A stretch of DNA of 37,642 bases, from positions 1 to 37,642 of the forward strand of contig JAFTNI010000218.1 of NCBI GenBank assembly GCA_017451975.1, given 5' to 3'. Shown one piece after another: positions 1-37,642 of the stretch. The DNA is from Clostridia bacterium. Its GTDB lineage: Bacteria > Bacillota > Clostridia > Oscillospirales > CAG-272. A model generated the notes under the pieces. That model worked only from the letters and a program-made list of their open reading frames with translations. It was not told the DNA's origin and did not search any database. Within the stretch, counting starts at the first letter, position 1. Each line of letters opens with the position of its first letter. Position numbers and translations under genes: made by a program.

Positions 1-2
1 AT

Positions 3-389
3 TATTCGGTTGGAGATAAAATCGAAATATTATACGATCCTCAAAACCCCGGCATAATTGCATCACGGCATTTTGCTGTTGCCGGATATTTTTGTTTTGT
101 ATTGGGTGTGTTTTTTCTTGGCGTGTTGCTGCTGCCATTAGGCTATATGATAAAGCATAAGCGCGAATTTCTGGTTACGCAGGAAGGATACGAAAAAGAG
201 GGGGAAGAGATTAAAAAGAGCAAAGCGAAAGCGAAAAAGCAAAAGGAACGAATAAAAGCGGAAAAAAGAAAAAAATACGCAAAGGCGAGAAAGGTATTTA
301 AGGTTATATTTATAGCACTCGCCGTGCTGCTTGGTGCATTTATCCTTTTTCTTTTGTTTGGCGCACTGCTTATGGCTTTAGGATATTAA
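3..389 (+). CDS. DUF3592-like small membrane protein, 5' end cut by window edge
   Basis: The frame of the 102..389 ORF stays open back to nt 3 (YSVGDKIEILYDPQNPGIIA...), which resembles the DUF3592 core. Two hydrophobic helices flank a Lys-rich segment. A terminator follows. Confidence 0.55.
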   Translation, partial: YSVGDKIEILYDPQNPGIIASRHFAVAGYFCFVLGVFFLGVLLLPLGYMIKHKREFLVTQEGYEKEGEEIKKSKAKAKKQKERIKAEKRKKYAKARKVFKVIFIALAVLLGAFILFLLFGALLMALGY

Positions 390-390
390 A

Positions 391-418
391 AAACGAGAGG
401 TTTGCCTCTCGTTTTTTT
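391..418 (+). terminator. Rho-independent terminator
   Basis: aaacgagagg-tttg-cctctcgttt: 10-bp stem followed by a T-run. Confidence 0.8.
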
Positions 419-448
419 CTTTGAGAGAAAAAGTTGATATGGAAAAAT

Positions 449-481
449 AAAAAGGGATGTCTTTGTGTGACATCCCTTTTT
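449..481 (-). terminator. Rho-independent terminator of the icd-containing operon
   Basis: aaagggatgtc/gacatcccttt: 11-bp stem. On the minus strand it is followed by tttttattttt, just past the stop codon at 487. Confidence 0.8.
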
Positions 482-486
482 CTATA

Positions 487-1662
487 TTAAAGTGCTTTGA
501 GCGTTTCCATTACGTAGTTGCCGAATTCTTCGCAGGTTGCACCTGTATCTCTGCCCGTGATTGTAAGCTTCTTTTCTTCGAAGCAGCAGATATCGAGCGC
601 GCGCGCAAGCTTATCTGCTTTATCCTGCAAGCCGATGTGGGAAAGGAGCATTACGCAGCCGCGGAGCATGGAGCAGGGGTCTGCGTACTGTGCGCGGCCT
701 TCCTTAACCATTCTGGGCGCAGAGCCGTGAATTGCTTCGAACATAGCGTACTTTTTGCCGATGTTCGCGCAGCCTGCCGTGCCAACGCCGCCCTGGAACT
801 CTGCCGCTTCATCGGAGATGATGTCGCCGTAGAGGTTGGGAGCAACGAGAACCTTGAAGTCGCGGCGGCGCTTCGGGTCAACGAGCTTCGCCGTGATAAT
901 GTCTGCATACCATTCGTCTGTTACGATTTCGGGGTATTCTGCCGCTACCTTGTGGCAATCTTCAAGGAAGTTGCCGTCTGTCGTTTTAATAACGTTTGCT
1001 TTGGAAATAAGGGAAACTCTGCCGTAGCCGTTCTTTCTTGCGTAATCGTAAGCAAGGCGGGCAATTCTGTCAGAGCCCTGCTTCGTTGTGATAACAAAGT
1101 CAACTGCGAGGTCGTCGGTTACGTTGAAGCCCTCTTTACCAACGGCGTAGCCGCCTTCCGTGTTTTCGCGGAAGATTGTCCAGTCGATGCCCTCTGCGGG
1201 AACCTTAACGGGGCGGATGTTTGCGAAGAGGTCGAGCGCCTTTCTCATTGCAACGTTTGCGCTTTCGATATTGGGCATACCGTCGCCCTTCTGGGGTGTT
1301 GTTGTGGGGCCCTTGAGAATGATTTCGCAGGATTTAAGCTCTGCCATAACGTCGTCGGGTATAGCTTTGCCGCAAGCAATGCGGTTTTCGATTGTAAGAC
1401 CGTCGATATTTACAAATTCAACCTTGCCTGCCGCAACCATATCTGCAAGCATGAATTCAAGCACGCGTCTTGCCTCTGCCGTAATTGTGGGGCCGATGCC
1501 GTCGCCGCCGCAAACACCGATGCGGATTTTATCGAGAGCGTTGTAATCTACGAAATCGCCTTGAGATTTCATATCTTCAATTCTAACAAGCTGCTTTTCA
1601 AGAATTTTTCTGAATTTTTCGCAAGCAGCGTCGAGCTGTGCATTTACTGTCATATCTGCCAT
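487..1662 (-). CDS. icd: isocitrate dehydrogenase (isocitrate/isopropylmalate dehydrogenase family)
   Basis: 391 aa with family motifs (IRENTEGgY-like FRENTEGGYA, NLYGDIISDEAA, GSAP). AAGGAGAA RBS. Lies directly downstream of aconitase. Confidence 0.85.
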   Translation of the reverse strand: MADMTVNAQLDAACEKFRKILEKQLVRIEDMKSQGDFVDYNALDKIRIGVCGGDGIGPTITAEARRVLEFMLADMVAAGKVEFVNIDGLTIENRIACGKAIPDDVMAELKSCEIILKGPTTTPQKGDGMPNIESANVAMRKALDLFANIRPVKVPAEGIDWTIFRENTEGGYAVGKEGFNVTDDLAVDFVITTKQGSDRIARLAYDYARKNGYGRVSLISKANVIKTTDGNFLEDCHKVAAEYPEIVTDEWYADIITAKLVDPKRRRDFKVLVAPNLYGDIISDEAAEFQGGVGTAGCANIGKKYAMFEAIHGSAPRMVKEGRAQYADPCSMLRGCVMLLSHIGLQDKADKLARALDICCFEEKKLTITGRDTGATCEEFGNYVMETLKAL

Positions 1663-1665
1663 TTT

Positions 1666-3600
1666 TTAGTTCTCCTTGTCTTTCGTGTAGTTGAGAAGGC
1701 CGCCTGCGAGGAGTATTTCTCTCTGGCGAGCCGTTGCGGCGAGAACGAGTGTAACCTCTGCGCCGTTTGTTTTGTCTACGAGCGTGAGCTCTTCTTTTTC
1801 GGCTATGCCGTCTGCAAAGCCTTTGATTTCTATATCGTCACCCTGCGCGATCTTTTCGAAATCGTCGGGGTTTTTGAACGTGAGGGGGATAATGCCGAAG
1901 TTTATAAGGTTTGCCATGTGAATGCGCGCAAAGCTCTTTGCTACAACTGCTTTTATGCCGAGGTAAAGCGGAACGAGCGCCGCGTGCTCACGGGAAGAGC
2001 CCTGGCCGTAGTTTGCGCCGCCAACGATAATGCCGCCGCCGAGCGCCTTTGCTCTTTCGGGGAACTCTTTATCGCAAACGGTAAAGCAGAACTCGGAAAG
2101 CTTCGGAACGTTGGAACGGTAGGGGAGTATTTTTGTGCCCGCGGGCATGATGTGGTCTGTGGTGATATTATCGCCAACCTTGAGCACCGTTTTGCAAGCG
2201 AGGTCGCAAGCGGGGCGAACGCCCTTGGGAATGGGTTTTATATTGGGGCCGCGTTCAACATCTACGCTCGCCGCTTCTTCGGGGCTTGCGGGCATTTCAA
2301 TGAGGTTATCGTTAACCTTCATAACCTCGGGCAGCGCGATTTCGGGCGCTTTGCCGAGCGTGCGCGGGTCTGTGAACACACCGGTGATAGCGGAAGCCGC
2401 CGCCGTCTGAGGGGAAACGAGGTAAACCTTTGCATCTGCCGTGCCGCTTCTTGCTTCGAAGTTGCGGTTGAACGTACGAAGGCTTACACCTGCAGATTTC
2501 GGGGAGAAGCCCATACCGATGCAGGGGCCGCAGGCGCACTCGAGAATTCTTGCGCCAGCGCTTACCATATCGGTGAGCGCACCGCAATCTGCGAGCATGG
2601 AAAGAACTTCTTTAGAGCCGGGGGAAACAGACATTTCTACGTCGGCGTGAACGGTGTTATCCTTGAGAATAGAGGAAACCGTGAGCATATCGAGCATAGA
2701 GGAGTTTGTGCAGGAGCCAACGCAAACCTGGTCGAGCTTCATGCCTGCAAGCTCGGAAACGGGCTTTACGTTATCGGGGCTGTGGGGGCAAGCCGCCAGG
2801 GGAACGAGCTCGGAAAGGTTTACTGTAAGGTGCTCGTCGTAGCGTACGTCGTCATCGGGGGAAAGGGGAACGAAATCGCATTCTCTCTGCTGAGATTTAA
2901 GGAAAGCGAGCGTAACCTCGTCGGAGGGGAAGATGGAGCTTGTAGCGCCGAGCTCTGCGCCCATGTTTGTTATGGTCGCTCTTTCGGGAACGGAAAGCGT
3001 TTTAACGCCTTCGCCGTAATATTCAACAACCTTGCCAACGCCGCCCTTAACACCGAGCTTGGAAAGTACGTAAAGTATAACGTCCTTCGCGCCTACGAAA
3101 TCGGGGAGCTTGCCTGTAAGCTCAACGCCTATTATCCTGGGCATATTGATGTAGTAAGCGCCGCCGCCCATTGCAACTGCAACATCGAGGCCGCCCGCAC
3201 CCATTGCGAGCATACCGAGGCCGCCCGCCGTGGGCGTGTGGCTATCGGAGCCGATGAGTGTTTTGCCGGGAATGCCGAAGCGCTCGAGGTGAACCTGGTG
3301 GCAAATACCGTTGCCGGGGCGCGAGAAGCGCACGCCGTGCTTTTTTGTAACCGTCTGTATATATCTGTGGTCGTCTGCGTTTTCAAAGCCTGCCTGAAGC
3401 GTATTGTGGTCTATGTAAGCCACGGAAAGCTCTGTTTTAACTCTTTCCGTGCCCATTGCTTCAAACTGGAGGTATGCCATAGTGCCCGTAGCGTCCTGCG
3501 TGAGCGTCTGGTCTATGCGAAGGCCTATTTCCGCGCCGGGTATCATTTCGCCGGAAATAAGGTGGTTTTTGATAATTTTCTGAGCTAAAGTAAGTCCCAT
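1666..3600 (-). CDS. aconitate hydratase (clostridial ~645-aa type)
   Basis: Aconitase catalytic and swivel domain motifs (IGSDSHT, GSCTNS, CGPCIG, ANYGQGSSREHAA). Start chosen at ATG 3600 (GGAAAGGA RBS, 1 nt after the GntR stop). The ORF is open to an alternative ATG at 3621. Confidence 0.9.
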   Translation of the reverse strand: MGLTLAQKIIKNHLISGEMIPGAEIGLRIDQTLTQDATGTMAYLQFEAMGTERVKTELSVAYIDHNTLQAGFENADDHRYIQTVTKKHGVRFSRPGNGICHQVHLERFGIPGKTLIGSDSHTPTAGGLGMLAMGAGGLDVAVAMGGGAYYINMPRIIGVELTGKLPDFVGAKDVILYVLSKLGVKGGVGKVVEYYGEGVKTLSVPERATITNMGAELGATSSIFPSDEVTLAFLKSQQRECDFVPLSPDDDVRYDEHLTVNLSELVPLAACPHSPDNVKPVSELAGMKLDQVCVGSCTNSSMLDMLTVSSILKDNTVHADVEMSVSPGSKEVLSMLADCGALTDMVSAGARILECACGPCIGMGFSPKSAGVSLRTFNRNFEARSGTADAKVYLVSPQTAAASAITGVFTDPRTLGKAPEIALPEVMKVNDNLIEMPASPEEAASVDVERGPNIKPIPKGVRPACDLACKTVLKVGDNITTDHIMPAGTKILPYRSNVPKLSEFCFTVCDKEFPERAKALGGGIIVGGANYGQGSSREHAALVPLYLGIKAVVAKSFARIHMANLINFGIIPLTFKNPDDFEKIAQGDDIEIKGFADGIAEKEELTLVDKTNGAEVTLVLAATARQREILLAGGLLNYTKDKEN

Positions 3601-3601
3601 T

Positions 3602-4270
3602 TTATTTATCCTTTCCGTCATTTGTTATTATTGTAAGTAGGTTTTCGAGCGCGCGCGCAACGTGCTCGCTCATAAGCGCGTCTGCCGCCGCCGCGTCGCC
3701 GCGTACGATAGCATCGTAAATTTCGCGGTGCTCGGCAAGCGAGCGCTCTATTCTGCCGTCTGCCGCCAGCGAAAGCTTGCGGTAGCTTGCTATATATCTG
3801 TGAAGCTCTGAAAGAGTTTTGCCGAGCATTCTGCTTTCGCAGGAGCGATAGATTATATCGTGAAATTCGGAATCGAGGTTTTTTACCTTTTCGATATCGC
3901 CCTTTTCCATATAAAAGCCCGTGAGGTCTACGTTGTCGCAAAGCTCGCGGCAAAATTCCGCGTCGGTCTTTTCTGCGGCTATGCGCGCGGCAAGCCCCTC
4001 AAGCCTCATTCTTATTTTGTATATATCTATCAAGTCCTTTTCGGAAATGCCGAGCACAACGGCGCCTTTGTTCGGTATGAGCTTTATAAGCCCCTCACGG
4101 TCCAGGCGCTGCAGAGCCTCGCGCACGGGCGTGCGGCTTACGCCGAGCTCGCGCGAAAGCTTTGTTTCCGTCACGGCTTCGCCGGGGCGGAGCTTCTGCG
4201 AAATAATTTGTTCTTCAAGTGTTAAATATACTTTTTCTTCAAGGGAAGCGCTTCCGTCCGGTTGAAACAT
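3602..4270 (-). CDS. GntR-family transcriptional regulator (FadR/FCD subfamily)
   Basis: N-terminal winged HTH (LSRELGVSRTPVREALQRLDREGLI) plus an all-helical FCD-like C-terminal domain. Embedded between citrate synthase and aconitase. Confidence 0.85.
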   Translation of the reverse strand: MFQPDGSASLEEKVYLTLEEQIISQKLRPGEAVTETKLSRELGVSRTPVREALQRLDREGLIKLIPNKGAVVLGISEKDLIDIYKIRMRLEGLAARIAAEKTDAEFCRELCDNVDLTGFYMEKGDIEKVKNLDSEFHDIIYRSCESRMLGKTLSELHRYIASYRKLSLAADGRIERSLAEHREIYDAIVRGDAAAADALMSEHVARALENLLTIITNDGKDK

Positions 4271-4288
4271 GGCTTTTCTCCCTTTCGG

Positions 4289-5665
4289 TTATTTGCTTTC
4301 GTTCTGCTTTTCGGAAAGAGAAACGAAAATTTCCTCAAGCTCGTTGTCTGTCATAAGCGTAACGCGGCCGTCTGCGTAAAAGCCGTCGATAGCTTCTTTC
4401 ATTTTTACCACGATTTCGTCGCGCTTTGTAACTCTTTCACTTTCGGGGAGCTTGTAGTGGTTGTTTATCCAGTAGGCGATGCCCGCCGTGCCGGATGTTT
4501 TGGAAATGGAAACGGAAGCGGGAACACCGAGCACCTTTTCCGTATCGAATATATTATAAATTTCCGCATCCTTCATCATACCGTCGGCGTGAATGCCCGC
4601 GCGCGTTACGTTGAAGTTTTCGCCTATAAAGGGTGTCATAGGGGGGATATTGTAGCCGAGCTTTTCTTTATAATACTGTGCTATTTCCGTTATAACCTCG
4701 GGGCGCATACCGTCGAACGTGCCGCGGATAGAAGCGTATTCGATAACCATTGCTTCGAGGGGAACGTTACCCGTGCGCTCGCCTATGCCGAGAAGCGAGC
4801 AGTTAACGGCGGAAGCACCAAAGAGCCAAGCCGTTGTGGCGTTGGTAACGGCTTTATAGAAGTCGTTGTGGCCGTGCCACTCAAGCATTTCGCTGGGCAC
4901 GTTTGCGTAGTGGTGCAAGCCGTATACGATGCCGGGCACGCTTCGGGGAAGTGCAACCTCGCTATAGGGTATGCCGTAGCCCATTGTGTCGCACATACGG
5001 ATTTTAACGGGAATGCCCGCCTCTTCGGAAAGCTCTGTAAGAGCGTTTACGAAGGGAACTACGAAGCCGTAAAAATCGGCGCGGGTAATATCCTCAAGGT
5101 GGCAACGGGGGCGCACGCCTGCTTCGATTGCATCGCGCACAACGGAGAGGTAATGGTTCATGGCCTGCGAGCGCGTCATGCCGAGCTTTTTGAAAATGTG
5201 GTAGTCGGAGCAGGAAACGAGAATACCCGTTTCTTTTATGCCTATATCGCGCACGAGGTTGAAATCGTCCTTCGTGGCTCTTATCCACGTAGTTATTTCA
5301 GGGAATTTATAGCCGAGGTCCATGCAGCGCTCTACCGCTTCGCGGTCTTTTTTGCTGTAAACGAAAAATTCGCTCTGGCGTATAATGCCTTTTTCGCCGC
5401 CCAGCTTGGAAAGCAGCTTATAAAGGTCTACTATCTGCTCTGTGGTATAGGGCGCGCGGGATTGCTGACCGTCGCGGAAGGTTGTGTCTGTTATCCATAT
5501 ATCCTTAGGCATGGAAACGGGCACGCGGCGGTGGTTGAAGGGGATTTTCGGTACGTCTGTATAGGGGTATATATCGCGGTACAGGTTGGGTTCGTCCACA
5601 TCCTGCAGTGAATATTTATATTGAGAAAATTCAAGCAAATTGCTTGCATCGCTTCTTGTAAGCAT
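4289..5665 (-). CDS. Re-face citrate synthase (homocitrate/isopropylmalate synthase-like, HMGL family)
   Basis: DRE-TIM fold motifs (TDTTFRDGQQ, WHGHNDF, GIGERTGN). The Re-citrate synthase assignment rests on synteny with aconitase and icd, as in Clostridium kluyveri-type operons. Confidence 0.7.
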   Translation of the reverse strand: MLTRSDASNLLEFSQYKYSLQDVDEPNLYRDIYPYTDVPKIPFNHRRVPVSMPKDIWITDTTFRDGQQSRAPYTTEQIVDLYKLLSKLGGEKGIIRQSEFFVYSKKDREAVERCMDLGYKFPEITTWIRATKDDFNLVRDIGIKETGILVSCSDYHIFKKLGMTRSQAMNHYLSVVRDAIEAGVRPRCHLEDITRADFYGFVVPFVNALTELSEEAGIPVKIRMCDTMGYGIPYSEVALPRSVPGIVYGLHHYANVPSEMLEWHGHNDFYKAVTNATTAWLFGASAVNCSLLGIGERTGNVPLEAMVIEYASIRGTFDGMRPEVITEIAQYYKEKLGYNIPPMTPFIGENFNVTRAGIHADGMMKDAEIYNIFDTEKVLGVPASVSISKTSGTAGIAYWINNHYKLPESERVTKRDEIVVKMKEAIDGFYADGRVTLMTDNELEEIFVSLSEKQNESK

Positions 5666-5694
5666 TTTTTATCCTCCATAGGGTAGATTGTATG

Positions 5695-5706
5695 ATTGTA
5701 TACAAT
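5695..5706. promoter_or_regulatory. candidate GntR/FadR-type operator
   Basis: Perfect 12-bp palindrome ATTGTATACAAT, matching the t.GT-N-AC.a pattern. It overlaps the -10/+1 region. An adjacent direct repeat GATTGTAT occurs twice. Confidence 0.5.
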
Positions 5707-5733
5707 TATACATTTCAAACCCTACTTTGTCAA
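5705..5733 (-). promoter_or_regulatory. SigA-type promoter of the citrate synthase operon
   Basis: Minus strand reads TTGACA (5733..5728), a 17-nt spacer, then TATAAT (5710..5705). This is about 40 nt upstream of the ATG at 5665. Confidence 0.7.
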
Positions 5734-5748
5734 GAGGGAAATTGTGAA

Positions 5749-5828
5749 CTTTTTTCTCTTTTAGAGAAAAAAGTGAAAGTAACAAAAATATCATTCTCCA
5801 ACTTTTTCTTTTTGAAAAGAAAAAGTTG
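5749..5828. repeat. two A/T-rich perfect hairpins/palindromes (CTTTTTTCTC..GAGAAAAAAG and CAACTTTTTCTTT..AAAGAAAAAGTTG)
   Basis: 10-bp stem at 5749..5773 and 13-bp stem at 5799..5828. The motif AGAAAAAGTTG recurs at 426..436. Confidence 0.6.
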
Positions 5829-6032
5829 CAAAAAGAATCAAAAATACTTGCAGGATTTATCGGCTTTATCAGTTCTGCTGTAAATTAAAGCTTCTTGCGC
5901 TTCTCCGAGTTCGATTTTTGCTTAATAAAAAGTTTTTATGCGATTTTTACAAAAATCAAATGTGAATTTCTGTGTTTTGCATAGGGCAAAAACAGGAAAT
6001 TTTACATATGCGTAAAAAAACAATAATTTTTA

Positions 6033-6061
6033 TTGACAAATGTTTTCCGATGGTGTAAAAT
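6033..6061 (+). promoter_or_regulatory. SigA-type promoter upstream of rpiR-like gene
   Basis: TTGACA, 17-nt spacer, TAAAAT. About 65 nt upstream of the ATG at 6126. Confidence 0.55.
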
Positions 6062-6125
6062 AAAGAAAAATGAAAATTTTTTTCATTTTCGCGATAAAAG
6101 GATTTTACGAAAGCGAGGATATTTG

Positions 6126-6965
6126 ATGAATACCACTATTCTCCAAGCTCAGCTTTTGTATAATGAAATGGGTAAATCCGAAAAAAAGGTGGCAGATTGG
6201 CTTATTTCCCACCCGGGCGATAATTTGCCGATGTCTATTTCCGAGCTTGCAGAGCTTTGTGAAAGCTCGGAATCCACTATAGTGCGTTTTGCCAGAAGGC
6301 TCGGATTTTCGGGCTACAGGGAGCTTAAAATTTCCGTGGCGGGCGAGCAGGAAAAAAAGGTTGTGCTCCCCACTATAGACGAAAACGACTCCTGCTTTGA
6401 AATACTCGAAAAAATATGCAACGATGCATACCTTTCCTTTGAGCGCACAAAACGCACCATTGCCCCCGAAAATATTGCCGCCGCCGCAAACCTTATTGCG
6501 AGCGCGCGCAAAACCGTGCTTATCGGCCTCGGCTCCTCCGCCTCCGTCGCAAATGATGCTGCGAACAAGTTTCTTCGCGCGGGCTACGAAGCCTATTCCT
6601 ATGGCGACACGCATATGCAAATGATAGCCGCCTCACATATGAGGGAGGGCGACGTTATGATAGGCATTTCGCAATCGGGCGCATCGAAGGATATAGTAGA
6701 GGCGCTGAAGTTTGCCAAAAGCCGCGGCATTTCCACAATTTGCATAACCGGCACGGACCGTTCACCCATTATGAAGCAGAGCGATATTGTGCTGCTGACC
6801 GACACAGAGGAAACGAAGCACAGTTCACTTGCGTTAAGCTCCCATCTCTCGCGCCTCGTCGTTATAGACGCTCTTTGCTACTACCTCGTTTACAGAAACG
6901 AGCAGAGCGGCGATGTCGATGGCGAGAACCAGAAAAGTCTTAAATCGAAACGTGTAGACGAATAA
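6126..6965 (+). CDS. RpiR/MurR-family transcriptional regulator (HTH_6 + SIS phosphosugar-binding domain)
   Basis: HTH (ISELAELCESSESTIVRFARRLGFSGYRELK) followed by an SIS domain (VLIGLGSSASVA ... ISQSGASKD). Start moved to ATG 6126, which is preceded by GAGGA. Confidence 0.85.
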   Translation: MNTTILQAQLLYNEMGKSEKKVADWLISHPGDNLPMSISELAELCESSESTIVRFARRLGFSGYRELKISVAGEQEKKVVLPTIDENDSCFEILEKICNDAYLSFERTKRTIAPENIAAAANLIASARKTVLIGLGSSASVANDAANKFLRAGYEAYSYGDTHMQMIAASHMREGDVMIGISQSGASKDIVEALKFAKSRGISTICITGTDRSPIMKQSDIVLLTDTEETKHSSLALSSHLSRLVVIDALCYYLVYRNEQSGDVDGENQKSLKSKRVDE

Positions 6966-7015
6966 GGCTTACTTTACGAAAGCAAGCCTCAACATATAAA
7001 GTGGAGGAATTGTTT

Positions 7016-8227
7016 ATGAAAATTTTGGTTATCAACTCAGGCAGTTCATCGCTTAAATATCAGCTTTTTGATATGACCACGGGCGATGTGCTTGCCAAAG
7101 GCCTTTGCGAACGCATCGGCGGCGAGGTGGGCATTATCACCCACAAGCGCCCCGGTTTCGAGCCGTATAAGGCAGAACCCGTGCTCCCCGACCACGGCGC
7201 CGCGCTTTCACTCGTGCTCGGCATTATTACTGATAAGGAGCTGGGCGTTATTGCAAACATCGACGAAATAGAGGCTGTTGGCCACCGCGTTGCGCACGGC
7301 GGCGAAATGCTCAAGAAATCCTCTCTCATAGGGGAAAAAGAGCTTGAATATCTCTATTCCATCGTGGATATCAACCCCTTGCACGGCCCGCCCGCAATAA
7401 AGGGCATAGAGGCTTGCAAAAAGCTTTTGCCTACAGTGCCGCAGATAGGCGTTTTCGATACGTCTTATTACAGCACTATTCCCGAGCATACTTACATTTG
7501 CCCCCTTCCTTATGAATACTACGAAAAATATAAAATCCGCCGCTACGGCTTCCACGGCACGAGCCACCGTTTTGTAACGGGCGAATGCGCGAAGGTAATG
7601 GGCAAGCCCGCAGAGGAGCTTAAGATAATCACCTGCCATATGGGCAACGGCTCTTCCATTACGGCAACGAAATACGGCAAAGCCATAGATACCTCCATGG
7701 GATTTACGCCCCAGGACGGCGTTATGATGGGCACACGCTCCGGCGCTATAGACCCCTCGGTGCTTACTTATATTATGAAGGCAGAGGGCATTTCTGCGCA
7801 GGAAATGGACGATATCATCAACCGTAAATCAGGTCTTCTCGGCATTTCCGGCGTTTCCAACGACTGCCGCGAAATTTGGGAAGCCGCAAACGCAGGCAAC
7901 AAGCGCGCAGAGCTCGCAATGAAAATGCTTGTAGGCGGTGTTAAAAAGATAGTAGGCTCTTACCTTGCAGAAATGAACGGCGCAGACGCGATAGTGTTTA
8001 CGGCGGGCATAGGCGAAAACGATTACCTCGTTCGCCAGCTTGTATGCGAGGATATGGACTACTGCGGCATAAAGATAGACGTAGAAAAGAACGCAAAAGC
8101 CCCCAAGGGCACGTTTAACGATATTACCGCTCCGGGTGGAAAGGTGAAAATCTTTGTCATTCCCACGGACGAGGAATATATGATAGCAAAAGATACCCAG
8201 ACCATTGCACAAAATCTTGTAAATTAA
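7016..8227 (+). CDS. ackA: acetate/propionate kinase
   Basis: MKILVINSGSSSLKYQLFD, GFHGTSH, and a family-typical length of 403 aa. GGAGGA RBS. The GTG start at 7001 was rejected. Confidence 0.9.
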   Translation: MKILVINSGSSSLKYQLFDMTTGDVLAKGLCERIGGEVGIITHKRPGFEPYKAEPVLPDHGAALSLVLGIITDKELGVIANIDEIEAVGHRVAHGGEMLKKSSLIGEKELEYLYSIVDINPLHGPPAIKGIEACKKLLPTVPQIGVFDTSYYSTIPEHTYICPLPYEYYEKYKIRRYGFHGTSHRFVTGECAKVMGKPAEELKIITCHMGNGSSITATKYGKAIDTSMGFTPQDGVMMGTRSGAIDPSVLTYIMKAEGISAQEMDDIINRKSGLLGISGVSNDCREIWEAANAGNKRAELAMKMLVGGVKKIVGSYLAEMNGADAIVFTAGIGENDYLVRQLVCEDMDYCGIKIDVEKNAKAPKGTFNDITAPGGKVKIFVIPTDEEYMIAKDTQTIAQNLVN

Positions 8228-8250
8228 TTAAATGAAAGGAAATAAAAATC

Positions 8251-9054
8251 ATGATCTCATCTTTCGAAATTAAAAAGGAAATATGCGAAGTAGGTCACAA
8301 AATTTATGCTGAAGGCTTCGTAGCTGCAAACGACGGTAACATTTCCGTTAAGGTTAGCGACAACGAATACTACTGCACACCTACAGGCGTATCCAAAGGC
8401 GACCTCACACCCGATATGATTATCCGTATCGACGGCAAGGGTAACAAAATCGAAGGCAGACTCAACCCCTCCTCCGAAATCAAAATGCACCTCCGTGTTT
8501 ACCAGGAAAGACCCGACGTAAACGCAGTTGTTCACGCTCACCCTCCCGTTGCAACAGCTTTCACAGTTGCAGGAGTACCGCTTGACAAATACATCCTTCC
8601 CGAAGCAGTTCTTACTATAGGCTTCGTTCCCACTTGCGAATACGGCACACCTTCCACAATGGAAATTCCGGATTCTCTTATGCCCTACATTCAGAACCAC
8701 GATGCGTTCCTTCTCAAGAACCACGGCGCTCTTACAGTAGGTAACACACTTAAAAAAGCTTTCTTCACAATGGAAGAAGTTGAATTCAACGCTAAGATCT
8801 GCAAATATGCTATGGAACTCGGCAGGGTTGAGGAAATCCCCTGCGACCAGCTCGAAAAGCTTATGGAGCTCCGCAAGAAAATGCGTATCCCCGGCAAGCA
8901 CCCCGGCTGCAAAACTTGCAAAAACCTCGGCACACCCGAATGCAAATGCAAACAGAACGCTGTTACACCCAGCGGCATAGTAACAAGCACGGGCGCAGAC
9001 GAAGCACTTGTTGCTGAAATCACAAAGAAAGTTCTCGCAGCTCTCGGAAAATAA
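8251..9054 (+). CDS. class II aldolase (fuculose/rhamnulose-1-phosphate aldolase family) with C-terminal Cys-rich linker and encapsulation peptide
   Basis: Class II aldolase/adducin motifs (NDGNIS, HAHPP, LLKNHG). There is a roughly 55-aa C-terminal extension ending in the amphipathic helix EALVAEITKKVLAALGK. Confidence 0.85.
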   Translation: MISSFEIKKEICEVGHKIYAEGFVAANDGNISVKVSDNEYYCTPTGVSKGDLTPDMIIRIDGKGNKIEGRLNPSSEIKMHLRVYQERPDVNAVVHAHPPVATAFTVAGVPLDKYILPEAVLTIGFVPTCEYGTPSTMEIPDSLMPYIQNHDAFLLKNHGALTVGNTLKKAFFTMEEVEFNAKICKYAMELGRVEEIPCDQLEKLMELRKKMRIPGKHPGCKTCKNLGTPECKCKQNAVTPSGIVTSTGADEALVAEITKKVLAALGK

Positions 9055-9101
9055 TTCCCGTACATACCGTGGAATAGATTTTTTGAAAGGAGAGAACAAA
9101 A

Positions 9102-10559
9102 ATGGCAATTAACTGGACAGACGCGCAAATTGAAGAGATAGTTAAAAAGGTCGTTGCGGAAATCGGCGGCGAGCCGAAAAAAGAAGCGCCGGCATATAAC
9201 TCTGAAAGCTATAACGGCAGAAAGTTTATCGGTATCTTCGAAGATATGAACGACGCTATAGAGGCCGCAAACGCAGGCTACAAGGCTATTCGCTCCATGC
9301 GCGTTGAAGAAAGAGAAAAGCTCATTGAAAAGATCCGCGAAATGACGCGCGCGGAAGCCGAAATTATGGCGACCATCGGCGTGGCGGAAACGAAAATGGG
9401 CAGGGTAGACCACAAAATTGCAAAGCACCGCCTCGTTGCCGATAAAACACCCGGCACAGAGGACCTTATTTCCCAGGTTAAAACGGGCGACTGCGGTCTT
9501 ACTCTTACAGAAATGGCGCCTTTCGGCGTTGTGGGCAGCATCACACCCAGCACGAACCCCTCTGAAACCGTTATCTGCAACAGTATGGGCATGATAGCGG
9601 CGGGCAACGGCATTGTGTTCAACCCCCACCCCAATGCAATAGCAACATCCAACTACGCCGTAGACCTTATCAACCGCGCGTGCTTCGCGGCGGGCGGCCC
9701 GAAAATACTCGTGGCTTCCGTTAAAAAGCCCACGCTCGATACGGCGAACATTATGTATAAAAGCCCGCTTATAAGGCTTCTTGTTTGCACGGGCGGCCCC
9801 GGCGTTGTAAGAGCCGTGCTTGCTTCGGGCAAGAAGGCTATAGGCGCGGGCGCGGGTAACCCCCCCGTTATCGTAGATGATACGGCAGATATCCAGAAGG
9901 CGGCAAAAGATATTATCGACGGCTGCACCTTCGATAACAACCTCCCCTGCATAGCGGAAAAAGAAGTTTTCGCCTTCGATAATATCGCAGACGAGCTTAT
10001 TGCAGGTATGCTTAAAAACGGCGCTTATATGATAAACGCCGCACAGGCAGAGGAGCTTTCCAAAATAGTTCTCGTAGATACGAAGAACCCGAAAACGGGT
10101 ATCGTTAAAAAGACGGTAAGCCGCGATTGCGTAGGCAGAGATGCTAAAGTGCTTCTCGCCAAAATCGGCGTACACGTTGGCGACGAGGTTCGTTGCATTA
10201 TCTGCGAAACGAATTTTGAACACCTCTTCGTTCAGGAAGAGCTTATGATGCCTATTCTTCCCATAGTTCGCGTAAAGAATATCGACGAAGCTATAGAGAA
10301 GGCTGTAGCCGCTGAACACGGCAACAGACACACGGCTCATATGCACTCCAAGAATATCGACCATCTCACGCGCTTTGCAAGAGCCGTTGAAACGACGATA
10401 TTCGTTAAAAACGCACCTTCCTACGCCGGCATCGGCTTCGGCGGCGAAGGTCACACAACATTTACCATAGCAGGGCCTACGGGCGAGGGCATTACCTCTG
10501 CAAAGAGCTTTACCCGCTTGCGCCGCTGCGTAATGGCGGATAACTTCCGCATAATCTGA
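9102..10559 (+). CDS. pduP: CoA-acylating aldehyde dehydrogenase (PduP/EutE family) with N-terminal encapsulation peptide
   Basis: Catalytic Cys context NNLPCIAEKE and EutE/PduP-type length. N-terminus is DAQIEEIVKKVVAEIGG followed by a linker. Confidence 0.9.
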   Translation: MAINWTDAQIEEIVKKVVAEIGGEPKKEAPAYNSESYNGRKFIGIFEDMNDAIEAANAGYKAIRSMRVEEREKLIEKIREMTRAEAEIMATIGVAETKMGRVDHKIAKHRLVADKTPGTEDLISQVKTGDCGLTLTEMAPFGVVGSITPSTNPSETVICNSMGMIAAGNGIVFNPHPNAIATSNYAVDLINRACFAAGGPKILVASVKKPTLDTANIMYKSPLIRLLVCTGGPGVVRAVLASGKKAIGAGAGNPPVIVDDTADIQKAAKDIIDGCTFDNNLPCIAEKEVFAFDNIADELIAGMLKNGAYMINAAQAEELSKIVLVDTKNPKTGIVKKTVSRDCVGRDAKVLLAKIGVHVGDEVRCIICETNFEHLFVQEELMMPILPIVRVKNIDEAIEKAVAAEHGNRHTAHMHSKNIDHLTRFARAVETTIFVKNAPSYAGIGFGGEGHTTFTIAGPTGEGITSAKSFTRLRRCVMADNFRII

Positions 10560-10581
10560 TAATAGAAAGGAAGAAACGACA

Positions 10582-11829
10582 ATGGCACTCAATCCTTCCG
10601 ATATCGAAAGCATTGTTCGCAAAATCGTCAGCGAAATGGGCGCCCCCGCGGGCGGTCAGAAGCACGAATGCTGCGGCGGCCACGGCGGCGAATGCAAGTG
10701 CGGCAAGCACGGCGAGCTCCCCAAAACGGCTAAAGTTGCAATGCTTACAGATACAAAGAAAATAGAAATAAAAGAATTTGCCGTTCCCGAGCTTCAGGAC
10801 GACGATATACTTGTTAAAGTTGAAGGCGCGGGCGTTTGCGGTACAGACGTACACGAATGGAAGGGCGACCCCTTCGGCCTTATCCCCGTAGTTCTCGGCC
10901 ACGAAGGCACGGGCGAAATCATCGCTCTCGGCAAAAACGTTAAATTCGATACAGCCGGCAACCCCATCAAGGTTGGCGACAAAATCGTTACATCCGTTAT
11001 TTCCTGCGGCGAATGCAATATCTGCCGCAACCACCCCGCAAACACAAACCTTTGCGATAAGCAGGGCGTTTTCGGCCTTATCGGTCACAACGACGATAAC
11101 CCCCTCAACGGTTGGTTTGCAACACACCTTCTCATCAGAGATAAGGGTGCTACATATTTTGTAGTAAACGACCTCGACCTCTATGAAAGAATGATTCTCG
11201 AGCTTGCTTGCGTTTGCGTACACGCTCTCAAACGTGCAAACACAACAGGCCTTATGAACTTCAATACAAAGGTAGTTATCCAGGGTCTTGGCCCCGTTGG
11301 TCTTGTTATGGCTTATGTGCTCCGCGCGGCAGGTATCAACCATATCATCGCTATCGACGGCACACCCATGCGCCTTGAAATGGCTAAGAAGCTCGGTGTT
11401 AAGACTGTTATCAACTTCAGAGAAGCTACGACTATAGAGCAGAGAGTTGCTCTTGTAAAAGAAGCTTGCGGCGGCAACCTTGCAGACTTTGCATTCCAGT
11501 GCACAGGCGCTCCCTCTGCTGCAGCAGATATCTATTCCTACATTCGCCGCGGCGGCGGTATGTGCGAAATGGGCTTCTTCGTTAACAACGGCGAATACCA
11601 GATCAACCCCCACTTCACAATGTGCAATAAAGAGATCAACCTCGTTGGCTCTTGGGACTACAGCGCAGACGACTACCCCACGACAATGGCGTTCCTCCGC
11701 CAGGCTCGCGAGATGAATATTCCGATAAAGGATCTCATCACGCACACCTTCCCCCTCGATAAAATGAACGAGGCAATGGAAACAAACGTTGCTCAAGCAG
11801 GCATCAAGATTTGCTACGTTGCTGAATAA
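10582..11829 (+). CDS. Zn-dependent medium-chain alcohol dehydrogenase with N-terminal encapsulation peptide and Cys/His-rich linker
   Basis: GHEGTGEI catalytic Zn motif and CGECNICRNHPANTNLC structural Zn motif. N-terminus is PSDIESIVRKIVSEMG followed by HECCGGHGGECKCGKHG. Confidence 0.85.
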   Translation: MALNPSDIESIVRKIVSEMGAPAGGQKHECCGGHGGECKCGKHGELPKTAKVAMLTDTKKIEIKEFAVPELQDDDILVKVEGAGVCGTDVHEWKGDPFGLIPVVLGHEGTGEIIALGKNVKFDTAGNPIKVGDKIVTSVISCGECNICRNHPANTNLCDKQGVFGLIGHNDDNPLNGWFATHLLIRDKGATYFVVNDLDLYERMILELACVCVHALKRANTTGLMNFNTKVVIQGLGPVGLVMAYVLRAAGINHIIAIDGTPMRLEMAKKLGVKTVINFREATTIEQRVALVKEACGGNLADFAFQCTGAPSAAADIYSYIRRGGGMCEMGFFVNNGEYQINPHFTMCNKEINLVGSWDYSADDYPTTMAFLRQAREMNIPIKDLITHTFPLDKMNEAMETNVAQAGIKICYVAE

Positions 11830-11840
11830 GGAGAAAACCT

Positions 11841-12158
11841 ATGGCACTCGGTATGATAGAAGTATACGGATTTGCCACATCGATAGTAGTTGCAGATAAG
11901 GTTGCCAAAAGCGCCGAAGTTAAAATAGTTGCTATCGATAAAAACAAGCCGGCAAATGCCGACAAAGTAGAAGTACCGCTTGTAATGGTGGTAAAATTCG
12001 AAGGCGGCGCTTCCGAAGTGCGTGCGGCTCTTGAAGCAGGCGTGGAAGAAGCGCAGAAAAGAAACCTCTATATTGCCTCGCGCATTATCACAAGGCAATC
12101 GGAGGAAATGGAGTGGTTCGCTCACCTGAACGCACTCGGCAAAGATAAACTCAGATAA
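11841..12158 (+). CDS. divergent BMC-H shell protein (Pfam00936-like) with enlarged pore loop and C-terminal tail
   Basis: ALGMIEVYGFATSIVVADKVAKSAEV matches the BMC-domain N-terminus. The canonical KIGSG pore loop is replaced by KNKPANADKVEVP. Confidence 0.7.
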   Translation: MALGMIEVYGFATSIVVADKVAKSAEVKIVAIDKNKPANADKVEVPLVMVVKFEGGASEVRAALEAGVEEAQKRNLYIASRIITRQSEEMEWFAHLNALGKDKLR

Positions 12159-12194
12159 CCCCACAAAATTATAATATTAAGGAGATTAATAATT

Positions 12195-12470
12195 ATGCAG
12201 GAAGCACTCGGAATGGTAGAAACAAGAGGTCTTGTTGCGGCTATCGAAGCAGCAGACGCAATGGTAAAAGCAGCTAACGTTACACTTCTCGGCAGCGAAA
12301 AAATCGGCTCCGGACTCGTTAGCGTAATGGTTCGCGGCGACGTTGGCGCAGTTAAAGCAGCTGTAGAAGCAGGCGGCGACGCAGCACAGAAGCTCGGCGA
12401 AGTTGTAGCACTTCACGTAATTCCCCGCCCCCACGGCGATGTTGAAAAGCTTCTTCCTAAGCTTGACTAA
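12195..12470 (+). CDS. BMC-H shell protein (PduA/EutM-like)
   Basis: [27 protein letters not shown]...[25 protein letters not shown] is a canonical hexamer sequence. Confidence 0.92.
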
Positions 12471-12492
12471 TTCGAAAATTAGGTAAAAAGTT

Positions 12493-12765
12493 ATGGAAGC
12501 AATAGCGTTACTCGAAGTTCAGGCGCTTGTTGCGGCTATCGCAGGACTTGACGCGATGGTGAAAGCGGCAAACGTTAAGCTCATTCACGTAGAGAAACGC
12601 TTGGGCGGACGACTTGTAACAGTCGTTGTCGAAGGCAGTGTGTCGGACGTTACGGCGGCGCTGGAGGCAGGCAAGGTTGCGGCAGCCCAGGTGGGCAACG
12701 TAAAGCTTGCAGAGGTTATCGCACGTCCGCACCCCGACGTTATGAGCTTTCTTACAACAGGCTGA
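12493..12765 (+). CDS. BMC-H shell protein, second type
   Basis: BMC-domain pattern ([49 protein letters not shown]). Confidence 0.85.
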   Translation: MEAIALLEVQALVAAIAGLDAMVKAANVKLIHVEKRLGGRLVTVVVEGSVSDVTAALEAGKVAAAQVGNVKLAEVIARPHPDVMSFLTTG

Positions 12766-12812
12766 TGCCTGAAAAATAAAAAAACAAAAATTTTTAAATG
12801 GAGGAAATAAAA

Positions 12813-13085
12813 ATGGAAGCACTCGGAATGGTAGAAACAAGAGGTCTTGTTGCAGCTATCGAAGCAGCAGACGCAATGGTAAAAGCAGCTAACGTTGTTC
12901 TTATCGGCAGCGAAAAAATCGGCTCCGGACTCGTTAGCGTAATGGTTCGCGGCGACGTTGGCGCAGTTAAAGCAGCTGTAGAAGCAGGCGGCGACGCAGC
13001 ACAGAAGCTCGGCGAAGTTGTAGCACTTCACGTAATTCCTCGTCCTCACACAGACGTTGAAAAGCTTCTTCCTAAACTCGGCTGA
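12813..13085 (+). CDS. BMC-H shell protein, near-identical paralog of 12195..12470
   Basis: About 95% nucleotide identity to 12198..12470. Start set at ATG 12813 (GGAGGAAA RBS); the ATG at 12798 lies inside the RBS. Confidence 0.9.
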
Positions 13086-13109
13086 TATTAAACCGATTTA
13101 AGGAAACCG

Positions 13110-13140
13110 TTCTTCAAGGGGCTTTCCGCCCCTTGAAGAA
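13110..13140 (+). other. perfect 13-bp stem-loop directly after the shell-gene block
   Basis: ttcttcaaggggc-tttcc-gccccttgaagaa. A second hairpin (tgccgc-aag-gcggca) follows at 13150..13164. Confidence 0.7.
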
Positions 13141-13227
13141 ATGAGGTTTTGCCGCAAGGCGGCAGAAAAATAATAGTGTTCTACGTTATGAACAGAAAGT
13201 CTTAATTTAATGAAGTTTTGCAATCTG

Positions 13228-13296
13228 TAGGGGCCGACGTCCTCGGCGGTCCGTTTCAGATAAATGCGGGTGGACCGCCGAGTACGCCGGTCCCTA
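13228..13296. repeat. GC-rich ~69-nt imperfect palindrome (REP/MITE-like element)
   Basis: The arms taggggccgacgtcctcggcggtcc and ggaccgccgagtacgccggtcccta pair over 25 positions: 22 Watson-Crick pairs, 2 mismatches and 1 G-U. Its GC content contrasts with the A/T-rich flanks. Confidence 0.6.
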
Positions 13297-13384
13297 TAAA
13301 AAATAGCGTCGCTCCATTAACTTCGAAAAAAACCCCGCTTTTGCGGGTTTACATACAAAAATAAATTGCAGAGGAGCCAAAAAT

Positions 13385-14047
13385 ATGGAATATTCATCTG
13401 CGGATATTGCCGCAATCGTTCAAAAAATTATAGCAGGCATGGGTGCGGAAGAAACGGCAGCAGGAAACGGCGCAGACGTGCCGATAGGCGTTTCCAACCG
13501 CCACGTTCACCTTTCTCGCGAGCACCTCGACGTGCTTTTCGGCAAGGGCTATGAGCTTACAAAGGCGAAAGACCTTTCCCAGCCCGGTCAGTATGCGGCA
13601 AACGAGGTCGTAACCATCGTTGGACCCTCGCTTCGCCCCATAGAAAAAGTAAGAGTTCTCGGCCCCATTCGCTCCGCCTCCCAGGTGGAAGTGTCTATGA
13701 CAGACTCTTACGTTCTCAAAGTTAAGCCACCCGTTCGCGAATCGGGCAAAATAGAAGGCTCTGCGCCTATTACGATGATAGGCCCGAAGGGCGTTGTAAC
13801 GCTTACGGAAGGCTGCATTATCGCCAACCGCCACATACATATGAGCCTTGCAGACGGTGAAAAATACGGCGTTACCGACGGCGATTACGTTACCGTTGAC
13901 GTAGAGGGCAAGGGCAAAAAAACCCGTTGGTACGGCGTTCAGGTTCGTGTGAACAAAGCCTTCGCGCTTGAAATGCACGTTGACACAGACGACGCAAACG
14001 CTGCGGGCATAGGTAACGGAAGCCTTGTTAAAATCGTAAAAGAATAA
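13385..14047 (+). CDS. pduL: PduL-type phosphotransacylase with N-terminal encapsulation peptide
   Basis: Two PduL repeats (GVSNRHVHLS and IANRHIHMS). N-terminus is SADIAAIVQKIIAGMG. Confidence 0.9.
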   Translation: MEYSSADIAAIVQKIIAGMGAEETAAGNGADVPIGVSNRHVHLSREHLDVLFGKGYELTKAKDLSQPGQYAANEVVTIVGPSLRPIEKVRVLGPIRSASQVEVSMTDSYVLKVKPPVRESGKIEGSAPITMIGPKGVVTLTEGCIIANRHIHMSLADGEKYGVTDGDYVTVDVEGKGKKTRWYGVQVRVNKAFALEMHVDTDDANAAGIGNGSLVKIVKE

Positions 14048-14067
14048 GCTCGGTAAGGAGAAGCGTT

Positions 14068-14322
14068 ATGTTAAAGGGACTTGTTATAGGAAACGTCGTT
14101 TCCACAAAGAAGCAGGAAAGCCTTACCGGCAGCAAATTTCTTGAAGTAAGAATTATCGAAAACAATCGCGAAACAGATAAATATATCGTTGCCGTAGACA
14201 GCGTTGGCGCAGGCATCGGCGAGGAAGTGCTTATCACTACGGGCTCCAGCGCCCGTTTGGCGCTCCGAAACCAGTTTGAGCCCGTAGACGCAGTTATTGT
14301 CGGCATAGTAGACCCGAAATAA
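14068..14322 (+). CDS. eutN: BMC-P pentameric vertex protein (EutN/PduN/CcmL family)
   Basis: 84 aa, with GNVVSTKK...FLEV...AVDSVGAGIGEEVLITTGSSAR typical of the EutN/CcmL fold. Confidence 0.9.
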   Translation: MLKGLVIGNVVSTKKQESLTGSKFLEVRIIENNRETDKYIVAVDSVGAGIGEEVLITTGSSARLALRNQFEPVDAVIVGIVDPK

Positions 14323-14374
14323 ATATTGCGCTTGCGCAGTAGTTTAAGGAAAAATTATTGAAAAGGAGCAAACC

Positions 14375-15808
14375 ATGTCGGATAAAATGGATAATGTTTT
14401 GTCCCAAGAGGGAAGATACGCTATCTACCGCAAGCCTGCACCCGCCGCCGATACTTATGAAGGCATTCTCAGAATGACCGCACAAAGAATCGAATTCAAG
14501 GAGTGCGTTAAGGTTGCGGGTATAGTCGGTGCCGGAGGTGCCGGGTTCCCGTCCTATGCAAAAATTGCAGACGGTGTGGATACGGTGCTTATAAACGGTG
14601 CAGAATGTGAATCTTTGCTTTATACGGACTATACAATTATGCGCGATGAACTTCGCAAGGTTGTGGAGGGCATAGAATATGTCATAGAAAATACGACGGC
14701 GCGCCGCGGTCTGCTCTGTGTAAAGGAGCATACCGGAAAAAAACTCGGCTTTTTTGACGGCCAGAAGCTTTCCGAACATACGGCAGTGAAATTTTTGCCC
14801 GACGTTTATCCCATGGGTGACGAAATAAGCCTTATATACGAGGCAACGGGCAGAAGCATAAAAGCGGGCAACCTCCCCGTTTCCGTGGGAGTTATCGTTT
14901 ATAACGTTGAGACAGTGTTCAACATACGTGAATCGTACCGCCACAGAATTGCCGTTACGCATAAGTGGCTTACCATAGGCGGCAACACACCGAAAAAATT
15001 GGTGATCTGCGTGCCCGTGGGTACTTATGTGAAAGATATTTTTGCCAGATACGGCATAGAAGTGCCCGATGGCAACGTAGTGCTGGACGGCGGCCCTGCT
15101 ATGGGCAAAATTATAAACGCAGAACGCGCTACGGTTACAAAAACCACAAAATCGCTTCTCATTTTACCCGAGAAGCTTCCCATAATACAATCCAGGCTCA
15201 CGGGGCTTGACGTTCAGCTCCGCAGGGGCTCCTCTGCTTGTTGCCAATGCACGCGCTGCACAGACCTTTGCCCCCGCAACCAGCTCGGCTATCCGCTTGA
15301 ACCGCACAAGCTTGTGCGAGTAGCAGAGGGTATAGGTACAGTGGATGCAAAGCTATACGCTACCGCGACGATGTGCTGCGGATGCGGTATATGCGAGCAC
15401 GCCGCTTGCTGCCAGGGAATATCCCCCAGAGCTATGATATTCAAGCTCAAGGAAGAGCTTGGAAAAGCAAAAACAAGATATATTTCCGACGATACCATCG
15501 CTCCGCGCGATACTCGCCCCTACCGTATGATCTCCAGCGAGCGCTGGAAAGAGATCATCGGGGTATCCTCCTTCGACGGCGAGGCGAAATATGCCGGAGG
15601 CTTTGAACCCGATAGGGTAGAGATATTTATGGCGGGGCATATAGGTGTTCCATCCATTCCGATCGTCGAACAAGGTCAGCACGTTTCCGCGGGCGCAAAG
15701 ATAGCGAACGCGGCAGACGGACTTTCGCTCCCGCAGTATGCGTCTATTTCGGGCGTGTGCGTGTTTGTGGACAAAACAAAAATAATTATAGAAAGGGACA
15801 AACAGTAA
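14375..15808 (+). CDS. pduS: PduS/RnfC-like Fe-S flavoprotein (NADH-binding, SLBB, two 4Fe-4S motifs)
   Basis: GAGGAGFPSYAKI nucleotide/FMN motif plus two Cys clusters (CCQCTRCTDLCP and CCGCGICEHAC). Confidence 0.8.
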   Translation: MSDKMDNVLSQEGRYAIYRKPAPAADTYEGILRMTAQRIEFKECVKVAGIVGAGGAGFPSYAKIADGVDTVLINGAECESLLYTDYTIMRDELRKVVEGIEYVIENTTARRGLLCVKEHTGKKLGFFDGQKLSEHTAVKFLPDVYPMGDEISLIYEATGRSIKAGNLPVSVGVIVYNVETVFNIRESYRHRIAVTHKWLTIGGNTPKKLVICVPVGTYVKDIFARYGIEVPDGNVVLDGGPAMGKIINAERATVTKTTKSLLILPEKLPIIQSRLTGLDVQLRRGSSACCQCTRCTDLCPRNQLGYPLEPHKLVRVAEGIGTVDAKLYATATMCCGCGICEHAACCQGISPRAMIFKLKEELGKAKTRYISDDTIAPRDTRPYRMISSERWKEIIGVSSFDGEAKYAGGFEPDRVEIFMAGHIGVPSIPIVEQGQHVSAGAKIANAADGLSLPQYASISGVCVFVDKTKIIIERDKQ

Positions 15809-15809
15809 T

Positions 15810-16355
15810 ATGCAGAATGCCGTAGGTATAATCGAACTGAAAAGTATAGCCAAGGGCGTTGAAGCTTGCGACTCCGCGCTTAAAAGCGCGGGCATAAGCC
15901 TTGTAAGCGCTCATCCGGCGTGTCCCGGAAAATATGAAATAATTATTACGGGGGCTATTGCCGACGTATCCGCGGCGGTTTCCCACGTAAAGGGAAGATT
16001 TGAAACAACCATAGTGGATACTTCTGTTATGGGCAGAATCGACCCACAGGTGGTAACGGCGCTTTTCGGCACTGAAGCCACAAAGAAAAGCGGCTCGCTC
16101 GGCGTTATAGAAACGTTTTCTGCGGCGAGCGCAATAAAAGCGGCGGATATAGCCGTTAAAACGGCAAACGTCGCTATATATGACCTGCGCGTTTCGCGCG
16201 GTATGGGCGGCAAGGGTCTTGTTATGATAACGGGCGACGTTGGCGACGTCAGCGCTTCCGTAGAGGCGGGCGCGGAATACGCCGCGGGCCTGGGCTTGCT
16301 TATGAACAAATCTGTAATAGCCGCACCGCACAAAGAGCTTTGGGAACAAATTTAA
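15810..16355 (+). CDS. pduT: BMC-T tandem-domain shell protein (PduT-like)
   Basis: 181 aa containing two BMC domains (AVGIIELKS... and SLGVIETFS...). A Cys sits in the first-domain pore loop (AHPACPGKY). Confidence 0.85.
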   Translation: MQNAVGIIELKSIAKGVEACDSALKSAGISLVSAHPACPGKYEIIITGAIADVSAAVSHVKGRFETTIVDTSVMGRIDPQVVTALFGTEATKKSGSLGVIETFSAASAIKAADIAVKTANVAIYDLRVSRGMGGKGLVMITGDVGDVSASVEAGAEYAAGLGLLMNKSVIAAPHKELWEQI

Positions 16356-16376
16356 AGTGAAGCAGGGTAATTTATC

Positions 16377-18905
16377 ATGGAAAATATAAAATTTGTTATA
16401 GAAAAAAGCGCGCGCATAGATAAGCTTATTTCGGCAATGTATGAAAAGCTGCCCGAAATTGAAGCAGACCGCGGCGTGCTTGTTACCGAAAGCTATAAAG
16501 CAACAGAGGGCTTGCCCCTTGTAAAGCGCAGAAGCGCCGCTTTTGCGCACATACTCCGCAATATTCCCATAGTTATCCGCGAAAACGAGCTTATCGCGGG
16601 AAGCACCACGGTTACCCCCCGCGGATGCCAGGTTTTCCCCGAATATTCTTATGAATGGCTTGAAGCGGAGTTTGATACCGTTGCAAAAAGAGAAGCAGAC
16701 CCCTTCTACATTTCCGAGGAAACGAAGGCGAAGCTTCGCGAGGTTTACCCTTATTGGAAGGGCAAAACCGTTTCCGACCTTGCAAAAGCAAATATGGCGC
16801 CCGAGGCTTACGACGTATTTATGAACCACGGTATTTTTACCGTAGGCAACTACTTCTACAACGGCATAGGCCACGTTTGCGTTCAGTACGATAAGGTTAT
16901 TAACTTTGGCTACGAAGCAATTATAAACGAAGCTAAGGAAGAGCTTGCAAAGCTTTCCTTTGGCGACGGCGATTACGTGACGAAGAGAAACTTCCTTGAT
17001 GCCGTTATCGAAAGCTGTGAGGCTGTTATAGAGTACGCTCACCGCTACTCTGTGCTTGCAATCCATATGGCTGAAAAAGAGCACGATATGGGCAGAAAGA
17101 TGGAGCTGAAGCGTATAGCAGATGCTTGCGCGCACGTTCCCGAAAAGGGCGCGAGAACCTTCTTCGAGGCTTGCCAGAGCTTCTGGTTTATACAGATGCT
17201 TTTTCAGACGGAATCAAGCGGCCACTCCATTTCCCCCGGACGTTTCGACCAATATATGTACCCATTCTACAAGAAGGACAAGGACGATGGCGTTATCTCT
17301 ATAGAAGAGGCGCAGGAGTTTATAGACAATATCTGGGTTAAGCTCAACGATATAAACAAGGTTCGCGATGCGGCAAGCGCAGAGGGCTTTGCGGGCTACG
17401 GTCTTTTCCAGAACCTTATTGTCGGCGGCCAGGACATTTACGGTATGGACGCTACAAACGACCTTTCCTATATGTGCCTTGAAGCGGCAATGCACGTTCC
17501 GCTTCCCCAGCCCTCCATTTCCATTCGCGTATGGAACGGCTCGCCCAAATCCTTGCTTATAAAAGCGGCGGCGCTTACCCGTACGGGTACGGGCTTGCCC
17601 GCATACTACAACGACGAGATCATTATTCCCTCGATAATGGCGCGCGGGCTCACGCTCGAGGATGCGCGCGACTACTGCATAATCGGTTGCGTTGAACCGC
17701 AGAAGGCGGGAAAGACCGATGGTTGGCACGATGCGGCGTTCTTCAATATGTGCCGCCCGTTGGAGCTCGTTTTCTCCGACGGTGTCGATAAGGGCAAGCA
17801 GATCGGCCCCAAAACGGGCGACGTGCTTGAAATGAAAACGTTTGAAGAATTCTACGATGCTTACAAGAAGCAATCTGCCTATATGGTAGAGCTTATGGTA
17901 AACGCAGATAACGCCGTAGACGCGGCGCACGCTATGCGTTGCCCCTTGCCCTATCAATCTTGCATGGTTGACGATTGCATAAAGCGCGGTAAATCCTTGC
18001 AGGAAGGCGGCGCTATCTATAATTTCACAGGTCCCCAGGGCTTCGGCATTGCCAATATGACCGATGCGCTCCTTGCCGTTCGCGAGCTTGTTTTCGAAAA
18101 GAAGCTCGTTACTATGGCAGAGCTTAAGGCGGCGCTTGAAAATAACTACGGCAAGGGCTTGCGCGGCTATGACGCAGAGCGCCTTACCGCAGACATAGCG
18201 CAGAAAATAGCCGAAAGCGGTTCTACTGTAAACGAGGACGTTATAAAGGCTATATACGGCGCGGTTACAACGGGCGAATATTTGCCCGACGGCGCAAGAA
18301 TGAGATATGACGAAATTCTTTCGCTTATCGCAGGCGTGCCGAAGTACGGCAACGATATACGCGAGGTTGACCTTTTTGCCCGCGACGTTGCTTACACATA
18401 TACAAAAGAGGTTGAAAAATATAAAAACTACCGCGGCGGTACATACCAGGCGGGGCTTTACCCCGTTTCCGCAAACGTGCCGCTCGGCGCTCAGACGGGC
18501 GCAACGCCCGACGGCAGACTTGCCTATACGCCTATTGCAGACGGCGTAGGCCCCGTTTCGGGCAGCGATACGCGCGGCCCCACGGCGACGGCAAACTCTG
18601 TTGCCAAGCTCGACCACGGTATTGCAAGCAATGGTACGCTTCTTAACCAGAAGTTCCACCCCAGCGCGCTTGCAGGTATGGCGGGGCTTGAAAAGTTTGT
18701 TTCGCTCATTCGCGGCTACTTCGACCAGAAGGGTATGCACGTTCAGTTCAATGTAATCAACCGCGAAACCTTGCTCGATGCGCAAAAGCACCCCGAAAAC
18801 TACAAAACGCTTGTTGTTCGCGTTGCGGGCTACAGCGCGCTTTTCACAACGCTTTCGCGCTCGCTCCAGGACGATATCATAAACAGAACGGAACAGGGAT
18901 TTTGA
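16377..18905 (+). CDS. glycyl radical enzyme, diol-dehydratase/lyase class (probable B12-independent 1,2-propanediol dehydratase)
   Basis: 842 aa. Active-site GCVEP (Cys-x-Glu) and C-terminal glycyl radical motif VVRVAGYSALF...QDDIINRTE. The substrate is inferred from the co-encoded aldolase. Confidence 0.85.
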   Translation: MENIKFVIEKSARIDKLISAMYEKLPEIEADRGVLVTESYKATEGLPLVKRRSAAFAHILRNIPIVIRENELIAGSTTVTPRGCQVFPEYSYEWLEAEFDTVAKREADPFYISEETKAKLREVYPYWKGKTVSDLAKANMAPEAYDVFMNHGIFTVGNYFYNGIGHVCVQYDKVINFGYEAIINEAKEELAKLSFGDGDYVTKRNFLDAVIESCEAVIEYAHRYSVLAIHMAEKEHDMGRKMELKRIADACAHVPEKGARTFFEACQSFWFIQMLFQTESSGHSISPGRFDQYMYPFYKKDKDDGVISIEEAQEFIDNIWVKLNDINKVRDAASAEGFAGYGLFQNLIVGGQDIYGMDATNDLSYMCLEAAMHVPLPQPSISIRVWNGSPKSLLIKAAALTRTGTGLPAYYNDEIIIPSIMARGLTLEDARDYCIIGCVEPQKAGKTDGWHDAAFFNMCRPLELVFSDGVDKGKQIGPKTGDVLEMKTFEEFYDAYKKQSAYMVELMVNADNAVDAAHAMRCPLPYQSCMVDDCIKRGKSLQEGGAIYNFTGPQGFGIANMTDALLAVRELVFEKKLVTMAELKAALENNYGKGLRGYDAERLTADIAQKIAESGSTVNEDVIKAIYGAVTTGEYLPDGARMRYDEILSLIAGVPKYGNDIREVDLFARDVAYTYTKEVEKYKNYRGGTYQAGLYPVSANVPLGAQTGATPDGRLAYTPIADGVGPVSGSDTRGPTATANSVAKLDHGIASNGTLLNQKFHPSALAGMAGLEKFVSLIRGYFDQKGMHVQFNVINRETLLDAQKHPENYKTLVVRVAGYSALFTTLSRSLQDDIINRTEQGF

Positions 18906-18913
18906 TTTAGGTT

Positions 18914-18945
18914 TTAACCGTGTGCCCGAAAGGGCGCACGGTTAA
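18914..18945 (+). terminator. strong hairpin after the GRE gene (possible partial terminator or mRNA stabiliser)
   Basis: ttaaccgtgtgccc-gaaa-gggcgcacggttaa: 14-bp stem with one G-U and a GAAA loop. The TTTTT run begins 8 nt downstream. Confidence 0.5.
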
Positions 18946-19092
18946 AGTGAAGTTTTTCTGCGAAGACGGCACTTAAAAGCTTATAATTTTGACCGATACT
19001 GCCGCGGGATGCTTCGCTACGCTCGAGCATGACACGCGGAAGAAGGTTTATGATTGATGCATACAAATAAAACAAATTAACGTAAAAAATCA

Positions 19093-19149
19093 CACGAAAT
19101 AAACGTCTTTTTTGAATGAAGTTCTTTGCTGAGCTTTCTTTCAAGAAAG
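19093..19149 (+). repeat. 57-nt intergenic repeat, copy 1 (ends 18 nt before the activase ATG)
   Basis: cacgaaataaacgtcttttttgaatgaagttctttgctgagctttctttcaagaaag. About 93% identical to 20033..20089. Confidence 0.85.
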
Positions 19150-19167
19150 CGAAGAGGGAGAAACGCG

Positions 19168-19953
19168 ATGGGAATTTACGATACACAGGGCAGAATATTT
19201 GATATACAGCGTTTTTCCATCCACGATGGGCCGGGTATACGCACAATAGTCTTTCTGAAGGGCTGCGTGCTTCGCTGCCGCTGGTGCTGCAATCCGGAAT
19301 CGCAGGAATATAAAATACAGGAGCTCGTGCGCGGCGGTAAAAAAGAAATAGTCGGCCGTGACGTTACCGTGCGCGAAGTGATGGAAGAAATAGAAAAAGA
19401 CGCGCCGTATTACGAAAGAAGCGGCGGCGGTGTAACCCTTTCGGGCGGTGAGGCGCTTTGCCAGCCCGATTTCGCGGCGGCAATATTCAAGGCTTGCCAC
19501 GATTACGGCATAAATACCGCTATTGAAACAACGGGTTACGCAAAAAAAGAAGTGCTTGATAAGGTGATACCTCACGTCGACTACGTTCTTATGGATATAA
19601 AGCACGTAGACAGCAAAAAGCACGAAGCCTTTACGGGCAAACCCAACGAGCTCATACTTGAAAACGCAAATTATATAGCGAGCATGGCGCAGGATATGAC
19701 CGTGCGCGTGCCCGTGATACCAACCTTCAACGATACGCCTGAAGAAATACGCGCTATAGCAAAATTTGCCGCGCGGCTCCCCGGTGTTATGAAGCTCCAC
19801 CTTTTGCCGTACCACAGGCTCGGCAGAGATAAATATACGGGGCTCGGAAGGGAATATACACTCGATAGCATCGAGCCGATGCCGCAAGAAAAAATAAACA
19901 CACTCTATGAAGCGGCCACTGAAAGCGGCTTGCTTGTTCAGATAGGTGGATGA
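19168..19953 (+). CDS. glycyl radical enzyme activating enzyme (radical SAM, short PflA-like form)
   Basis: CVLRCRWCCNPES (CX3CX2C) and the N-terminal FSIHDGPGIRT motif. Start set at ATG 19168 (GAGGGAG RBS) rather than TTG 19126. Confidence 0.9.
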   Translation: MGIYDTQGRIFDIQRFSIHDGPGIRTIVFLKGCVLRCRWCCNPESQEYKIQELVRGGKKEIVGRDVTVREVMEEIEKDAPYYERSGGGVTLSGGEALCQPDFAAAIFKACHDYGINTAIETTGYAKKEVLDKVIPHVDYVLMDIKHVDSKKHEAFTGKPNELILENANYIASMAQDMTVRVPVIPTFNDTPEEIRAIAKFAARLPGVMKLHLLPYHRLGRDKYTGLGREYTLDSIEPMPQEKINTLYEAATESGLLVQIGG

Positions 19954-20032
19954 GTATTTTGAAATGAAGTATTTCACCGTTCGGTGAAATATGAGGTTGC
20001 GGCTTTGCCGCAATGCGGCAAGCGAAAATCCG

Positions 20033-20089
20033 CACGAAATAAACGTCTTTTTTTGAATGAAGTTCTTTGTCTGCTTTCTTTCAAGAAAG
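20033..20089 (+). repeat. 57-nt intergenic repeat, copy 2 (ends 17 nt before the pduU-like ATG)
   Basis: cacgaaataaacgtctttttttgaatgaagttctttgtctgctttctttcaagaaag. Confidence 0.85.
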
Positions 20090-20106
20090 TGGAGGGAGGT
20101 ATTTTT

Positions 20107-20475
20107 ATGGATGAACTTTCTATGCGCGATAAAATGCGTATTATACAGGAGCTTGTGCCCGGTAAGCAGATAACGCTTGCTCATATTATAGCGAACCCCG
20201 ACCCCGTGCTTTACAGAAAGCTGGGGCTTGACCCGAAGGGCGATTACGGCAGAAGCGCAATAGGCGTGCTTACGATAAGCCCTGCCGAAACCGCCGTTAT
20301 ATGCGCCGATATTGCTATGAAATCTTCGGGCGCGACGGTTGAGTTTGTAGACCGTTTTACGGGTACGCTTATTATAACGGGTACTGTTTCCGAAGCGGAA
20401 GCGGCTATAATTGCCGTTACCGATTATTGCAGAGATAAGCTTCACTGCACTGTTTGCGAAGTGACGAGAACATGA
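20107..20475 (+). CDS. pduU: circularly permuted BMC-H shell protein (PduU/EutS type)
   Basis: RIIQELVPGKQITLAHIIANPDP...AIGVLTISPAE...FVDRFTGTLIITG is the PduU/EutS pattern. Start at ATG 20107 (GGAGGGAGG RBS). Confidence 0.85.
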   Translation: MDELSMRDKMRIIQELVPGKQITLAHIIANPDPVLYRKLGLDPKGDYGRSAIGVLTISPAETAVICADIAMKSSGATVEFVDRFTGTLIITGTVSEAEAAIIAVTDYCRDKLHCTVCEVTRT

Positions 20476-20903
20476 AAAAAATTATGTTTGTCGGCAGAGT
20501 GGGCGCGGGCAAAACCACGCTCACGCAAAGGCTGCGCGGTGAAAAAATTCATTACTATAAAACGCAGTACGTTCACTATGGCGACCTTATAATAGATACG
20601 CCCGGTGAATATACAGAGCGCGCAAACCTTGCGGGGGCGCTGGCGCTTTACGCCTATGAAGCAGACGTTGTGGGCTTTCTTATAAAGGCTAACGACGTTT
20701 ATTCCATTTACGGCCCTAATATTACCTGCATGGTAAACCGCGACGTTATAGGCATTGTAACGGCTATAGACCGCCCCGATGCCAACGTGGAAAAATGCAA
20801 GGAGTGGCTGAGGCTGGCGGGCTGCAAAACTATTTTTGCGCTCGATTCAAAAACAGGCAGAGGAGTCGATGCGCTGCTTGAATATCTTTCAAAGGAGGAA
20901 TAA
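20472..20903 (+). CDS. eutP: EutP/PduV-family small GTPase
   Basis: MKKIMFVGRVGAGKTTLTQRL P-loop, DTPGEY switch, about 143 aa. The ATG overlaps the pduU stop (ATGA). Confidence 0.85.
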   Translation: MKKIMFVGRVGAGKTTLTQRLRGEKIHYYKTQYVHYGDLIIDTPGEYTERANLAGALALYAYEADVVGFLIKANDVYSIYGPNITCMVNRDVIGIVTAIDRPDANVEKCKEWLRLAGCKTIFALDSKTGRGVDALLEYLSKEE

Positions 20904-20906
20904 GCC

Positions 20907-21701
20907 TTGCGTAAGGAAACGAAAATAATTGCTTTCGCCAATAACAAGGGCGGAAGCGGAAAATCTACCACTTGCTCCAATATAGGCTACGTGCTTGCCG
21001 AAAGCGGCTATAACGTGCTTATGGTCGATGCAGATATGCAGCAAAACCTTTCGCTTTCCTTTTTCGAGGAAGAGGACGTGCTTGCTTTTTCCGAAAGCGG
21101 CGAAAACCTTTTCACGGCTATAAAGGAAGAGCGCGATGCTTCCTCTTTTATAAGAAAAACGAAATATAAAAACCTTTCCCTCATTCCCTCGGGCATACTT
21201 ATGAGCGGTGCGGAATTTGAGCTTTACGGAAAAAAGGAAGGGGAAAAAACTCTTGCCCGCGTGCTTGAGGGCGCGCGCAAAAGCGGGGAATACGATTTTA
21301 TTCTTATAGATTCGCCGCCTACGCTCGGCATGGTAGTGCTTAATATAATGTGTGCCGCAGATTATTTGCTCATTCCCATAGAAGCAAGCCCGTGGGGGCT
21401 TTTCGGCCTTGCCAATATGCTCGATTTCTTTGCGAAAACGAAGGAGCAGAACCCCGCGCTTTCGCTTTTGGGCATAGCCGTTACGAAGGCAGACGAGCGA
21501 AAAACATATTTCCGCCAGACGATGGAATTTCTTGAAGAGCTTGAAAATGTGAACGTTTTCAAGACTTATATAAGAATAGACAGCGCCGTGGAATGGGCGC
21601 AGGATAACAGCCAGCCCGTTGCGGCATATAAGAAAAACAGCAGAAGCGCTAAAGAATACGCCGAAATGGCAAAGGAGATGCTTGAATATGTCAATAGGTA
21701 A
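20907..21701 (+). CDS. ParA/Soj/MinD-type deviant Walker A ATPase encoded inside the BMC operon
   Basis: IAFANNKGGSGKSTT (signature Lys present), VLMVDADMQQN and FILIDSPP. The TTG start lies 3 nt after the eutP stop, with AAGGAGGA upstream. Confidence 0.85.
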   Translation: MRKETKIIAFANNKGGSGKSTTCSNIGYVLAESGYNVLMVDADMQQNLSLSFFEEEDVLAFSESGENLFTAIKEERDASSFIRKTKYKNLSLIPSGILMSGAEFELYGKKEGEKTLARVLEGARKSGEYDFILIDSPPTLGMVVLNIMCAADYLLIPIEASPWGLFGLANMLDFFAKTKEQNPALSLLGIAVTKADERKTYFRQTMEFLEELENVNVFKTYIRIDSAVEWAQDNSQPVAAYKKNSRSAKEYAEMAKEMLEYVNR

Positions 21702-21885
21702 AAAGAGCATTGCCCGCGCGGCCACGGCAGCCGCGAAGGCAGACGCCGTGGCGGAAGAAACCGCCCCCACACCCGTAAAAGAGCCCGTACCCGCCGCAAA
21801 GGCAGCAAAGCCCCAAAAAGCGGAGCCCGCCGAAAAATTTAAGAAAGTAAGCGTTGGCGATAAAATGCCGCCATTTCTTCTTTGA
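21688..21885 (+). CDS. 65-aa Ala/Pro/Lys-rich predicted disordered protein, candidate ParA partner
   Basis: The ATG overlaps the last 14 nt of parA-like and has an AAGGAG upstream. Sequence is MSIGKKSIARAATAAAKADAVAEETAPTPVKEPVPAAKAAKPQKAEPAEKFKKVSVGDKMPPFLL. Coding status is supported only by position and ORF. Confidence 0.5.
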   Translation: MSIGKKSIARAATAAAKADAVAEETAPTPVKEPVPAAKAAKPQKAEPAEKFKKVSVGDKMPPFLL

Positions 21886-21901
21886 AAAAAGCATAATTTT
21901 G

Positions 21902-21934
21902 TGCCCTTGCGTAAACCGCAAGGGCAGTTTGTTT
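21902..21934 (+). terminator. Rho-independent terminator ending the BMC operon
   Basis: tgcccttgcg-taaac-cgcaagggca followed by gtttgttt. Confidence 0.75.
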
Positions 21935-22016
21935 CGCGAAAACGGCGATTTTTCCGCAAAAAAACGCCTATATGAAAAAATAACCTGTTTCGAAGGCGTT
22001 TTTTAAAAAATAGTTG

Positions 22017-22045
22017 TTGCAAAAAATCAATTTATGTAGTACAAT
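22017..22045 (+). promoter_or_regulatory. candidate SigA promoter for capD-like gene
   Basis: TTGCAA, 17-nt spacer, TACAAT. Confidence 0.4.
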
Positions 22046-22157
22046 AATATATAATGGTAAGTGTTGTTTAAAACCGCCTGCTACAGTTTGTCGTTTCGTT
22101 TAAAATTCAATATCGTCGTATCCCATTGTAAAAATAACGATTATTACGGAGGTAAAG

Positions 22158-24086
22158 ATGGATCTCAAAAATGCGATTAAGGGCAATTACCGAAGAGTCT
22201 TGCTTTTTCTTTTCGATATATTCTGCCTTTTTGCCATAAACGTTGCTTATTATATCGCTACCCGTCACTTCAATATGCAAGAGGGTATTGATATTCACGA
22301 GTTCAGATTATTCTTCTATAACGCGGCTGTGCTTTTCATTGCAAGCATAGTTTTCAGGGTTACCTGGGGCGTATATAATTACGTTTGGCGCTATACAAGC
22401 ACGGGCGCATACCTTCGCCTTGTGCTGGCAGATACCTGCGCGGGCATGGTTGCCGTTACGGTTTCTTATATAAGCGGCCGCCACATCGGTATATGGTTCT
22501 TCGTAACCATTGCTTCGCTCGGTTCACTTATGGCGCTTTCGGCGCGATTCGTTTACCGCTTGCTTTATAAGAGAAAATATAACCTTCGCGTTCAGTACGA
22601 GCAGCAGACAAACACAGCTATCGTAGGCGCGGGTCAGCTCGGTGCATACCTTGTAAACGACCTTCACTCCAACCCGCACTCTATGTACCGCCCCGTGCTT
22701 TTCTTCGATAACGACCCCTCGAAAATAGGCGGTAAGATTGCTAACCTCCACGTTTACGCAGAGGATAAGGCAGAGGTTGTACTCAGAAAATACGACATTT
22801 CCAACGTTATCATAGCCATAGTAGACAACGACATTGAAGAGCTTAAAAGAATTCATACATTCTATACGGGCCTTGGCTGCAAGGTAAAGCTTTACGATTC
22901 ACCCGTGCAGGACGAAACAGACGACGAAAGCCAGAAAACACACGTTATCCGTGAATTTGAAATTGAAGACTTGCTTTTCAGAAAGCCCCTTGCCATAAAC
23001 GGCCAGAGAGAATTCGATTTCTACTCTGAAAAAACCGTTCTCGTTACGGGCGGCGGCGGCTCTATAGGCAGCGAGCTTTGCCGTCAGATAGCAAAGTGCA
23101 AGCCCAAAAAGCTTATTATTCTCGATATATACGAAAATAACGCGTACGATATTCAGCAGGAGCTTATACGCAAATACGGCGATACGCTTGACCTCTCGGT
23201 TGAAATCGCCTCTGTGCGCGACAGAAAACGCCTTGAAGCAGTTTTCGCAAACTACCGCCCCAACCTCGTTTTCCACGCCGCGGCGCATAAGCACGTGCCC
23301 CTTATGGAGCACAGCGGCTGCGAAGCCATTAAAAATAACGTTCTCGGCACTTACAATACTGCCGATATGGCGGAGAAATACGGTGTTGAAAAATTTGTTC
23401 TTATTTCTACGGATAAGGCGGTTAACCCCACAAACGTAATGGGCGCTTCCAAGCGTATGTGCGAAATGGTTGTACAGTGCCGTACAGACAGCAAAACAAC
23501 GTTTGCGGCGGTTCGCTTCGGCAACGTGCTCGGTTCAAACGGAAGCGTTATCCCGCTTTTCAAACGCCAGATAGCGCAGGGAGGCCCGATAACGATAACC
23601 GACTTCAGAATTATCCGCTACTTTATGACAATTCCGGAAGCCAGCCAGCTTGTTATGCAGGCGGGCGCTATGGCGAAGCGCGGCGAGCTTTTCGTGCTTG
23701 ACATGGGCAAGCCGATAAAGATTTACGACCTCGCCGTTAACATGATAAGACTTTCGGGCTTCTTGCCTAACCGCGATATAGAAATCAAGGAAATAGGTCT
23801 TCGCCCCGGCGAAAAGCTTTACGAAGAGCTTCTTATCAAAACGGAAGAGCTTACGAAAACCGATAACAATATGATTTTCATTGAAAAGGATTCTCCGCTT
23901 ACGAGAGATGAGGTCGATGCAAAGATAGCCGTTCTTCAGGCGGCGGTTACGGCGGCAGAAAACGAGCTTGGCTCCGAAAAAGTAAAGGAAGCCATAAAGC
24001 AGGTTGTGCCCACCTTCCACGACCCCGAAGAGCTTAACGAAAAAGCTGCAAAGACAAAAGAAATGAAAGAAGCAAATAAGAAATAA
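22158..24086 (+). CDS. capD: membrane-anchored polysaccharide biosynthesis nucleotide-sugar 4,6-dehydratase (CapD/PglF/WbpM family)
   Basis: N-terminal TM helices, then two Rossmann regions (IVGAGQLG and VLVTGGGGSIGSEL), then STDKAVNPTNVMGASKR. Confidence 0.85.
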   Translation: MDLKNAIKGNYRRVLLFLFDIFCLFAINVAYYIATRHFNMQEGIDIHEFRLFFYNAAVLFIASIVFRVTWGVYNYVWRYTSTGAYLRLVLADTCAGMVAVTVSYISGRHIGIWFFVTIASLGSLMALSARFVYRLLYKRKYNLRVQYEQQTNTAIVGAGQLGAYLVNDLHSNPHSMYRPVLFFDNDPSKIGGKIANLHVYAEDKAEVVLRKYDISNVIIAIVDNDIEELKRIHTFYTGLGCKVKLYDSPVQDETDDESQKTHVIREFEIEDLLFRKPLAINGQREFDFYSEKTVLVTGGGGSIGSELCRQIAKCKPKKLIILDIYENNAYDIQQELIRKYGDTLDLSVEIASVRDRKRLEAVFANYRPNLVFHAAAHKHVPLMEHSGCEAIKNNVLGTYNTADMAEKYGVEKFVLISTDKAVNPTNVMGASKRMCEMVVQCRTDSKTTFAAVRFGNVLGSNGSVIPLFKRQIAQGGPITITDFRIIRYFMTIPEASQLVMQAGAMAKRGELFVLDMGKPIKIYDLAVNMIRLSGFLPNRDIEIKEIGLRPGEKLYEELLIKTEELTKTDNNMIFIEKDSPLTRDEVDAKIAVLQAAVTAAENELGSEKVKEAIKQVVPTFHDPEELNEKAAKTKEMKEANKK

Positions 24087-24090
24087 TTGA

Positions 24091-24119
24091 AAAACCGCTT
24101 GTGAAAACAAGCGGTTTTT
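24091..24119 (+). terminator. Rho-independent terminator
   Basis: aaaaccgcttgt-gaaa-acaagcggtttt. Confidence 0.8.
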
Positions 24120-24161
24120 CAAACTTTTTCCGGAAAGTGTGAAAAAATAATATGAAATCCC

Positions 24162-24190
24162 TCGACAAAATTATAAATATATGATATACT
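24162..24190 (+). promoter_or_regulatory. candidate extended -10 promoter
   Basis: TCGACA, 17-nt spacer ending in TGa, then TATACT. Confidence 0.5.
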
Positions 24191-24220
24191 GTACTTACGA
24201 AATATGAGAGGTATAAAAAA

Positions 24221-24676
24221 ATGAATAAACTTAATATGTTGTTTTTAAATGAATATACAAACGTCGAAGAGCTTTGCAATGCAAAATTCGGCGTTGAGGG
24301 CGGCGGTGTTAATATGTATCTCGGCACTATGGTCTCCGCTTCCGAAACGAAAGAAAAAATAGGCAAATGGGAAGAAGATTACCACACGCTTTCCAAATGT
24401 ATGCATATCTATAACGTGCTTGCGCTCAGCGGCAATAAAACCCGCAAGCCCCAGTGCACGAAGCAGGATATTGCATGGCTTAAAAAGTTTGCACAGCGCT
24501 TTGAAAACCAAAAGGACTCGCTCACACGCCTTGAAAAGCGCGAGGCTTCCAAAGCTAAATTCGATGAAAAAATGGCGAAGGTTAAACCCGTGGCAAGAAA
24601 CCTTGCGATTGCTTGCGGTGTGGCTTTGGCTATAAACGCGCTCCTTGAAGCGAGAAAAGACTCTGAAGAAAAATAA
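24221..24676 (+). CDS. uncharacterised tail-anchored protein, paralog A
   Basis: 151 aa. Shares MNK.N.LFL.EY, EDYH.LSKC.HI and QCTKQD.AW.KKF.QR with the convergent gene at 24713..25246. C-terminal hydrophobic helix LAIACGVALAINALL. Confidence 0.6.
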   Translation: MNKLNMLFLNEYTNVEELCNAKFGVEGGGVNMYLGTMVSASETKEKIGKWEEDYHTLSKCMHIYNVLALSGNKTRKPQCTKQDIAWLKKFAQRFENQKDSLTRLEKREASKAKFDEKMAKVKPVARNLAIACGVALAINALLEARKDSEEK

Positions 24677-24685
24677 AATGAACAA

Positions 24686-24709
24686 AAATGCCCGCTTTTG
24701 CGGGCATTT
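24686..24709. terminator. bidirectional terminator between convergent paralogs
   Basis: aaatgcccgc-tttt-gcgggcattt. Confidence 0.8.
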
Positions 24710-24712
24710 GAA

Positions 24713-25246
24713 TTATTCTTCTTCCTGTTCTGCGGGTTCGGCCTTTTTCTTTTTTGCCTTCTTTTCTTTTTTCTTTTTGCCAGCTTTCACTTGCTCTTCT
24801 ATCTTTTTTTTGTTTTTGCTGTCTGCAACGGCGAGAAGAAGGATAACGAGCACAACAAAGCAGGTTGCGGCTTTTTCTATATAAGGCTCGAGCATTTTTT
24901 TCTTTTCTTCCGTAAGGCGGAGCTTTTCGTGGTATTTTTTCAGCTCGAGAATAGGGTCTTCACCCTTTTCAATGCGCTGGCGGAATTTCTTTATCCAGGC
25001 AAGGTCTTGCTTCGTGCACTGTGCTTTTTTGCTCATATCCTCGTTGCCGAGCAGACCTTCTATATGGAGGCATTTCGAAAGCGCATGGTAATCTTCAACC
25101 CATGCGTCCACGTTTTTTTTCGGGCCTTCGGAAAGCTCCATCTCCTTTACGTATTCCGCAACACCCTCGCTCATATCGAGGCTTTCACGGCACATATCGT
25201 CAAGCTTTTTATATTCATCTAAAAAAAGTAAGTTATTCTTATTCAT
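24713..25246 (-). CDS. uncharacterised tail-anchored protein, paralog B, with poly-Lys C-terminal tail
   Basis: 177 aa with the same conserved blocks as paralog A. TM helix ATCFVVLVILLLAVA followed by KKKKEKKAKKKK. GAGAGGTG RBS. Confidence 0.6.
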   Translation of the reverse strand: MNKNNLLFLDEYKKLDDMCRESLDMSEGVAEYVKEMELSEGPKKNVDAWVEDYHALSKCLHIEGLLGNEDMSKKAQCTKQDLAWIKKFRQRIEKGEDPILELKKYHEKLRLTEEKKKMLEPYIEKAATCFVVLVILLLAVADSKNKKKIEEQVKAGKKKKEKKAKKKKAEPAEQEEE

Positions 25247-25357
25247 TTTTCGTTCACCTCTCGTGTATTACAAATATATTCTATCATATAGTTTTCAAAA
25301 AATCCACACTATTTTTATAATTTATATAAATTTTTAATAAAAAAGAGGGTGTATCTT

Positions 25358-26446
25358 ATGTTTGGGCTGAAAAGACCTTATATTATTTGCCATATGACAC
25401 AGTCGATAGACGGTAAGGTGACGGGCGAGTTTCTCGGTGCGCCTGAAAGCGCGGCCGCTACGGAGCTTTACTATGAAATAAACCGCGAATATAAGGCAGA
25501 CGCATTTGCCTGCGGCAGAGTGACTATGGAGGGCAGCTTCACGGGCGGTTATTACCCCGACCTTGCGGAATACAACGGAGCAGATGTGCCGAAGGGCGAT
25601 TTCGTTGCACCGTATAAAAATAAATTTTTCGCCGTTTCGTTTGACCGCCGCGGGCGGCTCGGCTGGCAAACGGCGGAAATTGAAGATGAAGACCCGGGCT
25701 ACGGCGGCGCGCACATAATAGAGGTGCTTTGCGAGGGGGCAGACGCCCGTTACCTTGCATATTTGCGCGAAACGGGCGTTTCCTATATTTTTGCGGGCAA
25801 GGATGAGATGGATTTGCCCACGGCGCTGGAAAAGCTTTATACGCTTTTCGGCATAGAGCGCCTGCTTCTAGAGGGCGGAAGTATTATAAACGGCGCGTTT
25901 TTGCGCGCTGGCGCGGTAGACGAGCTTAGCCTTGTGGTTGCTTCCGTTTTGGCGGCAGCGGGAGATAAACCGCTTTTTATGGGCAGCGAGCTTGCGGCTT
26001 TTGAGCTTTCGGGGGCGAAAACTCACGAAAACGGCGTGCTTTCGCTTAATTACGTAAGAAAAAAAACGGAGCGCGAAAAGGTTTTGGAGTTTGCCTGCAC
26101 TCTTCCGGGGGCTGTGACTGATATGCCCTTTGAGGACGATTTTGAAACGACTGTTTTCCGCCACGGCGAGGGCGGCAAGTGGTTTGGGCTTCTTATGCGC
26201 GTGGAAAAGAGCCGCCTTGGGCTTGAAGGCGAGGGAAAGGCAGACGTGCTCAACCTTAAATGCGACCCCGAGGAAAGCTTCATTGTGCGCGAAATGTACG
26301 GGGGCATAATTCCCGCATACCACATGAACAAGCGCCACTGGATAAGCGTTATACTCGAAAGCGGTGTGCCGCTTGATTTTACGGAAAGCCTTATTGAAAA
26401 GAGCTATGCCTTGACGGCGAAAAAAAGCAAAACTTTTTCAAAGTGA
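25358..26446 (+). CDS. fusion protein: RibD C-terminal/DHFR-like reductase domain + MmcQ/YjbR domain
   Basis: N-terminal half (ICHMTQSIDGKV...LLLEGGSIINGAFL) resembles RibD_C. C-terminal half (FEDDFETTVFR..GKWFGLLM...LKCDPE...HMNKRHWISV) resembles YjbR. Start at ATG 25358. Confidence 0.65.
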   Translation: MFGLKRPYIICHMTQSIDGKVTGEFLGAPESAAATELYYEINREYKADAFACGRVTMEGSFTGGYYPDLAEYNGADVPKGDFVAPYKNKFFAVSFDRRGRLGWQTAEIEDEDPGYGGAHIIEVLCEGADARYLAYLRETGVSYIFAGKDEMDLPTALEKLYTLFGIERLLLEGGSIINGAFLRAGAVDELSLVVASVLAAAGDKPLFMGSELAAFELSGAKTHENGVLSLNYVRKKTEREKVLEFACTLPGAVTDMPFEDDFETTVFRHGEGGKWFGLLMRVEKSRLGLEGEGKADVLNLKCDPEESFIVREMYGGIIPAYHMNKRHWISVILESGVPLDFTESLIEKSYALTAKKSKTFSK

Positions 26447-26502
26447 TTTACAAAGCAAATATTTTGTGGTACAATTAAGAAAACATTTTTATGAAAGGAT
26501 AA

Positions 26503-26823
26503 ATGGCTATGGCACAGTTTTTTGAAAATATTGTGGCTATGAAGCAGGAAATACTCCTCATGATCGTTATGCTTGCCATCGTGATCATGAGCCTTGTGGC
26601 GTTCATACTCTACGGCGTGGATAAAAACAAGGCACAGCGCGGTGCTTGGCGTATACCGGAAGCGGTGCTTCTCGGCTGGGGCTTCTTCGGCGGCGCTGTC
26701 GGCGCGCTTTGCGGTATGAAGGTTTTCCGCCACAAAACGAAGCATTGGTACTTCTGGGCAGTTAACATTCTCGGTCTTATTCTGCATATTGCTATAATAG
26801 TTGCAATATTCGTATTTCTTTAA
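26503..26823 (+). CDS. DUF1294 membrane protein
   Basis: YGVDKNKAQRGAWRIPEAVLLGWGFFGGAVGALCGMKVFRHKTKH is the DUF1294 core. ATG 26509 is an equally plausible start. Confidence 0.75.
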   Translation: MAMAQFFENIVAMKQEILLMIVMLAIVIMSLVAFILYGVDKNKAQRGAWRIPEAVLLGWGFFGGAVGALCGMKVFRHKTKHWYFWAVNILGLILHIAIIVAIFVFL

Positions 26824-26829
26824 AAAATA

Positions 26830-26864
26830 AAGGCAAAACGCTTTGGCGTTTTGCCTTGTTTTTT
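26830..26864. terminator. bidirectional terminator
   Basis: aaggcaaaacgc-tttg-gcgttttgcctt, flanked by an A-run and a T-run. Confidence 0.8.
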
Positions 26865-26910
26865 ATTATATGGAAACCTGCGCCGCGCGGCAGTGCGCTT
26901 TCGCACACTT

Positions 26911-29238
26911 TTACTGTATCGTTATATGCAGTGTTTCGCCCTTTATTGTAGGGAAGAACATTATATTGCCGTCTACGCTGAATTCGATATTATCGAGCGC
27001 GGCGCGGTTTGCGCCCTTGAATTTGAGCGTGCATATACCGCCCACGGTGGACGTGACGTATATTTCCTTTATGCGCCTGTTTTCCCATTCGCAGTCGATT
27101 ATAAAGCCTCCGCGCGCGCAAAGCCCTTGGAAACGGCCGTTGCGCCAAGCGTCGGGGAGCGCGGGCAAAAGCTCTATAGCGCCCGAATTGCTTTGCAGAA
27201 GCATTTCGCAAACGCCCGCCGTAGCGCCGAAGTTGCCGTCTATCTGGAAGGGCGGGTGTGTGCTCCAAATGTTTGGCAAAACATTGTTCTTTATAAACGT
27301 GCTGTCAAGGCTATAGGCTCTATCCTCGTCGCCCGTGCGCGCCCAAAGGCAAAGCCTGTGCGCTACCGCCCAGCCCGTGGATTTATCGCCGCGCAAATTT
27401 AAGGTGTTCTTTGCGGCATCGAGCCAGTCGGGTGTTTTGCGGTTGATTTTCGTGCCCGGGTAGAGCGCCGAAAGCTGCGAAACGTGGCGGTGGTTGGGCT
27501 CGCCTATTTCACTGTAGTAGTTTTCCTCGCGGTATTCCTTTATGTAGCGCCCAACGCCTATTATAATGGGGTCGAGCAGGGGCAGTGTTTTTTCTATGTC
27601 TTTAAGCAATGGCTCGTCCTTTTCCGTAATATAGAGCGTTTTTGCCGCCAGAAGCGTTTTTTCAAAAACCTCGTATATCATCTGTTGGTCGAAGGAGCAA
27701 CCCTTGGTAACGTAATATTTGCCGTCCTTCAGCTGCTCGGGCGAGGCAGAAAAGCCCACGAGCATTTTGCCATCAACGTTTTCGAGTATTATCAGGAAGA
27801 AGCGGGAAATTTCGCGAAGGTAGGGGTAAGCCACCTCGCGCAGGTATTTTTTATTGCGCGTAAAATCGTAGTGCTGCCAGAAGAGCAGGGCTGTGAGCGC
27901 GCCCGTGCCCGGGCCGGAGTGTGTGTATGCGTGCGGAGTGCTTATGCTGTAGAGCGTGGCGTTTGTGCCTATTATCCAACCGCAAGCCCCCCTGCCGGGG
28001 AACCTTTCGGGGTAGTTTTGCAGCACGTATTTATCTGCATTTTTGCGCGCGAGAGGCATATAAGCCTCTGCGTAATCGTTGTAGACCTCGAAGCAATCGG
28101 CAAGGTTGGCAACGTGCGCGGGCCAATAGTTCATTTGTAAATTTATGTTGTGGTGGTAATCGCAGCCCCATGGGGAGCTATCGTATGCGCACCACGTGCC
28201 CTGAAGGTTGGCGGGGTAGCCGCCGCGGCGCGACGAGGCTATGAGCAAATATCTGCCATACTGAAAAATAAGCTCCTCAAGGTAGCGGCTTTCTTCGCCG
28301 CGCTTATAAAGCTCCAGAAGCTCGTTTGTGGGAATACCGCGGTATTTCCCGCCGAGCGAAAGGCGCACTCTGCCGAAAAGCGAGCTGTAATCTTTAATAT
28401 GGTCTACCTTCAGCGCGTCGTAGCCCTTGGCGCAGGCGGCGTTCAGTGTTTGAAGCACGTCGTCGCCCGGGGGCGGGAAGGGCGCAAGCTTTTTCTTGGC
28501 TTCGCTTTCGGAAAATACGCACTTTTCCATGTGGTAGTTCGTGCCGCAGGTGAAGAAGATTTCTGCGCTTTCCGCGTTTTTGAGCTTTATCGTGCCGTTT
28601 TCGTTGGTTATTTTACCGCCGTATGCCTTTACGCGTATTCTGCCCTCGTATTTTATATTGTAGTAATCTGAAACACCGCGCATTACTATATCCGTGTGAG
28701 TGGAAATGACCTCGCCGCTTCTGCCGCAGCCGTCGCCGTTTGCCACGCAATAATCGCCGCAGAAGGAAATAAGCGGGGAAAGCGAGAAGGAAAGCCTGCC
28801 GCCCTTGCCCGCCGTGAAGCGCATAGCCAGCACGTTATCGGGGTAGCTGAGGAAATATTCGCGCTCGTATTTCACGCCGCCGCATTCGTATGAAACCACG
28901 GAAACAGCAGAGTCGAGCGAAAGCGAGCGCCTGTATTTAATGGGCGATTTATGGCCGAATTCAAAAATAAGGTCGCCGAAAGAGCGTGTGCCGCCGCCCC
29001 CTTGCTTCCAGCTATTGCCGCGTATGGGTGGGTTTGCCACGCTGTTTTCTGTAATTTGTATGCGGTCTGTTTCCGTTCTGCCGAAAAGAGAAGCGCCGAA
29101 ATGGGAGTTGCCAAGCGGCAGCGACCATTTTTCCCAGCCCGCATCGGGCTTATCGTCTATACGCGCGCGGAAAAAATCGGCGTATTCGGGCGCGGGGTGT
29201 GTATACTCCAGATATAACGGTGTGTTCAAATTCATCAT
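26911..29238 (-). CDS. glycoside hydrolase family 95 (alpha-L-fucosidase type)
   Basis: 775 aa with the GH95 hallmarks LPLGNSHFGASLFG, NINLQMNYWPA and FQIDGNFGATAGVCEMLLQS. Confidence 0.8.
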   Translation of the reverse strand: MMNLNTPLYLEYTHPAPEYADFFRARIDDKPDAGWEKWSLPLGNSHFGASLFGRTETDRIQITENSVANPPIRGNSWKQGGGGTRSFGDLIFEFGHKSPIKYRRSLSLDSAVSVVSYECGGVKYEREYFLSYPDNVLAMRFTAGKGGRLSFSLSPLISFCGDYCVANGDGCGRSGEVISTHTDIVMRGVSDYYNIKYEGRIRVKAYGGKITNENGTIKLKNAESAEIFFTCGTNYHMEKCVFSESEAKKKLAPFPPPGDDVLQTLNAACAKGYDALKVDHIKDYSSLFGRVRLSLGGKYRGIPTNELLELYKRGEESRYLEELIFQYGRYLLIASSRRGGYPANLQGTWCAYDSSPWGCDYHHNINLQMNYWPAHVANLADCFEVYNDYAEAYMPLARKNADKYVLQNYPERFPGRGACGWIIGTNATLYSISTPHAYTHSGPGTGALTALLFWQHYDFTRNKKYLREVAYPYLREISRFFLIILENVDGKMLVGFSASPEQLKDGKYYVTKGCSFDQQMIYEVFEKTLLAAKTLYITEKDEPLLKDIEKTLPLLDPIIIGVGRYIKEYREENYYSEIGEPNHRHVSQLSALYPGTKINRKTPDWLDAAKNTLNLRGDKSTGWAVAHRLCLWARTGDEDRAYSLDSTFIKNNVLPNIWSTHPPFQIDGNFGATAGVCEMLLQSNSGAIELLPALPDAWRNGRFQGLCARGGFIIDCEWENRRIKEIYVTSTVGGICTLKFKGANRAALDNIEFSVDGNIMFFPTIKGETLHITIQ

Positions 29239-29260
29239 TCCTTATATTTATATATATTAA

Positions 29261-29289
29261 AGTATACCATAAGATGGGAGCATTTTCAA
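29261..29289 (-). promoter_or_regulatory. candidate promoter of the GH95 gene
   Basis: Minus strand reads TTGAAA, a 17-nt spacer ending in TGg, then TATACT. Confidence 0.55.
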
Positions 29290-29318
29290 CATTTTCACGT
29301 AAATTTATTACGTCGTAT

Positions 29319-30881
29319 TCACGCGGATTTTCTTTTGAAAATAGAGGCAAACCACGCTATATCCTCGCGCGAAAGCGCGCGGAAGATTATAAGAAAGTTT
29401 ACATAGAAAAGCAGCATTATGAAAATACCGCAAACGGTTTCCACGGCAAGGTGCGCAAAGGTAAATGGCAAAGCCTTCAAAAAAAGGTGCGTGGCGGCGC
29501 AAGCGCCTATTATGGAAAGAAGCGGGGAAACCACGGCACGGAAAACGGGGATTTTGACGTTCGTGACTGTTATAAGGCGCGAAAGGCTCAGCACGTCGTT
29601 CACAAGCTCCGTTATAAAAACGCAAACTATGTAGCCGCCTACACCCATTTTCGGCAAGAGAGTATAAACCAGGAAAACGCTTATGGCGGAATCTATAATA
29701 TTGTATTTCATAGATGCAAGCTGTTCGCCAAGCCCTTTCAGCATACCGTCTACGGTTGTATCGAGGTACATAAGCGGCACAAGCACGGCGAAAACGCCGA
29801 TATATTTGCCTGCGTCTGCGCTTTTGTAGACAAGCTCGCCGAGCGAGCCCGAAAACAGAACGAAAGCCCCCGCGCACGCCATGCCGAAAACAAGGCAAAG
29901 CGTTATAGCACGGCGCACGATGTATTTTATGTGCACCGTATCGCGCCTCCCGTACTTTGCCGCAAGCTCGGAAAGCTCGGGAATTATGAGCGAGGCAAAC
30001 GTGGCGGAAACGGCAGAGGGGAAAAGCACCAGCGGCAAAGCCATGCCGTGCACCGTGCCGTAGGAGGCAAGCGCATCTGCCGCGTTCTGCCCCGAACGGC
30101 GCAGGCCGTACGGTATGAGAATATGCTCCACGGTTACAAGGCCGCTGCGCAGGTAGGCACTCGCCGCTATCGGCACGGATATGTGAAGCATACGCGCCGT
30201 CAGCCCGCGCGGCACCGCCTCGCCCTCGCGCACGCGAAGGTGCTTGCGCTTATCGCGAAGGTAGAGGATAAGAAGGTATATAAACGAAAGCCCTTCCGAT
30301 ATGCTTGTGCCAAGCACGAGCGCAAGGCAGGAGCGCTCTACGCTTTCCGTGCCCAAGGCATGAAGAAACGCCACTGTAAAGCCGATTTTCACAAATTGCT
30401 CGAGAATGGAAACTGCGGCGCTTTTGGAAACGCGGCGCACGGCGTTGAAATAGCCGCCGAGTACGTTTGAAAGCGCTATAAACGGCAAGCTTACGGCAAG
30501 CGCACGAAGCGAAATCACTGTGCGCTCATCACCCAACAGGTGTACGCCTATTGGCTCTGCAAAGAAAAAGAGCGCGCACGCAGAAGCCGAGCCGAAAATT
30601 ATGCTGTAGCATACGCATTTTTTCATTGCGGCTATAGCGGCGCCTGCGTTGCCGTGCCCAAGCTCCTCGGAAACAAGGCGTGTTACTGCAAGATTTATGC
30701 CCGAGGTTGCCACCGTAACGGCGAAAACGTATGCGCTCATTATAAGCGAATAAACGCCTATACCCTGCGCGCCCACCGCGCCCGCGGCGTAGGCGTTGAA
30801 GGAAACGGAGATTATCCGCATGAATATGGAAACTCCGCCCAGAATAGCGGCGTTTGCTGCGAAGCGTTTTAATCTGTTCAT
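29319..30881 (-). CDS. MOP-superfamily flippase (SpoVB / polysaccharide biosynthesis protein family)
   Basis: 520 aa, predicted polytopic membrane protein. The N-terminal pattern GGVSIFMRIISVSFNAYAAGAVGAQGIGVYSL is typical of SpoVB/MurJ-like proteins. Confidence 0.7.
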   Translation of the reverse strand: MNRLKRFAANAAILGGVSIFMRIISVSFNAYAAGAVGAQGIGVYSLIMSAYVFAVTVATSGINLAVTRLVSEELGHGNAGAAIAAMKKCVCYSIIFGSASACALFFFAEPIGVHLLGDERTVISLRALAVSLPFIALSNVLGGYFNAVRRVSKSAAVSILEQFVKIGFTVAFLHALGTESVERSCLALVLGTSISEGLSFIYLLILYLRDKRKHLRVREGEAVPRGLTARMLHISVPIAASAYLRSGLVTVEHILIPYGLRRSGQNAADALASYGTVHGMALPLVLFPSAVSATFASLIIPELSELAAKYGRRDTVHIKYIVRRAITLCLVFGMACAGAFVLFSGSLGELVYKSADAGKYIGVFAVLVPLMYLDTTVDGMLKGLGEQLASMKYNIIDSAISVFLVYTLLPKMGVGGYIVCVFITELVNDVLSLSRLITVTNVKIPVFRAVVSPLLSIIGACAATHLFLKALPFTFAHLAVETVCGIFIMLLFYVNFLIIFRALSREDIAWFASIFKRKSA

Positions 30882-30960
30882 TTTTCTCTCCCTTTTGTTT
30901 TTGTAAAAATATATTAAAGAATGGGGAGAAAAATGCCTTTTTGCGGCGCGGCGGGCAAAT

Positions 30961-31179
30961 TTATTTTCCGTGGTATTTGTCTATTTTTTCTACGAGCCTT
31001 CCCAAAGTGGGTATAAATTTTTCGATATCGTCAAACACGAGCGCAAGCAGGCTTTCGTAATGCCCGAAGCTTATGGAATTATATATTTCCGTAAGAAAAA
31101 CCATACGGTTCATCATATGCCACATTTCGTCCTGGCAGGCATTGAGTAAGCTTATGGAATTAAGGCTTTGTTCGTTCAT
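30961..31179 (-). CDS. small hypothetical protein (72 aa), divergent from the tandem-Xre gene
   Basis: AAAGGAGGTG RBS 6 nt before ATG 31179. No recognisable family. Confidence 0.45.
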   Translation of the reverse strand: MNEQSLNSISLLNACQDEMWHMMNRMVFLTEIYNSISFGHYESLLALVFDDIEKFIPTLGRLVEKIDKYHGK

Positions 31180-31288
31180 GGAAACCACCTCCTTTCATAA
31201 ATATGCTTGAATATTTAGTGGATATAATATATTTTATAACCGTTTGCTCACAAAGTCAATATAACCATTTGGTCATATGATATAATCT

Positions 31289-31319
31289 ACTTAATAGACA
31301 AAAATCAATGACTTAATAG
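31289..31319 (+). promoter_or_regulatory. two direct ACTTAATAG repeats between an extended -10 (TGATATAAT, 31278..31286) and the Xre start
   Basis: The exact 9-mer occurs at 31289..31297 and 31311..31319, 22 bp apart. Confidence 0.45.
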
Positions 31320-31331
31320 GGGAGATATTTT

Positions 31332-31781
31332 ATGTATTTTTACCAAAGACTTCGTGATTTAAGGGAAGATAATGATAGAAGCCAGAGTGAAATAGCAGAA
31401 ATTCTGAACACATCGCGCGAGCAATACAGCAGGTGGGAAAGCGGCAAGCGCGAGCTGCCGATGCACAATTTTATAGCTTTAGCTCGGTATTATAGCGTAT
31501 CTCTCGATTATCTTGCAGGGCTTGTAAGCGAGCCTAGAAAGCTAGAATGCACAGAACCGTATATGTGCTATTACAAGAGGCTTCGTGAATTGCGAAAAAA
31601 TAACGGTAAAAGTCAAAGCGAAATATCGGAAATTTTGAATACGTTGCAAGAGCAATACAGCAGGTGGGAAAATGGCAAACGAGAGCTTCCCATGCACCAT
31701 TTTATAACTTTAGCGAGGTACTACAACGTATCGCTCGATTACCTCGCGGGGCTCATAAGCGAGCCAAGGAAATTGAGGTAA
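31332..31781 (+). CDS. single-chain tandem Xre-family HTH protein (two HTH_3 domains)
   Basis: Residues 1-74 and 78-149 are about 75-80% identical (YQRLRDLREDNDRSQSEIAEILNTSREQYSRWESGKRELPMHNFIALARYYSVSLDYLAGLVSEPRKL versus YKRLRELRKNNGKSQSEISEILNTLQEQYSRWENGKRELPMHHFITLARYYNVSLDYLAGLISEPRKL). Confidence 0.8.
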   Translation: MYFYQRLRDLREDNDRSQSEIAEILNTSREQYSRWESGKRELPMHNFIALARYYSVSLDYLAGLVSEPRKLECTEPYMCYYKRLRELRKNNGKSQSEISEILNTLQEQYSRWENGKRELPMHHFITLARYYNVSLDYLAGLISEPRKLR

Positions 31782-31797
31782 ATATTGGGGGCAAAAT

Positions 31798-32367
31798 ATG
31801 GATTTTGATATTTTTACGGAAAGAGAAGCCGTGGGCGCAAAAACGGAATACGGCATTTTGCTCGGCGGCGAAGCGACCGTTTTTATAAAAGCGGGGCGCG
31901 GCGGCACATACCGCGGCGAGGGGGATAAATATTTGCGCTTTGCCGCTTTTCTGCGCGAAAAATACGGTGCAAGCGTTATTTGCTCCGGTAACGCCGAGGC
32001 TTGCAAAAGCTCGCTCGAAGCAGATATATCCGTTTTGCGCGAATACGCGCGCGGCGGGCTTTACCTTTGGGGCACGTCAGACGGCGCGTTTAAATGCACG
32101 GAAATTGCGTGCGCGCTGCCTTTTGAGAAAATGGTGCTTGTTAATATGCCGCTTATGATAAATTTTCATAAAACCAAGGCAAGGCTTGCGGCGCTCGATG
32201 CTTCGCGCATAGCTTTTGCATACGGCGAAGCCGACCCATCCTTTAAATACGTGCCGTTTTTACGCTCGCTTGAGGGCGCTAAAAGCATTACTCTTGAAAA
32301 AACGGGGCACGTAACGGCGTGCAAGCCCGAGGAATGTGCGCTTTTTGCGCGGTTGCTTTTTGAATAA
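31798..32367 (+). CDS. hypothetical protein, possibly alpha/beta-hydrolase-like
   Basis: 189 aa with a GGGGG RBS. The only hint is weak resemblance to alpha/beta hydrolases (GTSDGA resembles a nucleophile elbow). Confidence 0.4.
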   Translation: MDFDIFTEREAVGAKTEYGILLGGEATVFIKAGRGGTYRGEGDKYLRFAAFLREKYGASVICSGNAEACKSSLEADISVLREYARGGLYLWGTSDGAFKCTEIACALPFEKMVLVNMPLMINFHKTKARLAALDASRIAFAYGEADPSFKYVPFLRSLEGAKSITLEKTGHVTACKPEECALFARLLFE

Positions 32368-32381
32368 ACAAGGAGAATTAT

Positions 32382-33854
32382 ATGAGAAATATCTGCGTAA
32401 GCATAAACGACGAAAAAGGCAAGGTGGATAGATTTTTTGCGCGCTGTATAAGCGCGGGGCGCGCGGGCGAGCTTATGCGCTTTCCCGTTATGGAGCAGCT
32501 TGAGCGCGCGCGGCGCGAATGCGGTTTTGAATACATTCGCTTCCACGGGCTTTTCCACGAGGAGATGAACGTTGTGCGCCGAAACGCGGCGAGCAAGCCG
32601 GAATTTTCTTTTGCATATATAGATATGCTTTTTGATAAGCTTCTTTCCATAGGTATTCGCCCCGTTTGCGAGCTTGGGCTTATGCCTCGCGATATGGCAA
32701 GCGAGGAAAAATACGTTTTCTGGTGGAAAATGAACGTTTCTATGCCGCGCGATATGGCGGAATGGGGGGCGCTCGTGGCGGCTTTCGTGCGCCACGTAAC
32801 GAACCGCTATGGCGAAGACGAGGTTAAAAAGTGGTATTTTGAGGTTTGGAACGAGCCTAATCACCCTCACTTTTTCACGGAATATAAGAACAAAGAGGCG
32901 TATTTTGCGCTTTACGATGCGGCGGCGCTCGCCGTAAAGGGTGTTAACGCCGAATACCGTGTGGGTGGCCCCGCCTCTGCGGGCATGGCGTGGATAGATG
33001 ATATAATTGAGCATTGCCGCGAAAACGGCGTGCCGATAGATTTCATAACGAGCCACTCTTACGGGGCGCGCGGCGATTTCGACCCCGACGGTAACGCCGT
33101 AATCATTATACGCGAGCTGGATAAGGTGGCAAACGAGGTGCGCGCTAACGGCGAAAAATGCAAAAATAACGGCTTGCCGCTTGTTGTAACAGAGTGGTCG
33201 CCCTCATATTCATCTACCGACACAGTACACGACCACTATTTTTGCGCGGCTTACCTTTTGAACACGCTCAAAAAATGCGAGGGATATGCCGAAATGATGT
33301 CTTATTGGGTAATTTCCGATATTTTTGAGGAGGTTGCACCGCCAACGTCGCCTTTCCACGGCGGCTTTGGGCTTATCAATATGCAGGGCGTGCCGAAGCC
33401 TGTTTATCACGCATACACTTTTCTTGCCGCACTTGGCGAAACGGAGCTTGCCTGCGGCGACGAAAGCGCATACGCCGCAAAAAGCGCGCGCGGAGCGCAA
33501 GTGCTTGCGTGGAACACCGCTTTGCCCTGTAAAGTGGAAAGCAGAAAATATTTTGCGGGCGAAATTGCAAACGGCGAAGCCGAAAGCATAGCCGTTTCCA
33601 TAGGCGGGCTTGAAGCGGGCAAAACGTACACGGTTTGCAGAAAGACATTGGGCAAGGGTAAAGGCGACCCGTGGCTTGAATATAAAAGCGGAAAATACGG
33701 CACGCTTGAAAAGCTTCACGAAGCAGAGGCGCTTGCGGCGGCTTCGAAGCCCGTAGAGGAACGCTTTAGCGCCACGGCAGACGAAAGCGGCACGCTCCGC
33801 TTTACTCTTGAGCAAAGAGAAAACCAAGTTGACCTTGCAGAAATAGAATTTTGA
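32382..33854 (+). CDS. glycoside hydrolase family 39-like (beta-xylosidase/alpha-L-iduronidase clan GH-A)
   Basis: FEYIRFHGLFHEEM and the acid/base motif WYFEVWNEPN. A nucleophile region TEWS is present. Confidence 0.7.
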   Translation: MRNICVSINDEKGKVDRFFARCISAGRAGELMRFPVMEQLERARRECGFEYIRFHGLFHEEMNVVRRNAASKPEFSFAYIDMLFDKLLSIGIRPVCELGLMPRDMASEEKYVFWWKMNVSMPRDMAEWGALVAAFVRHVTNRYGEDEVKKWYFEVWNEPNHPHFFTEYKNKEAYFALYDAAALAVKGVNAEYRVGGPASAGMAWIDDIIEHCRENGVPIDFITSHSYGARGDFDPDGNAVIIIRELDKVANEVRANGEKCKNNGLPLVVTEWSPSYSSTDTVHDHYFCAAYLLNTLKKCEGYAEMMSYWVISDIFEEVAPPTSPFHGGFGLINMQGVPKPVYHAYTFLAALGETELACGDESAYAAKSARGAQVLAWNTALPCKVESRKYFAGEIANGEAESIAVSIGGLEAGKTYTVCRKTLGKGKGDPWLEYKSGKYGTLEKLHEAEALAAASKPVEERFSATADESGTLRFTLEQRENQVDLAEIEF

Positions 33855-33865
33855 GGCGGAAACAT

Positions 33866-34603
33866 ATGAAATATATTGAAGAATACTTAGGAAAAACGGT
33901 GAATATCGTTATAGACAGGCCGCTTGGCAGCGCCCACCCGCAGTTTCCGGGGCTTATCTACCCCGTGAATTACGGCTATATACCCGAAACCGTGGGCGGC
34001 GACGGCGAGGAAACAGACGTTTACCTTTTGGGCGTAAGCGAGCCCGTGCGCGAATACACGGCAAAAATCATTGGCATAATCTACCGCGAAAACGACGATG
34101 AATATAAGCTTGCCGCCGCGCCGGAGGGCGTGGTGTTCAACCAGGCGGAAATTGCCGAAGCGGTGCATTTTCAGGAAAAATATTTTAAAACGGAAATAGA
34201 CGCTTTCTACCATAAATCGTGCGGAGCTATAGTTTTTCGCGAAAACGCGGGCGTGCGGGAATACCTTTGCCTTCTGCAAACGAAATCGGGCTCTTACAGC
34301 GTGCCGAAGGGCCACGCAGAAGCCTTTGAAACAGAGCACGTAACGGCGCAGAGAGAGGCGAGCGAGGAAGCGGGCATAGAGCTTTCTTTCATTCGCGGCT
34401 TCCGCATGGAGATGTATTATGAAATTTTCGGCGGAAGGCAAAAAACGCTCGTGCTGTTTCTTGCAAAATGCAAGGGCGAGCCGAAATATGACGGCAAAGA
34501 AATATCGGCGCACCGATGGCTGAAGCTTGCCGAGGCAAAAAAGCTTCTGCCCGCCGACTACGGCTCGTTTTTAGACGCGGCGGAAGCGTATGAATTGAAG
34601 TAA
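33866..34603 (+). CDS. fusion protein: inorganic pyrophosphatase-like domain + NUDIX hydrolase domain
   Basis: N-terminal YPVNYGYIPETVGGDGEETDVYLL resembles family I PPase. C-terminal Nudix box GHAEAFETEHVTAQREASEEAGI fits GX5EX7REUXEEXGU. Confidence 0.7.
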   Translation: MKYIEEYLGKTVNIVIDRPLGSAHPQFPGLIYPVNYGYIPETVGGDGEETDVYLLGVSEPVREYTAKIIGIIYRENDDEYKLAAAPEGVVFNQAEIAEAVHFQEKYFKTEIDAFYHKSCGAIVFRENAGVREYLCLLQTKSGSYSVPKGHAEAFETEHVTAQREASEEAGIELSFIRGFRMEMYYEIFGGRQKTLVLFLAKCKGEPKYDGKEISAHRWLKLAEAKKLLPADYGSFLDAAEAYELK

Positions 34604-34613
34604 GGAGGAGAAT

Positions 34614-35300
34614 ATGGGTTACAGTAACACGTCAAAGGGACGGGGAGTAAAGGGCAGCAAATATTGGATACAGACCGTGGTGGAAGAAGAGGAGCTCCGT
34701 CGTGCGCTTGAAAGCGAGCTTGGCGAGGCGCTTGAGTGGCTTTCGCCGCTTGCGGGCAATGAAAATACATACGATGAATATGAGCTTCGCGATGGGTACG
34801 TTTGCGAGCGCTTGGGGCTTTTCTGGGCAGATGCGGAAAGGTTTTTTGCATTCTGGCCCAAGCGCCAGCCGCAGTGGGATGCGCTCGCGCTTGGCGGCGA
34901 GGGCACCGTGCTATACCTTTTCGAGGCGAAGGCGCACGTAACAGAGCTTGAAAGCAAATGTGCCGCAACCAACGTATACAGCAAGGAGCTTATAATAAAA
35001 TCCATGAATGAAGTAAAGGAAAAATATTTTGCGCGCGGCGACTTTGAAGCGTGGCTCAATAAATATTATCAGCTTGGCAACAGGCTCACCTTCCTTCGCA
35101 AGCTAGGCGAAAAGCCTTTCGGCAAAATAAGCGCGGTAAAACTCGTACTTTTGAATTTTGTGAATGATAACACGTATATTCCCACGCCGAAAGAGGAGTG
35201 GGAGGGGCACTATAAAAGCGTTCTTGCCGAAATGACGGGCGGGGAAAGCCCGCCCGAGGACGTGATAATAATAAATTACGACGTGGGTAATTTAAAGTAA
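34614..35300 (+). CDS. hypothetical protein with PD-(D/E)XK nuclease-like motif
   Basis: QWDALAL...TVLYLFEAKAH fits D...(D/E)xK. No adjacent methyltransferase or other defence gene. Confidence 0.45.
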   Translation: MGYSNTSKGRGVKGSKYWIQTVVEEEELRRALESELGEALEWLSPLAGNENTYDEYELRDGYVCERLGLFWADAERFFAFWPKRQPQWDALALGGEGTVLYLFEAKAHVTELESKCAATNVYSKELIIKSMNEVKEKYFARGDFEAWLNKYYQLGNRLTFLRKLGEKPFGKISAVKLVLLNFVNDNTYIPTPKEEWEGHYKSVLAEMTGGESPPEDVIIINYDVGNLK

Positions 35301-35318
35301 GACTTCGTGAGGTAAAAT

Positions 35319-36017
35319 ATGAAGGACGGCAAAAAACAAATTCTTATTGCAGACGATGAAAAGGAAATAAGAGATATACTGAAAATTCTGCTTTCGGAAG
35401 CGGGCTATAATATTCTTTGCGCCGAGGATGGGCAGGCGGCGCTGGAGCTTGCAAACCAGGAAACAGACCTTTATATTCTAGACGTAAATATGCCGCGCCT
35501 TTCGGGCTTCGCCGCAGGCGCGGAAATAAGAAAAAAATATGATGCGCCCATAGTTTTTCTCACGGCTTACTCGGGCGAATCTGATAAAGTTATGGGCTTT
35601 GCCGTGGGGGCAGATGATTATATAGTCAAGCCGTTTTCGGGCGCAGAGCTTATTATGCGCGTGAAGGCAATACTGCGGCGAAGCGCGCCGAAAGAGCAGG
35701 CGCAAGCGCCGAAGGCGGCGGAAAACCTGCTTATGCTCGGCGACCTTTACCTCGATACGGCAAGCCAAGCGATTATAAAAGAGGGCGAAGCCACGGCGCT
35801 TACTTATACGGAATTTAAAATTCTCGAGCTGCTTTTGAATAATCGCAAGCGCATTTTTTCGCTGGAGCAGATATATTCAAGCGTATGGGATGAAAACGCC
35901 GTTGGTGACAGCGCCATAATGGTGCATATAAAAAACATAAGAAAAAAGCTTGGCGACGATTCCAGAAACCCAAGGTATATCAAAACGGCGTGGGGCAGGG
36001 GGTATTACGTTGACTGA
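35319..36017 (+). CDS. OmpR-family response regulator
   Basis: REC domain (ILIADDE...LDVNMP...KPF) plus a winged-helix output domain (LTYTEFKILELL...IKTAWGRGY). Confidence 0.9.
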   Translation: MKDGKKQILIADDEKEIRDILKILLSEAGYNILCAEDGQAALELANQETDLYILDVNMPRLSGFAAGAEIRKKYDAPIVFLTAYSGESDKVMGFAVGADDYIVKPFSGAELIMRVKAILRRSAPKEQAQAPKAAENLLMLGDLYLDTASQAIIKEGEATALTYTEFKILELLLNNRKRIFSLEQIYSSVWDENAVGDSAIMVHIKNIRKKLGDDSRNPRYIKTAWGRGYYVD

Positions 36018-37041
36018 AAAAGCAAAAAGAAGGCGAAAGCTTTCGTATGAAATACTCGGCCTTTTTGCCGTGTGCTTTGCGGCGGCGCTCGTGCTGTTTT
36101 TTTTCCTGATTTTTTTCGGCATAGGCGTGGCAGAGGAATATTGCTGGGAAAACGGCATACCGCTTGATGAAGAGGCGCTCTACCGCCTGGATGGCTTTGT
36201 TTTCAGCGTTAGCCTCGCCGTTTCCGTTATATTTTTTGCGGTTTTGTTCATTGTGCTTTTCGGCGAGCGCCTTGCGTATATCGGAACGATAATAAAGGGG
36301 GTAGACATACTGCGCGGCGGTGAAATGGGCTACCGCCTGCCGCTGGAGGGCAACAACGAGCTTACGGCGCTTGCAGAGGCAATAAACTATCTTTCCGAAA
36401 CGGAAGCGGCGGTGAAAGCGCGCGAGCGCGGGCTGAAGGAGGAAAAGGAGGCGCTTATACGCGCGCTTTCGCACGATATACGCACACCGCTTACCTCTAT
36501 AATAGCCTATACAGAGCTGCTTTCCGCAAAAGAAAACGCCACCGCGCAAGAAATGAGCGAATATTTTTCGCTTGTGGAAAAGAAGGCAGGTCAAATAAAG
36601 AGCATAACGGAAATATTGCTCGACGGCGGCAAGCGCAACGTGGAGCATTTTGAAAATGCGCGCCTGCTTATAGAGCAGCTTGTGTGTGAATTTGAAGAAG
36701 CGCTGGAGGAAAGCTTTACGCTCAAGGTGGATATTTCAGCTTGCGCGGCGTTTGCGGGTAGCTTTGATGTTCAGGAAATGCGAAGAATTTTCGATAACCT
36801 TATTTCCAACGTGCAAAAATACGCCGCGCACGAAAAGCCCGTGGAGCTTACCGTTGAAAATGGCGAGCGCGGGCTTACCGTAAGGCAGAAAAACGCCGTA
36901 AAAAAGAACGCTCATCAGGCGCAAAGCTACAAAATGGGGCTTTACAGCATACTCCGTATTGCACAGAATTACGGCGGCGGCGCAGAGGTGCGCCAAAGCG
37001 AAGATGAATTTGAAATTATTATCACACTTTCAAATCTTTAG
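36010..37041 (+). CDS. sensor histidine kinase
   Basis: Two TM helices, HAMP-like segment, H-box LSHDIRTPLTSI and an ATPase domain. The start is uncertain: TTG 36010 overlaps the RR stop, and the ORF is open from 35950. Confidence 0.8.
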   Translation: MTEKAKRRRKLSYEILGLFAVCFAAALVLFFFLIFFGIGVAEEYCWENGIPLDEEALYRLDGFVFSVSLAVSVIFFAVLFIVLFGERLAYIGTIIKGVDILRGGEMGYRLPLEGNNELTALAEAINYLSETEAAVKARERGLKEEKEALIRALSHDIRTPLTSIIAYTELLSAKENATAQEMSEYFSLVEKKAGQIKSITEILLDGGKRNVEHFENARLLIEQLVCEFEEALEESFTLKVDISACAAFAGSFDVQEMRRIFDNLISNVQKYAAHEKPVELTVENGERGLTVRQKNAVKKNAHQAQSYKMGLYSILRIAQNYGGGAEVRQSEDEFEIIITLSNL

Positions 37042-37147
37042 AATTCTTCAGAATTTTCTGCGGAATTTCTTCAGAAAACTGTGTTATTCTATAATCACCA
37101 AAGGGGAACACCCAAAAAAATAAAAAATTGAAAGTGAGGATTTTAAT

Positions 37148-37489
37148 ATGTTTACATCTTTGGATTTATTGGTAGTTGTATCTATGGGGATCATAGCGGC
37201 AACGTTTCTTTCGCTTATGCTTATGTTCCTTCTCAAAAATCAGAAAGCGAAAAGAGTTTTCTTCTACATCGTAGTGGCGCTCGGCGTTTACGTTTCCACA
37301 ATAGGCTTCCGTATAGGTATAACGGGCTTTATAGAGCAGGTTGTGCTTGCTGTGCTTGCGGCGCTTATGAGCGTGGGCGCATTCGTGCTTGAAAGAGCTG
37401 CAGGCGGCGATGGCAAAAAGCTTCGCATCGCGCGCATTATCGCGGCGGCGGCGCTTGTGCTCGGCATAATATCGGCACTCTTTATATGA
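37148..37489 (+). CDS. small integral membrane protein, hypothetical
   Basis: 113 aa with about 4 hydrophobic helices and a GTGAGGA RBS. Confidence 0.5.
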   Translation: MFTSLDLLVVVSMGIIAATFLSLMLMFLLKNQKAKRVFFYIVVALGVYVSTIGFRIGITGFIEQVVLAVLAALMSVGAFVLERAAGGDGKKLRIARIIAAAALVLGIISALFI

Positions 37490-37493
37490 TGAA

Positions 37494-37524
37494 AAAAGGT
37501 GTAACCGAGAGGTTACACCTTTTT
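37494..37524. terminator. bidirectional terminator
   Basis: aaaaggtgtaacc-gaga-ggttacacctttt. Confidence 0.8.
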
Positions 37525-37555
37525 AAATTGCTATATTTATGTATCAGCCTATGTA

Positions 37556-37642
37556 TCAGCCCCACAAGCTGAAGTTGTGAAGATACCATTTGCCGCCGAT
37601 TTTAATAACTATGATTGTGAATTCTTCTTCGCCGTCATCGTC
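37556..37642 (-). CDS. 3' end of an unidentified minus-strand gene (partial)
   Basis: The open frame on the minus strand reads ...DDDGEEEFTIIVIKIGGKWYLHNFSLWG-stop and runs off the window edge. Confidence 0.35.
   Translation of the reverse strand, partial: DDDGEEEFTIIVIKIGGKWYLHNFSLWG

Follow-up and report, generated by a model that had tools for sequence, protein, structure and literature searches.

The cargo enzymes of bacterial microcompartments (BMC) are known to carry an encapsulation peptide (EP), a terminal amphipathic helix of 15-20 amino acid residues, together with a linker (Kinney et al. 2012; Aussignargues et al. 2015, PMC4594438), and the same arrangement is found in the locus described here. 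The placement of the EP within a BMC locus is also the same: C-terminal in the aldolase and N-terminal in the aldehyde dehydrogenase (AldDH), the alcohol dehydrogenase (ADH) and PduL. Table 2 of that paper gives 5.5% Cys for aldolase linkers, on which the consulted part of its text makes no comment. The present linkers differ from the known ones in having a near-invariant four-cysteine (Cys4) module and a Cys cluster under an apparent constraint of one carrier per locus.

Cys motifs are likewise found in the Fe-S shell proteins PduT, GrpU and PduK (the last with a C-terminal tetracysteine), where they lie on extensions or symmetry axes and are proposed or shown to ligate inter-protomer Fe-S clusters (PMC6325248). 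These motifs belong to shell proteins, whereas the cluster described here lies beside the EP on cargo and shifts from one cargo protein to another. A PduK-type tetracysteine extension was rejected, as it is the cargo enzymes that bear the elements and none of the four BMC-H proteins in the window contains Cys. The ferredoxin-like insert of glycyl radical enzyme (GRE) activases is another Cys-rich element of glycyl-radical microcompartments; only the GRM5 activases are reported to lack it (PMC6325248), while GRM5 cargo has the cluster. The insert is a domain of ~70 residues with canonical motifs, but the cargo cluster comprises 3-18 residues on other proteins.

In the zinc hook of Rad50 (CxxC + CxxC) and in the zinc clasp of CD4/CD8-Lck (CxC + CxxC), proteins are joined by one metal ion that is held by two to four Cys from different chains. 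The likeness of short Cys pairs beside helical or coiled segments may be taken as a functional analogy only, with no homology. Motifs of this type are of a size that does not fold independently, and the low AF2 confidence reported below would agree with this. SmtA and the tails of HypB, SlyD and UreE are metallothionein-like or His/Cys-rich metal-binding sequences. The cluster resembles them in its low-complexity CxC, CC and His-Gly strings and in having no regular secondary structure, but it has only 2-5 Cys, far fewer ligands, and a fixed site beside a targeting helix. The linker peptides gave no match to a metallothionein-type family in Pfam even at E <= 10.

Results

The window, a stretch of 37,642 nucleotides from a Clostridia bacterium, contains a locus of the GRM5 type (fucose/rhamnose glycyl-radical microcompartment), as judged from Pfam domains and gene content. 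The definition used was that of PMC6325248: an aldolase, a Zn-type lactaldehyde reductase, PduS and PduT, and no GrpU. A GRE (PF02901 + PF01228) and a radical-SAM activase adjoin BMC shell genes, seven in all and of BMC/EutN type. A class II aldolase (PF00596) and a Zn-type lactaldehyde reductase (PF00107 + PF08240) are located upstream, and PduS and PduT are present. The GrpU pore motif G-x-C-P-Q-[NH] is absent from the window shell proteins whose sequences were inspected.

All genes discussed are on the + strand. The class II (fuculose/rhamnulose-phosphate) aldolase (8251..9054, 267 residues; Aldolase_II, E=1e-47) has a FucA fold over residues 1 to ~210, followed by a C-terminal extension. 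Next are the acylating AldDH (9102..10559; Aldedh) and the Zn-type (MDR) ADH of 415 residues (10582..11829), a putative lactaldehyde reductase with ADH_N and ADH_zinc_N, the Pfam pair carried by the GRM5 lactaldehyde reductase (PMC6325248). Four BMC-H shell proteins (11841..13085; Pfam BMC) contain no Cys in any copy, which excludes disulfides to the bulk shell. They are followed by the phosphotransacylase PduL (13385..14047; PTAC) and a BMC-P (EutN/PduN-type) vertex protein (14068..14322), assigned from its translation, with homologous genes in related loci matching PF03319. A PduS-like Fe-S flavoprotein (14375..15808; Complex1_51K, Fer4_17, RnfC_N) precedes a PduT-like BMC-T protein (15810..16355; two BMC domains) with the pore motif A-C-P-G-K-Y, as given in PMC6325248. 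The window has PduS-like and PduT-like genes, and so have the related loci that were examined; they are reported for 57/57 GRM5 loci in PMC6325248. The GRE (16377..18905) has PFL-like and Gly_radical domains. Its activase, with Radical_SAM and Fer4_12, is ~261 residues long at ~19168-19953 (the listed ORF has 275 residues and 6 Cys, with Radical_SAM at 19126-19953) and is therefore too short for a ferredoxin-like insert of ~70 residues. The N-termini of AldDH, ADH and PduL, which hold the EPs, have a conserved hydrophobic/hydrophilic alternation in their sequence pattern.

The first-pass annotation of this DNA had drawn attention to two Cys-rich peptides, one in the aldolase tail and one in the ADH linker, and translation confirms both, with four Cys each. 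The linkers of AldDH and PduL in the window are free of Cys, as it had also stated. The aldolase segment, residues 215-236 (8893-8955 (8958)), reads PGKHPGCKTCKNLGTPECKCKQN, with Cys at positions 220, 223, 231 and 233. It was compared in a set of 120 homologues with 72-97% identity, of which 114 bear the motif HPGC..C.{7}C.C. The tail begins with a base, P-G-[KR]-H-P-G (residues 214-219, 8890..8907), which is invariant in the 114/114 motif-bearing sequences and common to aldolases with long and short tails. The proximal Cys4 module follows, C220-x2-C223-x-N-x-G-T-x2-C231-x-C233-K (8908..8952). The Cys, Asn, Gly and Thr of this module are invariant in the 114 sequences, while the intervening residues vary; at the level of the pattern, the ligands form two short pairs, C220-x2-C223 and C231-x-C233. 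A sister clade differs by a clean indel and has no such module, and a single change on the tree accounts for its presence or absence. The aldolase segment is thus a conserved four-cysteine module fixed in one clade of microcompartment aldolases.

The module is followed by a distal linker (residues 235-250, 8953..9000), which in the window has no Cys. In 89 of the 114 homologues the Cys count of this linker is exactly two, in most cases arranged as CxC and often as H-x-C-x-C-G-x-H. Adjacent distal pairs in aldolases have the CxC spacing in 36/40 cases, and its register is kept across many species although the flanking residues are variable. The chain ends with the EP helix ALVAEITKKVLAAL (residues 251-264, 9001..9042), which is helical in the AF2 model with pLDDT ~85 and retains its amphipathic pattern across homologues. 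It is a short terminal amphipathic helix of the kind found in BMC cargo. However, the tail departs from the poor conservation described for such linkers, with the Cys4 module in 114/120 homologues and the CxC in register across species. More distant aldolases with an EP, compared as 50%-identity representatives, have CxxC or CxxCxxC at the same position of the tail. A CxxC-type motif within 30 residues of the core was found in 19/39 EP-like tails vs 6/53 other tails (P = 1e-4). One of these aldolases has a PVM-like set of shell genes beside it, comprising one BMC-H and three EutN genes.

AF2 assigns the Cys4 module of the window a pLDDT of about 68-70, within a range of 56-70 for the module overall, with no regular secondary structure. 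Confidence falls below 50 for residues 237-249 of the distal linker and, where there is one, for the distal CxC, which is not packed against the module. The four tail and linker peptides have no Pfam match, and tail and linker peptides have no PDB sequence match, at E <= 10; Foldseek matches are confined to the FucA core, with none over the tail. A curated zinc-binding domain family was rejected on these results. A ferredoxin-type [4Fe-4S] motif, C-x2-C-x2-C-x3-C-P, was rejected on the spacings in the window, which are C-x2-C-x7-C-x-C in the aldolase and C-C-x6-C-x-C in the ADH. Spacings resembling those of Fe-S proteins are found only in relatives, as C-x2-C-x2-C(P) in distant aldolases and C-x3-C-x2-C-x5-C in PduL and AldDH.

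The ADH begins with a putative EP, NPSDIESIVRKIVSEM (residues 4-19, 10591..10638), with the pattern [VIL]E.[IL][VI]R.[IV] conserved in 120 homologues and suggestive of a helix. The Cys/His cluster of its linker, residues 27-44 (10660..10713), reads KHECCGGHGGECKCGKHG, with Cys at 30, 31, 38 and 40 and His at 28, 34 and 43. In DNA, the insert contains a 16-nt direct repeat (10672-10687 and 10699-10714). An insert of this type is common only to the nearest relatives (P0121, P0122, P0127 and L001), and similar ones, H-E-C-x-C-G-G-x-C-x-C-G-x-H, arose in other lineages. The ADH linkers of the 120 homologues are hypervariable in length and sequence, His and Gly abound in some versions (HGHHG), and 74/120 have no Cys. 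The linker is poorly conserved, yet its Cys content depends on the state of the aldolase. From these sequences the ADH segment appears to be the lineage's own enlarged copy of a movable cluster and no feature of the ADH family.

The two segments share the string ECKC, to which the earlier reading had attached significance. The string is present in both, but a shared 4-mer occurs in ~7% of shuffled segments of the same composition (P ~0.07). Only 1/120 aldolase and 1/120 ADH homologues have ECKC, and Glu precedes the third aldolase Cys in only 2/114 sequences. The common string is a coincidence. The enrichment of Cys in the linkers exceeds chance: its density in the related loci is 8.9% in the distal part of the aldolase linker, 5.1% in ADH and 1.4% in AldDH, and that in the cores of distant aldolase representatives is 1.5%.

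The distribution of the cluster was followed in ~90 related loci. A carrier was defined as a linker with at least two Cys, a threshold of our own choice. In the 54 loci with all four linkers read, nine of which were picked on linker content, one carrier was found in 42, none in 9 and two in 3; these loci are from related species and represent ~6-10 independent events, not 54. Three double carriers compare with ~10.8 expected if the linkers were independent, and 0/50,000 permutations gave as few. The aldolase is the carrier in 24 cases, ADH in 18, PduL in 4 and AldDH in 2. With nine loci lacking any linker of two or more Cys and three having two such linkers, the rule describes only a tendency; four of the nine retain one Cys at the CxC position.

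The distal aldolase cluster and the ADH cluster, each with at least two Cys, are mutually exclusive (table [[16,12],[40,0]], Fisher P = 4e-6), also within the long-tail (P = 5e-4) and short-tail (P = 7e-3) clades, and with the prospective loci added the value is P = 3e-7. For the prospective test itself, loci were selected by an ADH rich in Cys, and in 6/7 of them the aldolase has no more than one distal Cys (P = 0.02). The carrier has switched repeatedly. ADH gained the cluster at least six times independently, each time on an aldolase-negative background, as seen in a comparison of sisters (L043 with L038 and L048). In L031, L045 and L050, which have no such cluster in aldolase or ADH, the carrier is PduL. 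The reverse prediction led to the AldDH cluster DNCGKGCEKCSSPLDC in L093, a locus with no Cys in either aldolase or ADH, and failed in L092. The clusters of PduL and AldDH have the spacing C-x3-C-x2-C-x5-C. Overall the spacing is heterogeneous (CxC, CC, CxxC, Cx3Cx2Cx5C), unlike a defined fold. No description of an EP-adjacent Cys cluster or of a one-carrier pattern was found in the literature that could be searched, in agreement with the earlier remark that Cys-rich EP linkers have no described function.

Discussion

The preferred explanation, to which we give a probability of about one half, combines a Cys4 metal-thiolate module of one aldolase clade with a separate, movable Cys/His cluster that has one cargo carrier in most loci. 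The near invariance of the aldolase Cys in the clade supports a functional knuckle, and the most likely reading of its sequence is that of a small site in the aldolase tail with a metal-thiolate centre (Zn or Fe-S). The movable cluster usually takes the form of CxC, often as H-x-C-x-C-G-x-H, shortly before the EP of the aldolase. The lineage of the window has an aldolase without the distal pair and an ADH with an enlarged version, and elsewhere PduL or AldDH is the carrier. The comparisons show conservation, Cys enrichment, mutual exclusivity and repeated changes of carrier, and from them we infer metal binding, the intermolecular geometry and the role of the cluster. Thiolates beside the targeting helix of an oligomeric cargo enzyme could ligate a metal ion or a small cluster, probably at an interface of chains close to the shell's inner face. 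A single site would suffice, and a redundant copy on a second protein would be lost. Its most likely role would lie in stapling the cargo core together or nucleating it, or else in tethering it at the shell.

The first-pass annotation had proposed small metal-binding or redox-sensitive knuckles, which might also dock the enzymes at a shell pore such as that of the PduT-like protein; the proposal would be refuted by Cys not conserved in orthologues. The Cys are conserved in the aldolase, in 114/120 sequences, but not in the ADH, where most homologous linkers have none, and by this measure the ADH half of the proposal fails. The co-variation it expected exists in another form: the ADH cluster excludes the aldolase distal CxC, a motif that the window aldolase does not have. 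It is improbable that the Cys4 module and the ADH cluster share one metal and thereby bring together the enzyme that makes lactaldehyde and the one that consumes it, with the distal CxC filling the site in cis in most relatives. The usual state of long-tail aldolases, Cys4 module plus distal CxC, would fit such a pairing, as would the finding that all long-tail loci with a Cys-rich ADH linker (7/23; also L084, L085 and L088) have no more than one aldolase distal Cys. Intermolecular Zn sites made from CxC and CxxC do exist, as in the CD4/Lck zinc clasp. However, short-tail aldolases without the module still keep the CxC or leave the cluster to ADH, PduL or AldDH, which makes the module dispensable as a partner. 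L066 and L067 have a long-tail aldolase without distal CxC and an ADH linker without Cys, and AF2 leaves the CxC unpacked against the module. The exclusivity of the ADH cluster with the distal CxC, and its alternation with PduL and AldDH clusters, also argue against partner knuckles in the window. A metal reservoir or chaperone, storing Zn (or Fe, Co) or delivering it to enclosed metalloenzymes as the HypB, SlyD and UreE tails do, has an equally small chance of being correct. The two main carriers, class II aldolase and MDR Zn-ADH, are metal enzymes, and PduL is also a metalloenzyme. The word "zinc" occurs 11 times in a paper on the PduL structure (PMC4784909), and the His- and Gly-rich ADH versions would suit storage. 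Delivery in cis predicts a tail for each metalloenzyme, but the tails are mutually exclusive. Moreover, the carrier in L093 is AldDH, which to our knowledge is no metalloenzyme, and a bare CxC offers little storage capacity.

That the ADH part has no function, with Gly/Ser/Ala linkers coded by GGC/AGC/GCC yielding Cys (TGC) by point mutation and slippage and the pattern being phylogenetic noise, is already disfavoured and is rated very low. The hypervariable ADH linkers, the short direct repeat and the heterogeneous spacing are consistent with it. Against it are a Cys density of 5-9% in aldolase and ADH linkers vs 1.4% in the AldDH linkers of these loci, the constant CxC register amid variable flanks, the strong deficit of double carriers with repeated complementary switches, and the successful prospective prediction. 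Reversible disulfides within or between chains, sensing oxidation of the lumen and protecting or regulating the oxygen-sensitive GRE pathway, are also quite improbable. CxC and CC pairs are redox-active in other proteins and the organelle houses a GRE, but the hosts are anaerobes of the gut, whose cytoplasm is reducing, the frequent flanking His and Gly favour metal ligation over disulfide chemistry, and a thioredoxin-like context is absent. An Fe-S redox relay, in which an EP-tethered inter-chain [2Fe-2S] or [4Fe-4S] cluster near the PduT pore cluster hands on electrons from PduS/PduT to clients in the lumen, for instance the GRE activase, is possible though unlikely. The constant presence of PduS-like and PduT-like genes, the insert-free GRM5 activases, including the short one in the window, and the PduL, AldDH and distant aldolase spacings, which are typical of Fe-S ligation, all speak for it. 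A need arising once per organelle would account for the single carrier. However, the commonest form, a bare CxC, could not hold a cluster without a second chain, the canonical ferredoxin motif is absent in the window, and nine of the 54 loci have no cluster of two or more Cys. The related motif in an aldolase beside a PVM-like shell gene set is a further difficulty, as characterised PVM microcompartments are not known to work in other hosts than aerobes.

Beyond the preferred explanation, it is conceivable, although we consider it doubtful, that the site belongs to the organelle and to no particular enzyme, as a centre of Fe-S or another metal, shared by chains and tethered by the EP at the inner surface of the shell, that acts in trans. 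If so, it would supply what GRM5 does not have elsewhere, for example the auxiliary clusters missing from the GRM5 GRE activase or a luminal contact for the PduS/PduT electron route, and evolution would be free to place the cluster on any convenient targeted cargo protein.

Operon organization

The microcompartment operon forms a single gene run on the forward strand (6033-21701). It contains an RpiR-type regulator and acetate kinase, a class II aldolase (8251-9054), an acylating aldehyde dehydrogenase (AldDH, 9102-10559), a Zn-type alcohol dehydrogenase (ADH, 10582-11829), four BMC-H genes, PduL (13385-14047), BMC-P (14068-14322), PduS-like and PduT-like genes, a glycyl radical enzyme (GRE) with its activase, a PduU-like shell protein, PduV and a ParA-like ATPase. 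This is the gene set of GRM5 as defined in PMC6325248, namely fuculose-P aldolase, lactaldehyde reductase with PF00107 and PF08240, and PduS/PduT, and the same paper assigns the fucose/rhamnose pathway to this type. Among genome records the closest is a Clostridia MAG obtained from roe-deer caecum, with 94% identity in the ADH and 98% in the aldolase, and the hosts of the related loci are uncultured gut Clostridia.

The operon ends with the PduV GTPase and the ParA/MinD-like ATPase (AAA_31, CbiA; 20454-21701, +), which keep this position in the related loci L008, L010, L011 and L013 and could be an organelle-positioning system. Glycoside hydrolases of families GH95 and GH39 are found 3' of the operon at 26911-29238 (-) and 32382-33854 (+). 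GH95 is the alpha-L-fucosidase family, and the pair is consistent with release of fucose from glycans to feed the organelle. Long open reading frames run antisense to IDH and aconitase, AldDH and ADH at 457-3588 (+, 1043 aa), 8691-10622 (-, 643 aa) and 10510-11796 (-, 428 aa). The 1043-aa frame has no Pfam match, and all of these look like by-products of the strand codon composition and not like genes.

Cys-rich segments of the window

The first-pass annotation described two Cys-rich peptides between the encapsulation peptide (EP) and the catalytic core, and both are present in the window. The aldolase segment reads G215-KHPG-C220-KT-C223-KNLGTPE-C231-K-C233-KQN (nt 8893-8955) and the ADH segment K27-H-E-C30-C31-GGHGGE-C38-K-C40-GKHG44 (nt 10660-10713). 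Also as claimed, Cys is absent from the window's AldDH and PduL linkers. The string E-C-K-C, which occurs in both segments, did not hold up as a shared motif. Some 4-mer is common to the shuffled segments in 7% of trials (chance P about 0.07), the string occurs in one of 120 homologues of each enzyme, and Glu occupies its position in only 2 of 114 aldolase sequences. The expectation that the Cys residues are conserved in orthologues is borne out for the aldolase (114 of 120) but not for the ADH, where 74 of 120 homologues have none.

Repeats give weak hints that such clusters arise where GC-rich linker DNA is duplicated locally. In the ADH insert two copies of a 16-nt direct repeat, 27 nt apart, encode CGGHG and CGKHG; in the aldolase module the copies of a 12-nt repeat, with a spacing of 33 nt, code for PGCK and PECK. 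Tandem Repeats Finder returned no match on the ADH insert. Synonymous variation of the Cys codons was examined as a sign of selection and is uninformative because of a strong bias to TGC.

The aldolase module

The proximal Cys4 module of the aldolase, PG[KR]HPG-C-x2-C-x-N-x-G-T-x2-C-[RKH]-C-K, is matched by 114 of 120 homologues (72-97% identity). Its Cys, Asn, Gly and Thr residues are invariant in the matching sequences, while the remaining positions vary. Two forms of the enzyme were found among 80 species-level loci drawn from genome assemblies via the ADH core, a sampling blind to the aldolase tail. The long-tail form has the module; in the short-tail form PGRHPG is followed directly by an acidic stretch, I-D-Y-G-E-E... 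On the tree of the ADH and aldolase cores the two forms are separated by a single change.

More distant enzymes come from a profile search run exhaustively over representatives at 50% identity. Among these, class II aldolases that end in an EP-like helix (38-54% identity) often carry CxxC or CxxCxxC directly after the core: such a motif is found in 19 of 39 EP-like tails and in 6 of 53 other tails (P = 1e-4). One of them, with CVDCPDCGCP, adjoins a BMC-H gene and three EutN genes, a different microcompartment type. A Cys motif close to the core is thus widespread among EP-type aldolases. Table 2 of PMC4594438 gives 5.5% Cys for aldolase linkers, the highest value among the table rows consulted.

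In the two loci L068 and L076 the same type of ADH is paired with a divergent aldolase, which shares about 37-38% identity with the window enzyme. The aldolase linkers are Cys-rich in another way, CGEHSACAKCPKCGKVGCHGEC and CATCGKTVCDKSC, and Cys-rich aldolase linkers therefore recur in forms that are unrelated in sequence. In a further homologue, P0263 (L082/L083, 10001-10807), the core is followed by CTNCGAC and the C-terminus is an EP-like helix. Its gene is part of a rhamnose-utilisation locus (RhaA, kinase, ABC transporter), and shell genes are absent from the surrounding 10 kb; the genome has them elsewhere, or the enzyme is an aldolase that bears an EP without belonging to a microcompartment locus.

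A movable Cys cluster

The ADH linker is a short Gly/Ser/Ala stretch in the 120 homologues. Of the 117 that could be read, 74 have no Cys, 21 have one and 22 have two or more, and the insert of the window is common to its nearest relatives only. Most aldolases carry a distal CxC pair ahead of the EP, beyond the module or the acidic stretch, often as H-x-C-x-C-G-x-H in long tails and as E-C-K-C-G, A-C-N-C or C-D-C in short tails. The window aldolase lacks this pair. Cys-rich ADH linkers (H-E-C-x-C-G-G-x-C-x-C-G-x-H-G, CCGSSCC and similar) are found where the aldolase pair is missing: the table of two or more distal aldolase Cys against two or more ADH linker Cys is [[16,12],[40,0]] (P = 4e-6), and the exclusivity is seen inside each aldolase form. 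Parsimony on the tree requires at least six independent gains on the ADH, all on an aldolase-negative background. The clearest switch is in L043, with ECKGG on the aldolase and ...SCAC... on the ADH, while its sisters L038 and L048 have ECKCG on the aldolase and no Cys in the ADH linker. A prospective set of seven further loci was chosen only for a Cys-rich ADH linker, and in six of them the aldolase has no more than one distal Cys (binomial P = 0.02), with L091 as the exception. Read from these alignments, the ADH segment is not conserved, but it does not appear to be noise.

The cluster is also found on the other two EP-tagged enzymes. PduL carries it in three loci whose aldolase tail and ADH linker are both free of Cys, as C-x4-C-x4-C in L031 and as C-x3-C-x2-C-x5-C in L045 and L050. 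Selection for aldolase tails poor in Cys gave two loci. L093, taken for a tail devoid of Cys, has C-x3-C-x2-C-x5-C on the AldDH linker; in L092 no other cargo enzyme carries a cluster.

All four linkers were read in 54 loci, nine of them selected on linker content. Exactly one carrier, by our own threshold of at least two linker Cys, is present in 42 loci and none in nine. Two carriers occur in three loci, compared with about 10.8 expected under independence, and so few were obtained in 0 of 50,000 permutations; it is important to note that the 54 loci are from related species and represent about 6-10 independent events. With doubles included, the carrier is the aldolase in 24 cases, PduL in 4, AldDH in 2 and the ADH in 18, the last count being inflated by the seven loci picked for a Cys-rich ADH. 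Cys makes up 8.9% of the aldolase distal linkers, 5.1% of the ADH, 2.0% of the PduL and 1.4% of the AldDH linkers. A single Cys at the CxC position is kept in four of the nine loci without a carrier. In loci without a carrier the gene content is that of the window, and no extra Cys-rich protein was obvious.

Many AldDH linkers among L001-L093 contain a single Cys. The residue just before the AldDH core alternates in these loci between Y-C-G-R and Y-N-G-[RK], with Asn in the window.

Structure prediction and shell proteins

The AF2 model of the aldolase gives a confident FucA-like core and EP helix (251-264). The pLDDT is 56-70 for the Cys4 module and below 50 for the linker after it, as also for the distal CxC in a homologue with six Cys. 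Folding of module and distal pair into one six-Cys domain is thus not supported, the disordered pair in a metal-free monomer being a weak test. Foldseek and PDB sequence searches matched the core only and Pfam gave no match on the tails, and the Cys segments could not be identified with a known domain. Low confidence together with the absence of a family match weighs neither for nor against a metal site; one that needs metal or a second chain would be expected to have this look.

BMC-H1 to H4 of the window contain no Cys, and disulfides or Cys docking to the bulk shell are excluded for this reason. The PduU/EutS-like shell protein (20107-20475, +) ends in a Cys motif, CRDKLHCTVCEVTRT. Among L001-L074, the short-tail clade has Y-x-C-C-[ED]-x-T-[KR]-T at this C-terminus, and several long-tail loci have one VC only or lack it. 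Its Cys could be a shell-side ligand; the conserved Cys or CC does not track which cargo carries the cluster. The first BMC-H (11841-12158, +; 105 aa) is divergent, with a Pfam BMC score of 62 bits versus about 100 for BMC-H2 and BMC-H4. It has a C-terminal extension of about 20 aa, and related loci likewise keep it at the head of the shell genes that follow the ADH.

Proposed role of the Cys elements

The comparison demonstrates two Cys elements under selection, with a tendency to one carrier and repeated switches among four EP-tagged proteins. The thiolates, often with flanking His, may bind a metal ion or a small cluster. FucA-type aldolases are homotetramers, as established for E. coli FucA. 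Since a bare CxC alone cannot make a four-ligand site, the site is probably shared between chains, adjoining the EP and hence near the inner shell face. One site may suffice and redundant copies would decay, which would produce the observed exclusivity. The preferred reading is that the site would staple or nucleate the cargo core, or tether it to the shell.

Pure drift is unlikely in view of the conserved register, the Cys enrichment and the complementary switches. The suggestion of the first-pass annotation that the aldolase and ADH segments of the window are partners also appears unlikely, because short-tail aldolases have no module and still obey the same exclusivity. The main rival to stapling or tethering is a relay in which the cluster is an Fe-S center. 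PduS/PduT are present in all GRM5 loci, and GRM5 activases alone lack the ferredoxin-like insert (PMC6325248). The activase of the window (19126-19953, +) agrees with this: counted from its likely start at 19168 it is about 261 aa long, with 6 Cys in the listed 275-aa frame, and has no room for an insert of ~70 aa. The PduL and AldDH carriers, moreover, have Fe-S-like spacings. A link between the short activase and the cargo-linker cluster is possible.

The earlier remark that no function is described for Cys-rich EP linkers agrees with the literature searched (EP survey, GRM review, GRM3 enzyme paper, BMC catalogue, SPU paper and full-text searches), where conserved or movable Cys clusters in these linkers are not described; an earlier mention elsewhere, as in the 2015 GRM bioinformatics work, is possible. 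The finding is an apparently functional Cys element added to the known EP-mediated targeting of cargo. EP linkers are treated as passive, unconserved spacers, both in assembly models and in the EP loading of engineered shells. A function of the linker itself would follow from a conserved Cys module in the signature aldolase, as it would from a second cluster kept on only one of four cargo proteins with repeated hand-overs. Likely functions are metal-dependent coalescence of the cargo, shell tethering or redox wiring. The result also explains why alignments of single cargo families made the linker seem unconserved.

Follow-up and report, generated by a model that had tools for sequence, protein, structure and literature searches.

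In the α-McdAB system of Halothiobacillus neapolitanus, a ParA-type ATPase with a signature lysine is encoded directly upstream of its partner, and the same layout is found in the gene pair described here. Its partner α-McdB is a small monomer with about 95% disorder, which binds McdA through a basic N-terminal helix of about 17-20 amino acids with a critical Lys7, and the organelle through a C-terminal aromatic motif (PMC8359340, PMC12139897, PMC11321042). The N-terminal 20 amino acids of McdB are required, and also suffice, for McdA binding, Lys7 again being critical (PMC12139897), and carboxysome binding is mediated via a C-terminal aromatic residue (PMC11321042). McdB also phase-separates, and low-complexity disorder is likewise a feature of known microcompartment (BMC) scaffolds (PMC8359340).

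Candidate McdAB-like pairs from GRM and PDU operons were described earlier by the Vecchiarelli laboratory (MacCready et al. 2021, PMC8359340, section 2.9 and Fig. 8f; Basalla et al. 2024, PMC11321042, Fig. 4); their McdB-like members carry a C-terminal Tyr or Phe among the five terminal amino acids, and acidic residues close to it. The idea of a ParA and an adaptor serving such organelles is not new, and what follows brings no new principle to light, as systems of this sort were predicted from genome data before. Our literature search found no experimental test of a ParA-type pair in any metabolosome. In Salmonella, Pdu BMC positioning was unaffected by heterologous McdAB, endogenous ParA or MinD (PMC12866334). 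The placement and inheritance of catabolic microcompartments is an acknowledged open question, for which PduV, suspected of organizing BMCs in space and proposed as a Pdu positioning factor, has been the only earlier lead (PMC8262871).

The pair analyzed here stands at the end of a microcompartment operon of the fucose/rhamnose type, as its last two genes, in the genome of a gut member of the Clostridia; the window (the whole stretch of DNA analyzed) comprises 37,642 nucleotides. Pfam scans revealed a GRM-type BMC locus that encodes, in this order, AckA, a class II aldolase, AldDH, ADH, four BMC-H proteins, PduL/PTAC, EutN, a PduS-like protein, BMC-T, a glycyl radical enzyme, an activase, a BMC-domain protein and PduV/EutP. 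Besides EutN, the shell-protein genes of the locus are placed at 11841, 12195, 12493, 12798, 15810 and 20104. The features that define the operon and the pair are the following.

7001..20475, + strand: GRM-type BMC locus, the context and presumed cargo (Pfam scans)
14068-14322, + strand: EutN (Pfam)
16377-18905, + strand: glycyl radical enzyme (Pfam)
19126-19953, + strand: activase (Pfam)
about 20104-20475, + strand: BMC-domain protein (Pfam)
20454..20903, + strand: PduV/EutP small GTPase, directly 5' of ParA (Pfam PduV-EutP, 4.6e-48)
20892..20899, + strand: Shine-Dalgarno sequence AAGGAGGA of ParA, within the PduV/EutP gene, 7 nt 5' of the TTG
20907..21701, + strand: ParA/Soj-type deviant Walker A ATPase of 264 amino acids, McdA-like (Pfam AAA_31, 3e-48)
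21672..21677, + strand: Shine-Dalgarno sequence AAGGAG of the adaptor, within the 3' end of ParA, 10 nt 5' of the ATG
21688..21885, + strand: predicted disordered adaptor of 65 amino acids, McdB-like, starting at ATG 21688 with a 14-nt overlap with ParA
21902..21936, + strand: intrinsic terminator closing the operon, with a 10-bp stem (7 GC pairs, 21902-21926) and a T-rich tail, GTTTGTTT

The PduV/EutP gene, which scored barely above the cutoff of NCBIfam TIGR02528 (139 bits; cutoff 138.35), adjoins ParA in most homologous loci. Its stop codon (TAA, 20901-20903) is followed after a 3-nt gap by the ParA start codon (TTG, 20907-20909). A sequence-only reading of this DNA had placed the ParA start at this TTG with a ribosome-binding site inside the upstream gene, an overlapping 65-codon ORF beginning at ATG 21688, and a strong terminator after that ORF; all of these coordinates were reproduced, and the ORF was additionally found to possess its own AAGGAG, which also precedes the adaptor in most homologues. 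A TTG at 21682 lies in the same frame, and ATG 21688 is the start that is conserved in all homologues. The strongest terminator-like site was located only 3' of the adaptor gene and not after ParA, and it separates the pair from a CapD-like gene downstream. The nearby absence of partition and mobile-element functions, also claimed in the earlier reading, was borne out: Pfam scans of the ORFs in the window revealed neither a ParB or HTH gene nor genes with replication, conjugation or phage functions, no parS consensus was found with up to three mismatches allowed, and a repeat search around the two genes returned only short matches at chance level. An Rfam scan of the whole window gave no match. 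An antisense ORF of 377 amino acids (20889-22022), without a Pfam match, was treated as spurious.

The ATPase matched the AAA_31 profile at 164.5 bits (cutoff 27; E=3e-48), which is far beyond chance, and the CbiA profile at 72.2 bits (cutoff 25.4; E=5e-20). The three ATPase motifs that had been recognized in the sequence-only reading, including the signature lysine, are indeed present in the 264-residue translation, together with an invariant basic pair.

20940..20969, + strand: deviant Walker A, NNKGGSGKST, residues 12-21, with signature Lys14 (sequence)
21015..21047, + strand: Walker A', VLMVDADMQQN, residues 37-47, with D41 and D43 invariant in the clade
21297..21320, + strand: Walker B, FILIDSPP, residues 131-138, with D135 invariant in the clade
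21498..21503, + strand: invariant Arg198-Lys199 (HMMER alignments to 8RAY and 1WCV)

Within the ParA clade, K14, G15-K19 and T21 of the Walker A motif showed no variation. Arg198-Lys199, also invariant in the clade, are aligned with the arginine of 'D-x-R' in Soj, a residue that we take to bind DNA non-specifically. At another position, Ala227 aligns with R238 of the Myxococcus xanthus ParA (MxParA), whose R238E change abolishes DNA binding; nucleoid binding by the present ParA is not assured because of this replacement. The Walker B motif is directly followed by the loop TLGMVV, and in chromosomal ParA the partner peptide contacts a surface loop that is directly connected to Walker B (PMC12462528).

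In the PDB sequence search, the best matches were Soj/ParA proteins (E values from 1e-22 to 1e-27), namely M. xanthus ParA (8RAY, 5.7e-27), HpSoj and TtSoj, and the match to the McdA of Cyanothece (6NON/6NOO) was weaker (8e-15, residues 6-179 only); it is to be noted that the comparison covered this McdA, the one with a solved structure. When the adaptor-ParA fusion was modeled in AF2 with a ParA-only alignment, the ParA part reached a pLDDT above 90. Foldseek matched the ParA model to the BsSoj model 9a6n (E 1.6e-22, TMt 0.93) and also to 8RAY, 2BEK and 6IUB, and ranked the Cyanothece McdA 11th; a specific relationship to this McdA was thus found neither by PDB sequence search nor by Foldseek. 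By alignment and model, the ATPase is classed in the ParA/MinD superfamily as a small Soj-like (type Ib) ParA. In its gene context it does resemble McdA, as it is located in or next to a BMC operon and is followed by a small partner gene.

Narrower family profiles were not reached. The ATPase scored 89.3 bits on NCBIfam ParA_partition (NF041546; cutoff 180), 86.6 on the plasmid RepA equivalog (cutoff 348) and 66 on SopA (cutoff 725). Assignment as a BY-kinase (CpsD/Wzc), which also matches AAA_31, was rejected on the score of TIGR01007 (57.9 bits; cutoff 108), on the C-terminus (...EMLEYVNR) that lacks a Tyr cluster, on the KGG type of Walker A, and on the terminator that sets the gene apart from the CapD-like gene. 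MinD was rejected likewise (TIGR01968, 45.5 bits; cutoff 212.9), the C-terminus being acidic and polar, and no MinC or MinE gene was present among the scanned ORFs. Finally, an Mrp/NBP35 Fe-S carrier was rejected, as there is no CxxC in the 264 residues and the PF10609 'ParA' profile (8.7e-13) matched far less well than AAA_31 (3e-48).

The second gene encodes a polypeptide with two short segments of family-wide conservation, one at each end.

21688..21723, + strand: basic N-terminal peptide MSIGKKSIARAA, presumed to bind ParA and to activate its ATPase (family conservation)
21853..21882, + strand: C-terminal motif VGDKMPPFLL, presumed shell-docking motif (family conservation)

Its homologues form 287 clusters at 50% identity, all unnamed, and range in length from 61 to 223 amino acids, with the 65-residue window copy near the short end. 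The Pfam and NCBIfam searches returned no match for the adaptor, and no HTH, RHH or ParB domain. The frame is open in all 16 loci analyzed in detail, despite extensive indels, and in each of them it overlaps ParA by 10, 14 or 26 nt. Conservation is confined to the two termini, between which linkers of 40-200 amino acids vary freely. At the N-terminus, the family motif is M-[SP]-[IV]-G-K-x-[SA]-[ILV]-x-[KR], in which M1, G4 and K5 are invariant and R10 is nearly so; conservation extends to residues 6-12, which the overlap with ParA does not cover. At the C-terminus, the motif is G-x-x-[LM]-P-x-[Y/H/W/F]-L-L, with conserved G57, P61, L64 and L65, an aromatic Phe63 at position -3 and an Asp at -8. 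Position -3 is occupied by Tyr in 93, His in 30, Trp in 10 and Phe in 4 representatives (n=137), and the dominant ending, ...G[ED][DE][ML]PYYLL, was found in 114 of 120, the window copy reading GDKMPPFLL. On the strength of this conservation, the adaptor is to be regarded as a real protein family, and its two-end pattern as the anatomy of a McdB-type ParA adaptor.

The composition of the adaptor agrees with predicted disorder: the pI is 9.8, disorder-promoting residues make up 72%, and Ala, Lys and Pro together 54%. In the fusion model (ParA-only alignment), residues 22-65 had a pLDDT below 50, and residues 5-22 formed a helix of low confidence (pLDDT 51-57). The net charge of the N-terminal peptide is +3. 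The basic N-terminus, the low-complexity middle and the hydrophobic VGDKMPPFLL tail of the initial description all hold. Many homologues contain histone-H1-like KKPAAKK tracts (PF07382 HC2 matches), with three or more [APT][APT]KK units in 35 of 150 representatives, and some (L014, L015, L022; 10 of 150 representatives) contain AT-hook-like sequences, KRGRKPGSKN or RRGRPPK; the linker of the window copy is short, has a net charge of about 0, and is devoid of AT-hook or KKP repeats. The adaptor shares with McdB-like proteins a small gene downstream of the ATPase gene, a positive N-terminus, disorder and low complexity, and a Tyr or Phe among the five C-terminal residues, close to an acidic one. 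The invariant C-terminal Trp, which is the strict carboxysomal hallmark of McdB, is replaced by Phe63 in the window adaptor. The missing Trp had been taken earlier to make any relationship one of analogy; the Trp is indeed absent, but this does not separate the adaptor from McdB-like proteins, Phe being one variant at a position that is conserved as aromatic or His (Y/H/W/F).

Occurrence of the pair was found to be strictly linked to BMC loci. In all 12 species-representative genomes, where the loci are syntenic, and in about 11 further metagenome contexts, ParAs of the tight clade (identity of 58% or more) are located at the 3' end of a BMC locus. The sequence-only reading had held that its hypothesis would fail if homologues resided mainly at origins, plasmids or ICEs, or if the 65-aa ORF was not conserved; every readable context at this identity was a BMC locus, with none elsewhere, and conservation of the ORF is documented by the loci and clusters given above. 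The downstream flanks, by comparison, are unrelated (S18/SSB, PfkB, GH106, BacA, Mur ligase, fumarase, MatE, rhamnosidase, PTS). The pair stays beside BMC genes in L014 and L015 though the glycyl radical enzyme and activase are absent, and also in L048, where an adjacent PduV is lacking as well. It is not universal in this type of BMC, because in the rearranged locus L052 PduV has no ParA within 3 kb. A search with PduV retrieved only close relatives (at least 61% identity), and two of the three sampled loci carry the pair, the third being L052, a sample too small for estimating its frequency. As to plasmids, the best ParA was 38% identical and adjoins a ParB, that of Clostridium estertheticum was 35% identical and has a small partner gene with a 14-nt overlap, and the adaptor had no match among plasmid sequences. 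Overall, comparative genomics supports the reading of the pair as a BMC-positioning system, a function that is deduced from these regularities.

Among the described systems that come closest to the present one are the published GRM/PDU pairs. They too comprise a ParA-type gene and a small downstream ORF in or beside a non-carboxysome BMC operon, and their McdB-like proteins share the near-terminal Tyr or Phe and its acidic neighbors. As those sequences are given in figures only, a common family with the present adaptor is presumed from their verbal description. The available text does not mention an N-terminal M-x-I-G-K-x-A-I-K-R motif, stated here as invariant, nor the His (30/137) and Trp (10/137) variants at -3, nor AT-hook or H1-like linkers, and C-termini of the 'YYLL' type were not found for GRM McdB-like proteins in the supplement of PMC11321042. 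Compared to α-McdAB, the presumed cargo is a catabolic GRM-type metabolosome of anaerobic Clostridia rather than a carboxysome, the aromatic residue is Phe rather than an invariant Trp, and there is no demonstrated sequence relationship beyond the ParA superfamily, the positioning role of the present pair being a predicted one. With type Ib plasmid partition systems (ParF-ParG of TP228, delta-omega of pSM19035, C. estertheticum), the pair has in common a ParA of about 260 amino acids without an N-terminal HTH, a partner gene that overlaps the ParA stop, and a partner with, in the present case presumably, a flexible N-terminal ParA-activating peptide ahead of a C-terminal cargo-binding module; here, however, this module would be a 10-residue motif and not an RHH DNA-binding domain, a centromere is lacking, and the identity is only 35-38%. 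The chromosomal Soj/ParA proteins (8RAY; HpSoj, 6IUB; TtSoj, 1WCV) are the top sequence and structure matches of the ATPase, and the ParA-binding motif of their partners is also built of aliphatic residues together with positively charged ones (PMC12462528); unlike the Soj/ParA-Spo0J/ParB systems, the present locus has no ParB, parS or CTPase clamp, and the DNA-binding motif 'IPRNVRLSE' reads 'YIRIDSAVEW'. PduV/EutP, directly upstream in the same operon, is likewise an NTPase suspected of spatial BMC organization (PMC8262871), but its Ras-like GTPase fold is unrelated and its occurrence extends to most PDU, EUT and GRM loci; the ParA/adaptor pair, in contrast, is confined to this clade.

Taken together, the pair is probably a ParA-driven system of two components that positions the catabolic microcompartment encoded upstream or keeps it from aggregating. 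The two genes would be co-transcribed with the shell and enzyme genes, and ATP-bound ParA dimers would attach to a matrix in the cell, most probably the nucleoid. The 65-residue adaptor would act as a disordered tether, its C-terminal G-D-K-M-P-P-F-L-L-COOH docking on the BMC shell and its basic N-terminal MSIGKKSIAR binding the ParA dimer and stimulating ATP hydrolysis; ParA would thereby be released locally, leaving depletion zones that pull or space the organelles apart in the manner of the Brownian ratchet of McdAB on carboxysomes. The BMCs would then be distributed and inherited, rather than clumped at one pole. For this pair, we infer the protein-protein contacts, the protein-DNA contacts and the cellular phenotype.

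Other explanations of the same data were weighed. That the 65-aa ORF is no gene at all, but an incidental open stretch due to the A/P/K-rich composition 3' of ParA, could be entertained for a short, low-complexity ORF without a Pfam or NCBIfam match in a window that has many long spurious ORFs; it is hardly credible for a frame that stays open in 16 of 16 loci despite the indels, is preceded by its own AAGGAG, is followed by the terminator that is missing after ParA, and has invariant terminal motifs in a family of 287 clusters. If the gene is real, it could still belong to an ordinary DNA partition module of a chromosome, plasmid or ICE, i.e., a small centromere-binding protein and its type Ib ParA, which stand beside the BMC operon by chance. 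Soj-type and type Ib ParAs are, after all, the closest to the present one, and type Ib plasmids share the layout (e.g., C. estertheticum, with 35% identity and the 14-nt overlap), but the adaptor lacks an HTH, RHH or ParB domain and a plasmid match, the best plasmid ParA is only 38% identical, the window is free of parS, repeat arrays and genes for replication, conjugation or phage, and the BMC linkage persists across many unrelated chromosomal flanks, making this module very improbable.

Two further explanations accept the BMC as the cargo and differ in what the pair does to it. In one of them, the basic linker of the adaptor binds DNA and fastens the BMC to the chromosome, so that the organelle hitch-hikes on the nucleoid and ParA only modulates or releases the tether, with no ratchet. 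The H1-like tracts (35/150) and AT-hook-like motifs (10/150) of the homologues favor this, as does the absence of an equivalent of MxParA Arg238; PhaM tethers PHB granules to the nucleoid by a similar lysine-rich tail. However, the window linker is short and near-neutral and lacks such repeats, conservation across the family is lowest in the linker, and ParA retains all catalytic motifs and the invariant R198/K199, all of which leave hitch-hiking quite unlikely. In the other, the adaptor is a shell-associated scaffold or condensate nucleator and ParA an ATP-dependent regulator of BMC assembly, size or number. This is quite unlikely too, though it would suit the co-transcription of the pair with shell and cargo genes, the adjacent PduV as an NTPase of unclear role, and the low-complexity disorder that the adaptor shares with BMC scaffolds and phase-separating McdB (PMC8359340). 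Conservation of the adaptor, on the other hand, is restricted to two short terminal motifs, and its gene always overlaps ParA. ParA/MinD ATPases are known as positioning devices in all characterized cases, which also speaks against a role in biogenesis.

Within the preferred reading of a ParA-driven positioning system, a more daring and rather doubtful extension is that the adaptor family represents a minimal 'two-motif' organelle tether, in which an N-terminal peptide that activates ParA is joined by a free linker to a C-terminal G-x-x-[LM]-P-x-[Y/H/W/F]-L-L hook for the shell, and that the linkers gained H1-like or AT-hook DNA-binding tracts independently in several lineages. If so, the metabolosomes of these gut Clostridia would be kept at the nucleoid through direct DNA tethering combined with a ParA ratchet, perhaps in coordination with the neighboring PduV GTPase, a mode that is undescribed for McdAB or other ParA systems. 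The locus itself offers a compact and strongly conserved candidate, with an ATPase of 264 and an adaptor of 65 amino acids; the window adaptor is a convenient construct, because it is near the short end of the 61-223 range, and targets for mutagenesis can be named in advance, i.e., K5 and R10 on one end, and P61, F63 and the L64-L65 terminus on the other. If validated, the McdAB principle would be extended from carboxysomes to fucose/rhamnose metabolosomes of gut anaerobes, and the C-terminal motif and the pair could provide a portable tag and spacing device for engineered BMCs. One minor observation, not counted as evidence because it reflects a single clade split, is that position 9 of the adaptor (Ala or Lys) apparently co-varies with the post-Walker-B loop of ParA, which reads GM[VL] or GGW.

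The two genes under study, coding for a ParA-type ATPase (a McdA-like candidate, hereafter ParA) and its small candidate partner (McdB-like, hereafter the adaptor), lie directly 3' of a gene of the PduV/EutP family, and the features of this segment of the window are as follows.

19984-20475, likely start about 20104: BMC (bacterial microcompartment)-domain protein directly 5' of PduV
20454-20903: PduV/EutP gene (Pfam PduV-EutP, 4.6e-48), stop codon TAA at 20901-20903
20892-20899: ribosome-binding site of ParA, AAGGAGGA, read from the sequence
20907-21701 (+): ParA, 264 codons from a TTG start, read from the sequence, with the deviant Walker A motif NNKGGSGKST (residues 12-21, signature Lys14), VLMVDADMQQN (residues 37-47) and FILIDSPP (residues 131-138)
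21688-21885 (+): adaptor, 65 codons from an ATG preceded by AAGGAG
21902-21926: terminator-like 10-bp hairpin (7 GC) with a T-rich tail, 3' of the adaptor

The adaptor ATG is located 14 nt ahead of the ParA stop codon. The sequence-only reading had placed the PduV stop, the ParA start with its ribosome-binding site and the ATPase motifs identically, and the 14-nt overlap, the 65-aa frame and the strong terminator that it claimed are likewise seen in the sequence. It is to be noted that PduV and ParA share one reading frame here, with TAA GCC between them (20901-20909), whereas in most homologues ParA starts with ATG in a different frame and overlaps the end of PduV by 8 nt; this difference is probably of no significance.

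The genes 5' of the pair constitute a GRM-type (glycyl radical enzyme) microcompartment locus, which encodes the glycyl radical enzyme and its activase, acetate kinase, a class II aldolase, aldehyde and alcohol dehydrogenases, PduL and a PduS-like flavoprotein, along with the shell proteins, namely four BMC-H, EutN, BMC-T and one more BMC-domain protein. The BMC-domain protein that precedes PduV has an N-terminal extension of ~50 aa and a weak, partial match to PF00936 (4e-10, residues 52-111), and every related locus has it in this position; a divergent or permuted shell protein is one possibility. Scans of the window found no ParB or HTH partner gene, parS, repeat array, Rfam element, or plasmid or phage genes, in agreement with the early reading on partition and mobile elements.

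Linkage of the pair to such loci was assessed beyond the window. ParA homologues of 57-100% identity are numerous in the protein database. A survey of one genome per species yielded 12 genomes with homologues of at least 58% identity. They belong without exception to uncultured Clostridia/Eubacteriales of the gut, Candidatus Scatosoma among them; identity dropped to 36% or less for the next matches, near which no BMC genes were seen. In all 12 genomes, the BMC locus is syntenic and ParA lies at its 3' end, immediately following PduV, and the same position was observed on metagenome contigs carrying other homologues of ParA (P0048, P0019, P0077) and of the adaptor (P0153, P0165, P0230). The genes that follow the pair are variable (ribosomal S18/SSB, PfkB, GH106 rhamnosidase, BacA, Mur ligase, fumarase). 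In the contexts covered, homologues of the pair therefore sit in BMC loci and not mainly elsewhere, and this check does not refute the early reading. In two related loci, L014 and L015, the pair stays with shell genes (BMC-T at about 8618-9162, then a BMC gene at about 9173-9541, in both) and with an aldolase, AldDH and ADH core, while the glycyl radical enzyme and activase are absent; in another (L048, 1-5006), it is found with shell genes, 3' of a DeoR regulator, with no adjacent PduV. Thus, the linkage is to the shell and organelle genes, and not to the glycyl radical enzyme or PduV. In the rearranged locus L052, a PduV homologue has no ParA in the following 3 kb; the module is a lineage-specific addition and is not universal to this BMC type.

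The ATPase is a true ParA of the small, Soj-like type. Pfam assigned AAA_31 (3e-48) and CbiA (5e-20), and the closest solved structures by sequence are M. xanthus ParA (8RAY, 5.7e-27), HpSoj (3e-23) and TtSoj (3e-22). An AlphaFold2 model based on 54 homologues had pLDDT mostly above 90 across the ATPase and matched Soj with a TM score of 0.93. Cyanothece McdA, the sole McdA of known structure (6NON/6NOO), scored 8e-15 with a partial alignment; ParA fits a McdA-like protein by context, with no specific sequence tie to any characterised McdA. The NCBIfam plasmid and chromosomal partition ATPases, MinD, BcsQ and BY-kinases were rejected, as ParA fell under every equivalog cutoff, and so was the Mrp/NBP35 type, the CxxC motif being absent. 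No catalytic residue varies across its own clade, nor does Arg198-Lys199, which aligns with the Soj 'D-x-R' arginine. In place of the 'IPRNVRLSE' motif of chromosomal ParAs, the window's protein reads 'YIRIDSAVEW', and Arg238 of this motif, required for DNA binding in M. xanthus ParA (PMC12462528), aligns with Ala227. ParA may plausibly bind DNA.

The small ORF encodes a genuine protein. All 16 loci analysed have it, with an ATG start and an overlap of 10, 14 or 26 nt at the ParA stop; in most of them it is preceded by its own AAGGAG, and the product ranges from 65 to 223 aa. The ORF is indeed conserved, as its earlier reading as a gene required. Invariant residues are confined to the ends (M1, G4, K5 and P61, L64, L65; R10 and G57 nearly so), with the consensus M-[SP]-[IV]-G-K-x-[SA]-[ILV]-x-[KR] at the N-terminus and [ILVF]-G-x-x-[LM]-P-x-[aromatic or His]-L-L-COOH at the C-terminus. 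Residues 6-12 lie outside the overlap, so ParA coding does not account for their conservation. A profile search of a 90%-identity database retrieved 385 members, all unnamed and devoid of Pfam domains save occasional HC2 low-complexity matches, and when 1.84 billion representatives were searched exhaustively with HMMER, 287 clusters at 50% identity emerged. Both terminal motifs occur in 133 of the best 150 representatives (P0241-P0390). Tyr fills position -3 in 93 of 137 representatives, ahead of His (30), Trp (10) and Phe (4); the His form ends in LPVHLL and the Trp form in MPYWLL. The window's adaptor, close to the short end of the family, has Phe, the rarest residue, at -3. It has a pI of 9.8, 72% disorder-promoting residues and an N-terminal charge of +3, and AlphaFold2 predicted a low-confidence helix at residues 5-22, followed by disorder.

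This is the anatomy of a ParA adaptor: a short peptide, basic and aliphatic, at the N-terminus and a cargo-binding element at the C-terminus, joined by a flexible linker. Carboxysome McdB shares it, its N-terminal 20 residues being necessary and sufficient for McdA binding, with Lys7 critical (PMC12139897), and its binding to the organelle is described as occurring via a C-terminal aromatic residue (PMC11321042). By position, basic N-terminus, disorder and C-terminal aromatic residue, the partner qualifies as McdB-like. A strict carboxysomal McdB was rejected, as the invariant tryptophan is missing, which bears out the early remark on its C-terminus. Partners in type Ib plasmid partition have the same anatomy: on C. 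estertheticum plasmid pCF009-c (L050:1516-2560), the gene of a ParA 35% identical to the window's overlaps by 14 nt, as in the window, a downstream gene for a 94-aa protein whose N-terminus is disordered and whose C-terminal half looks RHH-like by eye. The BMC pair mirrors this layout, but a 10-residue motif stands where the DNA-binding domain would be.

Considering gene linkage, motif architecture and analogy, we favor as probable that ParA and the adaptor would distribute metabolosomes or prevent their clumping, acting as a ParA-driven Brownian ratchet on the nucleoid, an interpretation supported to the limit of comparative genomics. A role in biogenesis instead of positioning is rather unlikely. 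An ordinary DNA-partition module is very improbable, being contradicted by the BMC linkage, the absent ParB and parS and the lack of any match in the plasmid search with the adaptor; the best plasmid match of ParA, 38% identical, lies beside a ParB. That the 65-aa ORF is non-coding is scarcely credible, given its conservation in 16/16 loci and its own AAGGAG.

The adaptor might itself contact DNA, and the missing equivalent of Arg238 in ParA would be compatible with this. Many homologues carry histone-H1-like KKPAAKK linker tracts (PF07382 matches), and AT-hook-like motifs occur in a few, either KRGRKPGSKN in two or three copies or RRGRPPK (L014:10773-11444, L015:10773-11300, L022:10770-11381), which hints at such contact in some lineages. 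It is less likely, and indeed quite doubtful, for the window's adaptor, because the latter has neither type of tract. The L014 adaptor also contains about nine tandem PAKEEKPAVKAA repeats.

The idea of an McdAB-like pair in non-carboxysome BMC loci is already published, and the present pair belongs to this computationally predicted kind. ParA (PF01656) was among the ancillary Pfams of BMC loci in Axen et al. 2014 (PMC4207490). Section 2.9 of MacCready et al. 2021 (PMC8359340) describes four types of BMC operon outside the carboxysomes that contain or adjoin McdA- and/or McdB-like genes, with a C-terminal tyrosine, and Fig. 4 of Basalla et al. 2024 (PMC11321042) presents PDU and GRM McdB-like proteins with a conserved Tyr/Phe within the last five residues and acidic residues nearby. 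The dominant PYYLL ending of the adaptor family agrees with these descriptions, matched as descriptions and not by sequence. As the C-terminal aromatic residue, the published accounts seen name only Tyr/Phe in McdB-like proteins from outside carboxysomes, and Trp in McdB of carboxysomes. Byrne et al. 2025 (PMC12139897) left other BMC operons to future work, and a 2026 study reported that Salmonella Pdu BMCs were not positioned by heterologous McdAB, ParA or MinD (PMC12866334). No experimental study of such a pair in a metabolosome turned up in our literature search. Relative to the published accounts seen, the apparent additions are the exact terminal motifs, the family size, the use of His (often) or Trp (sometimes) in place of the C-terminal Tyr or Phe, the persistence of the pair in BMC loci lacking the glycyl radical enzyme, and the putatively DNA-binding linkers of some adaptors. 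The locus offers a compact, well-defined handle on how metabolosomes are positioned, although specialists are unlikely to be surprised.

Several minor features were also recorded. Most family members have a second block, RV-x-NNGYS-x-VKT-x-APDMENS, after the N-terminal motif (residues about 10-30; e.g., L001:8806-8865), which is absent from the window's sub-clade (the window, L007 and L011-L013). When ParA residues 139-146 and adaptor residue 9 were compared across loci, this sub-clade was found to pair an S[ILV]AR adaptor with C-terminal Phe with the ParA loop TLGM[VL], and all other loci to pair [ILV]KR with TLGGW; this could be interface co-adaptation, seen at a single phylogenetic split. 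Several very long ORFs are shadows of true genes on the opposite strand, such as the 1043-aa ORF at 457-3588 (+), with an aconitase-family protein encoded at 1666-3621 (-), and the 377-aa ORF at 20889-22022 (-), antisense to the pair, neither with a Pfam match. Ahead of the BMC locus is an RpiR-type regulator (6033-6965, +), whereas classical GRM5 loci in the literature have a DeoR regulator; together with the nearby GH95 (alpha-L-fucosidase family; 26911-29238, -) and GH39 (32382-33854, +) genes, it fits fucose/rhamnose foraging.
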